IMG/VR virus record: IMGVR_UViG_3300021431_000099
Location: 1-64,000 of that record
Length of the DNA stretch: 64,000 nucleotides
Source of the DNA: a virus
Lineage: Duplodnaviria > Heunggongvirae > Uroviricota > Caudoviricetes
Strand: one strand, 5' to 3'
The translations under genes were made by a program, and so were the position numbers. The notes under the pieces were generated by a model. That model saw only the letters and a program-made list of their open reading frames with translations, was not told the origin of the DNA and searched no databases. Below, one piece after another: positions 1 through 64,000 of this stretch (the first letter of the stretch is position 1; each line of letters starts with the position of its first letter).

Positions 1-45
1 AAACAATAGACATATATTTTGCTCTCCTTTTCTCTTTCTAAAATA

Positions 46-74
46 ATTATACTATAATTTCTACTAGAAGTCAA
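46..74 (-). promoter_or_regulatory. sigma70-like promoter on the minus strand: TTGACT, 17-nt spacer, TATAAT, firing leftwards
   Basis: Reverse complement of 46-74 reads ttgact-tctagtagaaattatag-tataat. Same architecture as the promoter at 5462-5490. Confidence 0.45.
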
Positions 75-75
75 A

Positions 76-103
76 TAGAAAAAACGCACGGTTTCCCGTG
101 CGT
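76..103 (-). terminator. rho-independent terminator downstream of the SPFH gene
   Basis: Stem aacgcacgg/ccgtgcgtt (83-91/95-103) is followed on the minus strand by a U-run (plus A-run 76-82). Lies just 3' of the stop codon at 118. Confidence 0.55.
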
Positions 104-117
104 TATAAGTACTTATA

Positions 118-1092
118 TTAATTCATAGTTTCAGTAGTTTCGTCTATGTTTAAGATAGGAATAGTGGAACCGCCGCCAACAAATTGAGGAAGTTCTCCAT
201 TCCAACGCTGGACTTGACGATAATTTACAAGTTCTTCAGTTAGAGACTTATTGATTTTTTCATTAGCTTCTGCTTCTGCGGCCGCCTTTACCTGTGTAGA
301 ATATGCGTCTGCATCTGCTTGCACCTTTGCTACTTCCGCCGCGGCTTCTGCTTCAATCTTCTTACGCTTTGCGGCCTGTTCTGCCTCCATAGTAGCTTGT
401 TCCTGCTGGGTCTGGGCACGCTGCTTTTCTTGTGTGGCAACTTGCTTGGCTTCTACAGCGTTAGTAAAAGCGTCGGTAAAATCAATATTTTCAATAGATA
501 CAGAAATGATATTAATACCTTGTGGTGCCAAATCTCCCTTTAATGAATCATAAATTTCATTTGATAGCCGTTGTCTATGAGAAATTAGACCTTCTGCTGT
601 ATATTTAGCAAAGGTAGCCTTTAGAACCTCTTGTGCACGAGGAGAGATTAAAATACTATCATATTTTGTACCGACTTCCTTATAAAGGCGCATAGCAGTA
701 GTCTTATCAATAGAATAATTAATAGAGCCTGTTACTTGTACTTCCTGAATATCAGCAGAAAATGCTTCCATTTGGAATTGGGCACGTTGTTCACGATTAT
801 CCATTTCAATTACCCGAACAAAAGGTGACTTAAAATGTAATCCTGCTTCATAAGTATAGTCTTGAACTTGATTAAACTTAGTTACAATTCCAGTATAACC
901 AGTATGGACTGTTGCTACACAAGATGATACTATACATAATACTGCGAATATCATACTGATTACACGTACTAGCGTCCGCTGTGATGCGTGACTTACTACA
1001 TCTCCATTTTTTCTTGTTCGGTCCTTAAATACCATAGATGCAGCGATAAAACCAACTACAAGTACAACTAAACCAAAAAAGATACCTACCAT
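118..1092 (-). CDS. SPFH/band-7 (prohibitin/HflC-like) membrane protein
   Basis: 324 aa with an N-terminal TM helix, a band-7 core and an Ala/Gln/Glu-rich coiled coil (EAKQVATQEKQRAQ...AEAAAEVAKVQADADAY). RBS AAAGGAGAAAAT precedes the ATG. Confidence 0.75.
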   Translation of the reverse strand: MVGIFFGLVVLVVGFIAASMVFKDRTRKNGDVVSHASQRTLVRVISMIFAVLCIVSSCVATVHTGYTGIVTKFNQVQDYTYEAGLHFKSPFVRVIEMDNREQRAQFQMEAFSADIQEVQVTGSINYSIDKTTAMRLYKEVGTKYDSILISPRAQEVLKATFAKYTAEGLISHRQRLSNEIYDSLKGDLAPQGINIISVSIENIDFTDAFTNAVEAKQVATQEKQRAQTQQEQATMEAEQAAKRKKIEAEAAAEVAKVQADADAYSTQVKAAAEAEANEKINKSLTEELVNYRQVQRWNGELPQFVGGGSTIPILNIDETTETMN

Positions 1093-1120
1093 TTTATTTT
1101 CTCCTTTAACTCATTATTAT

Positions 1121-1196
1121 TGGAGCGTCCTATGAGTGCTGCCCTCATCAATCGCGGTTTTGCAGACCGCTCCGTTCGCTGGTTCGGTAAGGACGC
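1121..1196 (-). tRNA. tRNA-Cys(GCA), 76 nt with encoded CCA and U73; non-canonical T-loop (GGCAGCA) and D-loop
   Basis: Acceptor gcgtcct/aggacgc is a perfect 7 bp. Anticodon arm gcggt-ctgcaaa-accgc. Discriminator U, as in Cys tRNAs. Confidence 0.55.
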
Positions 1197-1199
1197 TTA

Positions 1200-1358
1200 T
1201 TATTTACTAAAATCCTCCAAATAGGTCATAAAGGCCATCATCCATGCAGAAATATAAACTACCCAAAATTGCCAAGTTTTGATATTGAAACCGTTACTAA
1301 ACATTACTACTGTAAGAATGGTTCCAAAAGTAAGACGGCCAAATTTATACTTATTCAT
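1200..1358 (-). CDS. small hydrophobic membrane protein (52 aa), not in the ORF table
   Basis: ATG at 1358 is preceded by AAGGAGAG. Protein MNKYKFGRLTFGTILTVVMFSNGFNIKTWQFWVVYISAWMMAFMTYLEDFSK has two hydrophobic segments. Confidence 0.35.
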   Translation of the reverse strand: MNKYKFGRLTFGTILTVVMFSNGFNIKTWQFWVVYISAWMMAFMTYLEDFSK

Positions 1359-1452
1359 TATACTCTCCTTATATTGGCGGAGCCCCGCGGTACTGCCCTT
1401 TGTTTTCTCGGACCTTGCTTTCCGAGCGTGTTCTTTACACTATGGCCCCATG

Positions 1453-1542
1453 TGGTCGAGCACCCCAGATTCGAACTGGGACTTGCCTTGTACAGGTCTT
1501 TGGCTTATAAGGCCACGGCTTTCACCATTAAGCTAGTGCTCG
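1453..1542 (-). tRNA. class II (long variable arm) tRNA with apparent anticodon UAU and encoded CCA; identity unclear
   Basis: Acceptor cgagcac/gtgctcg, D-arm gctt-aatggtga-aagc, anticodon loop cttataa closed by a 4-bp stem, 19-nt variable arm, T-arm cccag-ttcgaat-ctggg. Confidence 0.55.
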
Positions 1543-1972
1543 TTGAATCTCGCGGTTTCTTCTCCTATTGGCATCTTCCGGGCCTCAATCCATCTGAGCC
1601 TCCACTTGATTTCACCGCGAGGGACATTGTAAAGGAGTTAACACTCGCGTTGTGTATACTCCAAGAAATATTTGTGTATCATTTGCTCTTATTGGTAGAT
1701 ACTCTCCATCCGAGACCTCACCGCCTATTATTCACGCACGGATTCGTGGCCACCACTAACGAGGACGACTTCCGCTAGACTCGTTAATAACGATAAATCT
1801 AGTTACCGAGCGAATCTTGTGTGTATTCCGGACTACCTTAACGGGGCAAGAGAACTCCCGGCATTTACATACTGCAAATACATAATACAAGTTCTACTAT
1901 TCTCATATTATTAGCTACAACAGACCCTTTTCCCTTTCGCGATAAGGAGGATTTTTACAGGGTGAACCTTAT

Positions 1973-2050
1973 TGGTCGTTCTGGCTGGATTTGAACCAGC
2001 GACTTCCATCTTATCAGGATGGCACTCTATACCAGCTGAGTTACAGAACG
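1973..2050 (-). tRNA. tRNA-Ile(GAU)
   Basis: Acceptor cgttctg/cagaacg, A73 and CCA. D-arm actc-agctggtata-gagt. Anticodon arm ccatc-ctgataa-gatgg. T-arm gctgg-ttcaaat-ccagc. Confidence 0.85.
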
Positions 2051-2054
2051 ATGA

Positions 2055-2125
2055 GGCCAAATATTAGAATCGAACTAATAATGGAAGTTTACGAAACTTC
2101 TGTTTTACCATTAAACTAATTTGGC
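2055..2125 (-). tRNA. tRNA-Thr(CGU), CCA not encoded
   Basis: Acceptor gccaaat/atttggc. Anticodon arm gaagt-ttcgtaa-acttc. T-arm attag-ttcgatt-ctaat. Confidence 0.75.
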
Positions 2126-2129
2126 ATGG

Positions 2130-2200
2130 CAGGAGACTAAGGATTTGAACCCTAACCAGCCGGGTTGGAGCCGGATATGCTACCATTACACCAGTCTCCT
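2130..2200 (-). tRNA. tRNA-Trp(CCA)
   Basis: Acceptor aggagac/gtctcct. Anticodon loop ctccaac closed by a ccgg/ccgg stem. T-arm taggg-ttcaaat-cctta. Confidence 0.7.
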
Positions 2201-2273
2201 AAATCTAGACACATTCTAATTTCAGCATAAATGGCGCTAATAGTAGAAACAGTTGCTGTGCGTGTCTAGTTGT

Positions 2274-2360
2274 GGTGGGAGATGAGGGAATCGCACCCAC
2301 TCGACCTCGAAAGGACAGGTTTTACAGACCTGCGTGTCTACTTTATCACTTTAATCTCCC
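2274..2360 (-). tRNA. tRNA-Tyr(GUA), class II, encoded CCA
   Basis: Acceptor gggagat/atctccc. Anticodon arm caggt-ctgtaaa-acctg. Long variable arm. T-loop tgcgatt. Confidence 0.75.
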
Positions 2361-2370
2361 ATAATGTAAA

Positions 2371-2481
2371 TGGTGGGGAGGGACAGGATTTGCACCTGCG
2401 AAGCTTATTGGTTATAGCTAGCATACCGGTATAAGCACCAGACTCACCGGCTGGCTCCTTTGACTACTTGGATACCTCCCC
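2371..2481 (-). ncRNA. atypical 111-nt tRNA-like element: intact acceptor, T-arm and CCA, but about 18 extra nt and no canonical anticodon stem-loop
   Basis: Acceptor ggggagg/cctcccc is a perfect 7 bp, followed by A73 and CCA. T-arm gcagg-tgcaaat-cctgt. The interior carries the palindromes ACCGGT, GCTAGC and AAGCTT, and no U33 loop could be placed. Confidence 0.4.
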
Positions 2482-2487
2482 ATATAA

Positions 2488-2562
2488 TGGCGTGCGATAG
2501 AGGATTCGAACCCCTATGCCGTGGTCCGTAGCCACGTATCCTCTCCGTTAGATGAATCGCAC
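2488..2562 (-). tRNA. tRNA-Arg(ACG)
   Basis: Acceptor gtgcgat/atcgcac, G73 and CCA. Anticodon arm cgtgg-ctacgga-ccacg. T-arm agggg-ttcgaat-cctct. Confidence 0.85.
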
Positions 2563-2667
2563 ACGCGTCCCATTTTTGTTAGCTTTACTTGTGGAAATAG
2601 GAAACACACAAGGCACTGTACAGTTCATGACGCTGCTTTGGGTTTGGTGCCGTGCTTTCGTACCTTC

Positions 2668-2744
2668 TGGTGCTCCACCTGGGATTCGAACCCAGACTCC
2701 CCTGATTAAGAGTCAGATGCATTAGCCAATTGTGCTAGTGGAAC
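2668..2744 (-). tRNA. tRNA-Lys(CUU)
   Basis: Acceptor gttccac/gtggagc, A73 and CCA. Anticodon arm tctga-ctcttaa-tcagg. T-arm ctggg-ttcgaat-cccag. Confidence 0.8.
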
Positions 2745-2751
2745 ATAGAAA

Positions 2752-2823
2752 TGGACCTATGGGGAATCGAACCCCAGTTTTATGCGTGCAAAGCATATGT
2801 ACTAGCCGCTATACTATAAGCCC
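2752..2823 (-). tRNA. tRNA-Ala(UGC), CCA not encoded
   Basis: Acceptor gggctta/taggtcc (with G·U pairs). Anticodon arm tatgc-tttgcac-gcata. T-arm tgggg-ttcgatt-cccca. Confidence 0.8.
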
Positions 2824-2828
2824 ATAAG

Positions 2829-2903
2829 TGGCATCGGTACTAGGAATTGAACCCAGATAATGACATTAGAAGTGTCATGTTCTATCCGTTGAACTATACC
2901 GAC
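2829..2903 (-). tRNA. tRNA-Arg(UCU)
   Basis: Acceptor gtcggta/taccgat, G73 and CCA. Anticodon arm tgaca-cttctaa-tgtca. T-arm ctggg-ttcaatt-cctag. Confidence 0.85.
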
Positions 2904-3097
2904 AAATAATACCAAACACTAAAAGCTTGATTAAGTATCAACTTTATTTCTAGGCACTCGTTTTGCTTAATAACGACGGCCTTTAGTATTTGGCAGTTCA
3001 ATTTTCTATATATCATCCAATACTTACATATAAGAAAATTGCTGTTTGTGCCTAACCGCAATGCGGATTGGTGGCTCGGGGTGGAGTCGGGCCACCC

Positions 3098-3490
3098 TTA
3101 ATCGCTTCTAGCCAAATAATCTTTATAAGATAAATTTTCAGTATTATTTAACCAATGAAATTCTCTATGGCAATTAGAGCATAGTAAATCACACTTTTCT
3201 AATTCTTTAAAAAATTGAGTTAAATCATATCCTTTTGCTAAATCAGATAATTCACTATCTTTTTCAGCCGGATTACGATGATGAAAATCTAACAAATATG
3301 ACTTTGTATTTCCACATTTTAAACATTTCCCACCCAGTTTTTGAATACCAATTTCTTTAGCTTTGTGCCGAATCAATGTAATTGAATTACTAGTACCTTG
3401 TGGATTACATTCAAAACAATATATTCTTTTTCCGCCATATTTAATGGTTTCAAATTGTTTCCCGCATAAAGCGCAATTTTTAATTGCCAT
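3098..3490 (-). CDS. HNH homing endonuclease, free-standing inside the tRNA array
   Basis: HNH signature CLKCG...HHRNP...N...CSNCHREFH. Real start is the internal Met MAIKNCALCGK at 3490, preceded by GGAGTGATAATT. Confidence 0.8.
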   Translation of the reverse strand: MAIKNCALCGKQFETIKYGGKRIYCFECNPQGTSNSITLIRHKAKEIGIQKLGGKCLKCGNTKSYLLDFHHRNPAEKDSELSDLAKGYDLTQFFKELEKCDLLCSNCHREFHWLNNTENLSYKDYLARSD

Positions 3491-3576
3491 AATTATCACT
3501 CCTATGATATTATATTTATTGAGCCGGTGTAGGAGCACCTTTATCTCATTAAGGAGCGACCTTAATGCTACCTCAT

Positions 3577-3654
3577 TGGTGGCTTGAGATGGAGTCGAAC
3601 CATCACCCTCTGGTTTTTCAGACCAGCACTACAGACCGCATAAGTTATCAAGCC
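3577..3654 (-). tRNA. tRNA-Phe(GAA)
   Basis: Acceptor ggcttga/tcaagcc, A73 and CCA. Anticodon arm ctggt-ctgaaaa-accag. T-arm gatgg-ttcgact-ccatc. Confidence 0.85.
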
Positions 3655-3712
3655 ATAATCTAGACCCATTGTCTTTCACGTGCGTCTGCCGCTGCGCCAT
3701 CGCCCCATAAAT

Positions 3713-3787
3713 GGTGGGGCGAAGTGGGAGTCGAACCCACAATCTTTCGGGATTTACAGTCCATTTTGTGAATTGCTGTATGGGTCT
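3713..3787 (-). pseudogene. tRNA remnant or pseudo-tRNA: 3' half only, no complementary 5' acceptor strand
   Basis: T-arm gtggg-ttcgact-cccac, then ttcgcccc-a-CCA, plus a gga-ctgtaaa-tcc anticodon-like hairpin (GUA). The 5' 25 nt cannot pair with the 3' acceptor strand. Confidence 0.4.
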
Positions 3788-3863
3788 TGGTGCGAAGTGA
3801 CGGACTTGAACCGCCGACCCTTTGCTTGTAAGGCAAATGCTCTCCCAGCTGAGCTAACCTCGC
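3788..3863 (-). tRNA. tRNA-Val(UAC)
   Basis: Acceptor gcgaggt/acttcgc, A73 and CCA. D-arm gctc-agctggga-gagc. Anticodon arm tttgc-cttacaa-gcaaa. T-arm ggcgg-ttcaagt-ccgtc. Confidence 0.85.
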
Positions 3864-4117
3864 ATAAATCTGGTGTCCATATAAGTATGTCGGTAACGCG
3901 CCGCCAGAAGCACGGCTACATTCTCTATCAGTAAGTACTCACGTCATGTATTACTCTCTTGCGTTATTATGCTTTATTTCATCCTCAATTGGTATATCGT
4001 TTCTCCAATTGAGGCGTAATACTACCGCCACCCTTCCGCACCTTGTAGCCACAGCCATATCGGGTGGATTCCGTTCTTTCTATAAATATTATATCAGAAT
4101 TTATGTAAGAAGTCAAA

Positions 4118-4194
4118 TGGTATCCCACCCGAGATTTGAACTCGGAAAATCCAGAACCTTAATCTGACGCGTATGCCAATTCCGCCAGTGGGAC
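4118..4194 (-). tRNA. class I tRNA with apparent anticodon AAG (CUN reader if A34 becomes inosine); isotype uncertain
   Basis: Acceptor gtcccac/gtgggat, A73 and CCA. Anticodon arm tcaga-ttaaggt-tctgg. T-arm ccgag-ttcaaat-ctcgg. Confidence 0.55.
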
Positions 4195-4198
4195 AAAA

Positions 4199-4270
4199 TA
4201 GGACGACCGAGAATCGAACTCGAATATCTAGGGCCACAACCTAGTGTTCTACCATTGAACTATCGCCCTC
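4199..4270 (-). tRNA. tRNA-His(GUG) with genome-encoded G-1
   Basis: Acceptor agggcga/tcgtcct with an extra 5' G. Anticodon arm ctagg-ttgtggc-cctag. T-arm tcgag-ttcgatt-ctcgg. Confidence 0.8.
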
Positions 4271-4277
4271 ATAGTCG

Positions 4278-4943
4278 TTAGGGAAGATTTGCCTTAGCAG
4301 CAATTTCAATCTGCTTCTGATGATAAGGACTAACCTTATTTGTATTATGTAAACGGCTATTTGTAAAATGTATACAATGATGACCGGGGAAATTATTAAA
4401 TCTAATAGAACTGCCACCATGTGGCTGACAATTCATAGAGGCCGCATAATTTACACCATTAATGGTAACAAAAATGGCACGATGTCCCCATGACCATTTT
4501 TTACAAGCCTTTTTAAAGGCTCTTGTATCTGCGGCAGTACATGGTTGTACATCCGCATGATTGTGTCCAGCCTTACGGATTTCTTTCCAAGAAATACCAG
4601 TGGCTACATCTGTAATTGTTGCTGTTACACCCTTAGCGAAAATTTTTTGAATATCAGAAGTCCACCAATCCATTTTTTGTGCTGTTCCATGTGCTGGAGC
4701 ACAAGAGCTGCCAGGTTTTCTATCTAACTTTGGAGCGTCTGGGGCAAGTAGTTTTTCATAGGTTTTGGTATCACATTTTCCATTAGCAGTTAATTTAGCA
4801 ACAGTTTGAAATTCTTTTACTGCCGCTTTTGTTTGATTACCAAAAATGCCATCTACAGCCCCGTTCAAATAACCTAAATTCTTTAATTGTTGCTGTATTT
4901 CTTTTACTTTTTCGCCCCTGCTACCATATTTTAATGTAGTCAT
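4278..4943 (-). CDS. endolysin: N-terminal peptidoglycan-binding domain plus C-terminal zinc-peptidase-like domain
   Basis: PG_binding_1-like LKYGSRGEKVKEIQQQLKNLGYLNGAVDGIFGNQTKAAVKEFQ. HxxxD (GHNHAD) and H-rich motifs in the C-terminal domain. Start is the Met of MTTLKYG at 4943, after GGAGGGAGG. The upstream part of the listed ORF overlaps tRNA-Ser. Confidence 0.75.
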   Translation of the reverse strand: MTTLKYGSRGEKVKEIQQQLKNLGYLNGAVDGIFGNQTKAAVKEFQTVAKLTANGKCDTKTYEKLLAPDAPKLDRKPGSSCAPAHGTAQKMDWWTSDIQKIFAKGVTATITDVATGISWKEIRKAGHNHADVQPCTAADTRAFKKACKKWSWGHRAIFVTINGVNYAASMNCQPHGGSSIRFNNFPGHHCIHFTNSRLHNTNKVSPYHQKQIEIAAKANLP

Positions 4944-4969
4944 ATGCCTCCCTCCTGCAAAAAATAAGT

Positions 4970-5062
4970 TGGCGCCCGCGGAAGGATTTGAACCCTCGCG
5001 CCGGTTTCCCGACCTCTCGGTTTTCAAGACCGATCTCTTCAGCCAAACTTGAGTACGCGGGC
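4970..5062 (-). tRNA. tRNA-Ser(UGA), class II
   Basis: Acceptor gcccgcg/cgcgggc, G73 and CCA. Anticodon arm tcggt-cttgaaa-accga. Long variable arm. T-arm gaggg-ttcaaat-ccttc. Confidence 0.85.
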
Positions 5063-5090
5063 ACGTGCCCGTTTTCACGGGCAATTACTA

Positions 5091-5393
5091 TCAATGAAAA
5101 ATGTTGAAAATATCATTGAATAGAGTTGGGATGTCGCTAACATCCTTGGTGGAGTAATGATAGCTACCATATTTAGAACAGAAAGCCTCCAGCTCCTTCT
5201 TATAGGCAGACTGTGCTTCGTTCATAGTCTTGCGTGCGGCTTCAACCTTTTCAGCGGCGGCCTTGCGTTCAGCCGCAACACGCTTCTTTTCATACTCTTC
5301 CTTTTCCTGCTGGGCGATTACTTCACGCTCGGCAGCTAGACAATCATTAGCATTGTCATAAAACTTCTTAGTTACATCACTATAATACTTCAT
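5091..5393 (-). CDS. hypothetical coiled-coil protein (100 aa)
   Basis: ORF with RBS TAAGGAGAGGAA. Charged, Ala/Glu/Lys-rich repeats. Confidence 0.6.
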   Translation of the reverse strand: MKYYSDVTKKFYDNANDCLAAEREVIAQQEKEEYEKKRVAAERKAAAEKVEAARKTMNEAQSAYKKELEAFCSKYGSYHYSTKDVSDIPTLFNDIFNIFH

Positions 5394-5461
5394 ATAAGTT
5401 CCTCTCCTTATATATTTTTATTACATCAGGTAGGAGTTCCTTTCCTCTTCCTGATGTAATA

Positions 5462-5490
5462 ATTATAGCATAGTTTTTATTAAGAGTCAA
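5462..5490 (-). promoter_or_regulatory. sigma70-like promoter on the minus strand: TTGACT, 17-nt spacer, TATAAT
   Basis: Reverse complement reads ttgact-cttaataaaaactatgc-tataat. Followed at 5405-5445 by an 11-bp inverted repeat attacatcagg...cctgatgtaat, a possible operator or 5'-UTR hairpin. Confidence 0.5.
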
Positions 5491-5493
5491 ATA

Positions 5494-5898
5494 TTAGATT
5501 TCTTTCCATCCAGCAGGGTAAGCCGCAGGAGACCAAATATTATTTGCTACAACACTCTCATAAGTCTTACCTTCAAAAGTAACCTTGTCACCAATTTGAT
5601 AAGCATTTGTGCTATCTGGTTGCTCCCATTCTGGTATAATTTCTGGATCTGGAATTAAAACTTTTGCCCATAAACTTGGAGCCGCAATTGGACTCCAAGT
5701 TGGTTGAGCAATATGGTCTTGTAGGCATCTATAAAGTACATTTTGTAAACGGACTTTATCGCCTACTTTATATTCAGCGCTGTCATCCCAGCGTGGGAAT
5801 AATTGAACTGCTTCTAAAGCATCTTCATCATCAAGGCTTAAAGCAGCCTTTTCAATGAAAGGGCGGAGTTTTACCGCTAAATCAACTAATGTTCCCAA
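5494..5898 (-). CDS. protein with two CBM5/12-like carbohydrate-binding repeats
   Basis: W..P..Y..GDKV...G..Y......W.P...P..W repeats. C-terminal NNIWSPAAYPAGW matches paralogues at 12983-13756 and 36355-36999. Confidence 0.7.
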   Translation of the reverse strand: MGTLVDLAVKLRPFIEKAALSLDDEDALEAVQLFPRWDDSAEYKVGDKVRLQNVLYRCLQDHIAQPTWSPIAAPSLWAKVLIPDPEIIPEWEQPDSTNAYQIGDKVTFEGKTYESVVANNIWSPAAYPAGWKEI

Positions 5899-6162
5899 TT
5901 ACTCCACCCCCAACAATATTTTTGCCGCTTGAAGTTCTTCTTGTAGTGCTTCAATATCTTGTTGATTTTTAGAAAGAATAGCAAGATATTCATCTTTGTC
6001 GTATTCAGTAAGTGTGTATTGATAGCAATGTTCTATTGTATCTTCTACTTCGCGCTCAACTTCTTGAATATTTGTAGCAAGAAAAACTTTTGTTGCGGTT
6101 ATATCAATTTTGGGTGGTTCTATTGTGGAATAAGTAGAATCATAAATCTTCATTATAACCAC
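5899..6162 (-). CDS. hypothetical protein (87 aa)
   Basis: ORF abutting its neighbours; acidic. Confidence 0.5.
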   Translation of the reverse strand: MVIMKIYDSTYSTIEPPKIDITATKVFLATNIQEVEREVEDTIEHCYQYTLTEYDKDEYLAILSKNQQDIEALQEELQAAKILLGVE

Positions 6163-6165
6163 CTC

Positions 6166-8115
6166 TTATAAAGAATTATACCAAGTGTTGTAATTATGAT
6201 TATCAATCATTGTATTCGTTGTTGGAATAAACATTACGCGCGCAGAATCATGGCGAGAATGGAATTCGGTAGTAGTTTCTAAACTATAATAGAAAAGACC
6301 ACTATTTGTTGTAGATGAAGAAAAACCTCCAATCATTCCAATGGTTTGTTCATTTAGATTATTGCTTTGATATGTATAGTCACCGACTGGTAAATTACTG
6401 TTAGCACTAGAAGATACTTCAATTGGAAGATAAATCCAATCAAAATTATTATCATATCCAAAAGCATTTATCCAACCATCAGTATTTGTTATTTTGAAGC
6501 TAATATTAGTGCCATTGTAGTTAGCGGTGTGGTTTATAATTGTTAATCCATCAATCATTTTCCACATATTACCGTATGGATTTTCTACGCCACGATATGA
6601 AATAGAGCATTTGCCTGTTTCAGAATAAGTTGTTTCAACACCTTTTCGTACAGTAATAGAAGCGAGCGCCTGCCCAGAATTATTTAATAGGGGCAAAGTA
6701 GAGCCAGTATTAAAACCTAAATTTATATTAGCGACATTAGGTGCTTCTGTAAGTCCTTTATTAAAAGTATTTTGTATATTTGTACTGCCATATTCTACCA
6801 TCATTAGCATTTGATTCATGGAAACAAATTTTAAATCAGTCATTTTCCAACCTGTGCCGTTATTTTCCGCCATTTTTTTCGCATTTTCCGCTGTAAATTC
6901 TTGAGTCGTGCCACTGATTGGCTTTGCATTGATGGCAGAGACTAAGCAATCATGTTCAAAATCAATGTCTTGTGCATCGTTATATACAAATGTATTTGAA
7001 GAATAACGATAAGCACTTCCTTCAAATGCTGGTAATAAAACATATCTTAAAGCGTTACCATTTTCATCGCGGAAAATAGGGTGCAACATAAATCCGCCAT
7101 ACTTTTTATCAGACAAATAAAGATGTTCTTTATTTACTTTAATACCATTAGTTGTTTTTGTAGTAGATAGTGGTACACGTAAATAATAGAAAGATGGCTG
7201 ATAGACCATAATGCGTTGATCAGCTACGGTTGCAGCCGTATCTTCAGAAGTAAGGAAACGAATAATGTTACCTTGCGCGTCCACAATACAACGTTTGCGG
7301 CCGCCAAACATCGTAAATTTATCGAATGCTGTGCCGGCAGTTAATTCTTTTGCACCTTGTAAGCGAGAAAAAGTTTTATTGGCATAGTCAATTTCTAAAC
7401 CAACTATATTATCGTTTTTATAAGTACCCGTAATTATTTGGGTAAGAATTACATCAGCTTCTGTAATAGAGCTTGGAATAATATTACCATTTTCATCAAT
7501 AGCCACGATAGATCCCTCATCTTCTGCCGAAATATTACCAGAGATATTACCAGAACCAGAACCTCCACTGGATGGAATATTGTTGATTTTGGTTTCTAAC
7601 TCTGTTTTTTGATTTTGTAATGCTTGTGTAATAGCCTTTTGAGTCATACTACCATCTTCGTTACTGCCGGTAGATGTATAGTTTTTCATTGTTTCATAGG
7701 CTTGTTGAACGCCCTTCTTGCGAACGCGAGTCTTTTTAATTTTTGCCGCGGATGTATTTTCATCTGCCACATCTACTTCTGTTACCGCTTCGGCCGCAGC
7801 GTATTGCGCGGCGGAGGCATTAGAATTAGCTTCATTTACAGAAGCGGTAACAGAAGAAATTGCGGTCTCAATTTTTTCATCAACAATATCATTTACAGCA
7901 CTACTAACATCTTCTTGTAAAGTATCAAAATTATCAGCCACTTCTTGCGCGCGAGTGTTTGCGGCTTCGGCTGCGTCCAAAGCGTCTTGTGCTTCATCTA
8001 TCTTTGTTGCGACTTGATTAGCTTTTGACATAGCCTCTTTTGCCTGTTTCATTAATTTTGATGTTTCGGCAGAGAAGGATTGGCTTTTTGCTATTAGAAT
8101 ATCAATTATATCCAT
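6166..8115 (-). CDS. tail fibre protein
   Basis: 649 aa. N-terminal Ala/Gln-rich coiled coil, Gly/Ser linker (SGGSGSGNISGNIS) and a beta-rich C-terminal domain. RBS AAAGGAGGATGA. Confidence 0.65.
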   Translation of the reverse strand: MDIIDILIAKSQSFSAETSKLMKQAKEAMSKANQVATKIDEAQDALDAAEAANTRAQEVADNFDTLQEDVSSAVNDIVDEKIETAISSVTASVNEANSNASAAQYAAAEAVTEVDVADENTSAAKIKKTRVRKKGVQQAYETMKNYTSTGSNEDGSMTQKAITQALQNQKTELETKINNIPSSGGSGSGNISGNISAEDEGSIVAIDENGNIIPSSITEADVILTQIITGTYKNDNIVGLEIDYANKTFSRLQGAKELTAGTAFDKFTMFGGRKRCIVDAQGNIIRFLTSEDTAATVADQRIMVYQPSFYYLRVPLSTTKTTNGIKVNKEHLYLSDKKYGGFMLHPIFRDENGNALRYVLLPAFEGSAYRYSSNTFVYNDAQDIDFEHDCLVSAINAKPISGTTQEFTAENAKKMAENNGTGWKMTDLKFVSMNQMLMMVEYGSTNIQNTFNKGLTEAPNVANINLGFNTGSTLPLLNNSGQALASITVRKGVETTYSETGKCSISYRGVENPYGNMWKMIDGLTIINHTANYNGTNISFKITNTDGWINAFGYDNNFDWIYLPIEVSSSANSNLPVGDYTYQSNNLNEQTIGMIGGFSSSTTNSGLFYYSLETTTEFHSRHDSARVMFIPTTNTMIDNHNYNTWYNSL

Positions 8116-8201
8116 ATGTCATCCTCCTTTACATTTATTTCATTATTTATTACTATCAGTAATATAATTATCTTGTGAATTACGTTTTATTATCACATTC
8201 A

Positions 8202-8864
8202 TTATACTTGAAATAAACTAGAATCCATTCGATATGTTACATTATTTTGATTATCAATTACAAATTCGCTTATCATTAATTGAGCGTCTACTTCATCCAT
8301 TGAAAAAAATACATAATAATATTGACGAAAAAAGATTCTATCTGCATTATAATCTTCTATGAAGAAATTATAAATATTATTATGTTCAAATCCAACGGAC
8401 TTCCCTATTATTATTTTATCTGCATTAATAGCATCCATTATTTCTTGATATGTAGCACTAGAGGTTGGATTTTCTGTGGTGCCAGAGAATGTTATTTTAA
8501 GCACATCTGCGTTACTATTTGCTTGTGCAATCCATTTATTAGTAGTCCCATCATATACAAGAGTATCTCCATCATTAGGATTTGCCAAACTCACATCAAC
8601 CAAATTCGCTAATGAAATATCACTCATACTATTTTCACCTCCACTTCCGCCTGTTGAAAATGAAATCCATTCTTTATTAGAATTTGCTATATAAATGCCC
8701 ATTTCATTTCCTTCATCTTTTAATACTATTGCTACAGAACCTAAAGTTATTTTATCTTGAGGTATATTATCTAAATCCGCTTTAGTATCACAATAATGTT
8801 CATAAGTTACAACATTATCTTGTGAACCACGTTTTGTCATTATATTCATTTTAATCTCCCCCAT
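8202..8864 (-). CDS. tail fibre or receptor-binding protein, short paralogue
   Basis: N-terminal 70 aa (MTKRGSQDNVVTYEHYCDTKADLDNIPQDKITLGSVAIVLKDEGNEMGIYIANSNKEW) are about 80% identical to the N-terminus of 10868-12502. Confidence 0.65.
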   Translation of the reverse strand: MGEIKMNIMTKRGSQDNVVTYEHYCDTKADLDNIPQDKITLGSVAIVLKDEGNEMGIYIANSNKEWISFSTGGSGGENSMSDISLANLVDVSLANPNDGDTLVYDGTTNKWIAQANSNADVLKITFSGTTENPTSSATYQEIMDAINADKIIIGKSVGFEHNNIYNFFIEDYNADRIFFRQYYYVFFSMDEVDAQLMISEFVIDNQNNVTYRMDSSLFQV

Positions 8865-8950
8865 TTATACTCCATCCATATATGCCAGGTTCCCAGACAT
8901 TATTGGAATATATTTTACAAGGTTTTGTTCTTCAAATTTTTCTGTTATAA

Positions 8951-9937
8951 TCATATGGTGGATTGCCCCATTTCCTCAATGTGCCTAAGCCAAGCATCAA
9001 TCGTAACGGCCTCCATGGTCATGCCTTCCATAACGCTGCGCTGGCGCACCTGATTAGAAATCATCATCTTGTCTCCAATCGGTATGTTATTCCACATGTC
9101 TTTATGCTTTGCGTAATACGATGCAAAGCGGCGTTCCGTGCTGTTTCGATATTCTTGATTGTCTTGATTAAGCCATTCCGGTTTGTTCATGGTATAGTAG
9201 GCATCAAATATCATAAATGCCACAAAGAACATAGCCTTATCGTGGACTGCCCTTCGCATAAATTCATCTATGAGTGCATCGTTACTGTCAAGCATGTTTT
9301 TGTATGTTTTTAGTATGTACTTTGGGTCGTGGCGGCAAACACTATCATCGCGCCATTTCCATAAGTAGAATGGAGTTTGACAATACTTTACGTTTTGGCT
9401 TAAATTTTGGCAAAGGATATTGAAATAACTATCCTCATGGATTGTTAAATTATCATTCCAGCGAATATTTTTATCAAGTAAATATTGTCTGCGGTGAACC
9501 TTACCGTGGACAAATGTACTATCCATTTCATGGTTTATATATTCTACTGATTTTGTTTGTGGATTGCGTGTTTCTTCCACAAACATGGAAACCAAGGAAT
9601 CAAATCCAATTTCCATTTCTCTAAAAAGAATCCACAATCCACAAGCATTATAAAACATATCATCTGCATCACAGAACATTACATAGTCTGCTGTTGCGTA
9701 ATCTAAACAGGCATTGCGGGTAGCACTTACACCACGATGCGGTTCTTTATGATATTCAATTTTGAAGGGATATGAGTTTAGTAGGCTATCAGATAAATAA
9801 GTATCTGTGCCATCATTACAAATGATTGCTCCGATTTCGTTAAAATCTACGTTTTGCTGAAGAGCAATACTATCTAATAATGGTTTTATTATTTCGTCTG
9901 TTTCTTTATATTGTGGAATAAGTATCTGTAGTTTCAT
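8951..9937 (-). CDS. family 2 glycosyltransferase (GT2)
   Basis: ILIPQYKE...NDGTD...CDADDMF matches the GT2 N-terminal domain and DxD motif. Confidence 0.75.
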   Translation of the reverse strand: MKLQILIPQYKETDEIIKPLLDSIALQQNVDFNEIGAIICNDGTDTYLSDSLLNSYPFKIEYHKEPHRGVSATRNACLDYATADYVMFCDADDMFYNACGLWILFREMEIGFDSLVSMFVEETRNPQTKSVEYINHEMDSTFVHGKVHRRQYLLDKNIRWNDNLTIHEDSYFNILCQNLSQNVKYCQTPFYLWKWRDDSVCRHDPKYILKTYKNMLDSNDALIDEFMRRAVHDKAMFFVAFMIFDAYYTMNKPEWLNQDNQEYRNSTERRFASYYAKHKDMWNNIPIGDKMMISNQVRQRSVMEGMTMEAVTIDAWLRHIEEMGQSTI

Positions 9938-9938
9938 G

Positions 9939-10868
9939 TTATTCCTCCAAAGCTGCTATTTCCTCATCCGTTAATCCAACAAACCTTGAGCTATAAACTG
10001 TCCAATTTTTTGCTGCTTGCCATTCGGTGAGCAGTGATGCTCTAACGTAAATACTACCATAAACTCCGCCTGTATACGTTCTGTAAGTCGATATTGGGGT
10101 AGAAATAAATGCATTAACATTGATCAAACTCGCAACTGATGAACCTAGCAAATATAGCGATAAAAGGTGATAACAGCGGGAAAACGCGGATATACCAATT
10201 CTTGTACATGCTGGAAATTTTAGCGTTGTAAGACTAGAACAGCCATTAAATGCGTTCGCATTAATCACTGTACACATTGGAAAATTTGCTGAAATTAAGT
10301 TATCACAATTTTGAAATGCGCTATCGCCAATCGTTGTACATGCTGGAAAACTTACCGTTGGAAGACTAGAACAGTTTTGAAATGCGTAACTATAAATCAT
10401 TGTACATGCTGGAAAACTTACTGTCGTAAGATTAGAACAGCCTTTAAACGCAGATACGCCAATTGTTGTACATGCTGAAAAACTTACTGTTGTAAGATTA
10501 GAACAGCCACCAAATGCGTTCATACTAATCAACGTACATACTGGAAAATTTGGTGTTGTAAGACTAGAACAGCTATTAAATGCGTTAGTACCAATCGTTG
10601 TACATATTGGAAAATTTGCTGAAGTTAAGTGATAACAACCTTGAAATGCATACGCGCCAATCGTGGTTAGTCTACTATTAACATACTCTCCAGAAATAGT
10701 TCTGGCAATAACTTCATTTTCCTTATCCGAGACAGTTGCTTCAGGAAAAGCCTCAATTGCATCAACAAATCCGCCTGGAAATGAAAGTGATGCACTTGTG
10801 CCACCTTTGGCACGAATAGCATCCGCTACAGATATGAAATCAGTATCACTAGCAATATAGTTAGCCAT
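9939..10868 (-). CDS. BspA-type leucine-rich-repeat (LRR_5) protein
   Basis: About 20-aa repeats of FP.CT.I...AF..CS.LT. Confidence 0.7.
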   Translation of the reverse strand: MANYIASDTDFISVADAIRAKGGTSASLSFPGGFVDAIEAFPEATVSDKENEVIARTISGEYVNSRLTTIGAYAFQGCYHLTSANFPICTTIGTNAFNSCSSLTTPNFPVCTLISMNAFGGCSNLTTVSFSACTTIGVSAFKGCSNLTTVSFPACTMIYSYAFQNCSSLPTVSFPACTTIGDSAFQNCDNLISANFPMCTVINANAFNGCSSLTTLKFPACTRIGISAFSRCYHLLSLYLLGSSVASLINVNAFISTPISTYRTYTGGVYGSIYVRASLLTEWQAAKNWTVYSSRFVGLTDEEIAALEE

Positions 10869-12502
10869 TAGAAACTCACCCCCTGCGCATTTTGGAGTGA
10901 TGATACAAAGTCTTCGAAGTCGCTCTTTAACTCACTGACCTCATCACTTAGCTCTACCAAACTAACCGGATTCTCGCCGCCGCATGCATTCGCCTTAACG
11001 TCACCAGCATACTCGGCGTTGCCATGCCAGTCCAGCGTGTGGGCGTTGGAACGGGAGGAGGCAAAATACATTTTATTGGTATAGTCGTAATCCATGGAAC
11101 CATTTCCGACTACTAATACATGTTTCTTGCATCCAGATTGATAATGGTTATCCTTGTCAATGATCTTATCAGTAGAATCGTTACTAGGGTTAGCCGAAAC
11201 ACCTATCACCGTCTGGAAGTTTCCAGTATCGTTGTTGAGCATTCCGCCCACATGCGAAGTTAATCCACTGGCAACGTTCTGTCTGCCCTCAGCGTGCGCA
11301 ACACCGCCACTAGCAACGTTTTGACTGCCCTCAGCGTGTGCATAAAAGCCACTAGCAACGTTCAATACGCCTTCGGCGTGCGTACCTTGTTGTGAAACAT
11401 AATTTCTTATGCCCTCTGCGTATACCGTATCTTTATTTGACGGCTGCAAACCAGCGTTACCGAGAGACGTATTTGCCATACCATTATCATTTGTATAACG
11501 CGCCACTCCGTTCATCCCAGATAAATAACTCGGTATCTGAGTAAAAACAACCGTAGCCGATTTCAAAGTAACGGTATGCGTAGCAGAGGTATCACTTGTA
11601 TACAGATTAAAATTGGTATCCTTTTTGAACCGTCTAGCAATACAATAATCATCAAATTTAAACTCAGGGAAACGATTATCAAATGTCGCATAATAACCGC
11701 CGTGAACAACGGTTCCTTCAGGCAAGGCTGCGATTTCCTCAGGTGTCGCACAGCGTTTTCCGATAAGGCCTAAATCTCCAACCACGGTACAGTCATGCCA
11801 GTTTTCAAAGTCGGGGTATCCGCTCGGCAAATACTCACCGCGACAAAGCTTGCTTACTCCGTCAATTTCTAAAATGTAATAATTGTTTTTCGTGAAGTTT
11901 GTAGTTGTCAGCCCGGAAATATTATTCGAAATATACCAGTCTTCGTCCCCGTCTTTTTGCATCGAAAGCGTGACGTTATCGAGAATGGTATCACCAACGG
12001 TTATGCTTTCCACACCGAAAGGAAGCTTGAAATCGAGTTCGGATTTAGTATATCCTGGTTCATAAGTAGAATTAATTTTTTCCCATTCTTCATTAACATA
12101 AATCCATTCATCAAATAAATCATTTTCAGATTCATTTTTAGGCACTAAATAAAATATATTTTCTTCTGGTTCCTCAATAGTAGGAATATATGCTTCATTA
12201 TCATATTCATCACTACTACAAATATGAATAAAATCCGCTGAAATAGCGCTACCACCGCTGCCACCGCCCATAGCAGTAGAAATAGCAGTCCATTCTTTAT
12301 TTGAATCAGCAATATAAACGCCCATTGCGTCATCTTCGTCTTTTAAAATAATTGCTACTGAACCCAATGTAATCTGACTTTTAGGAATATTTGCTAAATC
12401 TGCTTTTGTATCACAAAAATGCTCATAGGTAATAACATTATCTAATGAGCCCTGTTTAGTCATAACATTCATTCTATAACCTCCTTTATTCGCCTTCCCC
12501 AA
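10868..12502 (-). CDS. tail fibre protein with phage-fibre repeat motifs
   Basis: N-terminus paralogous to 8202-8864. Tandem HAEG..NVASG repeats (THAEGVLNVASGFYAHAEGSQNVASGGVAHAEGRQNVASG). Confidence 0.7.
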   Translation of the reverse strand: MGKANKGGYRMNVMTKQGSLDNVITYEHFCDTKADLANIPKSQITLGSVAIILKDEDDAMGVYIADSNKEWTAISTAMGGGSGGSAISADFIHICSSDEYDNEAYIPTIEEPEENIFYLVPKNESENDLFDEWIYVNEEWEKINSTYEPGYTKSELDFKLPFGVESITVGDTILDNVTLSMQKDGDEDWYISNNISGLTTTNFTKNNYYILEIDGVSKLCRGEYLPSGYPDFENWHDCTVVGDLGLIGKRCATPEEIAALPEGTVVHGGYYATFDNRFPEFKFDDYCIARRFKKDTNFNLYTSDTSATHTVTLKSATVVFTQIPSYLSGMNGVARYTNDNGMANTSLGNAGLQPSNKDTVYAEGIRNYVSQQGTHAEGVLNVASGFYAHAEGSQNVASGGVAHAEGRQNVASGLTSHVGGMLNNDTGNFQTVIGVSANPSNDSTDKIIDKDNHYQSGCKKHVLVVGNGSMDYDYTNKMYFASSRSNAHTLDWHGNAEYAGDVKANACGGENPVSLVELSDEVSELKSDFEDFVSSLQNAQGVSF

Positions 12503-12924
12503 GAAAAGCGTTTATTATAGTATCCTTTTAACAAGGTAGATATTACTACTTTGCGTTGGCCAGAGGAACAATGAATGAACTCACCATTACCAATATAAAT
12601 ACCCGCATGGTCACACAAATCGCTATCTCTACGAGTATTAAAATATACGGTATCGCCCGGCCGCAAATCATCTATATTTTCTATTTTTTGATATTTTTCA
12701 TTATAACCTTGTTCTTTTGCTGTTCTTGGAAGTTCAATGTCATAAAGGGTTTTATAACAATAAAAAACAAAGCCAGAACAATCAAAAGCGTTAGGTCCTT
12801 CTGCTCCATATCGATATGGTTTTTCTAAATGAAGAGTCGCTTCATTAACTATTTCTTCAGTATATCCCACTGTATTACATAGGAATAAAATCACTGCAAG
12901 AAAAGTGATAAGTGCTTTTTTCAT
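12469..12924 (-). CDS. secreted NlpC/P60 family cysteine peptidase
   Basis: Signal peptide MKKALITFLAVILFLC. Catalytic motifs AFDCSGFV...H.GIYIG...IHCS. RBS GAGGTGA. Overlaps the end of the fibre gene by 34 nt. Confidence 0.75.
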   Translation of the reverse strand: MKKALITFLAVILFLCNTVGYTEEIVNEATLHLEKPYRYGAEGPNAFDCSGFVFYCYKTLYDIELPRTAKEQGYNEKYQKIENIDDLRPGDTVYFNTRRDSDLCDHAGIYIGNGEFIHCSSGQRKVVISTLLKGYYNKRFSWGRRIKEVIE

Positions 12925-12982
12925 TTATATCACCTCAAATAAAGAAGTAAAAACGCTACACGATTGTTCTGGCTTTTAATGC

Positions 12983-13756
12983 TTATTCAGAAATTAGTTG
13001 CCATCCTGCTGGATATGCGGCTGGAGACCATACATTATTATCAATTATAGATTCATAAATGTTACCTTCAAATACTACACGGTCTCCTATATTATATGGA
13101 TTTCCCGCACTTGGCTGTTCCCATTCTAAAATATCATTATTTTCGTCATTATTTTCAATATCTTCATAAGCTTGCCAAGGTGCACCAGTTGCTCCGGGTT
13201 CCCAAACATTGTCATTAGTTAATGACACCCATTTTTTATTTCTATGAATAACCTTATCTCCTTTTTCATATCCATTAGTAGAATCAGGCTGAATCCATGG
13301 CAATACCTCATCAGTTTCACTTGTCAATACGCGCGCGAATAAACTGGGCGCGATAAGTGGTTCCCACCCTATTTGTGAAGTATGATTTTGTAATACTTTA
13401 TAAAGTATATTTTCATAGCGGCAGCGCGTCCCCGCTACCATAGGTTTATTTGGCTGCCAATTTTCAAATAGAATTGGGTAATTTAATGCTTGTTCATCTG
13501 TAAATTCATTAATAACTTCATCTAGTGCCGCGCGCACTTCAAGAAGTTCTTCGGCATCATTTACGCCAAGACTATTATAAAGAGTATTTTCTCTTGATTT
13601 TTTATATAGATTATTATCTTTTAATTCTAAATTAAAATATTCTATTGCTTCATTTACATTATTAGTTGGAGTGTACTGTTTGTTAGCTAAGTCTCCTTGA
13701 AATGAAACAATTAATTCTACCCTATTATTAGGATATATGTGCTGAATAAATCCCAT
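12983..13756 (-). CDS. protein with three CBM5/12-like carbohydrate-binding repeats
   Basis: Three W...GD.V...G..Y......W.P repeats. C-terminal NNVWSPAAYPAGWQL. RBS AAGGAGGT. Confidence 0.7.
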   Translation of the reverse strand: MGFIQHIYPNNRVELIVSFQGDLANKQYTPTNNVNEAIEYFNLELKDNNLYKKSRENTLYNSLGVNDAEELLEVRAALDEVINEFTDEQALNYPILFENWQPNKPMVAGTRCRYENILYKVLQNHTSQIGWEPLIAPSLFARVLTSETDEVLPWIQPDSTNGYEKGDKVIHRNKKWVSLTNDNVWEPGATGAPWQAYEDIENNDENNDILEWEQPSAGNPYNIGDRVVFEGNIYESIIDNNVWSPAAYPAGWQLISE

Positions 13757-13766
13757 ATGTACCTCC

Positions 13767-14306
13767 TTAACCTATGCGGCGCCATATATAACATGTAATG
13801 TATGGCTGTAAGTTATTATGCGGTTTTCCTTCTCCAACATATTCGTGCTCATGAGAAGCATCACAATTAAAACCATCATAACTGGAACTATGCTCTTTAC
13901 CCCAACGAACCACTTCTGAACCAGTTGTATGAACTGAAAAAATTCCAGAACAGCTGGGGCCTGTTGATGATGCTTGTCTACAAATATCTTTAACATATCC
14001 TGTTAATGATACAGTGCCATGAGTATGTGCTGGCATTTCTTCCGTTATTAGTGTATGTTGTTTTTCGCCGCCATGAAGATTGGATGAAGAAAATTTATTG
14101 TTATTTTCATCTACTCCAACGATAGCTCGTCCAATAGCGAAGCGTTCCCACGTTCCACCAATAATTGTATTTGGTGAGATATTATTAATATTAATATAAA
14201 TACTTCCAATAGGATAAACTAAATTCACAAAGTCGGTTTTAGAAATAAGTTTATTTTTAATTTTATTCCATAAATAAGAAGTTCGGTCGGTATCAAAAAT
14301 TTTCAT
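13767..14306 (-). CDS. tail-collar-domain protein, paralogue 1 of 3
   Basis: YPIGSIY...GGTWERF, HTHG, GFNCDASHEH and NNLQPYITCYIWRR; resembles the T4 gp12-type collar/receptor-binding fold. RBS AAGGTGA. Confidence 0.65.
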   Translation of the reverse strand: MKIFDTDRTSYLWNKIKNKLISKTDFVNLVYPIGSIYININNISPNTIIGGTWERFAIGRAIVGVDENNNKFSSSNLHGGEKQHTLITEEMPAHTHGTVSLTGYVKDICRQASSTGPSCSGIFSVHTTGSEVVRWGKEHSSSYDGFNCDASHEHEYVGEGKPHNNLQPYITCYIWRRIG

Positions 14307-14315
14307 ATTATCACC

Positions 14316-14858
14316 TTATGCTGTTCTTTTCCATATATAGCAAGTAATATATGGTTGTACATTATTATGGGCTCCATTATTTCCTATTGTGGCATGTGTG
14401 TGTGAAGCATCACAATTAAATCCATCGTATCCTGTAGTATGAGTATCTGTTCCATAGCCTTGATTTTCACTAGACCTACGCAAAGAAAAAATTCCGCCAG
14501 CAGTCATTTGTGTACTTGAATTTTGTTTAGCGACATTCCATACCGAGCCAATTAATGAAACCATTCCATGATTATGTTTTGGTAATTCTTCCGTAATAAG
14601 TGTATGAGTAGTACTTCCACCTGTTAATTGGCTAGTATTAAAGTCCGAATCATTTTCGTCTACACCAACTAATATTAATCCGGCATCTAAAAGACTCCAA
14701 CTTCCTCTATTAAATATACTTTGTGGATTGGTATTACTTGTACTAAAATAAATACTACCTATAGGATAAGTAGAATCAATAAAAGAAGTTTTTGACATGA
14801 ATATATTTTTAATTTGATTTAATAGTCTATCTAATCCAGTTAATTCCAATATTTTCAT
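14316..14858 (-). CDS. tail-collar-domain protein, paralogue 2 of 3
   Basis: Same conserved N- and C-terminal motifs as paralogue 1, with a divergent central 40 aa. RBS GAGGTGG. Confidence 0.65.
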   Translation of the reverse strand: MKILELTGLDRLLNQIKNIFMSKTSFIDSTYPIGSIYFSTSNTNPQSIFNRGSWSLLDAGLILVGVDENDSDFNTSQLTGGSTTHTLITEELPKHNHGMVSLIGSVWNVAKQNSSTQMTAGGIFSLRRSSENQGYGTDTHTTGYDGFNCDASHTHATIGNNGAHNNVQPYITCYIWKRTA

Positions 14859-14867
14859 TATACCACC

Positions 14868-15395
14868 TCAACTTACTCTTTTCCACATATAACATGTCAC
14901 ATATGGTTGTAAATTATTATGGCTATTAGAACCACCTTCGGCAGAATGTTCATGAGAAAGATCCGCATCAAAACCGTCTTTAGTATCATTTTTGCCATCA
15001 TCGCCATATCCTACTGCACCACTAACAGCTCTTCTACTAAAAATACCACTAGGATTGCATTGGGCAGAAGTTCCTTGGTCTGCTATTTCGCCAACGTGTC
15101 CAGTTAAGGAGATTTCTCCATGATTATGACTAGGAATTTGATTTGTCGTTAAAGTAACCTCTTCCTCTCCACCAGTTTGTTCTGCCGTTGTTTGGGTTGA
15201 CATTATTGTTCTGCCATTACCAAATCTTTCCCACGTACCACCAAATAAAGTTGCTGGAGAAGTAGAGCTGGTAGAGATATATATAGAATTAATGGGATGG
15301 GCTATATCTAATATATCATCTTTTGTAGCCATATAAGCTTTGATTTTTTGATAAAGAGATGATAGGTTGTTTTCATTGAGTACTTTCATAAGCAA
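14868..15395 (-). CDS. tail-collar-domain protein, paralogue 3 of 3
   Basis: HPINSIY...GGTWERF, SHNHG and NNLQPYVTCYMWKR. RBS AAAGGAGA. Confidence 0.65.
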   Translation of the reverse strand: MLMKVLNENNLSSLYQKIKAYMATKDDILDIAHPINSIYISTSSTSPATLFGGTWERFGNGRTIMSTQTTAEQTGGEEEVTLTTNQIPSHNHGEISLTGHVGEIADQGTSAQCNPSGIFSRRAVSGAVGYGDDGKNDTKDGFDADLSHEHSAEGGSNSHNNLQPYVTCYMWKRVS

Positions 15396-15419
15396 GTCTC
15401 CTTTATTTAATATATTTTA

Positions 15420-17972
15420 TTAGGTTGTTGCTTTAGTATATTCAACTGTTACCCAAGCACCACGATATAAGGTTACACTAGTGCCAAATCGTAATTTTAA
15501 TCCATCTTGATCTATATATATGTGTAAGCGATCTGCCGTACTTCCCCAATAGTATGTTCCAGTCCAAATATCATTTGCATTACTATATTTAGTATTTGCA
15601 ACCATATCTATTATATGAATAAAATCATAATTTAAATCAGAAATATCAATGGTGCCCGCCGCATCAAAAACATAAGTGCGACGATATAAAGGCTTTCCAT
15701 CAATCCAAGTGCCGCCAGTTAAAACTTCCCCTGTAGTATAATTAGTTATTCCTGTAATACCACCAGAAAAAGTTGCTACTCCAGCAACATTTACAGGCCC
15801 ATTTAAATAACTAGTATAATTACTATTGACTTCAAATTTTTTAGCGCTACTTGTACTGGTGGAAGTCATACCTATAGCTGCGCCATAAGAATTTAAACTA
15901 ATCACATTATTAGTATTTACAAGAAAATTACTATCATTAGTTAATTGAGAGGTTTTTGTTGGAACAGTTAATGTACCACTACTATTACCTGTTATAATTG
16001 CATCAATTTCTGCCGTTGTGATAGCAGTTAAATCAAGGTTACTTGTTGGTATAATTTCTTGCCACACTGGAGCAGAACTTGTCATACATAAATATTTGGG
16101 TGTAGTTGTGGTATTGGCGCCGAGTCTTGCAGGTGTGTTTGCCGCAGACCAATAGATTATATCACCTTTGGTGCCGGTTGAGCTATTTAAAACAGTATTA
16201 TTACTTGTTTGATTCCAAATATATTTTTCACCAGTAGTTACTAATGATACTGCGGTGCCATTACTTGCGGCAGCTTTACTCTCATACGTGGTATCAGTAA
16301 ATAAAGCGTTTTCTGGAACAGCTGTTTTTACTGTTAAACCATTTATTGTCGCAGCATCTCGCACATATTCTTGTATACCATTATTTTTATATTGATACAC
16401 TGGATGCGTTTCTACAAATAATATTTGATAACCATTTGTAGCCAAAGCTGTTCCAATAAACATGTAAACTTTATTATCAACTTCTGTAGGTAATACTTGA
16501 GTATAAATATCGTCATCCAAATAAAATAATCCATCTGCCCCTATAGTTCCTACAATATATACTGGCTTCCCTGCCGTTAATGTTGTACCACAATTAGAAC
16601 TATATCTAAAATCTAATTGCTCATGTGAAGCTGCATATACAACACGACCGTTTGCTGCTATATTACCGCTACTCCAATTATACCAAATCATTCCGGGCAC
16701 AAAACCAGAAGTATTTTTTTGTTTTGTAGTCCCCGTTCCTGCAGAAGTAGTGATACTAGCAACTGTACCATCGGGTTTTAACATAAATAAACTATATTGA
16801 TATACTGGAGTGCTTCCTACTAAAAAACTGTTCGTACTTGATGAAGTAGTTACATAACCAGAATTACTATCACTCGTTTCTTGAAAACCTGCGGCATATA
16901 AATCTATAGAACGTCTTGTATAATGACTAATAGTTATGCTTGATTGACGAATTAAATCATCTAAAAATTCAATAGTACAATTATCATAATCTATTAATGA
17001 TACCTCTACAGTACGTGCATAGTCAGTGTTAGTTTCGTTATTGCTATAAAGTTGAAAACCCATTAATACTATATTATCCGTTGTACTTGTTGGATATGCA
17101 TTAATAAGATAACGTATGGCATAGGTTGCTCCTGGATTAACTTTAACATAATGTGCTTTTTCATTATTTCCGTATCCATAATAGTCAACATCCCAATCCA
17201 TAGAGGCATATTCTAAATGATTGGGAACAGTAGCATGTACTTTAAATTTAATATGCCAAACAGTTGTTGCATTAGGGCGTGTTATTTTAAAACAGAAGGC
17301 GGTTCTTCCATTATCATCTGCGGCAGTAGCATAAAAATTAGTATATATTTTTTTTATTGATGTAATATCAGTTGTAATTATATTTGCCCATTCTGGCGTT
17401 GATGTTTCACCTTGTGCTTTCAAAAATTGTCCTGAAGTGCCACCACTAGTAGGCGCATATATATTGGTGCTTGAAGTATAATTATGCGCATTATTTATTG
17501 TAGGTAAACCATAATAAATATCTCGCTCCGTAGGGAGTGAAGTACCCGTGCCAATAGCGGAGGCAGAACTACTATCTGTGACTGCTTTGGCACTGGCCGC
17601 CGCAAGTGTATACCCATCAACTGTTCCGCCAGTAACTAAAGCTTTAGTATTTGGATTGTATGTAAGGGTAGAGGTTTTGTTTACTGTACCTGTTACTGCG
17701 GATGTTGCTGTACTATTAGCGAGAATTATTGGGTAAGCGCCCGCGTTTGTAATTGCGGCGGCCTGGGTAACATTAGTATCACTATTGTTATCACTAGCCC
17801 AATAGACACTTGTACCGTTAGATTTTAAAATTTGGCCGTTTGTGCCTGGGCCATATGTAGTTCCATTTGAAGTGGTTGGAATACGTAGGATTTGAAATTG
17901 ATTTGTTGTTGAGTATATAGTATCGGTTGCCCGTAGGCTACCTGACACGACCGTATCTTTTAATTGTGCCAT
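15420..17972 (-). CDS. large tail fibre or tail spike protein (850 aa)
   Basis: Ser/Thr/Gly/Asn-rich beta-type composition. RBS AAAGGAGG. Confidence 0.65.
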   Translation of the reverse strand: MAQLKDTVVSGSLRATDTIYSTTNQFQILRIPTTSNGTTYGPGTNGQILKSNGTSVYWASDNNSDTNVTQAAAITNAGAYPIILANSTATSAVTGTVNKTSTLTYNPNTKALVTGGTVDGYTLAAASAKAVTDSSSASAIGTGTSLPTERDIYYGLPTINNAHNYTSSTNIYAPTSGGTSGQFLKAQGETSTPEWANIITTDITSIKKIYTNFYATAADDNGRTAFCFKITRPNATTVWHIKFKVHATVPNHLEYASMDWDVDYYGYGNNEKAHYVKVNPGATYAIRYLINAYPTSTTDNIVLMGFQLYSNNETNTDYARTVEVSLIDYDNCTIEFLDDLIRQSSITISHYTRRSIDLYAAGFQETSDSNSGYVTTSSSTNSFLVGSTPVYQYSLFMLKPDGTVASITTSAGTGTTKQKNTSGFVPGMIWYNWSSGNIAANGRVVYAASHEQLDFRYSSNCGTTLTAGKPVYIVGTIGADGLFYLDDDIYTQVLPTEVDNKVYMFIGTALATNGYQILFVETHPVYQYKNNGIQEYVRDAATINGLTVKTAVPENALFTDTTYESKAAASNGTAVSLVTTGEKYIWNQTSNNTVLNSSTGTKGDIIYWSAANTPARLGANTTTTPKYLCMTSSAPVWQEIIPTSNLDLTAITTAEIDAIITGNSSGTLTVPTKTSQLTNDSNFLVNTNNVISLNSYGAAIGMTSTSTSSAKKFEVNSNYTSYLNGPVNVAGVATFSGGITGITNYTTGEVLTGGTWIDGKPLYRRTYVFDAAGTIDISDLNYDFIHIIDMVANTKYSNANDIWTGTYYWGSTADRLHIYIDQDGLKLRFGTSVTLYRGAWVTVEYTKATT

Positions 17973-17985
17973 AACGAGCCTCCTT

Positions 17986-20253
17986 TTAAATTTCTATAAA
18001 TTCAGTTGCTTCTACAAAGCCATTTGTAAAAGAAATATTATTTTTTTCTATTCTAGCATACAGTGCTAGATATTTTTCGCACATGCCTTCTGCACTAGCT
18101 GGTCCAAAGCCTGGAATACCGGTTTTTCCACCGGTTGAATATTTTGTCCAACATCCGCAAGCACCCCACCAACTTCCATAGCCAATATAAGTATTAGATT
18201 GGTTTGCTTTAGCCAATCCATGCACTGGATTATTATATCCTTCTACAACAGTTAATCCTGCTATTGAAGAAGCAGTTGGTTGAGATGTTTGAGTCCATCT
18301 AAATTCTTTTCCATCTTGGATTACATAAAATTCGTATTTACCATTATAAGTATAATTATTAATATATTTTAATTTACTATATAAACCAAAATCATTACAA
18401 TCGGTCGCATTTGAAGAAGTAAATAAATTATTACCATTATCAACATAATGATAAAGTATTAATTTCCAATAACTATTATCTGGCAGAGTTAAGTAAGATT
18501 CAATAGCATTATTTTTTAAAATACCTGTTTTAGTTATTTTATTTTGAGGACTTTCTTCTATTTCAAATGAATGTACTCCGCCCAAATTATCAATCCTACT
18601 ACCTACATTATACAACAATTTTATATCGGTGTCAAGTAGTGGAGTGTAATAAATACGAAAATCACTTATTTGTCCGTTAAAGTAAGGGGCAGAAGGAGAA
18701 GCAGTATTTGCTTCACAACCTAAAAATAATCTAGCATTTGTATTAAAATATATTCCATATGAGGTATTCGTATAAGTATGATGTAGTTCACCATTTATAT
18801 AAGTACGAGTGCCTGTTGAATCATATACAAATGTAAGCATATTCCAATCTGTAGTAGATAAAGAGGCAATTTCCATTTCTTTTGAATCATATTTATAAGT
18901 AGATGAAGTTTTTTCCGCGTTTGTGTAAACACGTATTGGAAATCTTAAATGTCCAGAATTTCCTGCTTCTGTATTAAATCCTCCTGATTCAGTACAGCTA
19001 AATAAATGCGCTCCTGTCCAAGCAGTAGATTTAGCCCATAAGTTTATTGTCATTGCTTCTGCTCCTTGGACCATCCATTTATTATCAGGAACTTTTATAG
19101 CGGCATTAGAACCATTGAATTTAGTACTTGAAGTATAACGCGGAGTATCAGAAGAAATAATTAGTTCATTTATTATTTCTCCATTATGCCCATAACCACT
19201 ACTATCTTCAACCTCTAACGATGGCTCTTTATATAGTTCAAAATTCCAAAAACTAGCTTGCCCATCCCAATATTGTCTATTATTATCATCCATAAATAAT
19301 CTATTTTCGCCCCAAGATATATCATTAGCTACAAATGAATATTCATTATGGCCATTATATATTCTAAATGGTAAAGCGTGGTTACTTTGAGTTCCTAATG
19401 GGAAATACCAATATCCATTATTTGGGATTCCAGAAGCATCACAACTTAAAAAATATCTAGTTCCATTAGTAATACTTTCACTTAAATTAATAGTAAAATA
19501 AGTATCTGCGTTTTCTCCTGTTGTTTGGACTCCTATTCGGCCATCTGTAAGAACAGTAGTTCGGCCGCCTTTTGTAATTCCTGTGACTAGATTCGTTCCA
19601 GTTTTAATTTTCATACTATCCAACTTATAATGCAAAACCAACCCCTGAGCAATCTCCTTCACCTCCGCGGCGGAGAGACAATGGTCATAAATACGGACAT
19701 CTTGTATACTACCACGTGTAGTAGATTCTCCTATCCATCCAGCACCAGTTAAATATCCACCACCTAAATTAGAAGTGATAGTTTGTTTTAATACTCCATC
19801 ATAATACGAACATACAGCAGTATTAGATATAGTAACAACTATATGATGCCATTGATTCTGTTCATTAGCAGTATTATAAGTATATGAACCATTAATTATA
19901 GCATTTGTAGCATTATCATGCCAATGTACCCCACCATATGCTGCTTTTCCATAACCAGTTTCAAAACGAAAATATCCAATTGTATCATTAGTACTTTTGT
20001 CGGTTAAACTTAATATATCCATCCAATTTGCCGTACTTTCAGTATTTGATTCAATCATACACCAAAAAGCGATTGAAAAATATTTTACATTTGCCAGAGC
20101 AGGACAATTAAATGAAGTTCTAGCAGATAAGTTATAAGCTTTATTACCTATTTTCCCAAAATTTTGCCATGTAGGAGTACCAGAAAATGTTATTTCACTA
20201 ATTCCCAAATTCCTCAAATCCCTATCAAGGGGGAGCCATACTCTTAATGCCAT
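17986..20253 (-). CDS. tail protein with lectin or jelly-roll-like regions (755 aa)
   Basis: RBS TAAGGAGGGAG. Asn/Thr/Tyr/Trp-rich. Confidence 0.6.
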   Translation of the reverse strand: MALRVWLPLDRDLRNLGISEITFSGTPTWQNFGKIGNKAYNLSARTSFNCPALANVKYFSIAFWCMIESNTESTANWMDILSLTDKSTNDTIGYFRFETGYGKAAYGGVHWHDNATNAIINGSYTYNTANEQNQWHHIVVTISNTAVCSYYDGVLKQTITSNLGGGYLTGAGWIGESTTRGSIQDVRIYDHCLSAAEVKEIAQGLVLHYKLDSMKIKTGTNLVTGITKGGRTTVLTDGRIGVQTTGENADTYFTINLSESITNGTRYFLSCDASGIPNNGYWYFPLGTQSNHALPFRIYNGHNEYSFVANDISWGENRLFMDDNNRQYWDGQASFWNFELYKEPSLEVEDSSGYGHNGEIINELIISSDTPRYTSSTKFNGSNAAIKVPDNKWMVQGAEAMTINLWAKSTAWTGAHLFSCTESGGFNTEAGNSGHLRFPIRVYTNAEKTSSTYKYDSKEMEIASLSTTDWNMLTFVYDSTGTRTYINGELHHTYTNTSYGIYFNTNARLFLGCEANTASPSAPYFNGQISDFRIYYTPLLDTDIKLLYNVGSRIDNLGGVHSFEIEESPQNKITKTGILKNNAIESYLTLPDNSYWKLILYHYVDNGNNLFTSSNATDCNDFGLYSKLKYINNYTYNGKYEFYVIQDGKEFRWTQTSQPTASSIAGLTVVEGYNNPVHGLAKANQSNTYIGYGSWWGACGCWTKYSTGGKTGIPGFGPASAEGMCEKYLALYARIEKNNISFTNGFVEATEFIEI

Positions 20254-20265
20254 ATAACTCCCTCC

Positions 20266-22536
20266 TTAATTAAACACGAAATCAATGGATTGATCCGTAT
20301 CATTCCACTCTAAATGTGCTTTTTCAGTTCCATTTAAATTCAAACCCAATTCAAGCGCACTTAACAATCCATTGTTTGTATAAGTATATTGATATGAATT
20401 TGTTGTGGGGTTAGCCGCTTGGGTAGTCGCGCCAATAAGATATAGTTTTGATGCGGAATTGGTAGAACCTGCGGTATTTTTGGTATCGGTATAAGATGGT
20501 AAAGTTTTCTTTGTGGCTGTAATAACACCATTCGCATCTTGACTAATGGTATCTATAAAAGTAGTAGAAGTTGTAGATGATGCTGTGGGGTCTGATTTAG
20601 CGGTTTGTTTTACTTTGTAAGAACTTTCATCACCGAGTAAATTCCATTTACTATTGCCCCACACATATTCTTGAGAACCATATAATACAACATCACCTGC
20701 GGTCGCGGTTACATTTGAACCACTAATGGAAACTGTAGCAGTTGTATTTGGCGTGCCAGTAGATATATTTGTAGTTGTAACGCCTAGGAAATGCATTGCA
20801 TTTGATAAGCCGAGTGATGTGCGTAAAGTGTCGGCAGTAATTGCACCTGTATTGCCAGCGACGCTTGTTACTGGATAACTAACCCCAATATCAGCTAAAG
20901 TCGCAGTTCCTCCTAAACTTATCGTTTTATTACCAATTTTAATTGAAGAATTGGCTAATTTTCCGTTCGCGATAGAACCAGCAAGCATAGCATTTGTAAC
21001 TTTACCTTCCCCAATTGTAGTAGCGATAGACCATCCTCCTGTTGAAGAAGCAGAGCCGGTTACATCACCAGTTAATTTAACTTCTTTGTTTGCAGAAAAA
21101 GCAGTTGCGGTTGATGCATTTCCTTCTAAAGCACCAATAAATTTTGGCGCCGTTACTTGTACTGGAAATTCAGTATTACCAGAAGCATCTAATAAGGTGG
21201 CAGTGCGTTTAACAGTTGTGTATGTACCGTTATATTGCCGAGCATAAATTGGTTCATTACCATCATCGGCAGTTGCTACTTCAAGCCAGCCAGAATTTGA
21301 AGCAGTACCACCAGAAGCTATACGACCATAATCGTTTGCTGCAACAGTAAATCTAACTTGTCTAGTAGTAGTAGCATCAGGTGAAGTGACAAGAATATCA
21401 TTAGAAAAAGTTTTCTGTCCAGTAATTGTTTGTGCATTATTTAATAATACAACGTTAGAACTTAAACGAACATCGGCTATAGACCCGGTAAGATTAGAAG
21501 CATTTAATGAGCCGGAAAAAGAAGTCGCGGTTACTGTGGCAGGGAAGGTAACATTTTTATTATGATCCCAAGAATACATATGATCAGAAGCCATATATTC
21601 ATTAGCTTTTGTCCACCAAGTGTCGCCATAACCGCGAATTTCCGCTATTGACTGTACTATATTTAAACTACGATTATCTAAAGTCGTTGAACCACCGGGT
21701 CCACGAGTCATAAAAGTAAAGCGCCAGTTCCAGTAATTCCCTGTTTGATTTTTACCACCGCCGAACATAGACTGAGAAAATGATATAATATCATTCCCCG
21801 ACCAACCCGTCATACCATAATCATCTTTATCAAAAGCTACGATCCAATTTGTTGATGCCGCACCAGTCGCTCGTTCTACTTTTACTTTAATAGAGTTATA
21901 GGCTGAGCTAACCCAAAAATACATATTTTTTATTTGACAATAACGTTCAACTGAAGCAACATAATTACTATTCCAATAATTATATTTTTGTGTTTCACTT
22001 GTATCAGCAGGGACATTATATTTCATTGCTGTTACTGTGACTCTTAGACCGCAATTAATATTCATTTCCCCATTAATTTGAGGAATGGAAATATATGATT
22101 GTCGTTTTTCACTAAATAAATTTTGTTTCTGAGCATCTGTACATCCTGCGTCAGTCCAAGTGGCACCGCCATCGGTAGTTTTTTCAATTATAATTTGGTC
22201 CGCTGGTAAAAATGCTAATCTATTCGCACGGGCATCATTAATTAAAGTCTGATATGTAACATCATTTACACCATTTAATCCCGCTGGACGAACAAGATGT
22301 TGTGTATTCCCTGTTTCATATTTAGTAATTGCTCCAATATGAGCGGCGGTTAAATTAACTTGTCCAGTTCTATAACTGCTTTCTGAATTACCTTTAACAC
22401 CAGTAACTCCAGTATTACTAATTGTAGTGCCTGAAATTCCAATACCAGTTCCCGCGGAATAAGTAGTGTCTTTTATATTACAAATATCCCCATTAGGTAG
22501 CTCAATTTTACTTATTGTATATTCGTTAGTTGCCAT
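20266..22536 (-). CDS. tail fibre protein (about 756 aa)
   Basis: Likely start is MATNEYT at 22536, preceded by GAAGGTGGTGAG. The listed upstream start has no RBS. Confidence 0.65.
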   Translation of the reverse strand: MATNEYTISKIELPNGDICNIKDTTYSAGTGIGISGTTISNTGVTGVKGNSESSYRTGQVNLTAAHIGAITKYETGNTQHLVRPAGLNGVNDVTYQTLINDARANRLAFLPADQIIIEKTTDGGATWTDAGCTDAQKQNLFSEKRQSYISIPQINGEMNINCGLRVTVTAMKYNVPADTSETQKYNYWNSNYVASVERYCQIKNMYFWVSSAYNSIKVKVERATGAASTNWIVAFDKDDYGMTGWSGNDIISFSQSMFGGGKNQTGNYWNWRFTFMTRGPGGSTTLDNRSLNIVQSIAEIRGYGDTWWTKANEYMASDHMYSWDHNKNVTFPATVTATSFSGSLNASNLTGSIADVRLSSNVVLLNNAQTITGQKTFSNDILVTSPDATTTRQVRFTVAANDYGRIASGGTASNSGWLEVATADDGNEPIYARQYNGTYTTVKRTATLLDASGNTEFPVQVTAPKFIGALEGNASTATAFSANKEVKLTGDVTGSASSTGGWSIATTIGEGKVTNAMLAGSIANGKLANSSIKIGNKTISLGGTATLADIGVSYPVTSVAGNTGAITADTLRTSLGLSNAMHFLGVTTTNISTGTPNTTATVSISGSNVTATAGDVVLYGSQEYVWGNSKWNLLGDESSYKVKQTAKSDPTASSTTSTTFIDTISQDANGVITATKKTLPSYTDTKNTAGSTNSASKLYLIGATTQAANPTTNSYQYTYTNNGLLSALELGLNLNGTEKAHLEWNDTDQSIDFVFN

Positions 22537-22585
22537 TTTCTCACCACCTTCAAAAAAAGTAAATGGTATAAATACCATTTACTTT

Positions 22586-24112
22586 TTATTGACCATGAGT
22601 TAGTGTTAATCCAGTAGAATTTGTTAATACAGTAACACTATCTTTATTATTCCATGCAGTATTTGCTCCAGAAGCAGTAGCCTTAATATTTGTTTTCGTA
22701 GGAGTAACTGTGATTGTACTACCAGTACCAAGTACTTCATCTGTAACAATATTTGGATAACCAGTAACTGCTGTAGCGGTACCGTTAGCTCCTACAGCAG
22801 TTCCAGAAGCTGAACCGCCGATATATTTAGTTGTTTTACTAATATCTGTTGCTACGGAAATAATACCAGATTCTTCGTCGTCTGCTCCAGTAGTAAGAGC
22901 TACTGTTGGTTGAGTAATAGTAAAAGTTGAATTTGCTCCTATAACATTACTTGCGGCAGGAGTTCCAGAGCCACTTAAAGCAGAAACAGTAGTTCCACTT
23001 GCAACAGATTCAACAATTGTTGCTCCAACGTTTGTTGTAGTAGATGTGGCAACAGTAGAACCAGTTGCTACAGTAGTTGCGGAACCGGCTATTTTGGCCG
23101 CAGTTACATCTGAAAAAGTAAATTGAGTAGTAGTCTGTGTATTTAATTTTTTTGCTCCAATAACTAAAGTTTCATTACTTACACTAACGTTAGCAAGAAA
23201 ATCTGAATTAGAAGTAGAATTAGCTGCTCCACTTACTGTTGTTTGACTTGTAGCAGCAGTTGCTTTTGACGCTGTAACAGTACCATTACATCCAGTAATA
23301 CTTGTTGTAGATAATTTTTTACTAGTTGGAGAAACAGTTTTTAATACCGTTTCAAATGTAGGACTGGTAATTCCAGTTATAGCACTTTTAGAATCTTTAG
23401 AATTCCAAGTGGTATTTGCACCACTTGCAGTTGCTTTTACATTAGTCTTAGTTGCAGTTGCATTAGTTAATACACCAACTTTCCCTGTCGCAGTACTATC
23501 CGCGGCTGAAAGAGTAATTGTTGGTTGAGTAGTAACTTTAACTCCTGTTAAGACTGTTGAAGTGGTTGGAGTACCAAGACTAGTCATCGCAGATACATTA
23601 TCGCCACTTGCTGTAGCACTTGTAATACCAGTTGCAACACTGATAACTCCATTTCCAGCTGTGGCCCCTGTTGCTAAAGAGATAGTCGGCTGGGTAATTG
23701 TAAAAGTTGCATCTGTACCAATAACGGTATCAGTTTTTTTATCAATAGCTACATCAGTTAAAATATTGGCTAAATTTAATCTCGTATCTCCAATTTTTTC
23801 CCAAAACCAAGTTGTGTCATCATCTACGTTTGGTTTTATTACTACATATTCATCATACACATCTAAAGTTTGCTCTGAAGGAGTAGTTGAAGATTTTACT
23901 AAATAAAAAGCTCCTGGAATCGCATCTTTTGCGGCTAAAGTTCCTGTTACAGAACCGGCTTTTACACCAGCTGGAATATTTGCAGCAGTAGCTGTACCAG
24001 TTCCATTCCAAGCAACAATAAAAGAACCACCATTTATAAAATTTCTTGCGACTTCGTCCTTTATATTATACGTAGTACCAGAAGGTAATGTTATTTTACT
24101 AATATCTGCCAT
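22586..24112 (-). CDS. Thr/Ser/Ala/Gly-rich repetitive fibre protein
   Basis: Likely start is MADISKI at 24112, preceded by AAGAGGTGA. The listed first codon is GTG. Confidence 0.6.
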   Translation of the reverse strand: MADISKITLPSGTTYNIKDEVARNFINGGSFIVAWNGTGTATAANIPAGVKAGSVTGTLAAKDAIPGAFYLVKSSTTPSEQTLDVYDEYVVIKPNVDDDTTWFWEKIGDTRLNLANILTDVAIDKKTDTVIGTDATFTITQPTISLATGATAGNGVISVATGITSATASGDNVSAMTSLGTPTTSTVLTGVKVTTQPTITLSAADSTATGKVGVLTNATATKTNVKATASGANTTWNSKDSKSAITGITSPTFETVLKTVSPTSKKLSTTSITGCNGTVTASKATAATSQTTVSGAANSTSNSDFLANVSVSNETLVIGAKKLNTQTTTQFTFSDVTAAKIAGSATTVATGSTVATSTTTNVGATIVESVASGTTVSALSGSGTPAASNVIGANSTFTITQPTVALTTGADDEESGIISVATDISKTTKYIGGSASGTAVGANGTATAVTGYPNIVTDEVLGTGSTITVTPTKTNIKATASGANTAWNNKDSVTVLTNSTGLTLTHGQ

Positions 24113-24124
24113 AAGTTTCACCTC

Positions 24125-24643
24125 TTAATTGCGGTTTAATATTAAAGTTTCTTGACTAACCGAGTCTTCGCAGTTAATTTTATTATTCCATTTAGTGCGT
24201 TCGGTCGCGGTTATGTGGACTGTAGTATTGTTAATATGATTTAACAAATCTTCTGCGATGTCATCTCCAACAAATGGTAAATCTATTCCATAGGCCAAGC
24301 CATCACCTATTTTAATACCGGGTACTATAGTATTATCACTTAAAGTTTCTTTATCTGTATAGATAAGAATACTTCCTTTGCTAGGAACATAATTCAATCT
24401 AGCTTGCCATTCAACAACACTACCAATTTCTATTTTTATACCATTTAAAGTGGCGGCATCTATAAAAGGTAGATTTATTACCGTTGTATTTCCATCACCC
24501 ACTTTTAAACGAGAAAAAGGGTGAGTATCATCAGCTGAATAAATGATGACCTCACCCTTTTTTGGCGTAAAGTTTATAGCCTTATTCCAATTTTCTTCAG
24601 TGTCATTTTTCAACTGAATTCTCGTTTTTATGGTTTCTGCCAT
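24125..24643 (-). CDS. small protein with two HylP-type tail-fibre N-terminal motifs
   Basis: TRIQLKNDTEENW...KGEVIIYS.D......LKVGDGNTTVINLPFI, repeated twice. Confidence 0.6.
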   Translation of the reverse strand: MAETIKTRIQLKNDTEENWNKAINFTPKKGEVIIYSADDTHPFSRLKVGDGNTTVINLPFIDAATLNGIKIEIGSVVEWQARLNYVPSKGSILIYTDKETLSDNTIVPGIKIGDGLAYGIDLPFVGDDIAEDLLNHINNTTVHITATERTKWNNKINCEDSVSQETLILNRN

Positions 24644-24666
24644 AAAATCACATCCTTGGCATCATT

Positions 24667-25509
24667 TCAGCCAATTAATTTTGCAAGCGTCTTTTTCCCG
24701 CAAATACCATCAGCAGTTAATCCATTTTGCTGTTGATATTCTTTTAACGCTTTTTCTGTTGCGGCATCAAAAATTCCATCCTTTCGGCCGCAATTATAAC
24801 CCAACTCATTTAATGCTTGCTGTAATTCTTGTACAGCTCCATTCGTATCTCCTTTTCTCACTGTAGTCCATTGTAAGAAAAAGAAACTTCTTTTTAATGG
24901 CGGTTCCATTTTTAAACCGCCTTGCGTAAACCATTCTAAATCTTTATTACCATATAATTTATTTAAATCTACACGACTTGGAATACCATTAATATGCCCC
25001 ATACTAGTATATTGCCAAATATCACAAGGAAATTTAGGAGCGTAATTTTCATCGGCTAAACCAGTATTTTTACCATAACGTGGTATCCATATAAAATCAA
25101 AATAATCTTTTATGTCCCTTATATAAGGGTAGCGACTTTGCCCTATATATAATCCAACTTTTTTCGCCCCTAAACTTCTTAATGTATCTAAAATAGTTTG
25201 ACAAATTATTTTTGTAGTTTTAGATGTTTGAGTCTTATATTCTATATCAGGGCAAAAAAATAATGGTTCTAACCCTTCTTGAGTAGCAGACATATAGAAA
25301 AAAGCAGCCTCTTTTTCTGCTTCTTCTTTTGTACCGGCTTTAAAATAATGGTATACTCCAAAAGGAATACCGCATTTTTTAGCATTATCAACATATTTTG
25401 TATCTATTTTATCGCCTACACTCGCGCGAAAAATTACCATATCTAATTCTTGGCGCGCTTTATCCCAATCTATATTACCTTGATAAACACTAATATCTGC
25501 TATATACAT
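24667..25509 (-). CDS. endolysin: GH25 muramidase plus C-terminal peptidoglycan-binding domain
   Basis: MYIADISVYQGNIDW...GIPFGVYHY matches the GH25 N-terminus. C-terminal RKGDTNGAVQELQQALNELGY...DGIFD...T..A...YQ matches PG_binding_1. RBS TAGGAGGGAAAT. Confidence 0.8.
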   Translation of the reverse strand: MYIADISVYQGNIDWDKARQELDMVIFRASVGDKIDTKYVDNAKKCGIPFGVYHYFKAGTKEEAEKEAAFFYMSATQEGLEPLFFCPDIEYKTQTSKTTKIICQTILDTLRSLGAKKVGLYIGQSRYPYIRDIKDYFDFIWIPRYGKNTGLADENYAPKFPCDIWQYTSMGHINGIPSRVDLNKLYGNKDLEWFTQGGLKMEPPLKRSFFFLQWTTVRKGDTNGAVQELQQALNELGYNCGRKDGIFDAATEKALKEYQQQNGLTADGICGKKTLAKLIG

Positions 25510-25522
25510 ATATTTCCCTCCT

Positions 25523-25550
25523 AAAAAGAAAAGGCGGGCATAAGCCCGCC
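25523..25550 (-). terminator. rho-independent terminator
   Basis: Stem ggcgggc-ttat-gcccgcc, followed on the minus strand by uuuucuuuuu. Confidence 0.55.
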
Positions 25551-25555
25551 ATTTA

Positions 25556-26491
25556 TTATTTATAGAAAATAAAGTATTGTTTACATTGCGCTTTCATAAG
25601 GTTCTTTTTTGCCTTAGCTCTTACAGAAGAAGCAGATGCTGGGTCATTTACATATACATATGTACCATCAACCCACCACCAACAAATGAAGTGCCCGCCT
25701 TTGGTCCACAGGCCTGGTTTCATACTACATACCACATAAGCACCATCTTTAATTGCGGCTTCAGCGGTAGCAAAAGAAGCAGTCTGTACAAACTTACTTG
25801 CTCCGTATTTTTGGGCGCAATATTTAAAGAAACCCCAAGAGGTACCGCTATTAGTAGTGCGATAGCCTTTTGAGACAGATAATGCCGCTAATGTTTTGGG
25901 TGTAGCAGAGCTATCCCACCAAGTAGCCACTATATCTGCCATACTAGTTGGACCGCAGCCTGAATTACGGATAGTTTGCTTTTTGTTATATGTACCATTT
26001 TTAGTATATACAACAGAACCCCATTTACTATCATATTGCTTAAAATTTTTAGGTTGTACATTCTTTTTGCCTGGAGTATTTGAAGTAGAGGTAGATGAAG
26101 TAGTATTTTTTTGTGATTCGCCGCGAAACGCTGTTTGCCAAGTAGCCGCACCAACAGCTCCATCTGGAATAAGTCCAACTGTAGATTGATATGCTACTGT
26201 TGAAGCTTTTGTGCCAGAACCAAAAATACCATCACTATCTACACCTAAAAATAATTGCCACATTTTAACAAATTTATTTTTATCACCTTTACGAATAGCT
26301 GGAAGCGTTTTTGATAACATAATCCAATCGGCTTCTGTCATTTCGCCATTAGGATTCATACCTAATTGTTCTTTCCAGTTATTAAGTGCGGCCGCAGTTT
26401 TAGGGCCAAATTTTCCGTCTACGCCAACTCCCAAGAAGGCTTGAAGGATTTTAACTTCTGTGCCAGTGCTTTTATTCTTGATTGTCATCAT
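25556..26491 (-). CDS. cell-wall hydrolase: two peptidoglycan-binding repeats plus a papain-like (CHAP/C39-like) cysteine peptidase domain
   Basis: Two PG_binding_1-like repeats. C-terminal NSGCGPTSM and GGHFICWWW suggest a Cys-His catalytic pair. RBS GGAGGTGAAGGATA. Confidence 0.7.
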   Translation of the reverse strand: MMTIKNKSTGTEVKILQAFLGVGVDGKFGPKTAAALNNWKEQLGMNPNGEMTEADWIMLSKTLPAIRKGDKNKFVKMWQLFLGVDSDGIFGSGTKASTVAYQSTVGLIPDGAVGAATWQTAFRGESQKNTTSSTSTSNTPGKKNVQPKNFKQYDSKWGSVVYTKNGTYNKKQTIRNSGCGPTSMADIVATWWDSSATPKTLAALSVSKGYRTTNSGTSWGFFKYCAQKYGASKFVQTASFATAEAAIKDGAYVVCSMKPGLWTKGGHFICWWWVDGTYVYVNDPASASSVRAKAKKNLMKAQCKQYFIFYK

Positions 26492-26625
26492 TATCCTTCA
26501 CCTCCATTAGGATTAATTGTCCTTTATCATTTTTTATCCATACTTGATCTTCTGTTATTGTTTCATAGTCATTTGGCTCTGTAGCCACTGTAAAAAAATT
26601 AAATAAATTCATATTTTATCCTCCT

Positions 26626-27960
26626 TTAATTAATTAAAGAGGTCGCTGTGCCGCAATCAAATACAAGATATTGGCCAAAACTTTCAGTTACATCATAAAT
26701 ACTGCCGCTATTTGCTATTTTTGCTAATTGTATTTTTTTATTAGCGTCAATAGTTAAATCAACATAACCGCCACTTGAACTTGGTATTTGTAATCCTTCT
26801 AATGTATTAGCATATCCTTCTATTTCACTTTGCAAAGCTTGCGATAAATCAGATTTACTAACATTATCTTTATCTGCTAATGCACCAGTTGGAACAGTAA
26901 TATTAACTATTTTATTATTATTAGGATTAATAGTAGTATTATTTACTTGGATAGCCTCAATTGTATTTTCCGCGGCAGTTATTTCATCTTGTAAGGCCTG
27001 TGTTAAATCACTTTTAGCAATACTTCCTTTTACAGCATAACTGCCTTCATCACCTAACAATATCCATGAAGAACCGGCAGCAGTATTACCCTTACTATAA
27101 ACATATTCTTTAGTTCCAACTAATACAACATCACCCATTTCATAGGCTTCAAAAGTCTGAATAGCAGTTGCATCTGGTAATTCTTGTAATGTTTGACCTG
27201 TAAAGTGCATTACTGAAGTAATACCTTCGGATATTTGTTCAATTCGTGTATTAATATCACTTATTGTCGCGGCTTTATTACTTGTAGAAGGAGTAGTTTG
27301 AAATTGAAATGGTAAATCCGCTAATACAAGTTCGCTTCCTTCTACAGTCACATTTAAACCTGTTTGAGAAACACGGCGAATAATTTTTGTAGGATTATCC
27401 CAATTGTAAGTTCGGGTTGTTATTGTTTCACCAGTTGTCTCATCAGTAGTTGTAGTTTCGGTATAATTATTAGCTTTAAATTTTTCTACTTCTTCGCCGC
27501 CACCCAATTGTTCAGATAATTGCTGTAATGCTTGGCTTAAAGCTTCAGGTGTTAAATTAGCTGAAACTAGACCACCAATAGAAGCTTCTAGGCCAGCAAT
27601 TGCGGCCTGAATAGTAGAGGTTTGATTATTATATGTTATTGGAATAGAGCCACCCGTTGGAAGTTTAGCCCAACTATATACATCTCCAGCAATAGCTTGT
27701 ATCCAAGGTAATGCAGAAAATCTATGTACACCATCACCAACCTTTACACCAACAGCATATGGTGATAATCCTGATAGTGTATTATTACTATCATTATTTG
27801 GGTATCTATTAGGATCGTATACTCTAGTTGGTTCAGTGGCATCTCCATTAGGAATAACTGCTACACAAACCTCACCTTGTAATGGTACAAAAGTGCTGCT
27901 ATTCCACGCGGCCAGTGTATCATATTTAACTTTAATTCTAGTATTAATTATATTACTCAT
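26626..27960 (-). CDS. tail fibre protein with HylP-type N-terminal motif
   Basis: Start is the Met of MSNIINTRIKVKYDTLAAWN at 27960, after TAGGAGGTG. The listed first codon is GTG. Confidence 0.65.
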   Translation of the reverse strand: MSNIINTRIKVKYDTLAAWNSSTFVPLQGEVCVAVIPNGDATEPTRVYDPNRYPNNDSNNTLSGLSPYAVGVKVGDGVHRFSALPWIQAIAGDVYSWAKLPTGGSIPITYNNQTSTIQAAIAGLEASIGGLVSANLTPEALSQALQQLSEQLGGGEEVEKFKANNYTETTTTDETTGETITTRTYNWDNPTKIIRRVSQTGLNVTVEGSELVLADLPFQFQTTPSTSNKAATISDINTRIEQISEGITSVMHFTGQTLQELPDATAIQTFEAYEMGDVVLVGTKEYVYSKGNTAAGSSWILLGDEGSYAVKGSIAKSDLTQALQDEITAAENTIEAIQVNNTTINPNNNKIVNITVPTGALADKDNVSKSDLSQALQSEIEGYANTLEGLQIPSSSGGYVDLTIDANKKIQLAKIANSGSIYDVTESFGQYLVFDCGTATSLIN

Positions 27961-27975
27961 ATAATACACCTCCTA

Positions 27976-28926
27976 TTAAGCGCCGCCGCCATCTAAAATA
28001 AATTCTTGTATACCATTAATAATTTTATCAGTAGTAACATTATTAACGGACATATAGCCATTACTATCAACATTAATAAAATTATCTTGTAAAGATGATA
28101 AAACACCACCTAAATTTGTGGTTGTTGCTACTGTTAATCGGCCCACATTAGTTATTGATACATTACTATCAATTAAACTACCATCATTACCAAAAATTAC
28201 TACATTATTAGAAGTATAATTATTTGGCTTTTGTACATAATTTGTTAAATCAACAGAAGTATCTCCTATTAATACCATTTCATCATTAATAAGTAAATAT
28301 TCTTTATATTTATCCGCACCGGTAGCGTTTATATCTTTTAACATATAAACTGTATTTTCATCGGCATAATTGGCATTAGGTACTTCTGTTACAATCTCTC
28401 TACGCAAGTGTGATGCATTAGCAATTTGTGCTGCAATAGTATCATCAACATATTTTTTTGTAGTGGCTTCTGAATTGGTACGTGGTTCGCGCGCAAGAGA
28501 AACTATTGCTCCACTAATTATACCTTGCGATTTATCAAAATTAAAGTTATCTGGTGGTTTTACCCATTTGGCTACTCCATCGGAAATATCTAATTCTACC
28601 ACACTTGGCCATGGGTGTGTAGCATCTACCTCTATTCTGTTTTCAACGCCAGTACTATAATCATATACATAATAATACTTACCATAATTAGCGACAGTAA
28701 ATTTATTATTTACTAGTGTAACTAATGCGCCGTCTCCCTCGTGGCCGCCACCGCCTTCATTTATATATCTTAAATCATTATATGGAAGAGTGCCATCGCC
28801 TAATTTTAATAATCCAGTATCTATTTCTGCGCCAATTTCACCTTTTGCTAATATTGGATTTCTAGATACCCACGTATCGCGCATATCATTACGCAAAATA
28901 AGTCTCGCTCTCACTGAATGTGGCAT
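27976..28926 (-). CDS. tail fibre protein with HylP-type N-terminal motif
   Basis: ARLILRNDMRDTW...KGEIGAEIDTGLLKLGDGTLPYNDLRYI. Confidence 0.65.
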   Translation of the reverse strand: MPHSVRARLILRNDMRDTWVSRNPILAKGEIGAEIDTGLLKLGDGTLPYNDLRYINEGGGGHEGDGALVTLVNNKFTVANYGKYYYVYDYSTGVENRIEVDATHPWPSVVELDISDGVAKWVKPPDNFNFDKSQGIISGAIVSLAREPRTNSEATTKKYVDDTIAAQIANASHLRREIVTEVPNANYADENTVYMLKDINATGADKYKEYLLINDEMVLIGDTSVDLTNYVQKPNNYTSNNVVIFGNDGSLIDSNVSITNVGRLTVATTTNLGGVLSSLQDNFINVDSNGYMSVNNVTTDKIINGIQEFILDGGGA

Positions 28927-29390
28927 TAGGCTTCACCCCCATTGATAACAGTATCAGTAATAAGCATAGCATTAACTGGAATATATTCATTATCCCAATA
29001 ATATAATATTTTTTCAACTTGATCAAAGTAAAGTTTTGTGGTTGAACCATAGACTGGAAATTTATCATAATCCTCAAAAATAATTTGTTTATCAGAAACA
29101 TAATTAACAAATCTATCTAAAAATTCTTTTTCAGTTCCAACAAATCCATTAATTAAAGCAACTTTATATAATTGATTTGAAAAAATTGATAAAGAAGTAT
29201 TTTCCCAAGGATAAATTAAAGAAATCTCTTTTTGGATTGGTGTAGGAACAGTAAGTGTTCCTTCATCAGAAGGAACCACAGCACCCCAACTATATATATT
29301 ACCCAGACCTGCGGTGCGAGGTCTGGGTGGCATAATGGATTTATTATATTCAAGAAGTAAATCTCTTGTACGCCATCTTTCTTTACACAT
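28926..29390 (-). CDS. hypothetical protein (about 154 aa)
   Basis: Likely ATG at 29390 overlaps the upstream stop (AAATGTGTAA). The listed first codon is GTG. Confidence 0.5.
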   Translation of the reverse strand: MCKERWRTRDLLLEYNKSIMPPRPRTAGLGNIYSWGAVVPSDEGTLTVPTPIQKEISLIYPWENTSLSIFSNQLYKVALINGFVGTEKEFLDRFVNYVSDKQIIFEDYDKFPVYGSTTKLYFDQVEKILYYWDNEYIPVNAMLITDTVINGGEA

Positions 29391-29745
29391 TTTGAGCCAC
29401 TTCCCGAATTTCACAAACAGGAAGAGAGAAGGCCGCGTAATATGAATTTATTTCATCTCCGCCGATGAGTAGGCCATCTTCATCTCGTTGTGGATTTTTA
29501 TATATTTTTATATCCCATAAATATTTCTTACTTTCTAATCCTACTGTATCAGTATGCTCAAAAGGAATAGTTAATGTTTCCTCTGTTGCTGGAATTTCTT
29601 TTTCAAATACAGTAGTACGAATCATGGGATCATAAATAGAAAATACCGCTATATCTCCTTCCTCCACCGTTCCTTGTGTGGGAATAGTAAAAGAACCAGT
29701 GTCACCGCGAGGAATGATTAAACGACGTTGAATTAGCCTAATCAT
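29383..29745 (-). CDS. hypothetical protein (120 aa)
   Basis: RBS GTAGGTGATGA. Confidence 0.55.
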   Translation of the reverse strand: MIRLIQRRLIIPRGDTGSFTIPTQGTVEEGDIAVFSIYDPMIRTTVFEKEIPATEETLTIPFEHTDTVGLESKKYLWDIKIYKNPQRDEDGLLIGGDEINSYYAAFSLPVCEIREVAQNV

Positions 29746-29763
29746 TAATCATCACCTACTCAT

Positions 29764-30627
29764 TTAACGATAATATCTATAATCATTTCCACGTCTATTA
29801 TAATGTGGATAGTATCCGAACTCCTCTTCATCCTCATCTTCATCATCGTCATTAAAATTATAATTGGCATAATTACCTTCGCCACGACGACGGAATTGAG
29901 AGTTCTTTTCATTCATTGTACGAATTTTATCAGCATAGTGACGCTTTAACTCATCCTGCTGCTGTAAAATATAGGCCATATCATAACCAGTGCTTTCAAG
30001 ATTCATCATCTTGTTTTCTGCGGTTGCAATTTCTTTTTCTACATGCTCAATTAGATGGTCTAATTTGCGTGCGGCTTCGCGCTCATTCATTTGCTCTAAG
30101 CGTTGTGCCATTTGAGATAGATATTGACGGGTTTCTTTTTCATATTCAATCCATTTTTTGAAACCATCTTTAACCGCATTGCGCTTAGTTCCCTGATCTA
30201 CATCATAACGAGTATAATTATACCAACTTGTAGGAATAACATTATTAGCATAATTTTTACCAACATTGGCCATGCTGGTCATACCATTGGTATTATTATT
30301 CATATTATTGTTATTCATACCATTTTGATTATTATTATTCTGATTATTATTCTGATTATTATTAGCCATGTTAGCCATATTAGATAACATGCCACTTACC
30401 ATATATGTGGGCTGTACTAGCTGATTGTACTCTTTCATATACATATCTTTTGCCTTACGATACGTAAGTAATTCGCAAAGCATTTGATATTCATGGCATT
30501 TCTGATAACCAGGTAAGTTTAAGAAAGCATAATAATCAGCAAGCTGTTCGTGCATCTCCACACCCTGCTTCATTCTATTAATTAGTTCGGAGTAGAGAGT
30601 CTGTAGTTCTTGATTGTTCTGAGCCAT
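29764..30627 (-). CDS. Asn/Gln-rich low-complexity protein with coiled-coil flanks
   Basis: Poly-N/Q tract (NNNQNNNQNNNNQNGMNNNNMNNNTNG) and acidic C-terminus DDDEDEDEEE. RBS GGAGGGATGAG. Confidence 0.6.
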   Translation of the reverse strand: MAQNNQELQTLYSELINRMKQGVEMHEQLADYYAFLNLPGYQKCHEYQMLCELLTYRKAKDMYMKEYNQLVQPTYMVSGMLSNMANMANNNQNNNQNNNNQNGMNNNNMNNNTNGMTSMANVGKNYANNVIPTSWYNYTRYDVDQGTKRNAVKDGFKKWIEYEKETRQYLSQMAQRLEQMNEREAARKLDHLIEHVEKEIATAENKMMNLESTGYDMAYILQQQDELKRHYADKIRTMNEKNSQFRRRGEGNYANYNFNDDDEDEDEEEFGYYPHYNRRGNDYRYYR

Positions 30628-30641
30628 AACTCATCCCTCCA

Positions 30642-31055
30642 TTAAATTAATTTAGAAACTATTATATTAATATGCGCATCTGTTGCCTCAACTGTGCTAG
30701 GATTAAGTACACCGATAGTTACTGCCGCAGAAGTCCAATTACAAGGACAATCGCTTTCTTCTACTACGACAAGGGCCTCAAAAGCACCATTAGCAGAACC
30801 AGCAGCCGCGAGAGTGGTTGTGCTGATAGCCTGTGGTAGTGGTACACCATTGCGAGTTAACTGAATAGAATAATCTCCTGCGTCAGCTAAAGTAGCAAAA
30901 CCATCTACATGAACATTATAAATACCGCGCTTTGTTAAAGCAATTCCGCCCGCGCCCGCAGCAACAGCTGTATTACCTTTTAGAAAAACAACATTATTTA
31001 AAGGATAAGTACCATTAGCGGCGACAGTTACGCCATCACTATAAGCTTGAATCAT
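30642..31055 (-). CDS. hypothetical, probably structural, protein (about 138 aa)
   Basis: Start is the Met of MIQAYSDG at 31055, after ATAGGAGGAATTAAA. Confidence 0.55.
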   Translation of the reverse strand: MIQAYSDGVTVAANGTYPLNNVVFLKGNTAVAAGAGGIALTKRGIYNVHVDGFATLADAGDYSIQLTRNGVPLPQAISTTTLAAAGSANGAFEALVVVEESDCPCNWTSAAVTIGVLNPSTVEATDAHINIIVSKLI

Positions 31056-31070
31056 TTTAATTCCTCCTAT

Positions 31071-31107
31071 AATAAAAAAGAGGCACCTGTCCGAAAACAA
31101 GTGCCTC
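31071..31107 (-). terminator. rho-independent terminator
   Basis: Stem gaggcac...gtgcctc, followed on the minus strand by uuuuuuauu. Confidence 0.6.
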
Positions 31108-31144
31108 ATTAAACTAGACACACTAAATGTGTTCGGTGTTTAAA

Positions 31145-31855
31145 TTACATATTGAATCCATTGCAGCCGCAACCGTTGTTGTTGCAGAAAGGATTATTGC
31201 CGGCATTATAAGTCCAGCCGGAAGGATAACGAACTACGCCGTTTAGAGCATTCTGTAGTTGTAGAGCATCAATTTGATTCTGCATATCAGCCATACGATT
31301 ACCAGTAATAGCATCAATAATCTTCTGAACACCAGCATTAGTAGTCTGGTTAATAGAAGCGGTATTCATAGCATTCTCATAACGAGCCTGGGCAATACCA
31401 GCATTAATGCCATTGAAGCCCTCCATCATTGCCATACGGGTATCGCAGCAGCACTGATTCTGGTTAGCTAGTAGAGTCATTTGATTGGTGCGAATGTCAC
31501 CAATTTGAGCTGTTAAAGCAGCCTGAATGTCTTTAGCAACATTAATATTGTCATACTTTGCCTGATTAGTAGCGGCTACAGCCTGAGCAGCACTGTTAGT
31601 AACAGCATTCATTAGATCACGATTTTGGTCTTGTAGGTCATTAAAGTTGAAACCATTTTGTACGAAATCTTGTGTAGCATACTGTGGATGATAGCCATTA
31701 CCGCCGCCAAAACCACCGTTGCCCCAACCGCCCATTAGGGCAATAATTGCGAATAGCCAAATCATGCTACCCCAGCCTCCTTCCATACCCCAGCCATTGT
31801 TATTGCCGGTTAGTAGAGCAACATCAGAAGCAGTTAGTCCTTCATTACCATTCAT
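31145..31855 (-). CDS. Gly-rich membrane protein with Cys clusters
   Basis: Start is the Met of MNGNEG at 31855, after GAGAGGTG. TM helix MIWLFAIIALMGGW, GGWGNGGFGGGNGY, CCC, and C-terminal NNNGCGCNGFNM. Confidence 0.55.
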   Translation of the reverse strand: MNGNEGLTASDVALLTGNNNGWGMEGGWGSMIWLFAIIALMGGWGNGGFGGGNGYHPQYATQDFVQNGFNFNDLQDQNRDLMNAVTNSAAQAVAATNQAKYDNINVAKDIQAALTAQIGDIRTNQMTLLANQNQCCCDTRMAMMEGFNGINAGIAQARYENAMNTASINQTTNAGVQKIIDAITGNRMADMQNQIDALQLQNALNGVVRYPSGWTYNAGNNPFCNNNGCGCNGFNM

Positions 31856-31880
31856 AAGGGACACCTCTCTAATTTTATTA

Positions 31881-31913
31881 TATATAATAAAAAATCCGCC
31901 TTGGCGGATTTTT
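31881..31913. terminator. bidirectional rho-independent terminator
   Basis: Stem aaaatccgcc-tt-ggcggatttt with U/A-runs on both sides. Confidence 0.6.
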
Positions 31914-31939
31914 GGCATAATAAAAGAGCCAGTAATAAA

Positions 31940-32227
31940 TTACTGACTCATTAATTCACGCATAAATTCTGCGGGATCAATACCTTTTTGTTTTGCTAAT
32001 GACATAAAAGCTGTTTGAAGATTTCCTCCATTTTGCTTGATTAATTCTAATGCTGGTTTTACACTAGGATTATTCATAAGCATTTGATTCATCATAGCTT
32101 GGGGATTTCTTAAACTCATTAATTGCTGTAATGCTTGTTTAGCCTGCTGTATTTGAGGTTTCGTCAAATTGTTCATTGCGGGTATTTGACTTCCGCTGTT
32201 TATTTGTTCCATTATAGGATTTGGCAT
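31940..32227 (-). CDS. hypothetical Gln/Met-rich protein (95 aa)
   Basis: Strong RBS GGAGGAAAAGATGT. Start lies 89 nt inside the preceding ORF. Confidence 0.55.
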   Translation of the reverse strand: MPNPIMEQINSGSQIPAMNNLTKPQIQQAKQALQQLMSLRNPQAMMNQMLMNNPSVKPALELIKQNGGNLQTAFMSLAKQKGIDPAEFMRELMSQ

Positions 32228-32573
32228 ACATCTTTTCCTCCAATGCTGCTAGTCGTTGTTCAAGAGAATTTAAATCAACTGGCGGGGCTGGTTGAAATGG
32301 CGTAATGGTATATGGGGTTACTGTTTTGTATCCCGCGCCATCTGTCTGTACAAACCAGACCAGAGGATCATTTTCATCTAATAATAGAACTTTACTGTTA
32401 GGTGCCATTTGAAAAGCGTCAGCGCCATTTTGGCCTTTAACCTTAATGATGTCATAATGAGGAAAGTTATTTACGCTCATGCGAGATAAATAATCTTGTT
32501 GTGGCATAGTATTCATTCCATTCATCATGCCCATTAGGTTATTATTATTCATCATACCATTATAACTATTCAT
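32139..32573 (-). CDS. hypothetical Asn/Met-rich protein (144 aa)
   Basis: RBS TTCGGAGGACCACA. Confidence 0.55.
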   Translation of the reverse strand: MNSYNGMMNNNNLMGMMNGMNTMPQQDYLSRMSVNNFPHYDIIKVKGQNGADAFQMAPNSKVLLLDENDPLVWFVQTDGAGYKTVTPYTITPFQPAPPVDLNSLEQRLAALEEKMYAKSYNGTNKQRKSNTRNEQFDETSNTAG

Positions 32574-32654
32574 ATGTGGTCCTCCGAATATAAATATCCT
32601 TCATTGAAAGTGTATGAGAATTAGAAAGTAATCAGCCCGTTTTCTTCTTACTAT

Positions 32655-32686
32655 AAATAAAAAAGAGTAAGGTCAAACCTTACTCT
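32655..32686 (-). terminator. rho-independent terminator
   Basis: Stem agagtaagg-tcaaa-ccttactct, followed on the minus strand by uuuuuauuu. Confidence 0.55.
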
Positions 32687-32880
32687 TCTTCACTATACTT
32701 GCGGCCGCAAGAAGGGCAATAACTACATACCCTCATGTTATTTGCCGCATCTAAAAAGAATAATTCCTTTTCCTTCTTTCTCTTTTTGTCCCAGCAAAAA
32801 CCACAGCCAAATTCTTCTTCAATCTTTACTGGGGTCGGTTCTTGTGAAGCCTTATAAGATTCTTCGTCGTAAAATTTCAT
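32680..32880 (-). CDS. small zinc-ribbon protein (66 aa)
   Basis: CGFCW and CSYCPSCGRK. RBS AAGAGGAACAAT. Confidence 0.6.
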   Translation of the reverse strand: MKFYDEESYKASQEPTPVKIEEEFGCGFCWDKKRKKEKELFFLDAANNMRVCSYCPSCGRKYSEEE

Positions 32881-32891
32881 ATTGTTCCTCT

Positions 32892-32984
32892 TTAATATTT
32901 ATTCGCGGAGACTAAAGCAATTAAAGAAATACCACTTATCATTCCTAAAAAGAATGCACCTAATAAATACCACGCGCTTACCAT
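32892..32984 (-). CDS. 30-aa single-TM peptide, not in the ORF table
   Basis: ATGGTAA start-stop overlap with the upstream gene. MVSAWYLLGAFFLGMISGISLIALVSANKY. Confidence 0.25.
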   Translation of the reverse strand: MVSAWYLLGAFFLGMISGISLIALVSANKY

Positions 32985-33223
32985 ACAATTACTCCAGCAC
33001 CGTTCCTAAGACGGTCAAATTCCTTTTTAGAAATCCAGCGAACAATATCAAAAGTACGCTTGGAATAGGTATTATTAATATTGATTTCCTCCGCATCTAA
33101 AACACCAATCTTTACCTTCATCGCAACGAAAGGTGTTTCATTTTCATCATACATATTGACTACCATTGTATCAAGAATAATCCAGTTGTCAATGTCATAA
33201 AAATTAGGATGCAAGTTTGTCAT
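32978..33223 (-). CDS. hypothetical protein (81 aa)
   Basis: RBS GAAAGGGGAAAGGAGA. Confidence 0.55.
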   Translation of the reverse strand: MTNLHPNFYDIDNWIILDTMVVNMYDENETPFVAMKVKIGVLDAEEININNTYSKRTFDIVRWISKKEFDRLRNGAGVIVW

Positions 33224-33271
33224 TCTCCTTTCCCCTTTCTGATAATATTATATCAGAATTTTAGATAAAAG

Positions 33272-33808
33272 TCAAGTACTTAGTCCGTAGTCAATAATAC
33301 GTAAACCAAAAGTTGGATTATAACCAATATTTGATGGATTGTTTATAATATCTTCCTCATTTAAATTTAAATAATTACATACGATAGGAATTTCTCGTAA
33401 GAAATCAGTTACTTCTTCTTCGCTAACACCAAAACGCTGTAATCGCATACCCATAATAATTAAGTTTTCAGTATTATTTAAACTATATACTTTACCTTCA
33501 TCTAGAAGTGGAGTAAAGTGAGGAAAATATAAAATGGGAAAATAATCTTCGCTCCAATCTGTTCCTACTATTGGAGCCAGTAATCTGCGCGAATCTTCTG
33601 TTGCTGTATACCAAGTAAACCACTCGTTATATTGTTGTTCTATTGCTGTTCGTAATTCTGGCTGGCTTATTCCTTGTAAATTAAGTGAACATGTATCCAA
33701 ATATTCATCAAAAGAAGGTAATTCAATATTTACAGTAGAACTATGTGGTATTACTTTTTGAATATACTCACCCGATGTACCATAGGGGAGTATAGCCCTA
33801 CTCCCCAT
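33272..33808 (-). CDS. hypothetical protein (178 aa)
   Basis: TAATG overlap with the upstream gene. Confidence 0.55.
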   Translation of the reverse strand: MGSRAILPYGTSGEYIQKVIPHSSTVNIELPSFDEYLDTCSLNLQGISQPELRTAIEQQYNEWFTWYTATEDSRRLLAPIVGTDWSEDYFPILYFPHFTPLLDEGKVYSLNNTENLIIMGMRLQRFGVSEEEVTDFLREIPIVCNYLNLNEEDIINNPSNIGYNPTFGLRIIDYGLST

Positions 33809-34266
33809 TACTTTTCCTCTGGCTCACCAATGAGTGAGGCAATCTTCTTATGGCGACGCTCGGTGTTGATTTCAAGCTTCTTTCCATAATTATTAATAGA
33901 GTCCATAGCCTGATTTAGCCAGTTATCAATAGTATTGATATATAGATTTGCGCGCTTAAAAAAGCTATTCTGAATTTTATCCTTCGCGCGAGTAAAAGCA
34001 ATTAGCTTACCAGTCTCAACAGAGAACTCATCTTCTGGATTACAAGAAGCGATACCTACAAACTTGTTAGGCATCTTTAGCTTAGGATATAGACGAGAAT
34101 GCTTAATATCCCAAATCATGCCATTATCACAATCAGGCCTAATCTTCAAGTTCTTATTAGCATACTCAAGAAATAGGTGAGAAGTATGGTCAATAATACA
34201 AACCACCTTGCGTGCGTCCTCATTAACGATAAACTGGGCCTTGTCCTTAGTAATATTAATCTTCAT
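33808..34266 (-). CDS. hypothetical protein (152 aa)
   Basis: RBS AAAAGGAGATAAT. Confidence 0.55.
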   Translation of the reverse strand: MKINITKDKAQFIVNEDARKVVCIIDHTSHLFLEYANKNLKIRPDCDNGMIWDIKHSRLYPKLKMPNKFVGIASCNPEDEFSVETGKLIAFTRAKDKIQNSFFKRANLYINTIDNWLNQAMDSINNYGKKLEINTERRHKKIASLIGEPEEK

Positions 34267-34324
34267 AATTTATTATCTCCTTTTCTTTTCTTTACTTATA
34301 TTATAATATAATTTTAATTAAAAG

Positions 34325-34786
34325 TCAATGTTTAAGCTTCCAAAGTATCACATTATAATCATTTAATTCTTCTTCAATAATGGAATAAATAATCTCCCAT
34401 TCGCCACCGCCAAGACCTGCGCCAATACCGTATGGCATATTAATTGTTATATTATTTAAATGTAATCCTTTTATTTCATGTTTAATTGCGTCACAACATT
34501 CGCGAAAGGCAGCATAGTCTGTATTACAATTGTATACGCTCCAGTTATCCTGCGCAAACATACAACAAGTCCATTTACCATCTATTTCCGCACGCATTAG
34601 TATTGTGCCAAGTAATTCATCTGCTATAAAATCATGACATAAACTTTTATATTGATTAAAAGCAAATGGATATAATTCTTTAAAAGTTTTAGCAACACCT
34701 CGTCCCATACTGCCTCTACAATTTACTTGATGACATATAATACCGGTCGGCGCCGAAAATAAATCTCCCTCTACTATTTTAATCAT
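34325..34786 (-). CDS. macro domain protein of the TARG1/OARD1/DarG type (ADP-ribosyl hydrolase)
   Basis: GDLFSAPTGIICHQVNCRGSMGRGVAKTFKELYP closely matches the TARG1 N-terminal GDLF...H.....C.MG.GIA motif. ATGA overlap with the Prs-like gene indicates translational coupling. Confidence 0.7.
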   Translation of the reverse strand: MIKIVEGDLFSAPTGIICHQVNCRGSMGRGVAKTFKELYPFAFNQYKSLCHDFIADELLGTILMRAEIDGKWTCCMFAQDNWSVYNCNTDYAAFRECCDAIKHEIKGLHLNNITINMPYGIGAGLGGGEWEIIYSIIEEELNDYNVILWKLKH

Positions 34787-35598
34787 GTAAATTCCCTCAT
34801 AACAATAATATTTGGATGATTACTGCGATAAATAGAATTTGTAGTATATACTTTTGTAATTAAATTTGGAATGTCCATTAATGATTGGCCATTAATATGC
34901 GGTTGAAGTACAGTATTTTCGCAATGAGACGCCCAAACATAAATGTTATTACAGCCCATTTCTTTTAGTTGCTTACTTGCTAGATATAGGGTACTGCCGC
35001 GAGAAATAATATCATCCACAATAATAATATCATGGCCAGCAATCATATGTTTTGCGCCCAAAACTTGAAGAGAATTTATTTTTTGTGTAGACCATTCTCT
35101 TTCCTTCACACCAAAAGTAAAATAAGTATCGCCAATAATGTTCTTATATCTCTTTTGTGCGCCTTCATCAGTGAAAAATAAGGTTGCTTCTGGATATGTA
35201 TTAAGTAAGTATTGAATTTCTCGCTCTGGCTTTTCTACTCGTACATTATTTAATAGTGCAGGAGTGACATTAGAATGTGGGTCATATATCCTTACTTGAT
35301 TAAAATGAAGTGAGTTAATAAATTCACAAAAATACTTTAAAGTAAAACATTCTTCGTTTTCTTTGCATCTATCCATTCTTGCGTGCGGACAATATGGCAT
35401 TTCAAGTATTAACCGTGACATTTCAGATTTTTCTCGTAAGTGATTTACAAGAAAAAATAAATCCGCCATTTCTTCATCGGAATCATAAAGCCAAAGAATT
35501 ACACATACGCCAACTAACGAACGAGGCGCGTATCGTAGTCGTAAAGTTCCATCATTGAATTTCTTAAACTGAACTTCTTCTCCATCTACCTTAATCAT
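34783..35598 (-). CDS. ribose-phosphate pyrophosphokinase (PRPP synthetase / Prs-family) homologue
   Basis: PYCPHARMDR (Prs PYxxYARQDR), DPHS (Prs DLHA) and the PRPP-binding loop HDIIIVDDIISRGSTL. 271 aa, shorter than canonical Prs. Confidence 0.7.
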   Translation of the reverse strand: MIKVDGEEVQFKKFNDGTLRLRYAPRSLVGVCVILWLYDSDEEMADLFFLVNHLREKSEMSRLILEMPYCPHARMDRCKENEECFTLKYFCEFINSLHFNQVRIYDPHSNVTPALLNNVRVEKPEREIQYLLNTYPEATLFFTDEGAQKRYKNIIGDTYFTFGVKEREWSTQKINSLQVLGAKHMIAGHDIIIVDDIISRGSTLYLASKQLKEMGCNNIYVWASHCENTVLQPHINGQSLMDIPNLITKVYTTNSIYRSNHPNIIVMREFT

Positions 35599-35938
35599 AT
35601 TCCCTCACAAAATCTTCAAATTCTTGCTTACGTTCTGTAAGTGTTTTTAAAGTACAAATTGTTTCATAAGCATATTCATGCTTAATGAATATAAAATACC
35701 AATCTGGCCCGCGGAAGTCACCATCTTCAATAGTAACAATACTTATACTACTAGAAAGGGCGACTTTCCAATAATTTTTTATTAATTCTAATTCTTGTTC
35801 ATTATGAATTTTTGCTACATATTTCCCTACATGACCATTCATAAAGATTTCTTTAGTTTTTAAAGTTGCATCTACTTCTTTACTCAAACGGTCAAATTCA
35901 TAAAAATCACAAGGTACGGGATAACTAAAAATATTCAT
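35591..35938 (-). CDS. hypothetical protein (about 115 aa)
   Basis: Likely start is MNIFSYP at 35938 (ATGA overlap, RBS GGGAGAAG). Confidence 0.5.
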   Translation of the reverse strand: MNIFSYPVPCDFYEFDRLSKEVDATLKTKEIFMNGHVGKYVAKIHNEQELELIKNYWKVALSSSISIVTIEDGDFRGPDWYFIFIKHEYAYETICTLKTLTERKQEFEDFVREYD

Positions 35939-36138
35939 ATTACTTCTCCCATACACTCTTGATATGAAAAAGTTTTGCCGCAATTTTGGCATTCACATAC
36001 ATATGTAGTAATATTCTTATCAGGATTAATATTTATACCACTTTTATAAATAGGCGGATAATACACCGCAGTTGTAGTGCTATAACGCACCATATAATAA
36101 GTTGCTTTACAATATGGGCATTCAATCTTCATATCCAT
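35935..36138 (-). CDS. small zinc-ribbon protein (67 aa)
   Basis: CPYCK...CECQNCGK. Confidence 0.55.
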   Translation of the reverse strand: MDMKIECPYCKATYYMVRYSTTTAVYYPPIYKSGININPDKNITTYVCECQNCGKTFSYQECMGEVI

Positions 36139-36292
36139 TTTTAATATCCTCGTATGTTCTAATAATATAAAATGGGTGATCTTTTTCTTCTGTTATTGGA
36201 CGAGAAGCCCACCATTTCATAAACTCATTCATTGCTTTTGCAAGAATAATGGTCCCGCCAATACAACATATTAGCTTTAATAGAAATAGCAT
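36122..36292 (-). CDS. small single-TM membrane protein (about 56 aa)
   Basis: Start is the Met of MLFLLKLICCIGGTIILAK at 36292, after AAGGAAAGGAGAAAATA. Confidence 0.5.
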   Translation of the reverse strand: MLFLLKLICCIGGTIILAKAMNEFMKWWASRPITEEKDHPFYIIRTYEDIKNGYED

Positions 36293-36329
36293 ATTATTTT
36301 CTCCTTTCCTTTTTCTATATCTATTATAC

Positions 36330-36369
36330 CAAAAAATAAAAAAGAAGTCAAGAATTAATCTTGACTTCT
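36330..36369 (-). terminator. rho-independent terminator overlapping the 3' end of the gene
   Basis: Stem agaagtcaaga-attaa-tcttgacttct includes the stop codon, followed on the minus strand by uuuuuuauuuuuu. Confidence 0.6.
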
Positions 36370-36999
36370 TTCTAATTGCCACGCGGCTGGGAAATCCATG
36401 GGGGACCAAATATTATCATTAATTAAGCTAGTATAAATGTGTGTGCCTATTTTAACTTTATCTCCCTTTCTATACGTTTTAGAATAAGAATTATCCCACT
36501 CTTCAATTAAATCTTGTGGTGGTTCTATTTTTTTGAAGGAAGAAGAAAAATCGGGCGGAGTAATTTCAACAGTGTCTATTGCTTCATATATCCTATTTTT
36601 ATAAAATACTTTATCTCCAGAATTATATACTTTTTCTGGTGTCCACTCAGGTAAAAGGAAACTAATATGATATAAAGTTTCTACAGGAACTGTTTGTAAA
36701 ATATTATAAAGTATTTCCTTTCCTTTATAAAAAACGGATTCAGTAATAGAACGATTACCAACCAATTCTTGATAAAAAGTATTATTGTTAATTATTTTTT
36801 CAGGAATAGGAATGGTGGTTTCTATATAATTTTCTTTACTATTTTCTTGCGCTTCTATAACTTCTGTATACAATATATCTCCTTTACGCAAATAAAAATC
36901 ATTATTAGAATAAATTCTATATAATTTATCACTAGAGTTTGGCGCAATGATTGCTTCTTTAATTATCATTGTATCCCCTCCTTTAAGTGCAGAAACCAA
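36355..36999 (-). CDS. protein with two CBM5/12-like repeats
   Basis: W.P..VY.SGDKV......Y and C-terminal NDNIWSPMDFPAAWQL. Paralogue of 5494-5898 and 12983-13756. Confidence 0.65.
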   Translation of the reverse strand: MVSALKGGDTMIIKEAIIAPNSSDKLYRIYSNNDFYLRKGDILYTEVIEAQENSKENYIETTIPIPEKIINNNTFYQELVGNRSITESVFYKGKEILYNILQTVPVETLYHISFLLPEWTPEKVYNSGDKVFYKNRIYEAIDTVEITPPDFSSSFKKIEPPQDLIEEWDNSYSKTYRKGDKVKIGTHIYTSLINDNIWSPMDFPAAWQLERSQD

Positions 37000-38428
37000 A
37001 AATAATATAAGAGGCCGTATCAGGATTTGTATTCAAAGTACTTGAATCTGGACCTGATTGAACAACTGCTGGCCGTGAATTATTATTATTGTCAAAATCT
37101 CTTAATGCTATATTTACTCTAACTGAATCATTATCAGTATATAAATTAGTTTCTCCTAAACGATAATTAGGCGTTTGTATTATACCACTACTATTTTTAA
37201 AGTAATCATATACTAAATTCGTTTGGCTTTGTCTAAATCCAACTTCTGCCGCTGATGGAACCCATATTTTAAAATTATTTAAACTGCTTGTACTTGACGC
37301 ACTACCTGATTCAAATCCAAAACAAGATTTTTGTACTAATTTAATTCCCTTGTCACTTTTTAATCCAGTATCATCTGGTATACCATTAAAAATATTTTCT
37401 AATATTGTTTGAAAACTTTCGGAATTATTATAAGAATATGGTGAAATAGATGTTATAGAATTTTTATTAAAACGAGAAATTGTTTTTTCCATCCAAGTTA
37501 ATTGAACGGGTTGAGATGGATTTGAAGCTAAAACATCACGATTGCTAGAAGTACCATTTCCAGCATTTGCTGTATTAACTATTACCATTTGAGTTGGGCA
37601 TCCGTTAATTTCTAAAGTTTTATAATCACCAACTTGATACATTCCAGCCGCTATTCCTTTATAACAATTGTCAATAATTTGGGGCCAACTATCAGTAATT
37701 TCATTTTCTTCTGCTTTATCTAATTCATATTGTGATAATGAAAAGATTTTTTCATTATAAGTACTCCAATAAGTTGCTGCTTTATAAGCATCAACTAAGT
37801 TATCTGGTACATAAATTCTACCATTACCTGCGCCAATAGGATTAGTTTGAAAACCTACGTTACTGGCTAATGGTATTACAAAAGGATATAGAATTTTTAA
37901 ATACTTTAAAGAATAGCAATTAGCAAACCAATACCCATTAAGATGGGTATTGGTTGTTGCTATTTCATTATTGCCTAATGTTACTTCTCTTAACCAATAA
38001 TTATCAGTAAAAGAAGCATTAATATTTGAAGAAGATGGGCTACCATAATCAGCTTCATTTTGCATATTGGTAACTCCTTCAAAATTAGGTAAAGTTAATT
38101 CTTTAAGCTTAGTATTACTTAAAAATCTATAGCGTAAAGAATAAAATAAGGCATCATTACTTATTTGATTGGACTTAGGCTCTATTCTTTTTAATCCATT
38201 TAAATTAATAGATTTAATATTATCACCAAGTAAGATAAAAGGTGATTGTTCTAAATTTTCAAAATTAATTTCTTGAATTTCTGAATTATTAATATATAGC
38301 CCATTTAAATAAGTTTTATTTAATGTATTGGTATCAATATGAATTAAATCAGGCAAATTTAAAGAAATTAATTCATTATTAAAAAAACTTTTTAATTGAT
38401 TTTTACTATTAATTGAATTTGATATCAT
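36983..38428 (-). CDS. Asn-rich protein with N-terminal leucine-rich repeats (481 aa), probably structural or adhesin
   Basis: LNLPDLIHIDTNTLNKTYLNGLYINNSEIQEINFENL... 20-nt overlap with the giant gene. Confidence 0.55.
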   Translation of the reverse strand: MISNSINSKNQLKSFFNNELISLNLPDLIHIDTNTLNKTYLNGLYINNSEIQEINFENLEQSPFILLGDNIKSINLNGLKRIEPKSNQISNDALFYSLRYRFLSNTKLKELTLPNFEGVTNMQNEADYGSPSSSNINASFTDNYWLREVTLGNNEIATTNTHLNGYWFANCYSLKYLKILYPFVIPLASNVGFQTNPIGAGNGRIYVPDNLVDAYKAATYWSTYNEKIFSLSQYELDKAEENEITDSWPQIIDNCYKGIAAGMYQVGDYKTLEINGCPTQMVIVNTANAGNGTSSNRDVLASNPSQPVQLTWMEKTISRFNKNSITSISPYSYNNSESFQTILENIFNGIPDDTGLKSDKGIKLVQKSCFGFESGSASSTSSLNNFKIWVPSAAEVGFRQSQTNLVYDYFKNSSGIIQTPNYRLGETNLYTDNDSVRVNIALRDFDNNNNSRPAVVQSGPDSSTLNTNPDTASYIIFGFCT

Positions 38429-41400
38429 CTAAATTCGCCTCCTCAAGAATACTAGTAACACTTGTTTGTTCTGTGTTTCCATTAAATATAGTTTCTGTTC
38501 TGTTATTTACTTTAAAATTATTTGGTATACCATCGGTAGATGTAGTATTTATATATTTAGAATAAGCTGTAGAAGTAACAAAAATTTGATTTCTATAACT
38601 TGACCCTATAAAATTTTGGAAACAATCATTTTGACTTCTATTGTACATTTTTATTGGTTCATTAGTATCTGGCAATAATAATATACAATCTTGTGCATTA
38701 GAAAAAGAATTATTATATACATAAACAGTGCCAGAAGTTCTAAAGATAATAATGGCATTTCTTAAATAACTAAAAGCATATTCATTTAAAACAATATCGT
38801 TATTATTTCCTGATTTACCTAATATATAAATTTTTCTTTCGGTCGTATTTTGATTACAGAAGCTAAATTTACCCAAATTTTGTATATCAGGTAAATTAAT
38901 TTTTCTTAAATTAGTACTATGGAAAAATGCGCCTTCAGGTAAATTAGTAATTTCAGTTATTGTTTCATTAACAATTTTATTTAAGAAATAATTAGTAAAT
39001 ATATCATCTACATAATAATAAGTAATGTAAATATCCATATCGCCAGTAACCGCTAAAGGATTATTTTCATCTAAATATGGACGCCAATTCAAGAATCTAT
39101 ACATGCGGTTAGAATCTGCTTTATTTGCATCAGCAGAATAACCATCTATATAAATTGATTGATTTACTAAAGGATTGCAGTCATTTAGTTCATTTAATTT
39201 TAATAAATGAGTGTCATCATCTGTATGAATTACTGTCTTATTTGTAATGGTTTTTATTGGTTCAGATACAGGTTCTCCGTTAATATCTGTATTAAATACA
39301 CGTATTGTATATTTTGCATTATCTTTAGAATAAACTGCATAGAAGGTAGCAGGAGTTGTAGTATTAATAATAAAATTATTTACTGGCTCCCTAGTTTTAT
39401 CTTCAGGAGGTAGAGTTGTATAATCTGTACCATCTAATGTCCAGTAATCATGCCTATATAAGTAATAATCTCTTATAAATGTTGCTTGATTATCATAATA
39501 TTGAGAAACTACCTGCCCCAAATTATAATATTTATGTGCTTCTACTGTTGCTCCAATATTTTCTGTTAGCATAATATAATTTAGTTTTACTTGTGTAATT
39601 GGTCTAGCATGTAATTCCCAATCTTGAGTAATGTTATTAAAGTTTATATTTTCTTCCCAACCGCCAAAACCTTGTCTTGTATCATCACCATCATGCCATC
39701 CTAAAATTTCAGTATTATACCGCACTATATATTCTTCAGTGAATAATGAAGAGTATGGATTTGCGGTTGAACCCGCAACTAATTGAGTTAGAAGTAAATC
39801 ATTATTTAAGCCATAATATTTAATAGTATTATACTCATATCCATTATGATATACTTTTACTCGTCCTTCAAATTGTGAGTTAATATCTTCAATACTAAAA
39901 CCAGTTGGGAAATCACCAGTTAAATAAAGGGTGCCGCTTACATATGGTTTTTCTTCTTCACTTTCAAAGGAATGCATTGTTATAATTTTATCAAACACAT
40001 CTTTAAAATCATCAACAGTCATGCTCCAAACAAAATTATTTAAGTATAATCTACCACCAGAAACCATTTGACTAATAATTTTAGCAGAATCTATAGAATT
40101 AGTATGTGTTGTTTCATTAATAATACCAACATTATCAAGATATAAAGAATTTATATTTGAATAATCATTTGTACTATCATTACTATAGATTGGTACATTA
40201 GCATCAATATCCTCTTGATCGCGCTCGTTAGATGGTAATCTATTACCTATAATTAAATTGGTTAAATAAGGTTGATTTTCAATTCTAATGTAAGTTGTAG
40301 TGATAGGATATTGAACGGTAGATAAAATACCACCACTTGGCAAAATAACTGAATTCATAGCGGTTCCACTTAAATAAACTGTTTCCAAACTAATATAATT
40401 ACTTAAATCTAATTGTGCGCTATAAGCACTATAATTTCTCATATCAAAATGTCGTAATGTAGTGTTATTTTGACCCAATGTAAGATTTTTAAGTTTACTA
40501 TTTATAATAGTTGGACTTCCAAGTTTTAACGTCTCAAGTTTGTTTGCCATAGAAAAATCAGCTTCATTAATAGCTAAAGCCGCAATACCATTTAAGGTAT
40601 TTAATGCAGATGCTGGATAAATAATAGTTTCAATACCATCAATACCAGTTTGACTTTGTGTTGAGTCTTGTTCATTAGCTGTATATTGTAATGTTTGTGG
40701 AGTACCACGTAATGCTCTAACTGTATTAGGTGTGCCGTTGGCACCAATTTCAATGTTAATATAAGAATCAGCGTAAGTAGAAAGTGTTAAATTATAATTT
40801 CCTGGAGCAACACGCAAATAAATTCTATCACTATTTTTATCCACTTGGTATTTACTATTAAAGTATCTGAATCTATTAAATAACCACCATTTTCTATGTG
40901 ATTCTTTAGAGCCAAGCAACATATAAAGATATGCATTACCCCAATCTATATATTTATGAATCATATCTTCATTAAAAATTGCTGCTGACCAAACGCTCTG
41001 ATGCTGTTCAAATAAGTTTTCAACATATTCATAATTGATTCGGGACCCAAAACGTTGATACATATCAGCAATTTCTGAAGCATAAGCTTTTTCAAAGGCT
41101 TTCCAAAGTTTTGAACGTTGACCGTTAAAAACAACTGAAATACCATCAGGTTGTAAATCAAAACTTTCATAGTGGTAATCAAAACGAATACGACCATTAT
41201 TATCAATACCAATAGCCGTATCAAAATCATATGGAAAACTGAACCAACCAAAATAATTACCACTATTTGTGCCATCTTTAGTGAGTTGATTTATTCCATA
41301 AGATGAATCGCGATCGTCTGTTATTAAATAACGAGTTAAGAACATATTTTTCGCGCGATTATCAACCATTAAGAAAAATTCTGTAAAAACATAGAAGAAT

Positions 41401-44400
41401 AGCATAGCATCTAAATTAAAATATTTTGGGAAATCCTCTTTAAAAGCTGCGATACAATCGTCTGTAGCTTCTGAATCGTGTCCATTACTTGCGGTTGTTA
41501 ATTGTACAGTGTCACTTACCCATTTAACCACTTCTTTTAAACCGGCTGTCCATTTAGCTTGTTCTTCTGCACTTACACCAGTAATAGCTTTATTGCCGCT
41601 TAATGCAGTGGCCGTATCATCCTGATCGGGGAACCGCGCTTCAAAACCATCATACCAAGTTGCCCAATTATTATCAGTATAATTAAATAGAGTTAGTGGA
41701 GAATTACCATTATTTTTTACTTCCCAACTCTGGTCATATGCCCAAGGCTCATGTTCATCGCCTTCTAAACCAAAAACTTCATGAGTGCCTTTATCATTAT
41801 TAAAATTATATTTTCCTAGTAATGTATAGCGATTGGAACTTATATTTGGATCAGCATTATAATACCATACCACTACTGGTCGTCCTTCCACGCCTTGACG
41901 TATAGAAGCATCTTGTTCTTGTGGTGGAGTCTGATAATAATTTCTAGAATATTCATCATAAAGCATAGTTAAACGAGTGTTATTTGCGCTTTCAGATGAT
42001 GCAACATCAGCTTTAATACAAAAACTCCATGTTGGATAAGAAGTTGAACTCAATTTATATCCTTCTTTACTAATACCGGATTTTAATGTTTTAATTTCAT
42101 TATTATTTTCATCATATGTAATATCATAATCTGTATCGGCAGGCTTTTTAATATGTTTTATTCCATCTTGAGTAAAAGAAGAAAATTTTAATTTATAATT
42201 TTTACGATAATAATATTGAGAACTAGTACCTTGTACTTGAATTTCCATTTTTCCTTCGCCATAAATTTGACGTGCTTCAGAAAGCGCTGTACCAGTAGAA
42301 GAAAAAGCCCCAATATTATTAGAAGTTACTAATGGATCAACAAAATAAAAATCCACTGTATGTTTATTTTCACTACCTTTTTGTATAGGCATTACAGCAT
42401 TATTATTTAAATCACCAGCAGCGCTAATAACCATATATGGGGTTTCTGGTGAATTTAATTTAAACTGCTCAAATAATTCTGTATCATTAGTGTGAGTATA
42501 AGTATTTTTATTGTAAAGTGCAGTACGTACATCAATATTGCCTTCGTTAGAAATCCAGTTTTGGATTATATCTTTATAATCCAAGGGACGAGAATAGCAA
42601 CGAATAGAATAAATATCTGTAGTACATTTATCAGAGCCAATAATAATTTTACCATTTGTAAAATTATTAAAAGAAGTATAAGGCGTAGCGCCAGATAGAA
42701 TACCATTAATATAAATATACATCAATGCTGCTTCATTAGGATTGTCGCCTTGTTCTATATTGGCTATTGTTTTATTAACAACAAAAGCTATAGTCATTTT
42801 TTCTTCTTCTTTGTAATAGGCATTTAATACATTTGTTGCTGTTAGCACTTCAACATTTTGATCATCAGAAGAAATTGTCTCGGAAGTAGTCGCTACTTGG
42901 AAACGGCTGTTTTGCGGTGTTAATATAATGCCACGACTTATAGTTGAATTATTAATTTCACTTGCTTCACAACATGCGACACAAATTGTGTCATAATTTA
43001 GAACATCATTAGTTTTAAACTCAATTTCAAAAGTCATACCATCTGTAATATTGTCACCATTTCTAGTAAAATCAAATACAGAAAAGGGTATTTCAACACG
43101 CGCTTTATTGCGCAAACGCAAAAAATATTTATTGTCACTATCTTGTTGCCATCCATCAACATTTTTATAAAATAAAAAATTAGATAGCGTAGCTGAAACA
43201 TCAACTCTTTCAGAAGCTGTACTAGAATTAGTCCATATTTCTTTATCACTAGCTGTATTTGAATGTTGGTCTGCTGTTAGGTATAATTTTAAGCCGGTTG
43301 TTACAGGTGAAAAATTATATCTTTCATTTTTTAATAATACAAAAGGAATACTTGTTCTAGTATCATCTCTGCCACTTACTTGTATATTAAAATATAAAGT
43401 TTTACTCGTTTCATTTTCACCCAATGGTATATTTAATTGATAAGTATATCTATTATAATTAGTATCTACAATTTCATCACGATGAGCATAAGTAATTAAT
43501 TCATTTTCTTCTGCCGCGCTTGAATCAAGATTTGTGATACTAAATAAAACATGCGTAGTATTTTGATTTGGTGTACGTGCTAAATAATTTACAATTAAGT
43601 TATTATATTGTTCTATTTGAGTATTTGGTTTCAAATCAGTACTAATATATATTTGATTTAAAATACCACAAATAATACCATAGCGTAATACATTTGAAGA
43701 AATTACTTTGTTATTAATATTAATTGTAAACCAAGCTTCTAATAAGTGACTACCATTAGAAGGTGTACTGAAAGTTACTGTTTGTATTCTTTCTGAAGTT
43801 GCACTATAAGAAGAAATATTCTGTAATTCTGTTCCATCTATTGCTAAATGCAAGGTTTTGTTAATAGAAGAATTACCAATACTCATAGTAAATTGATAAA
43901 GTATAGTATTACCTGTTTGTATATTAGATGGATCAAAAGTAGAAATTAAAACAGGATTTATACATTCTATTGTATAATAGAAATTTTTAGAGGCAGTATC
44001 ATTACTAGTTACTACAACTTTAAAAACATTTGTTCCTAAATGGATATATTCAGAAACCTGTAATTCTAAATAATCTGGAGTAGTTCCAACTGGTGTAGAA
44101 TCTTTAGAAACAATTGAAGTCGTATATACTAAAACCTCATTATTATATAAACGTAAAGTACCAGTAATACCACTAGAATCTTCATTTGAAACACTATCTC
44201 TAGTAATCCATTTGTATTTAATGATATAGGAATCATCTTGTGTAACAGTGAGCGAAGTATCGGAACGGTCTACTTCAAATACTGAATAATAAGAATAAGT
44301 TGTCCCGCCTCCACCACCGCCTTTTGGCAAAATAATGTAAGTATTATTTAAATATTCATTATCTGTTATATCGGTTTCATTTTGTGCTATATTAGCTTGT

Positions 44401-45839
44401 GTATCACGTTTTAACACCAAATAATTATTTTCTCCTATTACTTCAGGAGAAGCATCAATATAGCTATTTGAAACACGTTCTGCCGCAGATGAAAAATCTT
44501 TTATTTGTTGATCTAATGTAGTATTAACTTCCTCTACTTCTTTTAATGTTGGATACATTGTTTGTAATAGTTCTGTCATAGAAAATGTATCCGAAACATT
44601 ATGATTGTCCTTAACTGTTAAATTATAAAAATCATTAGCTAATTCAGATAATGGTTCAGTAATTTTAGCAATATCATTAGCAGTTGGAGTTGTATTACCA
44701 TAAATAGCGGTACTTAATTGATTTACTAATGTTATTAATGAAGATGATTGCTCTTGTGAAGTTTCTCCATTCATACCCAATACAGCCTGTATTTGTGTTA
44801 TTAATGTCAATAAAGACTCATTTAATTGTGGATTTTCTAGTATTTCAGCCGCAGTTGGTTCTAAAGGACGACCTAAAGCGTTTTCAATCTTATCAATTAA
44901 AGAGCTGCTACCTGTAGCTTGAGCTGTTAATCCCAAATATTCATTTAAATCAGCAATTTGTTCTATAATTGTTTTATTAGAACCAGAACTACTATTACCA
45001 AAAACTGCATTATATATTTCACTTATGCGAGTATCAACACTTTTAACATTATCACTTAAATCCCAAGAAGAATTAGTAATATTATAGTATGTCGCACCTA
45101 AAGCTTTTTCTATTCTGCTATCTACTCCTTGTAAAGCTGTAATACTTGGAGCAATTGCTTGATTAACTGATGTGTTTAATGCAGTTAATTGAGAACTTAT
45201 CCATTCTTTTAAAGAATTATTACCCTCATTATTAACACCGCCAGAACCATAAATATTAGTAACAAGATTATTAACAACCGCTTGCGCCGCTGTTTGAGCA
45301 TTCGTCGTAGCATTAGCTGCAGCCTGTTGTGCGTCAATTTTAGCTTGATTAACATCATTCAATATATCATTTACCTGTCTATTAATACTACTAATTTGAC
45401 CTTCTACATAAGTATTAATATCATCTTGTAATTGCTCTAAATTAAAATCTTCTACTACAGACTGTAATGAAGCAATTGCCGCTGTAATAGTATCTCCATT
45501 ATAATTAGTATTACCAATTTTATTTGTTAATATAGTAATATTACCATTTATATTATTAACATTAGTTTGTAAGGTAGAAATACTCGCTTCTAACGTGGAA
45601 ACTCGACTGGAAATACCAGTATTATTATCTTCATCAAGACCAATATTATCTTCTATTGTTGTTATTTTAGTTAATGTTTCTTGTGCTAGTTTCTTTAAAT
45701 ATAATCTATTATCAAGTATACCATTTTCTATGCGATCTAATTCTCCTGCATAAATAATTTCTCCTTCCCGCCAATTTTTCGTTGTATAATCAAGAACTGG
45801 ATCATTTAAGTTCCATTCTACTTTTACTGCCATTTTCAT
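38409..45839 (-). CDS. giant multidomain structural protein (2476 aa): coiled-coil, Ig-like, LamG/ConA-like, CotH-kinase-like and LRR/BspA-like regions
   Basis: Single uninterrupted ORF. RBS AAGGAGGGATGAAA. CotH motifs RKNYKLKF ... FFLMVDNRAKNMFLTRYL ... FPYDFDTAIG at about 40.9-42.26 kb. LamG-like region at about 42.1-42.7 kb. Confidence 0.8.
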   Translation of the reverse strand: MKMAVKVEWNLNDPVLDYTTKNWREGEIIYAGELDRIENGILDNRLYLKKLAQETLTKITTIEDNIGLDEDNNTGISSRVSTLEASISTLQTNVNNINGNITILTNKIGNTNYNGDTITAAIASLQSVVEDFNLEQLQDDINTYVEGQISSINRQVNDILNDVNQAKIDAQQAAANATTNAQTAAQAVVNNLVTNIYGSGGVNNEGNNSLKEWISSQLTALNTSVNQAIAPSITALQGVDSRIEKALGATYYNITNSSWDLSDNVKSVDTRISEIYNAVFGNSSSGSNKTIIEQIADLNEYLGLTAQATGSSSLIDKIENALGRPLEPTAAEILENPQLNESLLTLITQIQAVLGMNGETSQEQSSSLITLVNQLSTAIYGNTTPTANDIAKITEPLSELANDFYNLTVKDNHNVSDTFSMTELLQTMYPTLKEVEEVNTTLDQQIKDFSSAAERVSNSYIDASPEVIGENNYLVLKRDTQANIAQNETDITDNEYLNNTYIILPKGGGGGGTTYSYYSVFEVDRSDTSLTVTQDDSYIIKYKWITRDSVSNEDSSGITGTLRLYNNEVLVYTTSIVSKDSTPVGTTPDYLELQVSEYIHLGTNVFKVVVTSNDTASKNFYYTIECINPVLISTFDPSNIQTGNTILYQFTMSIGNSSINKTLHLAIDGTELQNISSYSATSERIQTVTFSTPSNGSHLLEAWFTININNKVISSNVLRYGIICGILNQIYISTDLKPNTQIEQYNNLIVNYLARTPNQNTTHVLFSITNLDSSAAEENELITYAHRDEIVDTNYNRYTYQLNIPLGENETSKTLYFNIQVSGRDDTRTSIPFVLLKNERYNFSPVTTGLKLYLTADQHSNTASDKEIWTNSSTASERVDVSATLSNFLFYKNVDGWQQDSDNKYFLRLRNKARVEIPFSVFDFTRNGDNITDGMTFEIEFKTNDVLNYDTICVACCEASEINNSTISRGIILTPQNSRFQVATTSETISSDDQNVEVLTATNVLNAYYKEEEKMTIAFVVNKTIANIEQGDNPNEAALMYIYINGILSGATPYTSFNNFTNGKIIIGSDKCTTDIYSIRCYSRPLDYKDIIQNWISNEGNIDVRTALYNKNTYTHTNDTELFEQFKLNSPETPYMVISAAGDLNNNAVMPIQKGSENKHTVDFYFVDPLVTSNNIGAFSSTGTALSEARQIYGEGKMEIQVQGTSSQYYYRKNYKLKFSSFTQDGIKHIKKPADTDYDITYDENNNEIKTLKSGISKEGYKLSSTSYPTWSFCIKADVASSESANNTRLTMLYDEYSRNYYQTPPQEQDASIRQGVEGRPVVVWYYNADPNISSNRYTLLGKYNFNNDKGTHEVFGLEGDEHEPWAYDQSWEVKNNGNSPLTLFNYTDNNWATWYDGFEARFPDQDDTATALSGNKAITGVSAEEQAKWTAGLKEVVKWVSDTVQLTTASNGHDSEATDDCIAAFKEDFPKYFNLDAMLFFYVFTEFFLMVDNRAKNMFLTRYLITDDRDSSYGINQLTKDGTNSGNYFGWFSFPYDFDTAIGIDNNGRIRFDYHYESFDLQPDGISVVFNGQRSKLWKAFEKAYASEIADMYQRFGSRINYEYVENLFEQHQSVWSAAIFNEDMIHKYIDWGNAYLYMLLGSKESHRKWWLFNRFRYFNSKYQVDKNSDRIYLRVAPGNYNLTLSTYADSYINIEIGANGTPNTVRALRGTPQTLQYTANEQDSTQSQTGIDGIETIIYPASALNTLNGIAALAINEADFSMANKLETLKLGSPTIINSKLKNLTLGQNNTTLRHFDMRNYSAYSAQLDLSNYISLETVYLSGTAMNSVILPSGGILSTVQYPITTTYIRIENQPYLTNLIIGNRLPSNERDQEDIDANVPIYSNDSTNDYSNINSLYLDNVGIINETTHTNSIDSAKIISQMVSGGRLYLNNFVWSMTVDDFKDVFDKIITMHSFESEEEKPYVSGTLYLTGDFPTGFSIEDINSQFEGRVKVYHNGYEYNTIKYYGLNNDLLLTQLVAGSTANPYSSLFTEEYIVRYNTEILGWHDGDDTRQGFGGWEENINFNNITQDWELHARPITQVKLNYIMLTENIGATVEAHKYYNLGQVVSQYYDNQATFIRDYYLYRHDYWTLDGTDYTTLPPEDKTREPVNNFIINTTTPATFYAVYSKDNAKYTIRVFNTDINGEPVSEPIKTITNKTVIHTDDDTHLLKLNELNDCNPLVNQSIYIDGYSADANKADSNRMYRFLNWRPYLDENNPLAVTGDMDIYITYYYVDDIFTNYFLNKIVNETITEITNLPEGAFFHSTNLRKINLPDIQNLGKFSFCNQNTTERKIYILGKSGNNNDIVLNEYAFSYLRNAIIIFRTSGTVYVYNNSFSNAQDCILLLPDTNEPIKMYNRSQNDCFQNFIGSSYRNQIFVTSTAYSKYINTTSTDGIPNNFKVNNRTETIFNGNTEQTSVTSILEEANLDDIKFN

Positions 45840-45852
45840 CCCTCCTTTTAAG

Positions 45853-45890
45853 GAATAAAATAAAAAAGAAGAAAGCTATAACTTTCTTCT
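45853..45890 (-). terminator. rho-independent terminator
   Basis: Stem agaagaaag-ctataa-ctttcttct, followed on the minus strand by uuuuuuauuuuauu. Confidence 0.5.
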
Positions 45891-46108
45891 CACCAAGGAA
45901 TCTCTCTTGGAGTTTCAATCCAAATTCTATATATATGATTATTTAATCTATCTTTAAAAGTATCTGGATACTTTAAACATTCATTTCGCAATACAGAATA
46001 ACGTTCTGTCTCATCAACATCTTTATATTCTATAATAAGAAATAAGGTGTTTGTAGTATAATTACTATATCTCAAAAATTCATCATAATTATAGATTACT
46101 TCCGGCAT
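45890..46108 (-). CDS. hypothetical protein (about 72 aa)
   Basis: Start is MPEVIYNYDEF at 46108, after GGAGGAAAGGAGA. Confidence 0.5.
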   Translation of the reverse strand: MPEVIYNYDEFLRYSNYTTNTLFLIIEYKDVDETERYSVLRNECLKYPDTFKDRLNNHIYRIWIETPREIPW

Positions 46109-46244
46109 TCTCCTTTCCTCCCAAACTTCGCTTTTCCCGTTCAAGAGCGGCGATAAGCTTCATATTCATGGCCTCTCCACGGGCCTTCATAAGATTAATA
46201 CGGTAGTTAATCAGTGCAATTGTAGTTTCCTTACTATATAACAT
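46089..46244 (-). CDS. hypothetical small protein (about 51 aa)
   Basis: Start is MLYSKETT at 46244, after TTAAGGAGGAAAAGGATT. Confidence 0.45.
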   Translation of the reverse strand: MLYSKETTIALINYRINLMKARGEAMNMKLIAALEREKRSLGGKENAGSNL

Positions 46245-46258
46245 AATCCTTTTCCTCC

Positions 46259-46798
46259 TTAATCCCAAAGGCAATCAAAATGTTTTCCCAATTCATGAAA
46301 AGTGTTTTCTATTAGGGTTTGCCGCTCTTTGGAGATTTCTTCTATTCGATCAAAGTAGAGTTCTTTAATTTCATTATAGTGGTCACTTTTATTATAACCG
46401 ACCATCTTATGCCCTAAATCATCTACAACTTCTACACGGGCCTCATTAGAAACTTTTTCCCATTCTTCAGCAAACTCATTCTTGGTAGTATACCAAAAGT
46501 CTTCATCGTTGAAAGTTTCTATGACATCAGCTACACTATGAAGCCAATCATGCCATTTTTCAGGAGTTTCAAAAGGTTCGCTGCCTGGATAAGCACTGCC
46601 ATAATCAGCCATATGACGAAGCATTGGCGGCAGCACTAAACAAAACCAGGTATCAATATTCCATACATCAGTATAGCAATAGCCTTTTGTTGCGCGCATC
46701 CAGGCGGCCTTTAAATTTACGGCGGCCTCTTTAAAAAATTTAATAGGATGTCTAAAATAATAAGATGGACGAAACAAAAGTTTAAAAACATTATTCAT
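46259..46798 (-). CDS. hypothetical protein (179 aa)
   Basis: ORF; Trp/Asp-rich. Confidence 0.55.
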   Translation of the reverse strand: MNNVFKLLFRPSYYFRHPIKFFKEAAVNLKAAWMRATKGYCYTDVWNIDTWFCLVLPPMLRHMADYGSAYPGSEPFETPEKWHDWLHSVADVIETFNDEDFWYTTKNEFAEEWEKVSNEARVEVVDDLGHKMVGYNKSDHYNEIKELYFDRIEEISKERQTLIENTFHELGKHFDCLWD

Positions 46799-47048
46799 TT
46801 CTTATTTCTCCAAATTCTGAATCCGCTTCTTCTGCTAGCTTGCGGCCGCACACGGGGCAATAATTGATTTCAATTTCGCCATCAATGTCAGCATAGCCAA
46901 AATATCCACCATCTAAAGAGCCCCAAATTTCAATATAGGGATTACCTCTCCTAGTTTCAATAGAGGCGCAAAGTCGTAAATCAGAATAAACTTCTAGTTC
47001 ATTAGCGGCGTTTTCACAATACTTACACATACTACATTCTACTCCCAT
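46791..47048 (-). CDS. zinc-ribbon protein (85 aa)
   Basis: CSMCKYC ... CPVCGRK. Confidence 0.55.
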   Translation of the reverse strand: MGVECSMCKYCENAANELEVYSDLRLCASIETRRGNPYIEIWGSLDGGYFGYADIDGEIEINYCPVCGRKLAEEADSEFGEIRNE

Positions 47049-47358
47049 CTAATTGTTTTAAATATCTTATATACCCTTTTGCTTCTTCTATTGTATCATA
47101 AACACAATAACTATCAAAGTCATCGTCTATACTTTTATCAAAAACAGGCTTGCCCCATTCAAATTCAGTTATTGCCCTAATACAATACTCTTGTCCGTGA
47201 ATTTTAAAAATAGAAACAACATTTTCATTCCGAGCGAATTTATTGTATAAATCAATGATGTAGCCTATTGAGATGTCTTGCGAAGGCTTCCTCATCTTCG
47301 TAATCTTCAAACTCCAAGAACACGTGATTTTCAATCCACTCTGTATAAATGTCGTCAT
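47032..47358 (-). CDS. hypothetical protein (108 aa)
   Basis: ORF. Confidence 0.5.
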   Translation of the reverse strand: MTTFIQSGLKITCSWSLKITKMRKPSQDISIGYIIDLYNKFARNENVVSIFKIHGQEYCIRAITEFEWGKPVFDKSIDDDFDSYCVYDTIEEAKGYIRYLKQLDGSRM

Positions 47359-47387
47359 ATTGTGCTTTTCTCACACTAATTCCTCCT

Positions 47388-47606
47388 TTAAAATCCACTG
47401 AATTTATAAACTAAATTTTCTCCATTCTTATGACTAATCTCCATCCAATAACGATGGTGTAATGCCCATGCTTCAGCCTGTTTAACTTCATCTTCTTTTA
47501 ATGGATAATAAAAGTTTGTTTTTCCCATTTCTCTTGCTTCTTTCACTCGTAAGTTAAGAGAATAATGAAGCGCGGGAATTGGCTTTTTCTTTTTAAATAA
47601 ACTCAT
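47388..47606 (-). CDS. hypothetical protein (about 72 aa)
   Basis: Likely start is MSLFKKKK, with ATGA overlap onto the nucleotidyltransferase stop. Confidence 0.45.
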   Translation of the reverse strand: MSLFKKKKPIPALHYSLNLRVKEAREMGKTNFYYPLKEDEVKQAEAWALHHRYWMEISHKNGENLVYKFSGF

Positions 47607-48322
47607 AGTTCTTTCTTTAAATATCCTTTCACAATATTTTTCATACAAATTGCCAAATCATCATCCCAAGCCGCAATTAAATTAAGTTCAGATTCAGAAT
47701 GCATAAGAAGATAATAATTACGGCAATTATCCGCAAAACGCTTCATATCTTCAAAAGTAGCAAAAATAGCTTCTTTTGTAGGAAGTTCTCTTTCTTCATT
47801 AAAACGAAGTTCGCGCGCACTTGAAAAAACTTCATATTTTGCCCAAGTTGTATTATCCATAACAAAATCATGTTCTGCGATGAAAGAGCAAAGACTAATA
47901 AGATAAAGTGCGCGTGAAGCAGATTTACGATTGACTCCATAACGGTCAAGTGAATTTTTAATCATGCCTTCAACCGTGGCGATAAAACTATCCCACACAA
48001 TGAAAAGATAGCCTTCAGAATAAGCACGCTTTGCTGCATCAAGGTAAACCTCAATGTCCTCTACACATTTAATATAACGAGAAAAAAGCATCTCAAGAGC
48101 ATTGATATTGCCCTTACGAACGTTCTTATCAAAAGTAAGAATGCTCATGACATTGTAATGCTCTGGGTCATATCCATCAGGTAAATCATTTTTATCTACT
48201 TTGTGGTAGTTATAAAAATCATTAAAGTCAGGCATCATAAGGAGTTTATAATCAAAATCAGAATCAGGGCCATCTAACTGGTAATTCTGGGAACCATACA
48301 AGATTTGTGCTACTGGTTTCAT
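47603..48322 (-). CDS. Pol-beta-superfamily (minimal) nucleotidyltransferase
   Basis: ILYGSQNYQLDGPDSDFDY matches the GS-x9-DxD nucleotidyltransferase signature. Confidence 0.6.
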   Translation of the reverse strand: MKPVAQILYGSQNYQLDGPDSDFDYKLLMMPDFNDFYNYHKVDKNDLPDGYDPEHYNVMSILTFDKNVRKGNINALEMLFSRYIKCVEDIEVYLDAAKRAYSEGYLFIVWDSFIATVEGMIKNSLDRYGVNRKSASRALYLISLCSFIAEHDFVMDNTTWAKYEVFSSARELRFNEERELPTKEAIFATFEDMKRFADNCRNYYLLMHSESELNLIAAWDDDLAICMKNIVKGYLKKEL

Positions 48323-48342
48323 TTTAATTACTCAACTTTCTC

Positions 48343-48555
48343 CTAACAAAAAGGTAAATTATTTATTACATCTGCCTTCATTTTACTAGTCCGAAGACTA
48401 GCACCACAAAATGGGCAATTGTAAATAAGCATACGAAAATTTTGAAATTCTAACCAATAAGTATCGTCTTCATCTTTTTTAATCTTTGCTTTTATATTTC
48501 TATGTTCAGGTTGATTAAATGGAAAAAAATCTTTTCCGTTACAGAATTTACACAT
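48343..48555 (-). CDS. zinc-ribbon protein (70 aa)
   Basis: CKFCNGK ... CPFCG. Confidence 0.55.
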   Translation of the reverse strand: MCKFCNGKDFFPFNQPEHRNIKAKIKKDEDDTYWLEFQNFRMLIYNCPFCGASLRTSKMKADVINNLPFC

Positions 48556-48976
48556 TTTCTATCCTTTCTGAAGCATAACCGCTATCAGTCGTATAGTGAA
48601 TATTCTTAATACCAAGTCGCTTAATAGCGGCCATACAAGCTGGGCAAGGCCTAGCCATTCCAAGTTTTCCGTCCCTAAGTTCACGATAAACGTAGACATG
48701 AACTTTGGAAAAATCAATATCCAAATATTTTATTTTGGAAAGCGACATCATTTCAGCATGATTCTTTGAAGGCAGATATTTATTACCACATTCTTTATAA
48801 CGCCATCGGTTATATTTGGCTTGGTCAGTGTGTGTGCGGTCAGTATTAAAACCTTTTGCGAGCACGGTGCCTTTATAGGATATTACCGCACCTATACGGG
48901 CCCGTCCACAACCACTATAATCCGATTTAAAACTACATTCTCGCGCCAACCTAAACAAATGGCTATCACTTTTCAA
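48548..48976 (-). CDS. dCMP / cytidine-deaminase-fold zinc deaminase
   Basis: HAEMMSL ... PCPACMAAI (H[AC]E ... PCxxC). Confidence 0.75.
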   Translation of the reverse strand: MKSDSHLFRLARECSFKSDYSGCGRARIGAVISYKGTVLAKGFNTDRTHTDQAKYNRWRYKECGNKYLPSKNHAEMMSLSKIKYLDIDFSKVHVYVYRELRDGKLGMARPCPACMAAIKRLGIKNIHYTTDSGYASERIENV

Positions 48977-49030
48977 AATATTTGCTCCCTTCCTTTGATA
49001 TAATTATTATATCATAAATTTAAGAGTTAG

Positions 49031-49852
49031 TCAAATATTGACTAACTCATTTACATATTCTGGATGCTCTTGGAAAGAAGGAATATGCATTGCTACTTCC
49101 CAGCGCTTACGAGGGACTTTAATTTTAGTATCATCCGGCCGCGTGAAGGTTTCTACACATTCATATTTCCGTACGCAAATACCTTCACGATAGAAGGAAG
49201 GAATAAAGTTCCAATCCACCTTATGTTTTTCTGCCATCATTTGCTTGCGCTCTTCCGTAGACTTACCTTCAAGCTCCTTATCAGAAAACAATGTGCGCGC
49301 AACCATACTTACAGCATTTCGCTGGCAGTCTTTTCTTCTCCACAAAAAATAGTTGTTGACTTCTTCTTTGGGAAGTATAAATGCACGGCAATCAAACACA
49401 GCTAATTTACTTTCCTGCGCCTTATAGTGTGCTTCAATCCATTCTGGAATGATATAATCATTTTCCTCGCAATCTTCAACAAAGTCTTTAATGGCAAGGT
49501 CATGTGCCTTATAGAAAAATACAGAAGCCATACTCGCGGCGACACTACACATTTTTTGTAGATTTTTACCAAACCAAGACTCTGTTTCAAGAGTATCATA
49601 GTCTGTTAGAAGAATAGAGATTTCATCACTCTGAACGTATGCCATCTTTGCACCAGAGATATTCTGACAAAGCTGCTTTGCCGTGTCCCACATAGCTTCC
49701 ATAAATACGCGGTCAAAAGGCTTATTAAAGCTCTTTGTATAACTATGGAAAGCCTTACCGTCTAGCCGCAAAATACAAGGCATCCTCCTTGGAAGATAAA
49801 AACGATTTACATTCTCATACGCCTTAAAACGGTCACCCATCTTATCAATCAT
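49031..49852 (-). CDS. Thg1-like protein (tRNA-His guanylyltransferase family; 3'-5' nucleotidyltransferase)
   Basis: KAYENVNRFYLP...ILRLDGKAFHSYTKSFNKPFD...AYVQSDEISILL matches the Thg1/TLP motifs RLDGRxFH and SDE(Y/I)S. Confidence 0.75.
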   Translation of the reverse strand: MIDKMGDRFKAYENVNRFYLPRRMPCILRLDGKAFHSYTKSFNKPFDRVFMEAMWDTAKQLCQNISGAKMAYVQSDEISILLTDYDTLETESWFGKNLQKMCSVAASMASVFFYKAHDLAIKDFVEDCEENDYIIPEWIEAHYKAQESKLAVFDCRAFILPKEEVNNYFLWRRKDCQRNAVSMVARTLFSDKELEGKSTEERKQMMAEKHKVDWNFIPSFYREGICVRKYECVETFTRPDDTKIKVPRKRWEVAMHIPSFQEHPEYVNELVNI

Positions 49853-49867
49853 ATTTAATATCCTTTC

Positions 49868-50647
49868 TTAATAATTGCTATCGGTGCTATAACCATCGTG
49901 ATAGCCAGCATAATCAATAGCTACATAATGACCATCTATATCAGCAAAGTTCGCGCAATGAAGGTCATTAATACCATTCGCATAAAGAAAATCAGTGACG
50001 AGTTGATATGCCTCTTCACCATACTGACGAATAAAGTCAACAGCTACGGCCAAATTAGAATCTCGCATAGGACTTACAATCTTCTGCGCCTTATTAATAT
50101 ATTCATTTTCGTCCTGCGAACCCGCGACGCCCATAAAGTAATGCGGCCGAGCCTTGGGATAGGCATAAAGAGGAATAGAGATGGTGATGTCATGAATCTC
50201 ACCAAACCAATCCTCATTCTCCATAAAATTCTGTTCAAACTCACGCCAATCGTAATCGCACCAGCTCATATTGCGGTCAATGTCGCGATAATCATAGAAG
50301 TGAATAGTCTTGGTATAAGTTCCGAGATAGACACATTCAGCAAAGTATTGTTCTACACCTGCATCAATAGCCTTATCATAGAGGTATTCTTCACGCTCGC
50401 AGGCATATCCATTGGCATCGCCCTCAATATCAAACTTAACTACATAATCATAGTTAGCATCAATAAGGCAGCCGCGAGTTGCACCAAACTTCATACTAAG
50501 ATTTTCCGGGAAAGCAATGTCATCTATGCTGCCAAATGCGCTCTCCATAGAATACGGAGCCTGAAAATAAGTATTCCAAAACAAAGAATGATACAACATA
50601 TCATCAAAAATGTCAGAGAAGTGCTTGAAAACCTCACGCTTATTCAT
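49868..50647 (-). CDS. hypothetical protein (259 aa)
   Basis: ORF; acidic, Tyr/Asp-rich. Confidence 0.55.
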   Translation of the reverse strand: MNKREVFKHFSDIFDDMLYHSLFWNTYFQAPYSMESAFGSIDDIAFPENLSMKFGATRGCLIDANYDYVVKFDIEGDANGYACEREEYLYDKAIDAGVEQYFAECVYLGTYTKTIHFYDYRDIDRNMSWCDYDWREFEQNFMENEDWFGEIHDITISIPLYAYPKARPHYFMGVAGSQDENEYINKAQKIVSPMRDSNLAVAVDFIRQYGEEAYQLVTDFLYANGINDLHCANFADIDGHYVAIDYAGYHDGYSTDSNY

Positions 50648-50718
50648 ATAATGAATATCTCCTTTTCACTTTCTATATATATTATATCATAATTTTTATT
50701 TTTAGTCAAATAATTTTA

Positions 50719-50988
50719 TTACCATAAATCTTCTGTATATAATGGTTGCGGTGGTTTCCATGATTCTACTTGTCCTGCTAACCGTGCCCTTTCAAACGCT
50801 TCTTCGCGCGAAACAAATTCTGTCTTTTGTTCTAACTGATTCCAATCAAGAAAGCCTTGTTCAACTTTTGATTTATCATAATCACAATGGAGATATTTCA
50901 TCCAAAGGTAGAAGTCTCCGTGCCTGTGAACGGGGAAGACATGTTCTTCTCCATTTACTATTGCCTTAACTGCCGCAGCCGTTATCAT
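50719..50988 (-). CDS. hypothetical protein (89 aa)
   Basis: ORF. Confidence 0.5.
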   Translation of the reverse strand: MITAAAVKAIVNGEEHVFPVHRHGDFYLWMKYLHCDYDKSKVEQGFLDWNQLEQKTEFVSREEAFERARLAGQVESWKPPQPLYTEDLW

Positions 50989-50989
50989 T

Positions 50990-51196
50990 TTATTCTCCCT
51001 TATTTATCATAAGATTTATTAAATCTGATATTGAACAATTTGTATTTTGAGTTTGAATTATTTGATTTGTGGCTAATGAATAAGGAGTATTTAATATAGG
51101 ATTTTCTAAGGTAGCGTGTGCTTCTCCTATATCATTAATTACCACATTTAATAATGTGCCACAGCATGGGCAAATTACAGTTCCATAATTAGTCAT
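50990..51196 (-). CDS. zinc-ribbon protein (68 aa)
   Basis: CPCCG. Confidence 0.5.
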   Translation of the reverse strand: MTNYGTVICPCCGTLLNVVINDIGEAHATLENPILNTPYSLATNQIIQTQNTNCSISDLINLMINKGE

Positions 51197-51446
51197 CTTC
51201 TAACAACCCCGTTCTTCGTGCCATGTCTTCCCATAAAATAGATGAAGGATATTTCCACCATTCATTATCATAGATATTACCTGTGCGTGTATCTTCGTTA
51301 TAAATCCATTCGGGTTTAGCTGTGCTGCTATAAGTTACTCGCCTGTCATTACAATATAGACAAAACGATTGCGTAGGACTATAAATTCTATGACATTTGG
51401 GGCATTCCCATCCTTGTTGAATAAAACCATAATCAGGATTATACAT
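51189..51446 (-). CDS. zinc-ribbon protein (85 aa)
   Basis: CPKCH ... CLYCN. Confidence 0.5.
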   Translation of the reverse strand: MYNPDYGFIQQGWECPKCHRIYSPTQSFCLYCNDRRVTYSSTAKPEWIYNEDTRTGNIYDNEWWKYPSSILWEDMARRTGLLEDD

Positions 51447-51678
51447 TCTTCTTCTCCTCCACTATAATACCGTCGTAGTTTTTATCATATTCTATTTCAT
51501 TAGCATGTTTGCATAGTGGACAATATACTAAATTAGCGCCATAAATATCACTCTTTTGTATATTAGCTAAAACAGCACCACAACCCTGACATATAATCAT
51601 AATGCCAGGGTATTTTTGAGATAAAACTTCCATACTACATGAGGCCTCCTGGCCAACTATCATCATGAGTAGATTCAT
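51439..51678 (-). CDS. zinc-ribbon protein (79 aa)
   Basis: CQGCG ... CPLCKH. Confidence 0.5.
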   Translation of the reverse strand: MNLLMMIVGQEASCSMEVLSQKYPGIMIICQGCGAVLANIQKSDIYGANLVYCPLCKHANEIEYDKNYDGIIVEEKKNV

Positions 51679-51716
51679 AAATTACAAAGAATATGATAAA
51701 TAAACATAAAACTAAA

Positions 51717-51971
51717 CTAATAGACATCTACTATATCATCCTCATTACAAAAACTATCTTCCATTACATCGTAATGCCAACCGTTTTCACCCTCTGACCG
51801 CCATTCGCACCAGCCACTATACCGCCCCATTTCATCAGGAATATAATCACTAATAAAGTAAGGGCAGTCGCGGCAAAAACGAATATTAATTGGAGTAGAG
51901 TGCGCGAAAAGATACATACTTTCTATCTCGCTCACCAATTCGCGCACATCATCTTCACTGTAGTATTTCAT
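51717..51971 (-). CDS. Cys-rich small protein, tandem paralogue A
   Basis: RFCRDCPYF ... C ... FCNEDDI. Confidence 0.55.
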   Translation of the reverse strand: MKYYSEDDVRELVSEIESMYLFAHSTPINIRFCRDCPYFISDYIPDEMGRYSGWCEWRSEGENGWHYDVMEDSFCNEDDIVDVY

Positions 51972-52257
51972 TTTTTATTTTATCCTCATTACAGAAATCT
52001 GTGTCATCTACGCGAACATAGTAAGGTACATGTTCGTCTGAAAAACGAAGGCATCGGCCGTGAATAATACCCGGGTCTGGTTGTATTCCATTTATATCAA
52101 ATAAAGGACAATTACGGCAGAAACGAACCTTAATATTCGTGGGAACCGTTTTACCTTCTGTTAAATATGGCTCAGTTTCATCTATAATATCTAAAATCTT
52201 ATTTAAACGAGTATCTTTAAGATACTGTTCAAGAATTTCGCGACTATAATATGTCAT
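51955..52257 (-). CDS. Cys-rich small protein, tandem paralogue B
   Basis: RFCRNCPLF ... C ... FCNEDKI. Confidence 0.55.
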   Translation of the reverse strand: MTYYSREILEQYLKDTRLNKILDIIDETEPYLTEGKTVPTNIKVRFCRNCPLFDINGIQPDPGIIHGRCLRFSDEHVPYYVRVDDTDFCNEDKIKNEILQ

Positions 52258-52260
52258 ATA

Positions 52261-53142
52261 TCAATGGCTCCTTTCATCTGCGTCATGTAGAATAAGAATC
52301 TTCTTCCATAGTTCTTCACCTAAGCGCTTTTCCCATACAGAAGAAGCATTGGTGTCATAAGGCTTCATATGATAACAAACCAGCTGAATGACTTCAATCG
52401 GTAGCTCCATATTCATAGCAAGGAAAGCACCATAACTATCATGAGAATAGTAATGTGCTATGCCATTTTCATCATAGCTACGAGTATAGGCTTTTCCAAT
52501 ATCATGTGCGCCGGCCGCAGCATACATATTTACCTGTTCATCATTAGACAAACTATCAACATTTACCTTATTAATACAATCAAAAAGATGGTTAAATAAA
52601 GTAAGAGTATGATGTGGGTTATCCTGCGAGCCTGCTGCGCGCACATCTGCCCACATATTTTCTGCGAACTTTTTTACATCATATTCTGCGGGAGTAACAA
52701 TTTCAATTACATCCCATCCCTCGTTATAAACGGGCATCTGGAATTGCTTGATCTGTCGCTCAAATAACCAATCAGGAACCTGACGCTCGCGCTTCTTATT
52801 CCATTCCTTACAAATGGAAAGAGGAGTATTAAATACAACGACACGACACTTAACATCAGGGAAACGGCGCTTAATTTGATTAAGAGTATGAATGCGATGC
52901 TTCATAGCAAGATTGGTAGCACAGTAAAAGACATTGATATTATGAGAAAGAGCAGACTTAGTGCGCGCGAACATTTCACTAAACACCTTATCTGGATTCT
53001 GCTGGTCATTAGCATCTCCCCATAGCTCTCTCCTTACCATATCGGAATCTGCTACTATATCAGTAGCAATATTATGCTGCTCATAGCACCAATGGCTCTT
53101 ACCGCTGCCGCTAATACCTACCGTCATAACAAATTCAGTCAT
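52261..53142 (-). CDS. polynucleotide 5'-kinase (P-loop) fused to an HD-domain phosphohydrolase (Pnkp-like RNA repair enzyme)
   Basis: MTVGISGSGKSHW (Walker A, T4 Pnk-like N-terminus). C-terminal H..H...HD (HHTLTLFNH...GAHDIGK). Confidence 0.7.
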   Translation of the reverse strand: MTEFVMTVGISGSGKSHWCYEQHNIATDIVADSDMVRRELWGDANDQQNPDKVFSEMFARTKSALSHNINVFYCATNLAMKHRIHTLNQIKRRFPDVKCRVVVFNTPLSICKEWNKKRERQVPDWLFERQIKQFQMPVYNEGWDVIEIVTPAEYDVKKFAENMWADVRAAGSQDNPHHTLTLFNHLFDCINKVNVDSLSNDEQVNMYAAAGAHDIGKAYTRSYDENGIAHYYSHDSYGAFLAMNMELPIEVIQLVCYHMKPYDTNASSVWEKRLGEELWKKILILHDADERSH

Positions 53143-53528
53143 TTATCTCCACATGCTCCTTTCTGTATAAAACGCGCATTCTGCTTAAAAATCTTACGTT
53201 TGGATTTTGGGACATCAGCGATAAACCAAAGCGAACGAGTAGTAACCAAATGATTATCTTCAAACATTATAGCATAAAAACGTCCGCCCATACCACGAGG
53301 TTCATCCTTATCAGAGCCAATCTGATAGAGCTTGTTATTTGTAACAAAATATTCATGCTGTCCCGGCACTACATACCTGGCCGCAAGTAAATCCCACCGA
53401 TGAATGGACCAACAATCTCCTTTGTAGCACGTATAAGTATTAGGCCCCACACAATAATATGGCTCGTTTTCCTTAAATTCGCGGCCGCAAACGCAACAAA
53501 ATTTACTCACTGTATAGCATCCTCCCAA
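53139..53528 (-). CDS. hypothetical Cys-rich protein (129 aa)
   Basis: CCVCG ... C..C. Confidence 0.5.
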   Translation of the reverse strand: MGGCYTVSKFCCVCGREFKENEPYYCVGPNTYTCYKGDCWSIHRWDLLAARYVVPGQHEYFVTNNKLYQIGSDKDEPRGMGGRFYAIMFEDNHLVTTRSLWFIADVPKSKRKIFKQNARFIQKGACGDK

Positions 53529-53794
53529 GAAACGGTCATAACACGACTATCAGGGCATTTTAGAGTATGTTGTTTACCCGTGGGTGAAAAACTTACCGCA
53601 TAGCCAAGCGAAGTGAAGTAATCAAAGAGTCCGTCTTGAATAGCAGGAGAGTCAATTACGAAATCGCACTCAAATTTACCCAAAGAGATATTAGTCAGAA
53701 TGCGAGTATTCATCATATCCAACATGCGAGCACGCTGGGCTTCAATAGCCTCAATCGTCTTCGCACGTGCGGTGGTAGCCTTCATAATTTCCAT
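53507..53794 (-). CDS. hypothetical protein (95 aa)
   Basis: ORF. Confidence 0.5.
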   Translation of the reverse strand: MEIMKATTARAKTIEAIEAQRARMLDMMNTRILTNISLGKFECDFVIDSPAIQDGLFDYFTSLGYAVSFSPTGKQHTLKCPDSRVMTVSWEDAIQ

Positions 53795-53861
53795 AATAAA
53801 TTATCCCCTCTCTCTTTACTATAATTATTATAGCAGAAATTGGGGATTTTGTCAAATATTT

Positions 53862-54080
53862 TTAGAGTCCAAAATCTGAATAGATAAAATCTGGAACAGG
53901 AATATCATTTACAGATGGTTCTATTGATAATTCATAGATTAGCAAGCCATAAGTATTATTTAAAGACGCGCACCATTTTATATCAATAATATCTTCTCTT
54001 CTTATATTATGAGTATTAATAAAATGTTGAAGTTCATCTGCGTGGGAAAAATCTTTTACTCTAATCATTTTGTTCTCCAA
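53862..54080 (-). CDS. hypothetical protein (72 aa)
   Basis: ORF. Confidence 0.45.
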   Translation of the reverse strand: MENKMIRVKDFSHADELQHFINTHNIRREDIIDIKWCASLNNTYGLLIYELSIEPSVNDIPVPDFIYSDFGL

Positions 54081-54582
54081 TTAAATTAGTAATTATTTCT
54101 GGATATACTTCATAAACACTTATATAATAATATTGTGGTTTATAATCAGCATAAGAAACTGTATTTTTTTGATAATAAATTTTTATTTGGCTTCCGTCAT
54201 TTATAGTAAGCCAAGCATATTTTACATTTGCATAACGTAAATTATCAATTCTATATTCTTGACCTGCGGCAACGGTAAATAAATCTTTGTTTGCTTGCTC
54301 TGAAGAAAATTCAATATAAGCGCCATAATCACCTATAACAATTCTATCATAGCCATTACAAATTAAAGAACCATCTAAACTATAAAGCGGTCTTGTTTTA
54401 TCGTATGAAAGTAAAAACGCAGGAATAGTATTTGCATAAATATTTCGCGCGATATTACTTAATTCGTTAGATAACTTTTTATATTTATATTTATTACTTA
54501 ATTCATCGCTCAAAAATTTCATCGTTTTGCTCCTTATAATTCTCCAACAACACAACTTCATAATTAGAGAAAAAATAACCAC
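54061..54582 (-). CDS. hypothetical protein (173 aa)
   Basis: ORF. Confidence 0.5.
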   Translation of the reverse strand: MVIFSLIMKLCCWRIIRSKTMKFLSDELSNKYKYKKLSNELSNIARNIYANTIPAFLLSYDKTRPLYSLDGSLICNGYDRIVIGDYGAYIEFSSEQANKDLFTVAAGQEYRIDNLRYANVKYAWLTINDGSQIKIYYQKNTVSYADYKPQYYYISVYEVYPEIITNLIGEQND

Positions 54583-54720
54583 AAAACCAGCAGGTATCTT
54601 TAATCTCCTGCTGTTTCATGCGACAGTTGCCGCAAATGTAGCCTGTCGGCTTCTTTACTAAATGTGTAAACATAATCTTCTATAATAAAAATTGCGTGTG
54701 TAATCGCAATTTCCTTCTCC

Positions 54721-54999
54721 TTATTTGAAATTGTTATGTTTGTTATTGTATATTTGTTCATAATTATTATTATTCGCACAATTACAATGATACTGCTCCT
54801 GCGGTACAGCCATAAGATGTAAGCGGTTTCTATAATCAGCAGTCATCATTATAATATACATCATCCATTCCCAGGGATTTTCTTTTTCAGCAATTAGTTT
54901 TAATATAGAATTATGTGCGCATTCCATAATATCAAGGAGTTCATTATAATCGGCTTGTTTAATATAGTCTTTAATAATTTTATTCATCGTTTTCCTCAT
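54721..54999 (-). CDS. hypothetical protein (92 aa)
   Basis: ORF. Confidence 0.45.
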   Translation of the reverse strand: MRKTMNKIIKDYIKQADYNELLDIMECAHNSILKLIAEKENPWEWMMYIIMMTADYRNRLHLMAVPQEQYHCNCANNNNYEQIYNNKHNNFK

Positions 55000-55261
55000 A
55001 AGTTAAATATCTAACATAGGTAAGAACTGTATCGCCAGTGCCAGGTTTATATTTTTCTTTTTCATAGGCAACCGTATCCGCAGTATCAATTACATTTTGC
55101 GCTTTTTGTAATATCGCATATGCAAAATCATACATTTGTTCTTCATCAAAATCATAATTATAAATTAAACCATGCTCTACCATAGTATCATGAATCATAC
55201 CTTCATAATTCATTGATTCAGCAAATAAATTACAATCGCGGCGATAAATTAATTCTTCCAT
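54980..55261 (-). CDS. hypothetical protein (93 aa)
   Basis: ORF. Confidence 0.45.
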   Translation of the reverse strand: MEELIYRRDCNLFAESMNYEGMIHDTMVEHGLIYNYDFDEEQMYDFAYAILQKAQNVIDTADTVAYEKEKYKPGTGDTVLTYVRYLTYEENDE

Positions 55262-55509
55262 TATTCTTCCACCGGCTCATAAGTTTCTTCAAATACCTCG
55301 CGGCGACAAGGATAGTATTCACCCATCGGGCCGCGAATAATCCAACTTTCAATAGGGGCTTTCATTTCTCCTTCAAGTGTAGGAATAATAAGTTCATTGT
55401 GAGATGTTTTAATTACATGATGCTCGTGCATGAACTCTTGTATTTCTTCAAAGTTATTGCCATCCCATTGAATTGCTTCAATTGGAATTGGCTTCTTTAC
55501 ATACCGCAT
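55261..55509 (-). CDS. hypothetical protein (82 aa)
   Basis: ORF. Confidence 0.45.
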   Translation of the reverse strand: MRYVKKPIPIEAIQWDGNNFEEIQEFMHEHHVIKTSHNELIIPTLEGEMKAPIESWIIRGPMGEYYPCRREVFEETYEPVEE

Positions 55510-55739
55510 TTCTTATTCCACCACCTTAATTCCCATTCATCTGGGTCTTTTGTGTTCCACTCTTCTTCGGCCTCTTCTTCTTCCCATCCAGAAGCCGAAT
55601 GCCCGCAAGTTAGACATTCAATAAATTTTTCAGTTTTTTCAGTAAACCACATTACACCAAATTCATCACGGCGTGCTAGGCCCTCTTCAAAATGACGCAT
55701 ATGATTTTTGCCACAAAGCGGACAATTTCGTAATGTCAT
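55497..55739 (-). CDS. zinc-ribbon protein (80 aa)
   Basis: CPLCGK ... CLTCGH. Confidence 0.5.
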   Translation of the reverse strand: MTLRNCPLCGKNHMRHFEEGLARRDEFGVMWFTEKTEKFIECLTCGHSASGWEEEEAEEEWNTKDPDEWELRWWNKKCGM

Positions 55740-56104
55740 TAATAATCTCCTCCAAATCCTGCCATATTATGATGCCATCGTTCTTCATCGTCATAGTCAT
55801 CTGGATAAGTCATTGTCCACTTTAAACCTGCATTTCCTACATCTATCCAAGGACACCATTCTGGTCGTGGTAAATTCATCCATTCTTGTTGAATGTCTTT
55901 ATTTTTGTCATATTCGGTCCTAGTAGTCTGATAAATAGTCATATAATTACCGTGACATATTCTAAACATATATATTTTTCCATTATCATTTGGAATGTCA
56001 TAAGTGCCCATACAAGGGCATTCAAGACAACTCTTTGGCATTTCCTTATTCAGTGCTATCATTATGGTTCCCTCACATATGCTTTCGCGCGCATAATATA
56101 GCAA
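55739..56104 (-). CDS. hypothetical Cys-rich protein (121 aa)
   Basis: ORF. Confidence 0.5.
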   Translation of the reverse strand: MLYYARESICEGTIMIALNKEMPKSCLECPCMGTYDIPNDNGKIYMFRICHGNYMTIYQTTRTEYDKNKDIQQEWMNLPRPEWCPWIDVGNAGLKWTMTYPDDYDDEERWHHNMAGFGGDY

Positions 56105-56364
56105 TTACTTACTTCATCATAATAAAAATCATAATAAAGTAAATTATATTTAAACATAAAATCTGCTGCTTGATAACAGAGATTATGTTTAATTGCTTCT
56201 AGTGTGTCTGAATCTGGTTTTCCATGTTGTGCTTCAATAGCAAACCGTGCTTGAATAACAGAAATAGGTTTTTCTGTGCGGCAAAATTCAATTCTCTTTT
56301 GTTCTATAAGTTCATCTTGCGTGTAGCCGCCAAGCCACTTGATAATCTTATTCTTGATATTCAT
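56062..56364 (-). CDS. hypothetical protein (100 aa)
   Basis: ORF. Confidence 0.45.
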   Translation of the reverse strand: MNIKNKIIKWLGGYTQDELIEQKRIEFCRTEKPISVIQARFAIEAQHGKPDSDTLEAIKHNLCYQAADFMFKYNLLYYDFYYDEVSNCYIMRAKAYVREP

Positions 56365-56644
56365 AGTTTACTCCATAGATTGCGATAGTAGGTTTTCCAT
56401 TTACAATGATATAGTAAGGAGATAAGCCTGAATGATGATTATTACCAATATTTAAATAAACAATTTTTGTGTTTTTATCATACATAAGATAAATATCGCC
56501 TTGAAGCCCTGTATCTTCACGTATTACTACAAATTTACCATAAAGGTCTGTTTTGCTACCATCGGTATAGGTTTTGTGAGAACAGCCACATAGTAATATT
56601 CCTATAATAATAACTAAAATTAAAATTGAAATCACTTTTTTCAT
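56348..56644 (-). CDS. putative lipoprotein (98 aa)
   Basis: Signal peptide and lipobox: MKKVISILILVIIIGILLCGCS. Confidence 0.55.
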   Translation of the reverse strand: MKKVISILILVIIIGILLCGCSHKTYTDGSKTDLYGKFVVIREDTGLQGDIYLMYDKNTKIVYLNIGNNHHSGLSPYYIIVNGKPTIAIYGVNYEYQE

Positions 56645-56737
56645 AATATGCCCTTTAAAAATGTTTAGCTAACCATTTACCAAATAAAATACCAAGCGGG
56701 ATACCAATTATGTATCCAATTAACCATAATATTAATT

Positions 56738-56926
56738 TTACCATAGCAAATACTCCAGATAGTCAGGCTCCAAGCCTAAATACAAAGCAACAATATCTTC
56801 ACATTCTTGATAACTTCCGCGAGCGGCCGCACCCCAGAGTTCTTCTCTACATTCTTCTATGAGGTTTTCTGCTTCAAGTTGCGAGATGCCGTCTCGCTGC
56901 ATAAGGATTTTTACAATTTCATTCAT
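56738..56926 (-). CDS. hypothetical protein (about 62 aa)
   Basis: Start is MNEIVKIL, after GAGAGGG. Confidence 0.45.
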   Translation of the reverse strand: MNEIVKILMQRDGISQLEAENLIEECREELWGAAARGSYQECEDIVALYLGLEPDYLEYLLW

Positions 56927-57410
56927 GGCAAACCCTCTCAATTGTCTTATTTTGTGCGAATAAAGTACCTGCACTCATTACAATCGCATCAGTAATAAAA
57001 GCAATAGCATTCTTTGGAATCTTTACAGCATAAGGGATACCATATAATTTACATTCTATTACAGTTTTAATTCCTAGAATACCAATCGCTACCGCAATAA
57101 TAGTAATAATAATGTTACTAATAGTAGCATTATGTTTATACAGGCGGCCGCAGATTAAACCAATAACTAAATTACCAAGAAACCATCCTGGCGGGAACCA
57201 ACCGGTCGTAATTAGGGAAATTAAAACACATCCAACTCCACCGACAATCATTCCGGAAATTGCGCCGAAATGATAACAGTAAAGTGCAAAAGCAACATAA
57301 CCCAAATCAAGACTGATATGCGCGATAAGTGGAATCTTCATACTCATACTTAACACAACATACAATGCAATTCCAATGGCAGTAAAAGTAATTTTCTTTG
57401 TATTAGTCAT
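56919..57410 (-). CDS. polytopic membrane protein resembling an ECF-transporter S (substrate-capture) component or QueT-like transporter
   Basis: 163 aa with about 5 TM helices: ITFTAIGIALYVVLS ... ISLDLGYVAFALYCYHFG ... GMIVGGVGCVLISL ... IIITIIAVAIGILGI. Confidence 0.5.
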   Translation of the reverse strand: MTNTKKITFTAIGIALYVVLSMSMKIPLIAHISLDLGYVAFALYCYHFGAISGMIVGGVGCVLISLITTGWFPPGWFLGNLVIGLICGRLYKHNATISNIIITIIAVAIGILGIKTVIECKLYGIPYAVKIPKNAIAFITDAIVMSAGTLFAQNKTIERVCHE

Positions 57411-57670
57411 TATACTTTCTCCTTTTCATTGTTATGTTCCCACATTCTTAGGCCGCATCGTGGACAGAAGTCATAATGAATACTAATATACTTATCCACA
57501 ACGCAATTACAATTACTACAAACCGCCATATTATTCATAACCTGCCACTCTGCTTCTCCACCGGTTGAATTATATGCGCGGCGGAAACCAGCATAATATG
57601 CTTGCCGCACAGTGGTATTGTCAGGTTCACAAACATCTTTTTTAAAATATTTTTCACATGCTCTATTCAT
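57410..57670 (-). CDS. zinc-ribbon protein (86 aa)
   Basis: CSNCNC ... CPRCG. Confidence 0.5.
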   Translation of the reverse strand: MNRACEKYFKKDVCEPDNTTVRQAYYAGFRRAYNSTGGEAEWQVMNNMAVCSNCNCVVDKYISIHYDFCPRCGLRMWEHNNEKEKV

Positions 57671-57795
57671 CTTTACACGCCTTTATTAAATACCTTTCTA
57701 ATGCTTTAAAATCTATTTCTTTTTCTACTAATTCGCAATCAAGTCCTATCCAATGAGGACAACTAGTTTCTGGGGCGGAGCACCAAGAACAATAA

Positions 57796-58029
57796 TCATT
57801 CATGAAATCCTCCAATAGGCGGGAGGTCATCGCTACCATCTAGCCAATGGTAAAATTTAAGTTGTTTTTCTTTTGATTCTAATTCATTTATTTTATGTTC
57901 AAGTTCTTCAAGTTTCGCGCGATTATAGCCCATAACATAGAAATCATATGGTGCTCTATTTTTGTCCATTTCACCACAATCTTTTTTAAAATATTCTTTT
58001 AATTTATCCATTTCAAAAGCGTTCTCCAC
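57796..58029 (-). CDS. hypothetical protein (77 aa)
   Basis: ORF. Confidence 0.45.
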   Translation of the reverse strand: MENAFEMDKLKEYFKKDCGEMDKNRAPYDFYVMGYNRAKLEELEHKINELESKEKQLKFYHWLDGSDDLPPIGGFHE

Positions 58030-58369
58030 CGTTTTCCATTTTAGTACTGCAAGAAGGACAAGTATATGGAAGTCTCATTCCCCTAGGAGTATGAATATAA
58101 TTTTTACAATGTGAACATTCAAATACAGGGGTATCTTCTGTTGTAACGCCGCGTCTAATCCAATAATTCATATCTCTATCATATGTAACTTTAAAATTTT
58201 TAATTGGACGTCCATCATCTTCTTTTGCAAAATGTGCAATACCGCCGCAATCTTGACAAAAATAATTAATATAATTAAGACCCGAGCCTGCCGCAATAAC
58301 GCCTTGCTGGCGCATATGTCCATTACACCAAAAACATTTAATATCAGAAGGAATATAGTTATTTTTCAT
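58013..58369 (-). CDS. zinc-ribbon protein (118 aa)
   Basis: CFWCNG ... CQDCGG ... CSHCKN ... CPSC. Confidence 0.5.
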   Translation of the reverse strand: MKNNYIPSDIKCFWCNGHMRQQGVIAAGSGLNYINYFCQDCGGIAHFAKEDDGRPIKNFKVTYDRDMNYWIRRGVTTEDTPVFECSHCKNYIHTPRGMRLPYTCPSCSTKMENGGERF

Positions 58370-58666
58370 TTAATTCTCCATTTTTGCGCCACAGTTTGGG
58401 CAATAATTTCTGTCTGTTCCTGCATTAACCCAGTGAAAGCATTCACTACATTGATATCTTCTATTTCCGACGAAATTAAAGTCAATCCATAGTCCATGCA
58501 CCACCGGCGCGACATCTACGGCGGGGATAGATTCAATAACTTTGATTACGCTTTCAGGGCTTACGTCGCCATAATATCGGTCAACACGTTCATCATCAAA
58601 TGCTGCAATCGCCGCCGCCCTTGAAATTAAATCATCTTTTGCTCTATTCATCTTCCTGTGCTCCAA
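58370..58666 (-). CDS. zinc-ribbon protein (98 aa)
   Basis: CSEC ... CPNCG. Confidence 0.5.
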   Translation of the reverse strand: MEHRKMNRAKDDLISRAAAIAAFDDERVDRYYGDVSPESVIKVIESIPAVDVAPVVHGLWIDFNFVGNRRYQCSECFHWVNAGTDRNYCPNCGAKMEN

Positions 58667-59786
58667 TCTTGGTCATTTCCATTTCTGCCATAATGTAAGA
58701 GGCCAGAGTGCGCGTACGCATATTCATCAGATAGTCGCTGCCATCTTTTACCTTTTCATCCAGTCGCGCATACAGATAAGAACGCACGATAGGCATGTAA
58801 GTGTTAGCATACATAGCAAAATCACGACGTTCTCCCATTGCTCCAACAACACTATTAACTACCTTAAAGGCAGTATCACACACTTCAATGTAATGGCGAA
58901 CGCGCTGAATCACATCATTAGTGAAGTCCTTAAACTCAGGATAGTAAGCAACAAAATCATCAAGAGTTCCCTGCTGATACATTTCTACTACGCGCAGAAC
59001 AGTCAGCGGGCCATTACCACGCATCTTATGAAGGGCAAGATATTCGTCGCCCTTGATCTTAATGCGGTGGAACTCCGCGTCGCACACAACGTAACCCTCT
59101 TCATCATCACCCATTTCGTGAGCGGCCGCAACACACTCGGAAAGAGAATGATGGGGGTATACTTCGGGGTAGAGTAGGCCATCAAGTTCTAGACCTTCGC
59201 TGTCTTCAGTATCATCCAAAATGTTGCGTCGGCCAAGATACCAAAGATTGATACCTTCATAGCGTACAACGATACGATTGAAGGGAGAAGTAAGCTCAAA
59301 CATATAGGTGTAGTCACTATCAAGATGCTTGAAGAAATTAGGAATACGATCAATTACCTTCTGAACCAAATCACCATAGGTGGTGTCGCCGCACTCCGCC
59401 TTGAATGCATCAATGGTTCCATTGGTAGAAATTACCCAACCATCATAGTCCCACCAAATCTTGATAAGAGAACCATCTACCTTCTGCTGAACAGACGCAG
59501 TATCCCAATCAATAGCGTGAACCGCAGAATACTGCTCACCATAGTTAAAAAACTTATCAAAAGGATGGCAAACACAAACCCAGTGGCCTTCGTCATTCTG
59601 ACGGAAGATAGAACCACGGGCTTCCTGGACTTCGCGCAAACCCATATCAGACATAATCTGATTATACTTTAACAGAAAATACTGGATACCGTCAATTTCA
59701 TCAGAACGAATATCCAAATAGTAAGGTTCAGCCGCGAGCAGAGTCTTCCAATCGGGGTGGGTATTCATGAAATTCACCAATTCCAT
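58644..59786 (-). CDS. RNA ligase, T4 Rnl1-like family
   Basis: Ligase motif I QKVDGSL (KxDG lysine), motif IV EEGYVV and motif V RIKIKGDEY. Confidence 0.7.
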   Translation of the reverse strand: MELVNFMNTHPDWKTLLAAEPYYLDIRSDEIDGIQYFLLKYNQIMSDMGLREVQEARGSIFRQNDEGHWVCVCHPFDKFFNYGEQYSAVHAIDWDTASVQQKVDGSLIKIWWDYDGWVISTNGTIDAFKAECGDTTYGDLVQKVIDRIPNFFKHLDSDYTYMFELTSPFNRIVVRYEGINLWYLGRRNILDDTEDSEGLELDGLLYPEVYPHHSLSECVAAAHEMGDDEEGYVVCDAEFHRIKIKGDEYLALHKMRGNGPLTVLRVVEMYQQGTLDDFVAYYPEFKDFTNDVIQRVRHYIEVCDTAFKVVNSVVGAMGERRDFAMYANTYMPIVRSYLYARLDEKVKDGSDYLMNMRTRTLASYIMAEMEMTKIGAQEDE

Positions 59787-59934
59787 TTTTAGGATTCTCC
59801 TTTTTCCTTTCCTTTATATAATTATTATAGCAGAAATCTAATGAAATGTCAACTTTTTCATTGATAGAATTTTTAGCCCAATAGGTATTCCACCACTTCC
59901 AAAACTCATCATCAATAGGATACTCATTTGTCAA
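59728..59934 (-). CDS. hypothetical protein (68 aa)
   Basis: ORF. Confidence 0.4.
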   Translation of the reverse strand: MTNEYPIDDEFWKWWNTYWAKNSINEKVDISLDFCYNNYIKERKKENPKNGIGEFHEYPPRLEDSARG

Positions 59935-60232
59935 GCCAACTCACCTCGTAGTAATTAGGAACTTTACCAGACGCATAAGTTGTTATGGGTATTTCAGTAG
60001 CATAATGAACCTTGAAACCTAATCCTTGTAATGCCTTGATTGTAGTAGGATAGTCTAGGGTTAGATTCAAGGAGTAGTGACCTTGCTGTGCGGCCGCAAT
60101 AATTTTATCTTTGGTATTATGAAATTCCTCATTTTCAAGCGAATGTTGAGCATTGTAAGTAAGTTCGCGCATACCTTCCGCAGAAAATTTAATTACGCCC
60201 TTCTCCATTTTACTATTCTTCCTCCACAGCAC
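59924..60232 (-). CDS. hypothetical protein (102 aa)
   Basis: ORF. Confidence 0.5.
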   Translation of the reverse strand: MLWRKNSKMEKGVIKFSAEGMRELTYNAQHSLENEEFHNTKDKIIAAAQQGHYSLNLTLDYPTTIKALQGLGFKVHYATEIPITTYASGKVPNYYEVSWLDK

Positions 60233-60474
60233 GATTCAATTTCAAATCCTAAATCTTGTTCTAACCATTCAATCGTATCTGCTGAAACGTTATCAATAAA
60301 AGTTTGAAACTTTCCTTGGTTCGCGGCCTCACGTATTCGCCGCATAACAATAGGACGTTCCATTGAAGCTATTGCTTCCGATGCAATTTCATTAGCTTCT
60401 GCCGCGCAAATTTCATCTTCGTTTATAGTAGTGCCAAATTCTTGTAGCACATTAGTTAATTCCGCGCTTGTCAT
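60193..60474 (-). CDS. hypothetical protein (93 aa)
   Basis: ORF. Confidence 0.5.
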   Translation of the reverse strand: MTSAELTNVLQEFGTTINEDEICAAEANEIASEAIASMERPIVMRRIREAANQGKFQTFIDNVSADTIEWLEQDLGFEIESCCGGRIVKWRRA

Positions 60475-60496
60475 AGACTACCTCCTTTTTTCTTAT

Positions 60497-60855
60497 TATA
60501 ACATGAAATTTCGGGAAAGTCAAACATCCAACTCATTTTCAAACTACTATTTCCAAATGAAAATGAAATTTCGTGGATTCCAACTTTTTCGCGCAGCGAA
60601 AAAGTTGGAACCGCGAGCCGGAGCGCTTTGCGCGACGGCCAAGTAATGGGAAACTTCAAATTGAAATTGCGGCGGGTAGGTTTAGGGGAGTTTGAAAATG
60701 AAATTCTAGGGGTATAATTTCAGGACAAGTGAAAATGAAATTCCAAAATGAAATTATGGGAGAAAATGAAATTGAAATTCCAGCCGCATGTTTTAGGGAA
60801 AATGAAAATGAAATTCCAGTTCTAAAAATGAAATTGAAATGAAAATGAAATTGCA
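60497..60855. repeat. array of more than 12 degenerate direct repeats (A)AATGAAATT(C/G), with an embedded 13-bp inverted repeat: candidate replication origin (iterons) or clustered operator sites
   Basis: ATGAAATT at 60503, 60563, 60698, 60735, 60748, 60766, 60808, 60828, 60845 and more. Palindrome ccaactttttcgcg-cagcgaaaaagttgg at 60581-60609. No credible ORF. Confidence 0.6.
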
Positions 60856-60856
60856 G

Positions 60857-61087
60857 TTATACATTATCCCATCGTACAATATTTCTACAATCTTCTGTAT
60901 AATTAATTTCAAATCCATACTCAACTAACTTATCCATATATTGCCATTCACGAGGCTCTAATTCATAGAAATCATATCCATTATATGCCGCACATTCAAT
61001 ATGATGTTGAAGTTTTTGCCAAGTAGTAAGCATATCGGTGCGGTATTGTTTAGTGATATGTGCCATTGCATAAGCATTGAAAGACAT
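60857..61087 (-). CDS. hypothetical protein (76 aa)
   Basis: ORF. Confidence 0.5.
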   Translation of the reverse strand: MSFNAYAMAHITKQYRTDMLTTWQKLQHHIECAAYNGYDFYELEPREWQYMDKLVEYGFEINYTEDCRNIVRWDNV

Positions 61088-61280
61088 AATTATTTGCTCC
61101 TTTTTTCTTTTATTATACTATGAATTGCGCGAATTGTCAAGTTTGAATAAAATTATTTATACAAAATATACAAAGCCGCGAACTTGGAATAAAACAAAAG
61201 TAGGTGAGTTTCCAGAATGGTACATCCTAGTAAATAAAAGAAAGGAAAGAAAGTAATCTAATATAATAAGTAAGGAGTAG

Positions 61281-61360
61281 GATGGGGCGAATGGTAGGGC
61301 ACGAAAAATTTGGTAGGGAAAATTTCGGTAGGGTAGTGTAGGTAGGGCAAAAGGTAGGAG
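61281..61360 (+). repeat. five GGTAGGG direct repeats spaced 12-19 bp apart (CCCTACC on the minus strand) in a 520-bp non-coding region
   Basis: GGTAGGG at 61293, 61312, 61327, 61341 and 61353. Nearby palindromes gtcaaatatttgac and tagttgcc...ggcaacta. Confidence 0.5.
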
Positions 61361-61535
61361 TAGAATAGATGGGAGTGCGCCAAATTTCCACTTTTGTCAA
61401 ATATTTGACTTCCAAAATTAAAAATAGTAGTTGCCTTATTTCTAGGCAACTATTTATTTTCCTACAAAATTTTACCCCCACCTATTATATTGAAGGTGGG
61501 GTAATTTTCTGTCAGGATTTAGTAAGATAGGAAAT

Positions 61536-61591
61536 AGAAAAAATTTATTTCCGGGGGTGTCTATATAGACCCCCGGAAACGTTTTTTTTTT
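61536..61591. terminator. strong bidirectional rho-independent terminator
   Basis: Stem ttccgggggt-gtctatataga-acccccggaa with a T10 run on the plus strand and an A-run on the other side. Just 3' of the helicase gene. Confidence 0.6.
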
Positions 61592-61608
61592 ATATTTTAG
61601 CAACATTA

Positions 61609-62859
61609 CTAAATTGTAGACTTTCTTTTTATAATATGTCCATAATAAATTCCAGTCCCTGATTGTTCAATTTCATATCTGTCTTGTATATCTTTCTTCA
61701 ATGAAGTCCATTTCTTGGGATAACCAATTGCTTTGATTAATTCTTCTTTATCTTGTTTATTTAATTTACGGTTTAAATAATCTTCTGGAATAATCCATTC
61801 TTGGTTACTTATTTGTTCTCGTATTTTAGCATATCGTTCTGCGCGTTTATTACTTTCTGCTAACTGACTATTATAATTATATTGTATTTGCCAGTCTCCA
61901 CGTTTGCGCCCAGGAAATTGAATTTGAATGTCTTTGTTTCCACTATGGACAATTACTATTTGAACATTATCATCTACTAGGTTCCAGCCTGTAGCATATG
62001 CTTCTGTTAATATAATATCATCTATATCATCTGGGTAGCTATGGCTTTGTTGTAAGTGACTGACGATTGCTAACTGATTATTTGTCATTGGTTTTAATGA
62101 GTGTTTTGACCATAGACACACAACTTTTCTTCCAGTGTTTTCTTGGATTTCGCGCGCGAATTGCTCTCCTTGTTCAATAGTTGGCACGAAGATAAGGCGC
62201 TTGACTTCTGGATTTGCGCGAAGCAGAACGTGAACATCTGAATATTCGTATTTTTGAAATACTTCATAGGCAAGCAGCTGTTCTTGGACTTGAATTTCAT
62301 TAATGTAGGATTTGAGTCGGGCCCATTTTTCTAGATTGTCTGCGGTGGCTGTTAGTCCAAACCACCAAATACCTTTTAGTTCTGCCCAGTGAAGAAGCGT
62401 ATCTATTGCTATATAGGAAAGTGACTCTTGTGATAGAATTAGACAGATTACTTCGCGTGTGCTTTCTGGATTGCGGCGCCAGATGTTTGCTTCATCTATT
62501 CTTACATATTTGATAAGATTGTGAATTTCGTCGCAGCAAATATAGTCAAACATTTCTGCGGTTAGTTCGCCACGTTTTACCATTGAGCCAAATTTTTGAT
62601 AGTTTAGTATATAGGGCTTATCCAATTTTTCACCCCACATTTGGCATTCTTCAAGCGCTATCTTTTCTTCTTCTCCCATAGTAGTATCAATGAGTATTAA
62701 ACAGCGTTGCGGCTGAATGCCTAGCTGGCCAGGTATTGTATTTATCGCGGCGGTCGTTTTGCCCTGGCCAGTTTGTGCGACAATTAAATTTAATCTGCCT
62801 TTTTGATATTGTTGTCGTTCATTTATTAAAGCATCTGATAAATGCTTACCTTCTTTCAT
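61609..62859 (-). CDS. SF2 (DEAD/DEAH-box-like) helicase
   Basis: Walker A AQTGQGKT and DExH-like CDEIH. Confidence 0.7.
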   Translation of the reverse strand: MKEGKHLSDALINERQQYQKGRLNLIVAQTGQGKTTAAINTIPGQLGIQPQRCLILIDTTMGEEEKIALEECQMWGEKLDKPYILNYQKFGSMVKRGELTAEMFDYICCDEIHNLIKYVRIDEANIWRRNPESTREVICLILSQESLSYIAIDTLLHWAELKGIWWFGLTATADNLEKWARLKSYINEIQVQEQLLAYEVFQKYEYSDVHVLLRANPEVKRLIFVPTIEQGEQFAREIQENTGRKVVCLWSKHSLKPMTNNQLAIVSHLQQSHSYPDDIDDIILTEAYATGWNLVDDNVQIVIVHSGNKDIQIQFPGRKRGDWQIQYNYNSQLAESNKRAERYAKIREQISNQEWIIPEDYLNRKLNKQDKEELIKAIGYPKKWTSLKKDIQDRYEIEQSGTGIYYGHIIKRKSTI

Positions 62860-62979
62860 TTAGCTTTCAGCTCCTTTTGAATTTTCTCAAAAGAAAAGTA
62901 TTTTAATTATTTTTAAATTATTTTAAATTATTTTAATAAATAAAAAAATTTTATTTTAAAATAAAAAATAATTATTTAT

Positions 62980-63008
62980 TTGACAAAATAAATAATTTAT
63001 GTTATACT
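62980..63008 (+). promoter_or_regulatory. near-consensus sigma70 promoter on the plus strand: TTGACA, 17-nt spacer, TATACT
   Basis: ttgaca-aaataaataatttatgt-tatact sits in an AT-rich region with (a)ttatttta(a) repeats. No plus-strand ORF follows. Confidence 0.4.
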
Positions 63009-63036
63009 AGAATGGGATATTTTTTTTAAAAAAATT

Positions 63037-63146
63037 CCAGCTTCTTTGTAAGTTCCAGCTTGCGTTCCTGGCTAGCAAATTTCCAGCTTGCGGGATCAGC
63101 TTTCCAGCTGGCCCGTCTGCTTTATATAATATCCAGCTTCCAGCTT
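63037..63146 (+). repeat. six TCCAGCT(T/G) direct repeats, followed by other short repeat families out to about 63330
   Basis: CCAGCT at 63037, 63055, 63083, 63104, 63133 and 63140. Then gctaccatg x2, ctatgcta x2 and cttaacataa x2. Confidence 0.5.
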
Positions 63147-63537
63147 GCCGCGCACTATAACCCCTCCTTATCCTTTCTAAAATAATTATAACATAATTTT
63201 ATAGTATAGTCAAATAGTAGGACTTTAGGGATTTACTATGCTACCATGTTAAAGTGCTACCATGCTACTATGCTAAAGTGAAATCTTAACCTAAACTTAA
63301 CATAACTGTGCTTGATTCTTAACATAAAGTGTGCTATACTGAAGAGGGGAAGTCCGAAGTCCGATAGCCTAAACTAACTGAAGTTAGTTGTGACTAACTG
63401 TTGCCTCCCCCGATATTATACCATAGTAGTGTTAAGTGGGCATTATCAAAATGTTGACTTTTTGTTAAATTTGCGGGCCGGGTGATTCCTTAACATAGAA
63501 TTTACATTACTACCCGGCCCAAAAATTAACGCGGAAT

Positions 63538-63759
63538 TTACACTCCGCGTTTCAATTCGGCATATCGCCGCATGATTTTGAAGCACTTGATGGTGTGGAT
63601 GATAGGACAAAAGTGGATGTAAAGGAACTGACCGAACGGCATTAGCATAACCTTACCATCGCGGAAAAAGGTCGTAAAGAAAGCCGTGCCCCAGAACCAA
63701 AGCATAAACAGGGATGAGGTGAGCCAAATGGACAGAGCGACTTCAATGATGAACTTCAT
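63538..63759 (-). CDS. small membrane protein (73 aa)
   Basis: Hydrophobic segments IIEVALSIWLTSSLFMLWFWGTAFFTTFF. Confidence 0.45.
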   Translation of the reverse strand: MKFIIEVALSIWLTSSLFMLWFWGTAFFTTFFRDGKVMLMPFGQFLYIHFCPIIHTIKCFKIMRRYAELKRGV

Positions 63760-64000
63760 TTATTGTGTTCCCCTTTCGTTTTTGTATATATATAATACCA
63801 TATTTGACTGTTAAGAAGCAACGGAGTTTGGGTAAAGTTTGTGTAAAGTTGCTGGCCGGCCTATCGTTTAACATAAAAATAAAATGGACTATTCGTCCAT
63901 TTTAACCCACCCTTCATCTTCATCCCAACGAAACCAACCCGTTTCATTATTAAAATCGTCATTGCTAAAACAATAACCAAATTCATACTGCATGAAAGAA

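What the first reader, a model, noticed from the sequence alone, without database searches (positions are those of the whole stretch)
1121..5062. tRNA array of about 16 genes with several aberrant members
Thirteen members fold canonically. The others do not. (i) 1453-1542 has a long variable arm but the anticodon loop reads cuUAUaa, and UAU is not an anticodon of any class II family (Leu, Ser, Tyr); it could be a recoding or missense tRNA. (ii) 4118-4194 is class I with anticodon AAG. A34 is normally tolerated only as inosine, so it could read Leu CUN codons. (iii) 2371-2481 has a perfect acceptor stem, T-arm and CCA but is 111 nt long with a palindrome-rich insert and no recognisable anticodon loop. 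(iv) 3713-3787 keeps only the 3' half. (v) tRNA-Cys at 1121-1196 has a GGCAGCA T-loop. A mix of intact, decaying and possibly re-coded tRNAs points to rapid tRNA turnover or decoy and recoding functions.
Basis: seen in the sequence. Interest (0 to 1): 0.6.

Follow-up and report, generated by a model that had tools for sequence, protein, structure and literature searches.

The report
Phage tRNA array with permuted tRNA
This is a working tRNA gene cluster of a large uncultivated phage whose odd-looking members are conserved rather than decaying, and one of them, read as a leftover half, is a whole tRNA-like gene with its two halves in swapped order.

Summary
The array is real and lies entirely on the minus strand. 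ARAGORN and Rfam agree on 13 tRNAs. Comparison with about ten related phage contigs adds tRNA-Tyr (2277-2360) and tRNA-Cys (1121-1195).

- **(i) 90-nt UAU tRNA:** confirmed. Its body is Ile-type, and relatives carry a 76-77-nt tRNA-Ile(UAU) at the same slot.
- **(ii) Class-I tRNA(AAG):** confirmed. Ten pairs show compensatory changes, and it belongs to a class-I tRNA-Leu family (AAG, CAA, UAA).
- **(iii) 111-nt RNA:** a sub-threshold tRNA-like RNA with a 9-nt anticodon loop, conserved in three phages.
- **(v) GGCAGCA T-loop of tRNA-Cys:** invariant across the clade. Stems covary, and the D-loop changes with the T-loop.
- **(iv) Wrong as read:** the missing 5' half lies directly downstream. Region 3655-3787 is a circularly permuted tRNA-like gene: closing helix, anticodon-like hairpin, T-arm, acceptor hairpin with an ACCA-UUUAU loop, D-arm. 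All 180 pair cells hold in six variants.

This layout matches bacterial YrlA Y RNAs, but no Ro/TROVE gene, Ro-binding motif or Rfam match was found. Re-joined, ARAGORN reads it as tRNA-Tyr or tRNA-Phe. The window also encodes Rnl1, a Pnkp-like enzyme and Thg1. Function is inferred only.

The parts
4970..5062 (-). tRNA-Ser(UGA), class II, canonical
   Evidence: ARAGORN; Rfam 51.3 bits
4199..4269 (-). tRNA-His(GUG). It has A1-U72, A73, a G at -1 in the DNA and no encoded CCA.
   Evidence: ARAGORN; Rfam 65.7 bits; sequence. A Thg1-like enzyme is encoded at 49031-49852.
4118..4194 (-). Class-I tRNA with anticodon AAG, a Leu CUN decoder.
   Evidence: ARAGORN and Rfam 49.1 bits. In 7 distinct homologues 10 of 20 pairs have compensatory changes, and U33-A34-A35-G36 is invariant. 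The body is shared with class-I tRNAs carrying CAA and UAA.
4088..4116 (-). Sigma-70-type promoter TTGACT-17-TATAAT with an extended TG, inside the array
   Evidence: Matches 11 of 12 consensus positions. The motif recurs at about 50695 and 33261 and is conserved in relatives.
3864..4087 (-). Conserved leader of about 225 nt between the promoter and tRNA-Val; role unknown
   Evidence: 94-98% identical in L005 and L006. No Rfam hit. GenBank phages match only the tRNA-Val part of the query.
3788..3863 (-). tRNA-Val(UAC), canonical
3655..3787 (-). E1, a circularly permuted tRNA-like gene.

Parts in window coordinates:
- Closing helix P1: 3780-3787 with 3662-3669.
- ACAGCAAU motif: 3772-3779.
- Helix P1b: 3768-3771 with 3676-3679.
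- Anticodon-like hairpin GGA-CUGUAAA-UCC: 3750-3762.
- T-arm: 3724-3740.
- Acceptor 3' strand: 3716-3722.
- ACCA: 3712-3715.
- UUUAU: 3707-3711.
- Acceptor 5' strand: 3700-3706.
- D-arm: 3682-3697.
   Evidence: Sequence. MFE fold z = -3.5. In six variants 180 of 180 pair cells are paired, 4 pairs are compensatory, and slid controls give 26-49%. ARAGORN calls the re-permuted sequence tRNA-Tyr or tRNA-Phe.
3577..3654 (-). tRNA-Phe(GAA), canonical
3098..3490 (-). HNH homing-type endonuclease gene inserted in the array
   Evidence: phrog_2255 at 2.5e-23. Absent at this site in L006 and L009.
3069..3097 (-). Relic of the 3' end (T-arm, acceptor strand and ACCA) of a different tRNA-Phe allele, just downstream of the HNH gene
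   Evidence: Sequence, compared with the tRNA-Phe of L005 and L009.
2949..3052 (-). E3. It has the same closing-helix module as E1 (GGCAC..ACAGCAAU...GUGCC-UAGA) but an AU-rich interior and no tRNA parts.
   Evidence: Module scan; 94-97% identical in five relatives.
2829..2903 (-). tRNA-Arg(UCU)
2751..2824 (-). tRNA-Ala(UGC)
2668..2744 (-). tRNA-Lys(CUU)
2488..2562 (-). tRNA-Arg(ACG)
2371..2481 (-).

Features:
- Acceptor GGGGAGG/CCUCCCC followed by ACCA.
- D-loop AAGUAGUCAAA.
- 5-bp stem with the 9-nt loop CCGGUGAGU.
- 34-35-nt variable arm.
- T-loop UGCAAAU.
   Evidence: Rfam tRNA 25.6 bits, below 29. 99% identical in L008 and L007 and 97% in L010. Two of the three substitutions keep a predicted stem pair and the third lies in an unpaired stretch.
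2277..2360 (-). tRNA-Tyr(GUA), class II. It has a 3-bp D-stem, the D-loop AUAAAGUAGA without GG, and the T-loop UGCGAUU.
   Evidence: Missed by ARAGORN here. Rfam tRNA-Sec model 32.7 bits. Identical in L011. The 79% homologue in L009 is called tRNA-Tyr by ARAGORN.
2204..2266 (-). E2, a miniature of E1. It has the closing helix CUAGACAC/GUGUCUAG, ACAGCAAC, and an apical 5-bp hairpin whose loop is GCCA-UUUAU. It has no T, D or V arms.
   Evidence: Sequence. Five variants are 91-95% identical, with pair-preserving changes.
2127..2200 (-). tRNA-Trp(CCA)
2055..2125 (-). tRNA-Thr(CGU)
1973..2050 (-). tRNA-Ile(GAU)
1543..1972 (-). Conserved structured RNA of about 430 nt and unknown family, always just 5' of the tRNA-Ile(UAU)/CAU slot
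   Evidence: RNAalifold on 7 homologues gives 74 pairs, 23 with compensatory changes. No Rfam hit at E<=10. Nothing found in GenBank phages or, with a two-block pattern, in representative bacterial genomes.
1453..1542 (-). The body is Ile-type.
   Evidence: ARAGORN and Rfam 57.2 bits. No homologue in any fetched locus. Its best global matches are the clade's tRNA-Ile(UAU), tRNA-Ile(GAU) and CAU tRNAs.
1375..1449 (-). tRNA-like RNA without a T-stem. It has an acceptor-like stem followed by G-CCA, the D-arm GUGU/ACAC, a stem with a 10-nt loop, and a GGGCAGUACC stretch resembling the Cys T-loop.
   Evidence: RNAalifold on 4 homologues that are 93-99% identical, with no compensatory changes. No Rfam hit.
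1121..1195 (-). tRNA-Cys(GCA) with U73, the D-loop AACCAGCGAA and the T-loop GGCAGCA.
   Evidence: Sequence. Homologues in L001, L008, L009 and L010 keep both loops and show compensatory changes in the T, anticodon and acceptor stems. L011 and L013 carry a canonical tRNA-Cys at the same place.

Best explanation
**What it is.** Region 1121-5062 is a transcribed, clade-conserved tRNA operon of a large uncultivated phage. The related contigs that carry it are 100-185 kb. The lysins have peptidoglycan-binding domains, and window G+C is 35%.

**Contents.** It encodes 15 decoding tRNAs plus several tRNA-derived RNAs that do not decode.

**The unusual decoders are functional variants, not wrecks.**
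- tRNA-Leu here belongs to a class-I family without the long variable arm.
- tRNA-Cys, tRNA-Tyr and the 111-nt RNA use alternative elbows, in which T-loop changes at positions 55/56 are matched by D-loop changes at 18/19.
- The 90-nt UAU tRNA is an AUA-reading tRNA-Ile with an enlarged variable region.

**The supposed half tRNA (E1).** It is a circularly permuted tRNA-like gene.
- Its ends pair in a conserved helix that replaces the anticodon-loop end of the molecule.
- Its acceptor stem is closed by a loop reading ACCA-UUUAU.

**Inferred fate of E1.**
- It is released from the precursor when the flanking tRNA-Val and tRNA-Phe are processed.
- It folds into a tRNA-like L shape.
- RNase P cuts it before G1, and the tail is trimmed back to CCA.
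- The result is a two-piece tRNA mimic, as was shown for Mycobacterium smegmatis YrlA.
- It then serves as a scaffold or decoy for tRNA-binding enzymes. This would fit a phage programme that also supplies Rnl1, a Pnkp-like kinase/phosphatase and Thg1.

**Status of the steps.** The structures and their conservation are shown. Processing and function are inferred.
For: **Array.** 13 tRNAs are found by two methods.

**E1.**
- All six variants pair in 180 of 180 cells, against 26-49% when partners are slid.
- Compensatory changes occur at 3 acceptor pairs and 1 T-stem pair, and wobble-compatible changes occur in both closing helices.
- ACCA and UAU|GGGG are invariant.
- The L009 variant changes its T-loop to UGCAAAU together with the loss of G18 in the D-loop. 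This is the same rule seen across the clade's tRNAs. All 60 tRNAs with a TTC T-loop have GG in the D-loop. None of the TGC, GGC or TTA T-loops do.
- The order V, T, acceptor hairpin, D with paired ends is the published YrlA layout. M. smegmatis YrlA, which has a 7-bp acceptor stem, is cut by RNase P and carries CCA in vivo (PMC4201824).
- The closing-helix module is shared by E1, E2 and E3. It was found in none of about 70 unrelated loci that contain ACAGCAAT.
- The leader and trailer are nearly invariant even where the flanking tRNAs are different alleles.

**tRNA(AAG).** 10 compensatory pairs, a shared class-I Leu body, and matching codon use.

**tRNA-Cys.**

**tRNA-Ile(UAU).**. AUA makes up 30% of Ile codons.

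**Enzymes in the window.** Rnl1, the Pnkp-like enzyme and Thg1.
Against: **Against YrlA membership.**
- No Ro/TROVE gene was found among the window ORFs of suitable size.
- The YrlA motif GNCGAAN0-1G is absent from the 5' end.
- Rfam gives no Y-RNA match even at E<=10 on the element alone.

**Features that a pure mimic does not need.**
- The hairpin upstream of the T-arm has a perfect anticodon-loop signature, CU-GUA/GAA-AA.
- The 5' half ends in CGUGA, which can pair with the UCCCG that follows that loop.

**Limits of the data.**
- All E1 variants come from one clade, so covariation rests on six sequences.
- The 90-nt tRNA-Ile and the 1375-1449 RNA have no informative variation.
- There are no expression data.
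Confidence: 0.5

Rival explanations
1. E1 is a true circularly permuted tRNA gene. The leader and trailer, meaning the closing helix plus ACAGCAAU, are removed. A31 is joined to C32 by the phage Rnl1-type ligase to give a circular intermediate. RNase P and 3' trimming then open the acceptor loop. The product is an ordinary class-I tRNA-Tyr(GUA) in this phage, or tRNA-Phe(GAA) in others. This is the algal and archaeal pathway without a BHB motif.
For: - ARAGORN on the re-joined halves calls tRNA-Tyr (window, L009) or tRNA-Phe (L008, L011). The anticodon stem is CGUGA/UCCCG and the loop CUGUAAA or CUGAAAA.
- ACCA, the U-rich spacer and G1 are conserved exactly as for the real tRNAs of the array.
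- The window encodes Rnl1 and a Pnkp-like enzyme.
- Sister phages carry a tRNA-Ile(UAU) split in its anticodon loop by a whole tRNA(CUA). Both acceptor stems covary there, which implies that ligase-dependent tRNA rejoining exists in this clade.
Against: - There is no BHB motif, and no known bacterial or phage endonuclease would cut at 31/32.
- The stem CGUGA/UCCCG has a U-C mismatch and never varies, so it is untested by covariation.
- The variable loop would be 6-7 nt.
- The local hairpin and helix P1b compete with that stem.
- The product would duplicate the tRNA-Tyr or tRNA-Phe already present in each array.
- E2 and E3 carry the same module without any tRNA body.
Confidence: 0.28
2. The aberrant loci are decaying pseudogenes and fragments left by rapid tRNA gain and loss, with no function of their own.
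For: - Slots do change alleles between relatives.
- An HNH gene with a tRNA-Phe relic shows recent rearrangement.
- The 90-nt tRNA-Ile is unique to this genome.
- The Cys homologue in L002 has lost part of its anticodon arm.
- E2 looks like a deletion derivative of an E1-like element.
- The 1375-1449 RNA has no compensatory changes.
Against: - Compensatory changes keep every stem in E1, tRNA-Cys and tRNA(AAG).
- Odd T-loops are always matched by D-loop changes.
- The E1 leader and trailer are more conserved than the neighbouring tRNAs.
Confidence: 0.1
3. The closing-helix modules E1, E2 and E3 are DNA-level elements. They would be miniature inverted-repeat elements or recombination and homing sites that shuffle tRNA cassettes, not functional RNAs.
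For: - They have 8-bp terminal inverted repeats containing CTAG, and E3 has an AT-rich interior.
- They sit at cassette boundaries in a mosaic array.
- HNH endonuclease genes lie nearby.
Against: - The repeat arms differ between copies in a compensatory way: GACAC/GTGTC, GGCAC/GTGCC, GGCGC/GCGCC, GACCC/GGGTC. That fits a helix, not a protein-recognised terminus.
- The ACAGCAAY motif occurs on one side only.
- Every copy lies on the tRNA strand.
Confidence: 0.08
4. Items (i) and (ii) are missense or recoding tRNAs. The UAU tRNA with a long arm would be charged like a class-II tRNA (Leu, Ser or Tyr). The class-I AAG tRNA would be charged with something other than Leu.
For: - A long variable arm with UAU, and a short one with AAG, are both atypical for bacteria.
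- Sister phages do carry amber suppressors.
Against: - The body and acceptor stem of the UAU tRNA are Ile-type, and orthologous slots hold a class-I tRNA-Ile(UAU).
- Three different Leu anticodons share the class-I body.
- From my own knowledge, E. coli LeuRS reads neither the anticodon nor the variable arm.
- AUA and CUU are heavily used sense codons in the window.
Confidence: 0.07

Closest known systems
YrlA-type bacterial Y RNAs (Chen et al. 2014, PMC4201824), including those of mycobacteriophages
   Same: - Length is about 110-130 nt, and the 5' and 3' ends pair in a long stem with an internal loop.
- The interior runs V hairpin, T-arm, acceptor-like hairpin, D-arm, with tRNA-type conserved nucleotides.
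- M. smegmatis YrlA has a 7-bp acceptor stem, is cut by RNase P and carries CCA.
- A smaller partner RNA shares the stem module. YrlB plays that role there; E2 and E3 do here.
- Both are associated with RNA-repair genes.
   Different: - No Ro60/Rsr (TROVE) gene was found in the 64-kb window, whereas YrlA usually lies within 4 kb of rsr.
- The 5' motif GNCGAAN0-1G is absent. The conserved motif here is ACAGCAAY, with CUAGA at the 3' end.
- Rfam gives no match.
- CCA is fully encoded here.
- The V hairpin carries a canonical anticodon loop.
- The element sits inside a tRNA operon between tRNA-Val and tRNA-Phe.
Circularly permuted tRNA genes of Cyanidioschyzon merolae, green algae and Thermofilum pendens (PMC3978253, PMC3218864)
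   Same: - The 3' half is encoded upstream of the 5' half.
- The two are joined through a short intervening sequence at the acceptor end. T. pendens also encodes CCA.
- The leader and trailer pair with each other.
- Re-permutation gives a cloverleaf with a sense anticodon.
   Different: - Those genes depend on a bulge-helix-bulge motif and the archaeal or eukaryotic splicing endonuclease. Neither is present here.
- The junction here would be at 31/32, which is not a reported position.
- According to the 2014 review read here, all 34 known examples are from algae and archaea.
Two-piece tmRNA from permuted ssrA genes
   Same: - The gene order is permuted, with the acceptor 3' strand and CCA placed upstream.
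- It functions as two base-paired pieces after processing.
- It is a bacterial-type system.
   Different: - E1 has no tag reading frame and no pseudoknots.
- ARAGORN finds no tmRNA.
- The Rfam tmRNA_permuted model gives 9.5 bits against a gathering score of 47.
Phage T4 tRNA region and large-phage tRNA arrays with RNA-repair genes (PMC7824862)
   Same: - It is a clustered tRNA operon interspersed with small stable RNAs and homing endonuclease genes.
- The same genome carries Rnl1, a polynucleotide kinase/phosphatase, and sporadically Thg1.
   Different: To my knowledge, a permuted tRNA-like member, a class-I tRNA-Leu family and the alternative-elbow tRNAs have not been described for those arrays.
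GOLLD and ROOL large RNAs found next to tRNA arrays
   Same: The 430-nt RNA at 1543-1972 is a large, covariation-rich RNA embedded in a phage tRNA array.
   Different: It matches neither family nor any other Rfam family at E<=10, and it is shorter.

Membership tests
tRNA (Rfam RF00005 / ARAGORN) | Covariance-model score at or above the gathering score of 29 bits | tested here: met
   13 genes score 47.4-67.3 bits, including item (i) at 57.2 and item (ii) at 49.1.
tRNA (Rfam RF00005 / ARAGORN) | The same score criterion, applied to the 111-nt RNA, tRNA-Cys, E1 and the 1375-1449 RNA | tested here: not met
   - 111-nt RNA: 25.6 bits.
- tRNA-Cys and the 1375-1449 RNA: no hit at E<=10.
- E1: only its T-arm matches, at 13.9 bits.
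tRNA (functional cloverleaf) | Four stems maintained by compensatory substitutions in homologues, tested on tRNA-Cys and tRNA(AAG) | tested here: met
   - tRNA(AAG): 10 of 20 pairs are compensatory, and the anticodon stem covaries at 5 of 5 pairs.
- tRNA-Cys: the T, anticodon and acceptor stems differ compensatorily among the window, L001 and L008/L009.
YrlA Y RNA | Paired termini, with interior stem-loops in the order V, T, acceptor-like, D | tested here: met
   compared with the layout in PMC4201824.
YrlA Y RNA | tRNA-type conserved nucleotides and tertiary partners in the T and D loops | tested here: met
   - U8, A14, G18/G19, A21, U54, C56 and A58 are conserved.
- Positions 18 and 55 co-vary in the L009 variant.
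YrlA Y RNA | GNCGAAN0-1G motif near the 5' end, the presumed Ro60 contact | tested here: not met
   The 5' end reads AGACCCAUACAGCAAUU in all variants. The nearest resemblance, CCCGAAAG, lies between the V hairpin and the T-arm.
YrlA Y RNA | Encoded within about 4 kb of an rsr (TROVE) gene on the same strand | tested here: not met
   - No TROVE hit was found in the window ORFs scanned with Pfam, PHROGs or NCBIfam.
- The rest of the phage genome could not be examined.
YrlA Y RNA | Match to a curated covariance model | tested here: inconclusive
   - There is no Y-RNA hit at E<=10 on 3640-3800.
- A paper that predicted ncRNAs with Rfam lists yrlA (PMC9569102). I did not verify that the family is in this copy of Rfam.
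Permuted tRNA gene (Soma type) | The 3' half lies upstream of the 5' half, joined at the acceptor end by a short intervening sequence | tested here: met
   The sequence reads TCGCCCC-ACCA-TTTAT-GGGGCGA, and the acceptor stem covaries.
Permuted tRNA gene (Soma type) | Re-permutation yields a canonical cloverleaf with an anticodon | tested here: inconclusive
- The anticodon stem has a mismatch and never varies.
- ARAGORN's intron mode is permissive.
Permuted tRNA gene (Soma type) | Bulge-helix-bulge motif at the leader/trailer junction | tested here: not met
   The two would-be cleavage sites lie in different helices, P1b and the local hairpin, more than 20 nt apart.
Permuted tRNA gene (Soma type) | A circular RNA intermediate and a ligated mature tRNA | not testable with these tools
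   Needs RNA from infected cells.
Two-piece tmRNA | tRNA-like domain together with a tag reading frame and pseudoknots | tested here: not met
   ARAGORN finds no tmRNA. tmRNA_permuted scores 9.5 bits against 47.
TadA (tRNA A34 deaminase) encoded by the phage | A CDA-fold deaminase closest to TadA | tested here: not met
   - ORF 48548-48976 matches dCMP deaminases 4p9c and 2hvv in the PDB.
- It matches ComEB only weakly.

The most novel reading that the evidence does not exclude
This phage clade may run its own protein-based tRNA cut-and-rejoin system, which has not been described for bacteria or phages.

- **E1 as a permuted tRNA gene.** E1 would be a genuine permuted tRNA-Tyr/Phe gene. It would mature through a circular intermediate sealed by the phage Rnl1-type ligase and opened by RNase P.
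- **A new processing signal.** The conserved closing-helix module (helix, ACAGCAAY, CUAGA) would stand in for the archaeal BHB motif.
- **A nested tRNA in sister phages.** There, tRNA-Ile(UAU) carries a whole amber-suppressor tRNA as an 'intron' in its anticodon loop. The intron would be excised by ordinary tRNA end-processing and the exons ligated.
Probability: 0.25. Interest if true: 0.9.

Novelty: new variant of a known kind. Interest (0 to 1): 0.72.

Why it matters
**For annotation.** Standard tRNA finders miss two of this array's decoding tRNAs and call none of its tRNA-derived RNAs. A fragment that looks like debris is a complete, conserved, permuted tRNA-like gene.

**If E1 is a YrlA-like mimic.** It would extend tRNA-mimicking Y-type RNAs to a setting with no Ro protein detected nearby. 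It would also tie them to phage tRNA supply and repair, and so to the contest with host anticodon nucleases.

**If E1 is a true permuted tRNA.** Together with the nested tRNA in sister phages, it would show ligase-dependent tRNA splicing outside archaea and eukaryotes.

**For tRNA structure.** The class-I tRNA-Leu family and the alternative D-loop/T-loop pairings are natural experiments on which tRNA features bacterial translation really requires.

Tried and rejected
- **Close relatives among GenBank phages.** None were found for the array, the 430-nt RNA, the leader or E1. Only tRNA-Val-type matches and one 77-nt match of unknown meaning to unannotated Enterococcus and Listeria phage records turned up.
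- **More E1 variants.** A pattern scan of IMG/VR and of the metagenome collection returned only the same clade and the same six variants. All other hits were chance.
- **Phage-encoded TadA to explain A34.** Rejected. The deaminase resembles dCMP deaminases.
- **Ro/TROVE gene.** Not found in the window. It could not be tested in the rest of the genome, because I had no reliable TROVE query and loci are limited to about 20 kb.
- **The 430-nt RNA as a reduced RNase P RNA, ROOL, GOLLD, tmRNA or group I intron.** By eye there is a resemblance, from my memory of RNase P RNA sequences, between AGAUGGAUUGAGGCCC and the AGAUGAAUG block of RNase P RNA. Rfam gives no hit at all at E<=10. A candidate P4-like pairing was not maintained in L008 and L009. 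The idea was dropped.
- **The 430-nt RNA in bacterial genomes.** A two-block pattern returned four chance hits.
- **The 111-nt RNA as tRNA-Sec or an intron-containing tRNA.** There is no UCA anticodon and no 6-bp D-stem, and ARAGORN with introns allowed does not call it.
- **The AAG anticodon arm as an inverted copy of the tRNA-Lys(CUU) arm.** The sequences do not match. I treated the resemblance as coincidence.
- **Ligating the natural E1 or E2 ends to make a 7-nt capping loop.** I considered this. The resulting loops (AGAUUAU, AUUUCAA) are not anticodon-like, and the idea fails for E3.
- **Failed call.** One script call returned nothing and was repeated.

Full report
**1. Observation**

All tRNA genes in 1121-5062 are on the minus strand.

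- ARAGORN finds 13: Ser-UGA, His, AAG, Val, Phe, Arg-UCU, Ala, Lys-CUU, Arg-ACG, Trp, Thr-CGU, Ile-GAU and UAU.
- Rfam's tRNA model finds the same 13 at 47-67 bits. It also gives a sub-threshold tRNA-Sec-like hit at 2277-2360.
- Reading the spacers on the minus strand shows that this hit is a class-II tRNA-Tyr(GUA).
- The same reading shows that 1121-1195 is a tRNA-Cys(GCA) with U73.
- GenBank phages hold no close relative.
- IMG/VR does hold related contigs of 100-185 kb with the same array. I fetched them through the lysin at 4278-4943, through the SPFH protein at 118-1092, and through DNA patterns.

**2. Item (iv): a permuted tRNA-like gene, not a half tRNA**

Five bases later comes GGGGCGA, then U8 and a D-arm carrying GG.

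*Layout.* The element (E1) fills the whole gap between tRNA-Val and tRNA-Phe, 3655-3787. Its first eight bases, AGACCCAU, pair with AUGGGUCU near its end.

*Conservation.* Six distinct variants exist, always between tRNA-Val and tRNA-Phe.

- On their alignment, 30 proposed pairs are paired in 180 of 180 cells. Sliding the partners gives 26-49%.
- Three acceptor pairs and one T-stem pair change on both sides.
- Four pairs in the two closing helices change in a wobble-compatible way.
- ACCA and UAU|GGGG never change.
- The L009 variant has the T-loop UGCAAAU and has lost G18 from its D-loop.

*Elbow rule.* That matches a rule seen across the fetched loci. All 60 distinct tRNAs with a TTC T-loop have GG in the D-loop. 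All those with TGC (Tyr), GGC (Cys) or TTA (two Arg alleles) T-loops lack it, as does the 111-nt RNA, whose T-loop reads UGCAAAU. E1 therefore most likely folds into a tRNA-like elbow.

*Range.* Scans of IMG/VR and of the metagenome collection found E1 only in this clade.

**3. What E1 resembles**

The order of parts is paired ends with an internal loop, then a hairpin, a T-arm, an acceptor hairpin and a D-arm. That is the published layout of YrlA Y RNAs, which also occur in mycobacteriophages.

The M. smegmatis YrlA has a 7-bp acceptor stem, is cut by RNase P and carries CCA in vivo (PMC4201824).

Three YrlA features fail here:

- No TROVE gene was found among the window ORFs tested.
- The motif GNCGAAN0-1G is absent from the 5' end.
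- Rfam gives no Y-RNA hit, even on the element alone at E<=10. A paper that predicted ncRNAs with Rfam lists yrlA, so the family is probably in Rfam.

A second reading exists.

- In that reading the 5' half ends in CGUGA, which pairs with the UCCCG that follows the loop CUGUAAA or CUGAAAA.
- The leader and trailer behave as a 46-nt intron.
- This mirrors algal and archaeal permuted tRNA genes (PMC3978253).
- There is no bulge-helix-bulge motif, and I know of no nuclease that would cut there.
- That stem never varies, so covariation cannot test it.

I rank the tRNA-mimic reading first and the true permuted gene second.

**4. The closing-helix module**

E1 shares its ends with two other elements in the window, E2 (2204-2266) and E3 (2949-3052), and with further copies in relatives.

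- The module is a 5-8-bp helix, then two bases, then ACAGCWAY. On the far side it is the complementary strand followed by UAGA.
- The helix differs between copies in a compensatory way: GACAC/GUGUC, GGCAC/GUGCC, GGCGC/GCGCC, GACCC/GGGUC.
- The same scan found no such module in about 70 unrelated loci that all contain ACAGCAAT.
- E2 keeps a 5-bp apical hairpin whose loop reads GCCA-UUUAU, so it looks like E1 without its T, D and V arms.
- The E1 leader and trailer stay nearly invariant even where the flanking tRNA-Val and tRNA-Phe are quite different alleles.

This points to a sequence-specific role, either protein binding or processing. The partner is unknown.

**5. The other items**

*(i) The 90-nt UAU tRNA.*
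- It has no homologue in any fetched locus.
- Its best global matches are the clade's tRNA-Ile(UAU), tRNA-Ile(GAU) and CAU tRNAs. It shares C1-G72, A73 and most of the acceptor stem with them.
- The same slot in L001, L008 and L009 holds a 76-77-nt tRNA-Ile(UAU).
- AUA makes up 30% of Ile codons in 28 window ORFs.
- I read it as tRNA-Ile with an enlarged variable region.

*(ii) The class-I AAG tRNA.*
- It is present in eight contigs. Ten of its 20 pairs are compensatory, and U33-A34-A35-G36 is invariant.
- Class-I tRNAs with CAA (L011) and UAA (L035) share its D-arm AAUUGGCAUA and A73. This phage group therefore has a class-I tRNA-Leu family.
- That fits my own knowledge that E. coli LeuRS needs neither the anticodon nor the long arm.
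- CUU, CUC and CUA make up 297 of 317 CUN codons, which would suit I34. Inosine is untested, and the window's deaminase looks like a dCMP deaminase.

*(iii) The 111-nt RNA.*
- It scores 25.6 bits, below the threshold of 29.
- It has a 9-nt loop and a 35-nt insert.
- It is 97-99% identical in three contigs. Two of the three substitutions keep a predicted stem pair and the third falls in an unpaired stretch.
- Its function is unknown.

*(v) tRNA-Cys.*
- It keeps GGCAGCA and the D-loop AAYCAGCRAA in five contigs.
- Its T, anticodon and acceptor stems change compensatorily.
- L011 and L013 have a canonical tRNA-Cys at the same place.

**6. Context**

- A strong promoter lies inside the array at 4088-4116.
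- An HNH endonuclease gene sits after tRNA-Phe. It is followed by a 29-nt relic of the 3' end of another tRNA-Phe allele. L006 and L009 lack this insertion.
- The window also encodes a T4 Rnl1-type RNA ligase, a kinase plus HD phosphatase related to Pnkp, a nucleotidyltransferase and a Thg1 homologue.
- Such toolkits are known from jumbo phages. There, TROVE proteins with a tRNA-like partner occur sporadically (PMC7824862).

**7. Verdict**

- The 'decay' interpretation is not supported. The 'turnover' interpretation is supported in part.
- The array is a conserved operon of ordinary tRNAs, unusual but functional tRNAs, and tRNA-derived RNAs.
- The permuted tRNA-like gene is a new variant of a known kind, and its function is only inferred.

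Noticed in passing
L002:7376-7536; L015:about 7242-7402; L017:about 4006-4166: In sister phages the tRNA-Ile(UAU) at the slot equivalent to window 1453-1542 is split in its anticodon loop (CUU|AUAA). The insert is a complete 76-77-nt tRNA with anticodon CUA, an amber suppressor, carrying its own ACCA. L008 has the same outer tRNA uninterrupted. Both the outer and the inner acceptor stems differ compensatorily between L002 and L015, so both appear to be under selection. The outer halves would need rejoining, perhaps by the Rnl1-type ligase. ARAGORN with introns allowed finds the outer tRNA with a 77-nt or 76-nt intron. A literature search found nothing similar.
   Followed up: partly
window 1543-1972 (-): The 430-nt spacer before the tRNA-Ile(UAU) slot is a conserved structured RNA. 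RNAalifold on 7 homologues predicts 74 pairs, 23 with compensatory changes. No Rfam family matches at E<=10. Nothing was found in GenBank phages or in representative bacterial genomes. It may be a new large RNA of the kind found beside tRNA arrays, like GOLLD and ROOL.
   Followed up: partly
window 49031-49852 (-) and tRNA-His 4199-4269 (-): The phage encodes a Thg1-type tRNA-His guanylyltransferase (PF04446 at 4e-30; phrog_4717 at 2e-82). Its tRNA-His has A73 and A1-U72 rather than the bacterial C73. From my own knowledge of the two systems, this suggests eukaryote-style post-transcriptional addition of G-1.
   Followed up: partly
window 58644-59786, 52261-53142, 47603-48322 (-): A tRNA repair set is present: a T4 Rnl1-type RNA ligase, a kinase (AAA_33) plus HD phosphatase related to Pnkp, and a nucleotidyltransferase (phrog_388).
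   Followed up: partly
window 3069-3490 (-): An HNH endonuclease gene is inserted after tRNA-Phe. It is followed by a 29-nt relic (T-arm, acceptor strand and ACCA) of a different tRNA-Phe allele, like that of L005 and L009. L006 has the same tRNA-Phe with no insertion. A related HNH gene sits at another site of the array in L010.
   Followed up: partly
window 1375-1449 (-): A 75-nt tRNA-like RNA has an acceptor-like stem followed by G-CCA, a D-arm and a 10-nt 'anticodon' loop. It has no T-stem, but a GGGCAGUACC stretch resembles the odd Cys T-loop. It is 93-99% identical in L008, L009 and L010, with no compensatory changes to test it.
   Followed up: partly
clade loci (L001-L017) and window: T-loop and D-loop changes go together across the clade's tRNAs. 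All 60 tRNAs with a TTC T-loop have GG in the D-loop. T-loops starting TGC, GGC or TTA all lack GG and carry A18-G19-like or U19-like D-loops instead. This suggests alternative 18-55 and 19-56 tertiary pairs.
   Followed up: partly
window 3864-4116 (-): An internal promoter, TTGACT-17-TATAAT, also recurs at about 50695 and 33261. It is followed by a 225-nt leader that is 94-98% conserved and contains a 10-bp hairpin, CCUCAAUUGG/CCAAUUGAGG. A 77-nt part of the leader matches unannotated Enterococcus and Listeria phage records at 82%.
   Followed up: no
window 1200-1358 (-): A 52-aa hydrophobic ORF (MNKYKFGRL...) lies inside the array between the tRNA-like RNA and tRNA-Cys. It is conserved in L002 and L009.
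   Followed up: no
window 34783-35598 and 56919-57410 (-): Auxiliary metabolic genes are present: a ribose-phosphate pyrophosphokinase (phrog_619 at 1e-53) and an ECF-transporter S component (PF07155).
   Followed up: no

Follow-up and report, generated by a model that had tools for sequence, protein, structure and literature searches.

A predicted ADP-ribose-processing gene pair without a neighboring Namat in 135-185-kb phages

Results

An Adps-type gene overlaps a macro-domain gene

We analyzed a 64-kb stretch of phage DNA (positions 1 to 64,000 of IMG/VR record IMGVR_UViG_3300021431_000099; hereafter the window), in which an Adps-type homolog of PRPP synthetases (Prs or PRPS) is directly followed by a macro-domain gene on the same strand (Table 1). 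The TGA stop codon of the upstream gene, Adps, and the ATG start codon of the macro gene have 4 nt in common: the plus strand reads TCAT at 34783-34786, that is, ATGA in the coding sense. The initial annotation had rightly taken this overlap as a sign of translational coupling. The same 4-nt ATGA junction is kept at three related loci (L011, L013 and L049). In L055, a relative whose Adps is 47% identical, the overlap is 1 nt, as it is for the Adps stop and Adpp start of Vibrio phage Gary.

Upstream, the stop codon of a 115-aa ORF overlaps the Adps start by 8 nt. This ORF has no match in Pfam, PHROG or NCBIfam, and was found only at loci L011-L013 and L049/L050, whose Adps proteins are 77-98% identical to that of the window. 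The promoter-like site upstream of the pair is likely the start of a unit made of a 67-aa gene, the 115-aa ORF, Adps and the macro gene. Since promoter-like sites are overall no more numerous than expected from shuffling, this assignment rests on the position of the site in an intergenic gap on the coding strand. The site at the macro stop codon likely opens the following unit, which holds the 152-aa and 178-aa backbone genes. Elsewhere the window holds an RNA ligase, a Thg1-like gene, a kinase/HD protein and 13 tRNA genes. A search for near-identical DNA in cultured or deposited phages returned none. The phage probably infects a Gram-positive anaerobe of the rumen or gut.

Table 1. Features of the Adps-macro locus (positions in the window)
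Feature	Position	Strand	Description
Adps-type PRPS homolog	34783..35598	minus	271 aa; predicted ADP-ribose pyrophosphokinase (ADPR + ATP -> ADPR-PP + AMP)
Macro-domain protein, Adpp/Poa1p-like	34325..34786	minus	153 aa; predicted ADP-ribose-1″-phosphate phosphatase
ATGA stop/start overlap, Adps to macro gene	34783..34786	minus	direct sequence reading
Small ORF 5′ of Adps	35591..35938	minus	115 aa in public assemblies; longest ORF extends to 35992
Promoter-like site TTGACT-17-TATAAT with TG	36323..36351	minus	consensus scan, 11/12 matches
Promoter-like site directly 3′ of macro stop codon	34300..34328	minus	consensus scan, 11/12 matches
152-aa gene	33808-34266		conserved neighbor 3′ of the pair, with or without Adps or macro gene in relatives

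The upstream protein belongs to the phage Adps clade

The upstream protein matches PHROG 619 'ribose-phosphate pyrophosphokinase' (E=1.3e-53) and contains both motifs by which it had been recognized as a Prs homolog, PYCPHARMDR (residues 68-77) and the PRPP-binding loop DIIIVDDIISRGSTL (residues 190-204). It had been described as N-terminally truncated relative to housekeeping Prs, which is correct, but the protein is in fact shortened at both ends, its alignment to TIGR01251 covering model positions 26-274 of 309. It falls below the cut-offs of all NCBIfam PRPP-synthetase models, both the best-scoring one (TIGR01251, 78.8 bits vs 113) and the equivalog models (30-70 bits vs cut-offs of 296-518).

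We aligned the protein with the Adps of ICP1, Gary, Megatron and L002. The catalytic and acceptor residues described for ICP1 Adps (PMC13586617) are kept in the window protein (F14, R74, H108, D144, K165, D195 and D196), and the C-terminal α11-α12 module is missing. The motif YDPHSNVTPALLN, common to the window protein and Adps, and DDIISRGST stand where class I PRPS has DLHAxQIQGFF and DDMIDTGGT, and the hairpin motif K-E-R-E-W-x-T-Q and the aromatic Y205 after the PP loop are those of Adps, not PRPS. Two ICP1 positions are substituted, with Lys at the adenine-stacking F92 and Ser at the PP-loop D216; these substitutions recur in the Namat-linked Adps of Megatron and gut phage L002, the latter keeping an aromatic Tyr at the F92 position.

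Two Namat-linked Adps, from Bacillus phage Megatron and from a human gut phage, are 34-36% identical to the window protein. In a neighbor-joining tree the window protein is nested in the Adps radiation among Namat-linked Adps, distant from both outgroups (two bacterial PRPS), and its dN/dS of 0.04-0.21 indicates strong purifying selection. A housekeeping PRPS is ruled out by curated cut-offs, motifs and tree position. On these sequence features, together with the PHROG match, the protein is assigned to the phage Adps clade, as the initial annotation had proposed.

The macro protein carries the residues of Adpp

In profile searches, as had been suggested, the downstream protein exceeded the threshold of Pfam Macro (24.0 bits; threshold 22 bits) and matched PHROG 335 'phosphatase' (E=1.7e-35). 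Its N-terminus, GDLFSAPTGIICHQVNCRGSMGRGVAKTFKELYP (residues 7-40), had been attributed to the TARG1/OARD1/DarG subfamily, and a structural comparison with DarG had been recommended. We searched an AF2 model (pLDDT 96) with Foldseek and obtained the best TM-score with yeast Poa1p (6LFR, 0.86, 2.4 Å), against 0.81 for DarG and 0.75 for TARG1. By these scores the macro domain lies in a TARG1/OARD1/DarG/Poa1p fold group, and the subfamily attribution stands in this broader sense. The DarG/TARG1 subgroup is alike both in fold (TM 0.75-0.82) and in the N-terminal motif GD..(x)NC..MG.G(I/V)A.

Since a fold comparison cannot part DarG from Poa1p (TM 0.81 vs 0.86), we relied on residue-level evidence. 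H19 of the macro protein, nearly invariant among 45 homologs, corresponds to Adpp H24 and Poa1p H23, and S26 to Poa1p S30; DarG has Asn at the position of this His. Q79, invariant in this family, occupies the position of the catalytic Lys of DarG (K80 in T. aquaticus) and TARG1 (K84) in phmmer alignments to 5M31 and 5M3I. The loop G-A-G-L-G-G-G-E-W has Gly at the Asp position of TARG1, whose catalytic residues we take to be Lys84 and Asp125. With Gln in place of the DarG/TARG1 Lys and the His of Adpp and Poa1p kept, the macro protein matches, by its residues, the ADPR-1″-phosphate phosphatase Adpp rather than DarG. An HMM of 11 published Adpp sequences gives it 97.4 bits (E=5e-31), and its dN/dS of 0.05-0.24 indicates strong purifying selection. 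Yeast Poa1p (PDB 6LFQ-6LFU), which superposes best and has the equivalent His23 and Ser30, differs in that identity is ~21-23%, that the equivalent of its F152 is not conserved, and that its role is to clear a tRNA-splicing by-product in a eukaryote.

The pair resembles NARP1-AP without Namat

The initial annotation had considered a pairing of macro and Prs-like genes to be undescribed, but it has been published as NARP1-AP (Osterman et al., January 2026, bioRxiv 10.64898/2026.01.28.702374), the Adps-Adpp-Namat operon of Vibrio phage Gary, whose Poa1p-like macro protein dephosphorylates ADPR-1″-phosphate. According to the same work, a macro gene occurs in ~15% of NARP1 operons, and the mutations Adpp H24A (primers in its Table S4) and Adps K192A abolish activity. 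As in Gary, the window has an Adps-type protein with its catalytic Lys (Gary K192, window K165), directly followed through an overlapping stop and start by a Poa1p-like macro gene with the essential His (Gary H24, window H19). NARP1-AP macro genes lie within two genes of Adps or Namat, and here the macro ORF overlaps the Adps stop itself.

The pair is thus a known one; what is unusual is the missing Nampt-like transferase Namat (PF04095/PF18127). Unlike in Gary, no Namat adjoins the pair or occurs anywhere in the 64-kb window, and the macro protein shares only ~28% identity with Gary Adpp. The NARP1-AP phages examined in Table S1 of that work infect Gram-negative bacteria (Vibrio, Pseudomonas, Acinetobacter and Pseudoalteromonas), none of them being a phage of Bacillus, Clostridium or Enterococcus, whereas the window host is probably Gram-positive. 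With NARP1 proper (SPbetaL1, Bas63, ICP1 NrsAB, FADO) the window shares the Adps fold, catalytic residues and truncated C-terminus, but NARP1 is by definition Adps with a Namat nearby, an arrangement seen for 97% of Adps genes and not for this one.

The absence of Namat and NadV from the window had already been remarked upon. Here, tblastn with two Namat proteins gave no match in the 64 kb, and NAPRTase is absent from the 25 Pfam families listed for its 85 minus-strand ORFs; nine further families, unlisted and with one member each, have only matches of E > 2e-5, weaker than a true Namat would give. The search of further sequence that had been advised was likewise negative. Two outward anchors, a Band_7 protein and an exonuclease-like protein, extended our reach by about 26 kb into flanking sequence from contigs of the same or near-identical and related phages, and brought in 113 loci from related phages, none with a Namat. 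Namat queries from Megatron, L002, Gary and ICP1 found none in the window or these extensions, and neither contained PncB, NadD or NadE. Exact 40-mers from the termini of L009 and L007, the extension contigs, had no match in IMG/VR, and none of the IMG/VR contigs with an L024-type PncB coincides with a window-clade contig.

The Adps of 19 related loci form a monophyletic clade in 135-185-kb phages, and Namat is missing from the Adps neighborhood throughout it (none within 10 kb at any of the 19 informative loci). The conserved partner of Adps in this clade is instead a PncA-like isochorismatase-family gene. PncA occurs in only part of the clade and is absent from the window. The closest Namat-linked relatives, from the same kind of large phage, form a sister clade with the arrangement PncA-Adps-Namat-(macro)-NadE (65 of 66 loci, one being a Namat fragment; 37 of 38 informative loci), their Adps being 38-47% and their macro proteins 41-49% identical to those of the window; both Namat and NadE are lacking in the window clade. 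Contigs of the sister clade were binned mostly with Lachnospiraceae MAGs. We found no description in the literature of such clusters in gut Lachnospiraceae-associated phages, and the five-gene version PncA-Adps-Namat-Adpp-NadE appears to be widespread and undescribed.

A complete, ordinary NARP1-AP would be concealed if Namat, and perhaps NadE, lay elsewhere in the genome. The ~90 kb examined leave about half of a 135-185-kb genome outside view (genomes of the group reach 184.8 kb), NAD genes can scatter in phages, as in Bacillus phages FADO and SPbetaL8, where neither Adps nor Namat lies within 6 kb of the Poa1p-like macro gene, and the purifying selection on Adps implies some consumer of ADPR-PP. 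On the other hand, Namat lies within 10 genes of 97% of Adps genes (Osterman 2024) and is adjacent in about 97% of sister-clade loci, and PncA-like, PnuC and macro genes still cluster at Adps in the window clade while Namat and NadE are both missing. About 100 further 20-kb loci of related large phages, fetched around the two outward anchors, show no Namat. We give a distal Namat serious weight, at somewhat below an even chance.

Alternative readings of the two genes

At the same backbone position, some relatives have only Adps (L012, L057, L065) and others only the macro gene (L277, L278), so that the two are not obligately co-dependent. Their adjacency could then be incidental, in an accessory counter-defense hotspot where the macro protein acts without Adps on other ADP-ribose or O-acetyl-ADP-ribose targets, or on Appr-1″-p from RNA repair. 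Such independent gain and loss between conserved backbone genes, the stand-alone Poa1p-like macro genes common in Bacillus phages, and the RNA ligase, Thg1-like gene, kinase/HD protein and tRNA genes of the window would all fit. We nevertheless consider it unlikely, given the overlap kept at 4 nt in close relatives and at 1 nt both at 47% Adps identity and in Gary. As for RNA repair, T4-type Rnl1 ligation leaves no 2′-phosphate, and no Tpt1/KptA is among the Pfam families found in the window.

A slightly less probable alternative is that the Prs-like protein of this clade is, or has reverted to, a PRPP synthetase feeding host Preiss-Handler salvage (PncB), aided in relatives by phage nicotinamidase and PnuC, with the macro protein as a general ADP-ribose hydrolase. 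The PncA-like rather than Namat partner points in this direction, as do related phages with full PncA-NadE-NadD-PncB sets, one of them (L191) having a Prs-like gene beside NadE-PncB-PncA, and a best solved-structure match to an archaeal class III PRPS with the similar loop DDIISTGGT. However, the archaeal PRPS model gives the window protein only 71 bits against a cut-off of 296, the hairpin and Y205 match Adps and not PRPS, and the tree nests the protein in Adps, far from the PRPS outgroups. In addition, purified SPbetaL1 Adps produced no PRPP (Osterman 2024).

It is highly improbable that the macro protein removes DarT marks from phage DNA as a DarG-like DNA ADP-ribosyl glycohydrolase, with Adps recycling the freed ADP-ribose, as had been suggested: DarG macrodomains are among its top sequence and Foldseek matches (5M3I, E=1.7e-8; 5M3E, E=4.9e-12) and the NCBIfam DarG model matches it at E=1e-15, but with 57.9 bits against a cut-off of 250 and over positions 1-139 of 338 only, the Adpp HMM scores higher, and the catalytic Lys common to DarG and TARG1 (PMC8883491) is replaced by the invariant Gln, as is the Asn of DarG by His. 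Membership in DarG/TARG1 was rejected on the catalytic residue, on architecture (153 aa, no C-terminal DarT-binding domain of DarG) and on model score; phmmer against TARG1 gave an E of only 3e-3, and TARG1 Asp125 is absent. No DarT partner was seen, the adjacent ORFs having no significant Pfam match and the Pfam families listed for the window including no DarT.

Discussion

Among bacterial defenses against phages, NAD+ depletion is one of the commonest, and the main metabolic counter-measures known are NARP1 and NARP1-AP. The Adps-clade and Adpp-like features described here support the proposal of an ADP-ribose/NAD counter-defense module. On balance, we favor the reading that the pair supplies the front end of the NARP1-AP pathway, where ADP-ribose is processed, the predicted enzyme identities resting on homology and conserved catalytic residues. 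The macro protein would remove the 1″-phosphate from ADPR-1″-phosphate, which RES-domain NAD+ phosphorylases such as aRES produce, to yield ADP-ribose; speculatively, it may also recover ADPR-1″-P arising from decay of ADPR-PP via the cyclic phosphate ADPR-cP. The Adps-type protein would then transfer the β,γ-pyrophosphate of ATP to the 1″-OH of ADP-ribose, giving ADPR-PP, which Namat joins to nicotinamide in the described pathway to form NAD+. aRES is found in 10.4% of Bacillota genomes, and homologs of aRad1, an aRES inhibitor, were not found in the window.

Because there is no Namat in the window or beside Adps in the clade, the final step would have to be supplied otherwise, by a distant phage gene, a host enzyme or an unrecognized partner. 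The absence of Namat near Adps across the clade leaves room for an alternative NAD-reconstitution route, an idea already raised in the initial annotation. We tentatively propose, as a possibility well short of even, that the Adps of the window clade (~115 clusters at 90% identity; phages of 135-185 kb from rumen and gut Clostridia) operates without any phage Namat, with a host enzyme or an unrecognized phage partner consuming ADPR-PP and with Adpp supplying ADPR when the host uses RES-type NADases, amounting to Namat-independent NAD+ reconstitution. One candidate consumer is the host NAPRTase PncB, which with nicotinate from a phage nicotinamidase would give deamido-NAD.

Altogether, Adps, macro and partner genes behave as accessory modules that are gained and lost independently, and their comparison exposes the apparently undescribed five-gene version. 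If the clade is truly without Namat, ADPR-PP has a second, unrecognized consumer, and Adps plus Namat defines NARP1 too narrowly. If Namat simply lies farther away, NARP1-AP extends to large phages that infect Gram-positive anaerobes of gut and rumen, a host phylum in which aRES is most frequent.

Gene layout of the window

The window (27-42% GC) comes from a large phage genome, and nearly all of its sizeable ORFs lie on the minus strand. Among the Pfam matches are components of the tail and baseplate and several endolysins, along with an RNA ligase, a Thg1-like enzyme and a kinase/HD protein. The ATGA overlap of the Prs-like and macro genes, described in the initial annotation, can be read directly off the sequence: the plus strand at 34783-34786 is TCAT, and ATGA is common to the Prs-like TGA stop and the macro ATG start. 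The peptide motifs quoted there were all found. Three intergenic promoter-like sites on the coding strand (the first three in the table) match TTGACT-17-TATAAT at 11 of 12 positions, and one site overlaps a terminator-like hairpin with a 15-bp stem (36373-36339). These sites suggest a transcription unit comprising 67-aa, 115-aa, Prs-like and macro genes, which we infer from a scan that overall showed no enrichment over shuffled sequence.

Features of the window and of related phage loci (L-numbers, collected loci and contigs)
Feature	Position	Strand	Remark
Prs-like ORF, 271 aa	34783..35598	-	
Macro-domain ORF, 153 aa	34325..34786	-	
Small upstream ORF, 115 aa in public gene calls	35591-35938		function unassigned; stop 8 nt inside Prs-like gene
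Promoter-like sites, TTGACT/TTGACA-16/17-TATAAT, near-consensus	36351-36323, 34328-34300, 33275-33247, 33192-33165	-	intergenic
13 tRNA genes	1453-5062		
tRNA-related gene set	48548-48976, 49031-49852, 52261-53142, 58644-59786	-	with tRNAs 1453-5062
Giant ORF, 2476 aa	38409-45839	-	no Pfam match on record
TTG-start ORF, 268 aa	4278-5084	-	overlaps predicted tRNA-Ser (4970-5062)
Sister-clade cluster	L067-L133 (IMG/VR), L134-L174 (GTDB MAG contigs)		~9.4-13.5 kb in each locus
Preiss-Handler sets	L024:14045-17194 (= L177); L178-L196		
Isochorismatase-family/PnuC genes, window clade	L012:7927-8439; L055:9421-9945; L056:7823-8542, 8622-9146		

The tRNA-related set comprises a Thg1-like tRNA-His guanylyltransferase, an Rnl1-type RNA ligase, an AAA_33+HD kinase/phosphatase, a dCMP deaminase and the 13 tRNA genes; Ile-tat (90 nt) and Ser-tga (93 nt) are unusually long. 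The TTG-start ORF, directly beside tRNA-His (4199-4269), is unlikely to be a genuine gene, or at any rate not one of that length. The giant ORF is conserved in relatives at 2376-2475 aa; next come proteins of 481 aa and 204 aa with faint CBM_5_12 matches. The window also encodes three Gp10_C baseplate paralogues, two Mtd_N proteins (major tropism determinant N-terminal) and a BspA-type LRR_5 protein. A further product is an ECF-type riboflavin transporter S component, whose gene would count as auxiliary metabolic. The relative L277 encodes an RVT_1 reverse transcriptase at ~8 kb distance from the macro gene, a hint of a diversity-generating retroelement.

The Prs-like protein is a predicted Adps

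Pfam matches of the Prs-like protein stay below threshold, and all NCBIfam PRPP-synthetase models score far under their cut-offs (best TIGR01251, 78.8 bits versus 113, spanning model positions 26-274 of 309); PHROG 619, a phage family, gives E=1.3e-53. Its closest annotated relatives, in the human gut phage contig MT835544 (36% identity) and in Bacillus Bastille-like phages (34%), both adjoin a gene for the transferase Namat. The structure of Adps, the ADP-ribose pyrophosphokinase, from Vibrio phage ICP1 names the residues for ADP-ribose binding and transfer catalysis, and makes loss of the C-terminal alpha11-alpha12 module a defining signature of the family (2026; PMC13586617). By alignment, F14, R74, H108, D144, K165, D195 and D196 of the window protein correspond to ICP1 F18, R87, H121, D161, K185, D212 and D213, and the C-terminal module is absent. 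All aligned Adps, the window protein included, share the motif YDPHSNVTPALLN where E. coli Prs has VDLHAEQIQGFF; residues 62-251 of the E. coli protein were confirmed by a PDB alignment. The hairpin K-E-R-E-W-x-T-Q and an aromatic Y205 after the PP loop are also present. Two ICP1 features are not kept (F92 is Lys, D216 is Ser), and the Namat-linked Adps of Megatron and of the gut-phage locus L002, which has Tyr at F92, likewise depart from ICP1 at both positions.

In a neighbor-joining tree whose PRPS members were E. coli Prs and a Clostridium PRPS, the window protein falls inside the Namat-linked Adps radiation, far from both. The PP loop of archaeal class III PRPS (DDIISTGGT) resembles that of the window protein, yet the archaeal model gives it only 71 bits (cut-off 296). 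A housekeeping PRPS was rejected after a defining feature had been looked for and found absent. Judged by sequence, the Prs-like protein is an Adps and not a housekeeping PRPP synthetase.

The macro domain is predicted to be Adpp/Poa1p-like

The best solved relatives of the macro protein by sequence are DarG macrodomains (E=1.7e-8 and 3e-6), Poa1p (E=3.6e-6) and TARG1 (E=3e-3). Its AlphaFold2 model (pLDDT 96) superposes best on Poa1p (TM 0.86, rmsd 2.4 Å), followed by DarG (TM 0.81) and TARG1 (TM 0.75). The TARG1/DarG subgroup proposed initially thus holds at the level of the fold (TM 0.75-0.86), but the residues speak against a DarG-like function; the fold alone is insufficient to settle function, and it is the residues that decide between Adpp/Poa1p and DarG. 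One catalytic lysine is common to DarG and TARG1 (PMC8883491). Counting residues in the phmmer alignment places T. aquaticus DarG K80 opposite Q79 of the window protein, a residue without variation across 45 homologues. At a position occupied by Asn in DarG, the window protein carries H19, equivalent to Poa1p H23 and Adpp H24; mutation of the latter was used to inactivate NARP1-AP (bioRxiv 10.64898/2026.01.28.702374). S26 corresponds to Poa1p S30. With an HMM derived from 11 published Adpp sequences (Table S1, Osterman 2026 preprint) the window protein reaches 97.4 bits (E=5e-31). With the NCBIfam DarG model it reaches 57.9 bits (cut-off 250), matching over the N-terminal 139 of 338 model positions only. 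DarG was rejected on Q79 and this model score, and TARG1 on Q79. The macro domain is therefore predicted to be Adpp/Poa1p-like, not DarG-like.

The pair resembles the front half of NARP1-AP

RES-domain defense proteins (aRES) convert NAD+ to nicotinamide and ADPR-1''-phosphate, which Adps cannot use as a substrate; the Poa1p-like macro protein Adpp, present in ~15% of NARP1 operons, dephosphorylates it to ADPR in an extended pathway named NARP1-AP, encoded as Adps-Adpp-Namat in the model phage Gary (Osterman et al., bioRxiv 10.64898/2026.01.28.702374). The pairing of macro and Prs-like genes, initially considered undescribed, has already been published. In Gary, as in the window, the Adps stop overlaps the macro start. 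The window pair shares with NARP1-AP an Adps, an adjacent macro gene and the Poa1p-like histidine, but lacks the defining Namat in proximity. It is predicted to work like the front half of NARP1-AP, and not as DarG, TARG1 or housekeeping PRPS, because a defining feature of each was sought and is missing.

By homology, Adpp would turn ADPR-1''-P from RES-type NADases into ADPR, and Adps would convert ADPR and ATP to ADPR-PP and AMP. A Namat-type transferase, which may be encoded distally in the phage or supplied by the host, or a different partner in its place, would then form NAD+ from ADPR-PP and nicotinamide. ADPR-PP also occurs in a cyclic phosphate form, ADPR-cP (Osterman 2024); speculatively, its ring opening would give ADPR-1''-P, and Adpp might therefore also recycle Adps decay products.

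An Adps clade without a nearby Namat is maintained by selection

For 97% of Adps genes, a Namat gene lies no more than ten genes away (Osterman et al. 2024). The initial annotation saw none in the window, and this was borne out by tblastn with two Namat proteins and by the 25 Pfam families listed for 85 ORFs; none was found in 8.3 kb past one end and 3.2 kb past the other of the same phage, nor in ~10 kb further out on each side in close relatives. Adps relatives, each with 10 kb of flanking sequence, were gathered from ENA/Logan/JGI assemblies, IMG/VR and GTDB genomes and searched using Namat, macro, PncA, PnuC, NadE, NadD and PncB queries. Loci with an Adps at least 45% identical to that of the window form the window clade (20 loci, 19 of them informative, on ~17 distinct contigs), whose identity range narrowly overlaps that of the sister clade (38-47%) at 45-47%. 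Neither Namat nor NadE was found within the 10-kb flanks of the 19 informative window-clade loci; six carry the macro gene. The sister-clade cluster, PncA-Adps-Namat-(macro in ~1/3)-NadE, is present in 65 of 66 IMG/VR loci (one being a Namat fragment) and 37 of 38 informative GTDB loci, the majority of these GTDB contigs being binned with Lachnospiraceae MAGs. The Namat-less loci form one clade nested in Namat-linked Adps in the neighbor-joining tree, and linkage is therefore ancestral and was lost or broken in the window clade. The genes show no decay: dN/dS is 0.04-0.21 (Adps) and 0.05-0.24 (macro), and catalytic residues do not vary across 18 clade members. This Namat-less, selectively maintained clade is a real, testable oddity.

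Window-clade contigs reach 135-185 kb, so about half of each genome lies outside the sequence examined, and a distal phage Namat is a plausible if tentative source of the final step. Completion by the host or a novel partner is somewhat doubtful. That the Prs-like enzyme serves PRPP supply or ADPR removal instead seems unlikely.

Related NAD clusters in other phages

The four- to five-gene sister-clade cluster, in which PncA is a nicotinamidase-like protein, occurs on contigs of up to ~378 kb; we found no description of it. Nicotinamidase and NAD synthetase beside NARP1 suggest an added deamidated branch. A Preiss-Handler set, PncA-NadE-(NadD)-PncB, is present without Adps in other large contigs of rumen and gut phages, and in one of these (L191) a Prs-like gene (31% identity) adjoins NadE-PncB-PncA, a Prs-family/PncB pairing. 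Within the window clade, a PncA-like isochorismatase-family gene often lies directly upstream of Adps (seven loci), and the nicotinamide-riboside transporter PnuC, above the TIGR01528 cut-off, occurs in two loci that are one contig retrieved from two sources. The window itself has neither gene.

Adps and macro genes occur independently

Adps and the macro gene come and go separately at a site bounded downstream by a conserved 152-aa backbone gene and, in the closest relatives, upstream by the small 115-aa gene. Both are present in the window, L011, L013, L049 and L055, Adps without macro in L012, L057 and L065, and macro without Adps in L277 and L278, a pattern typical of accessory counter-defense genes. 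As each occurs singly, each gene can be of use without the other. This weakens a strict two-gene dependency and fits enzymes acting on the host metabolite pool.
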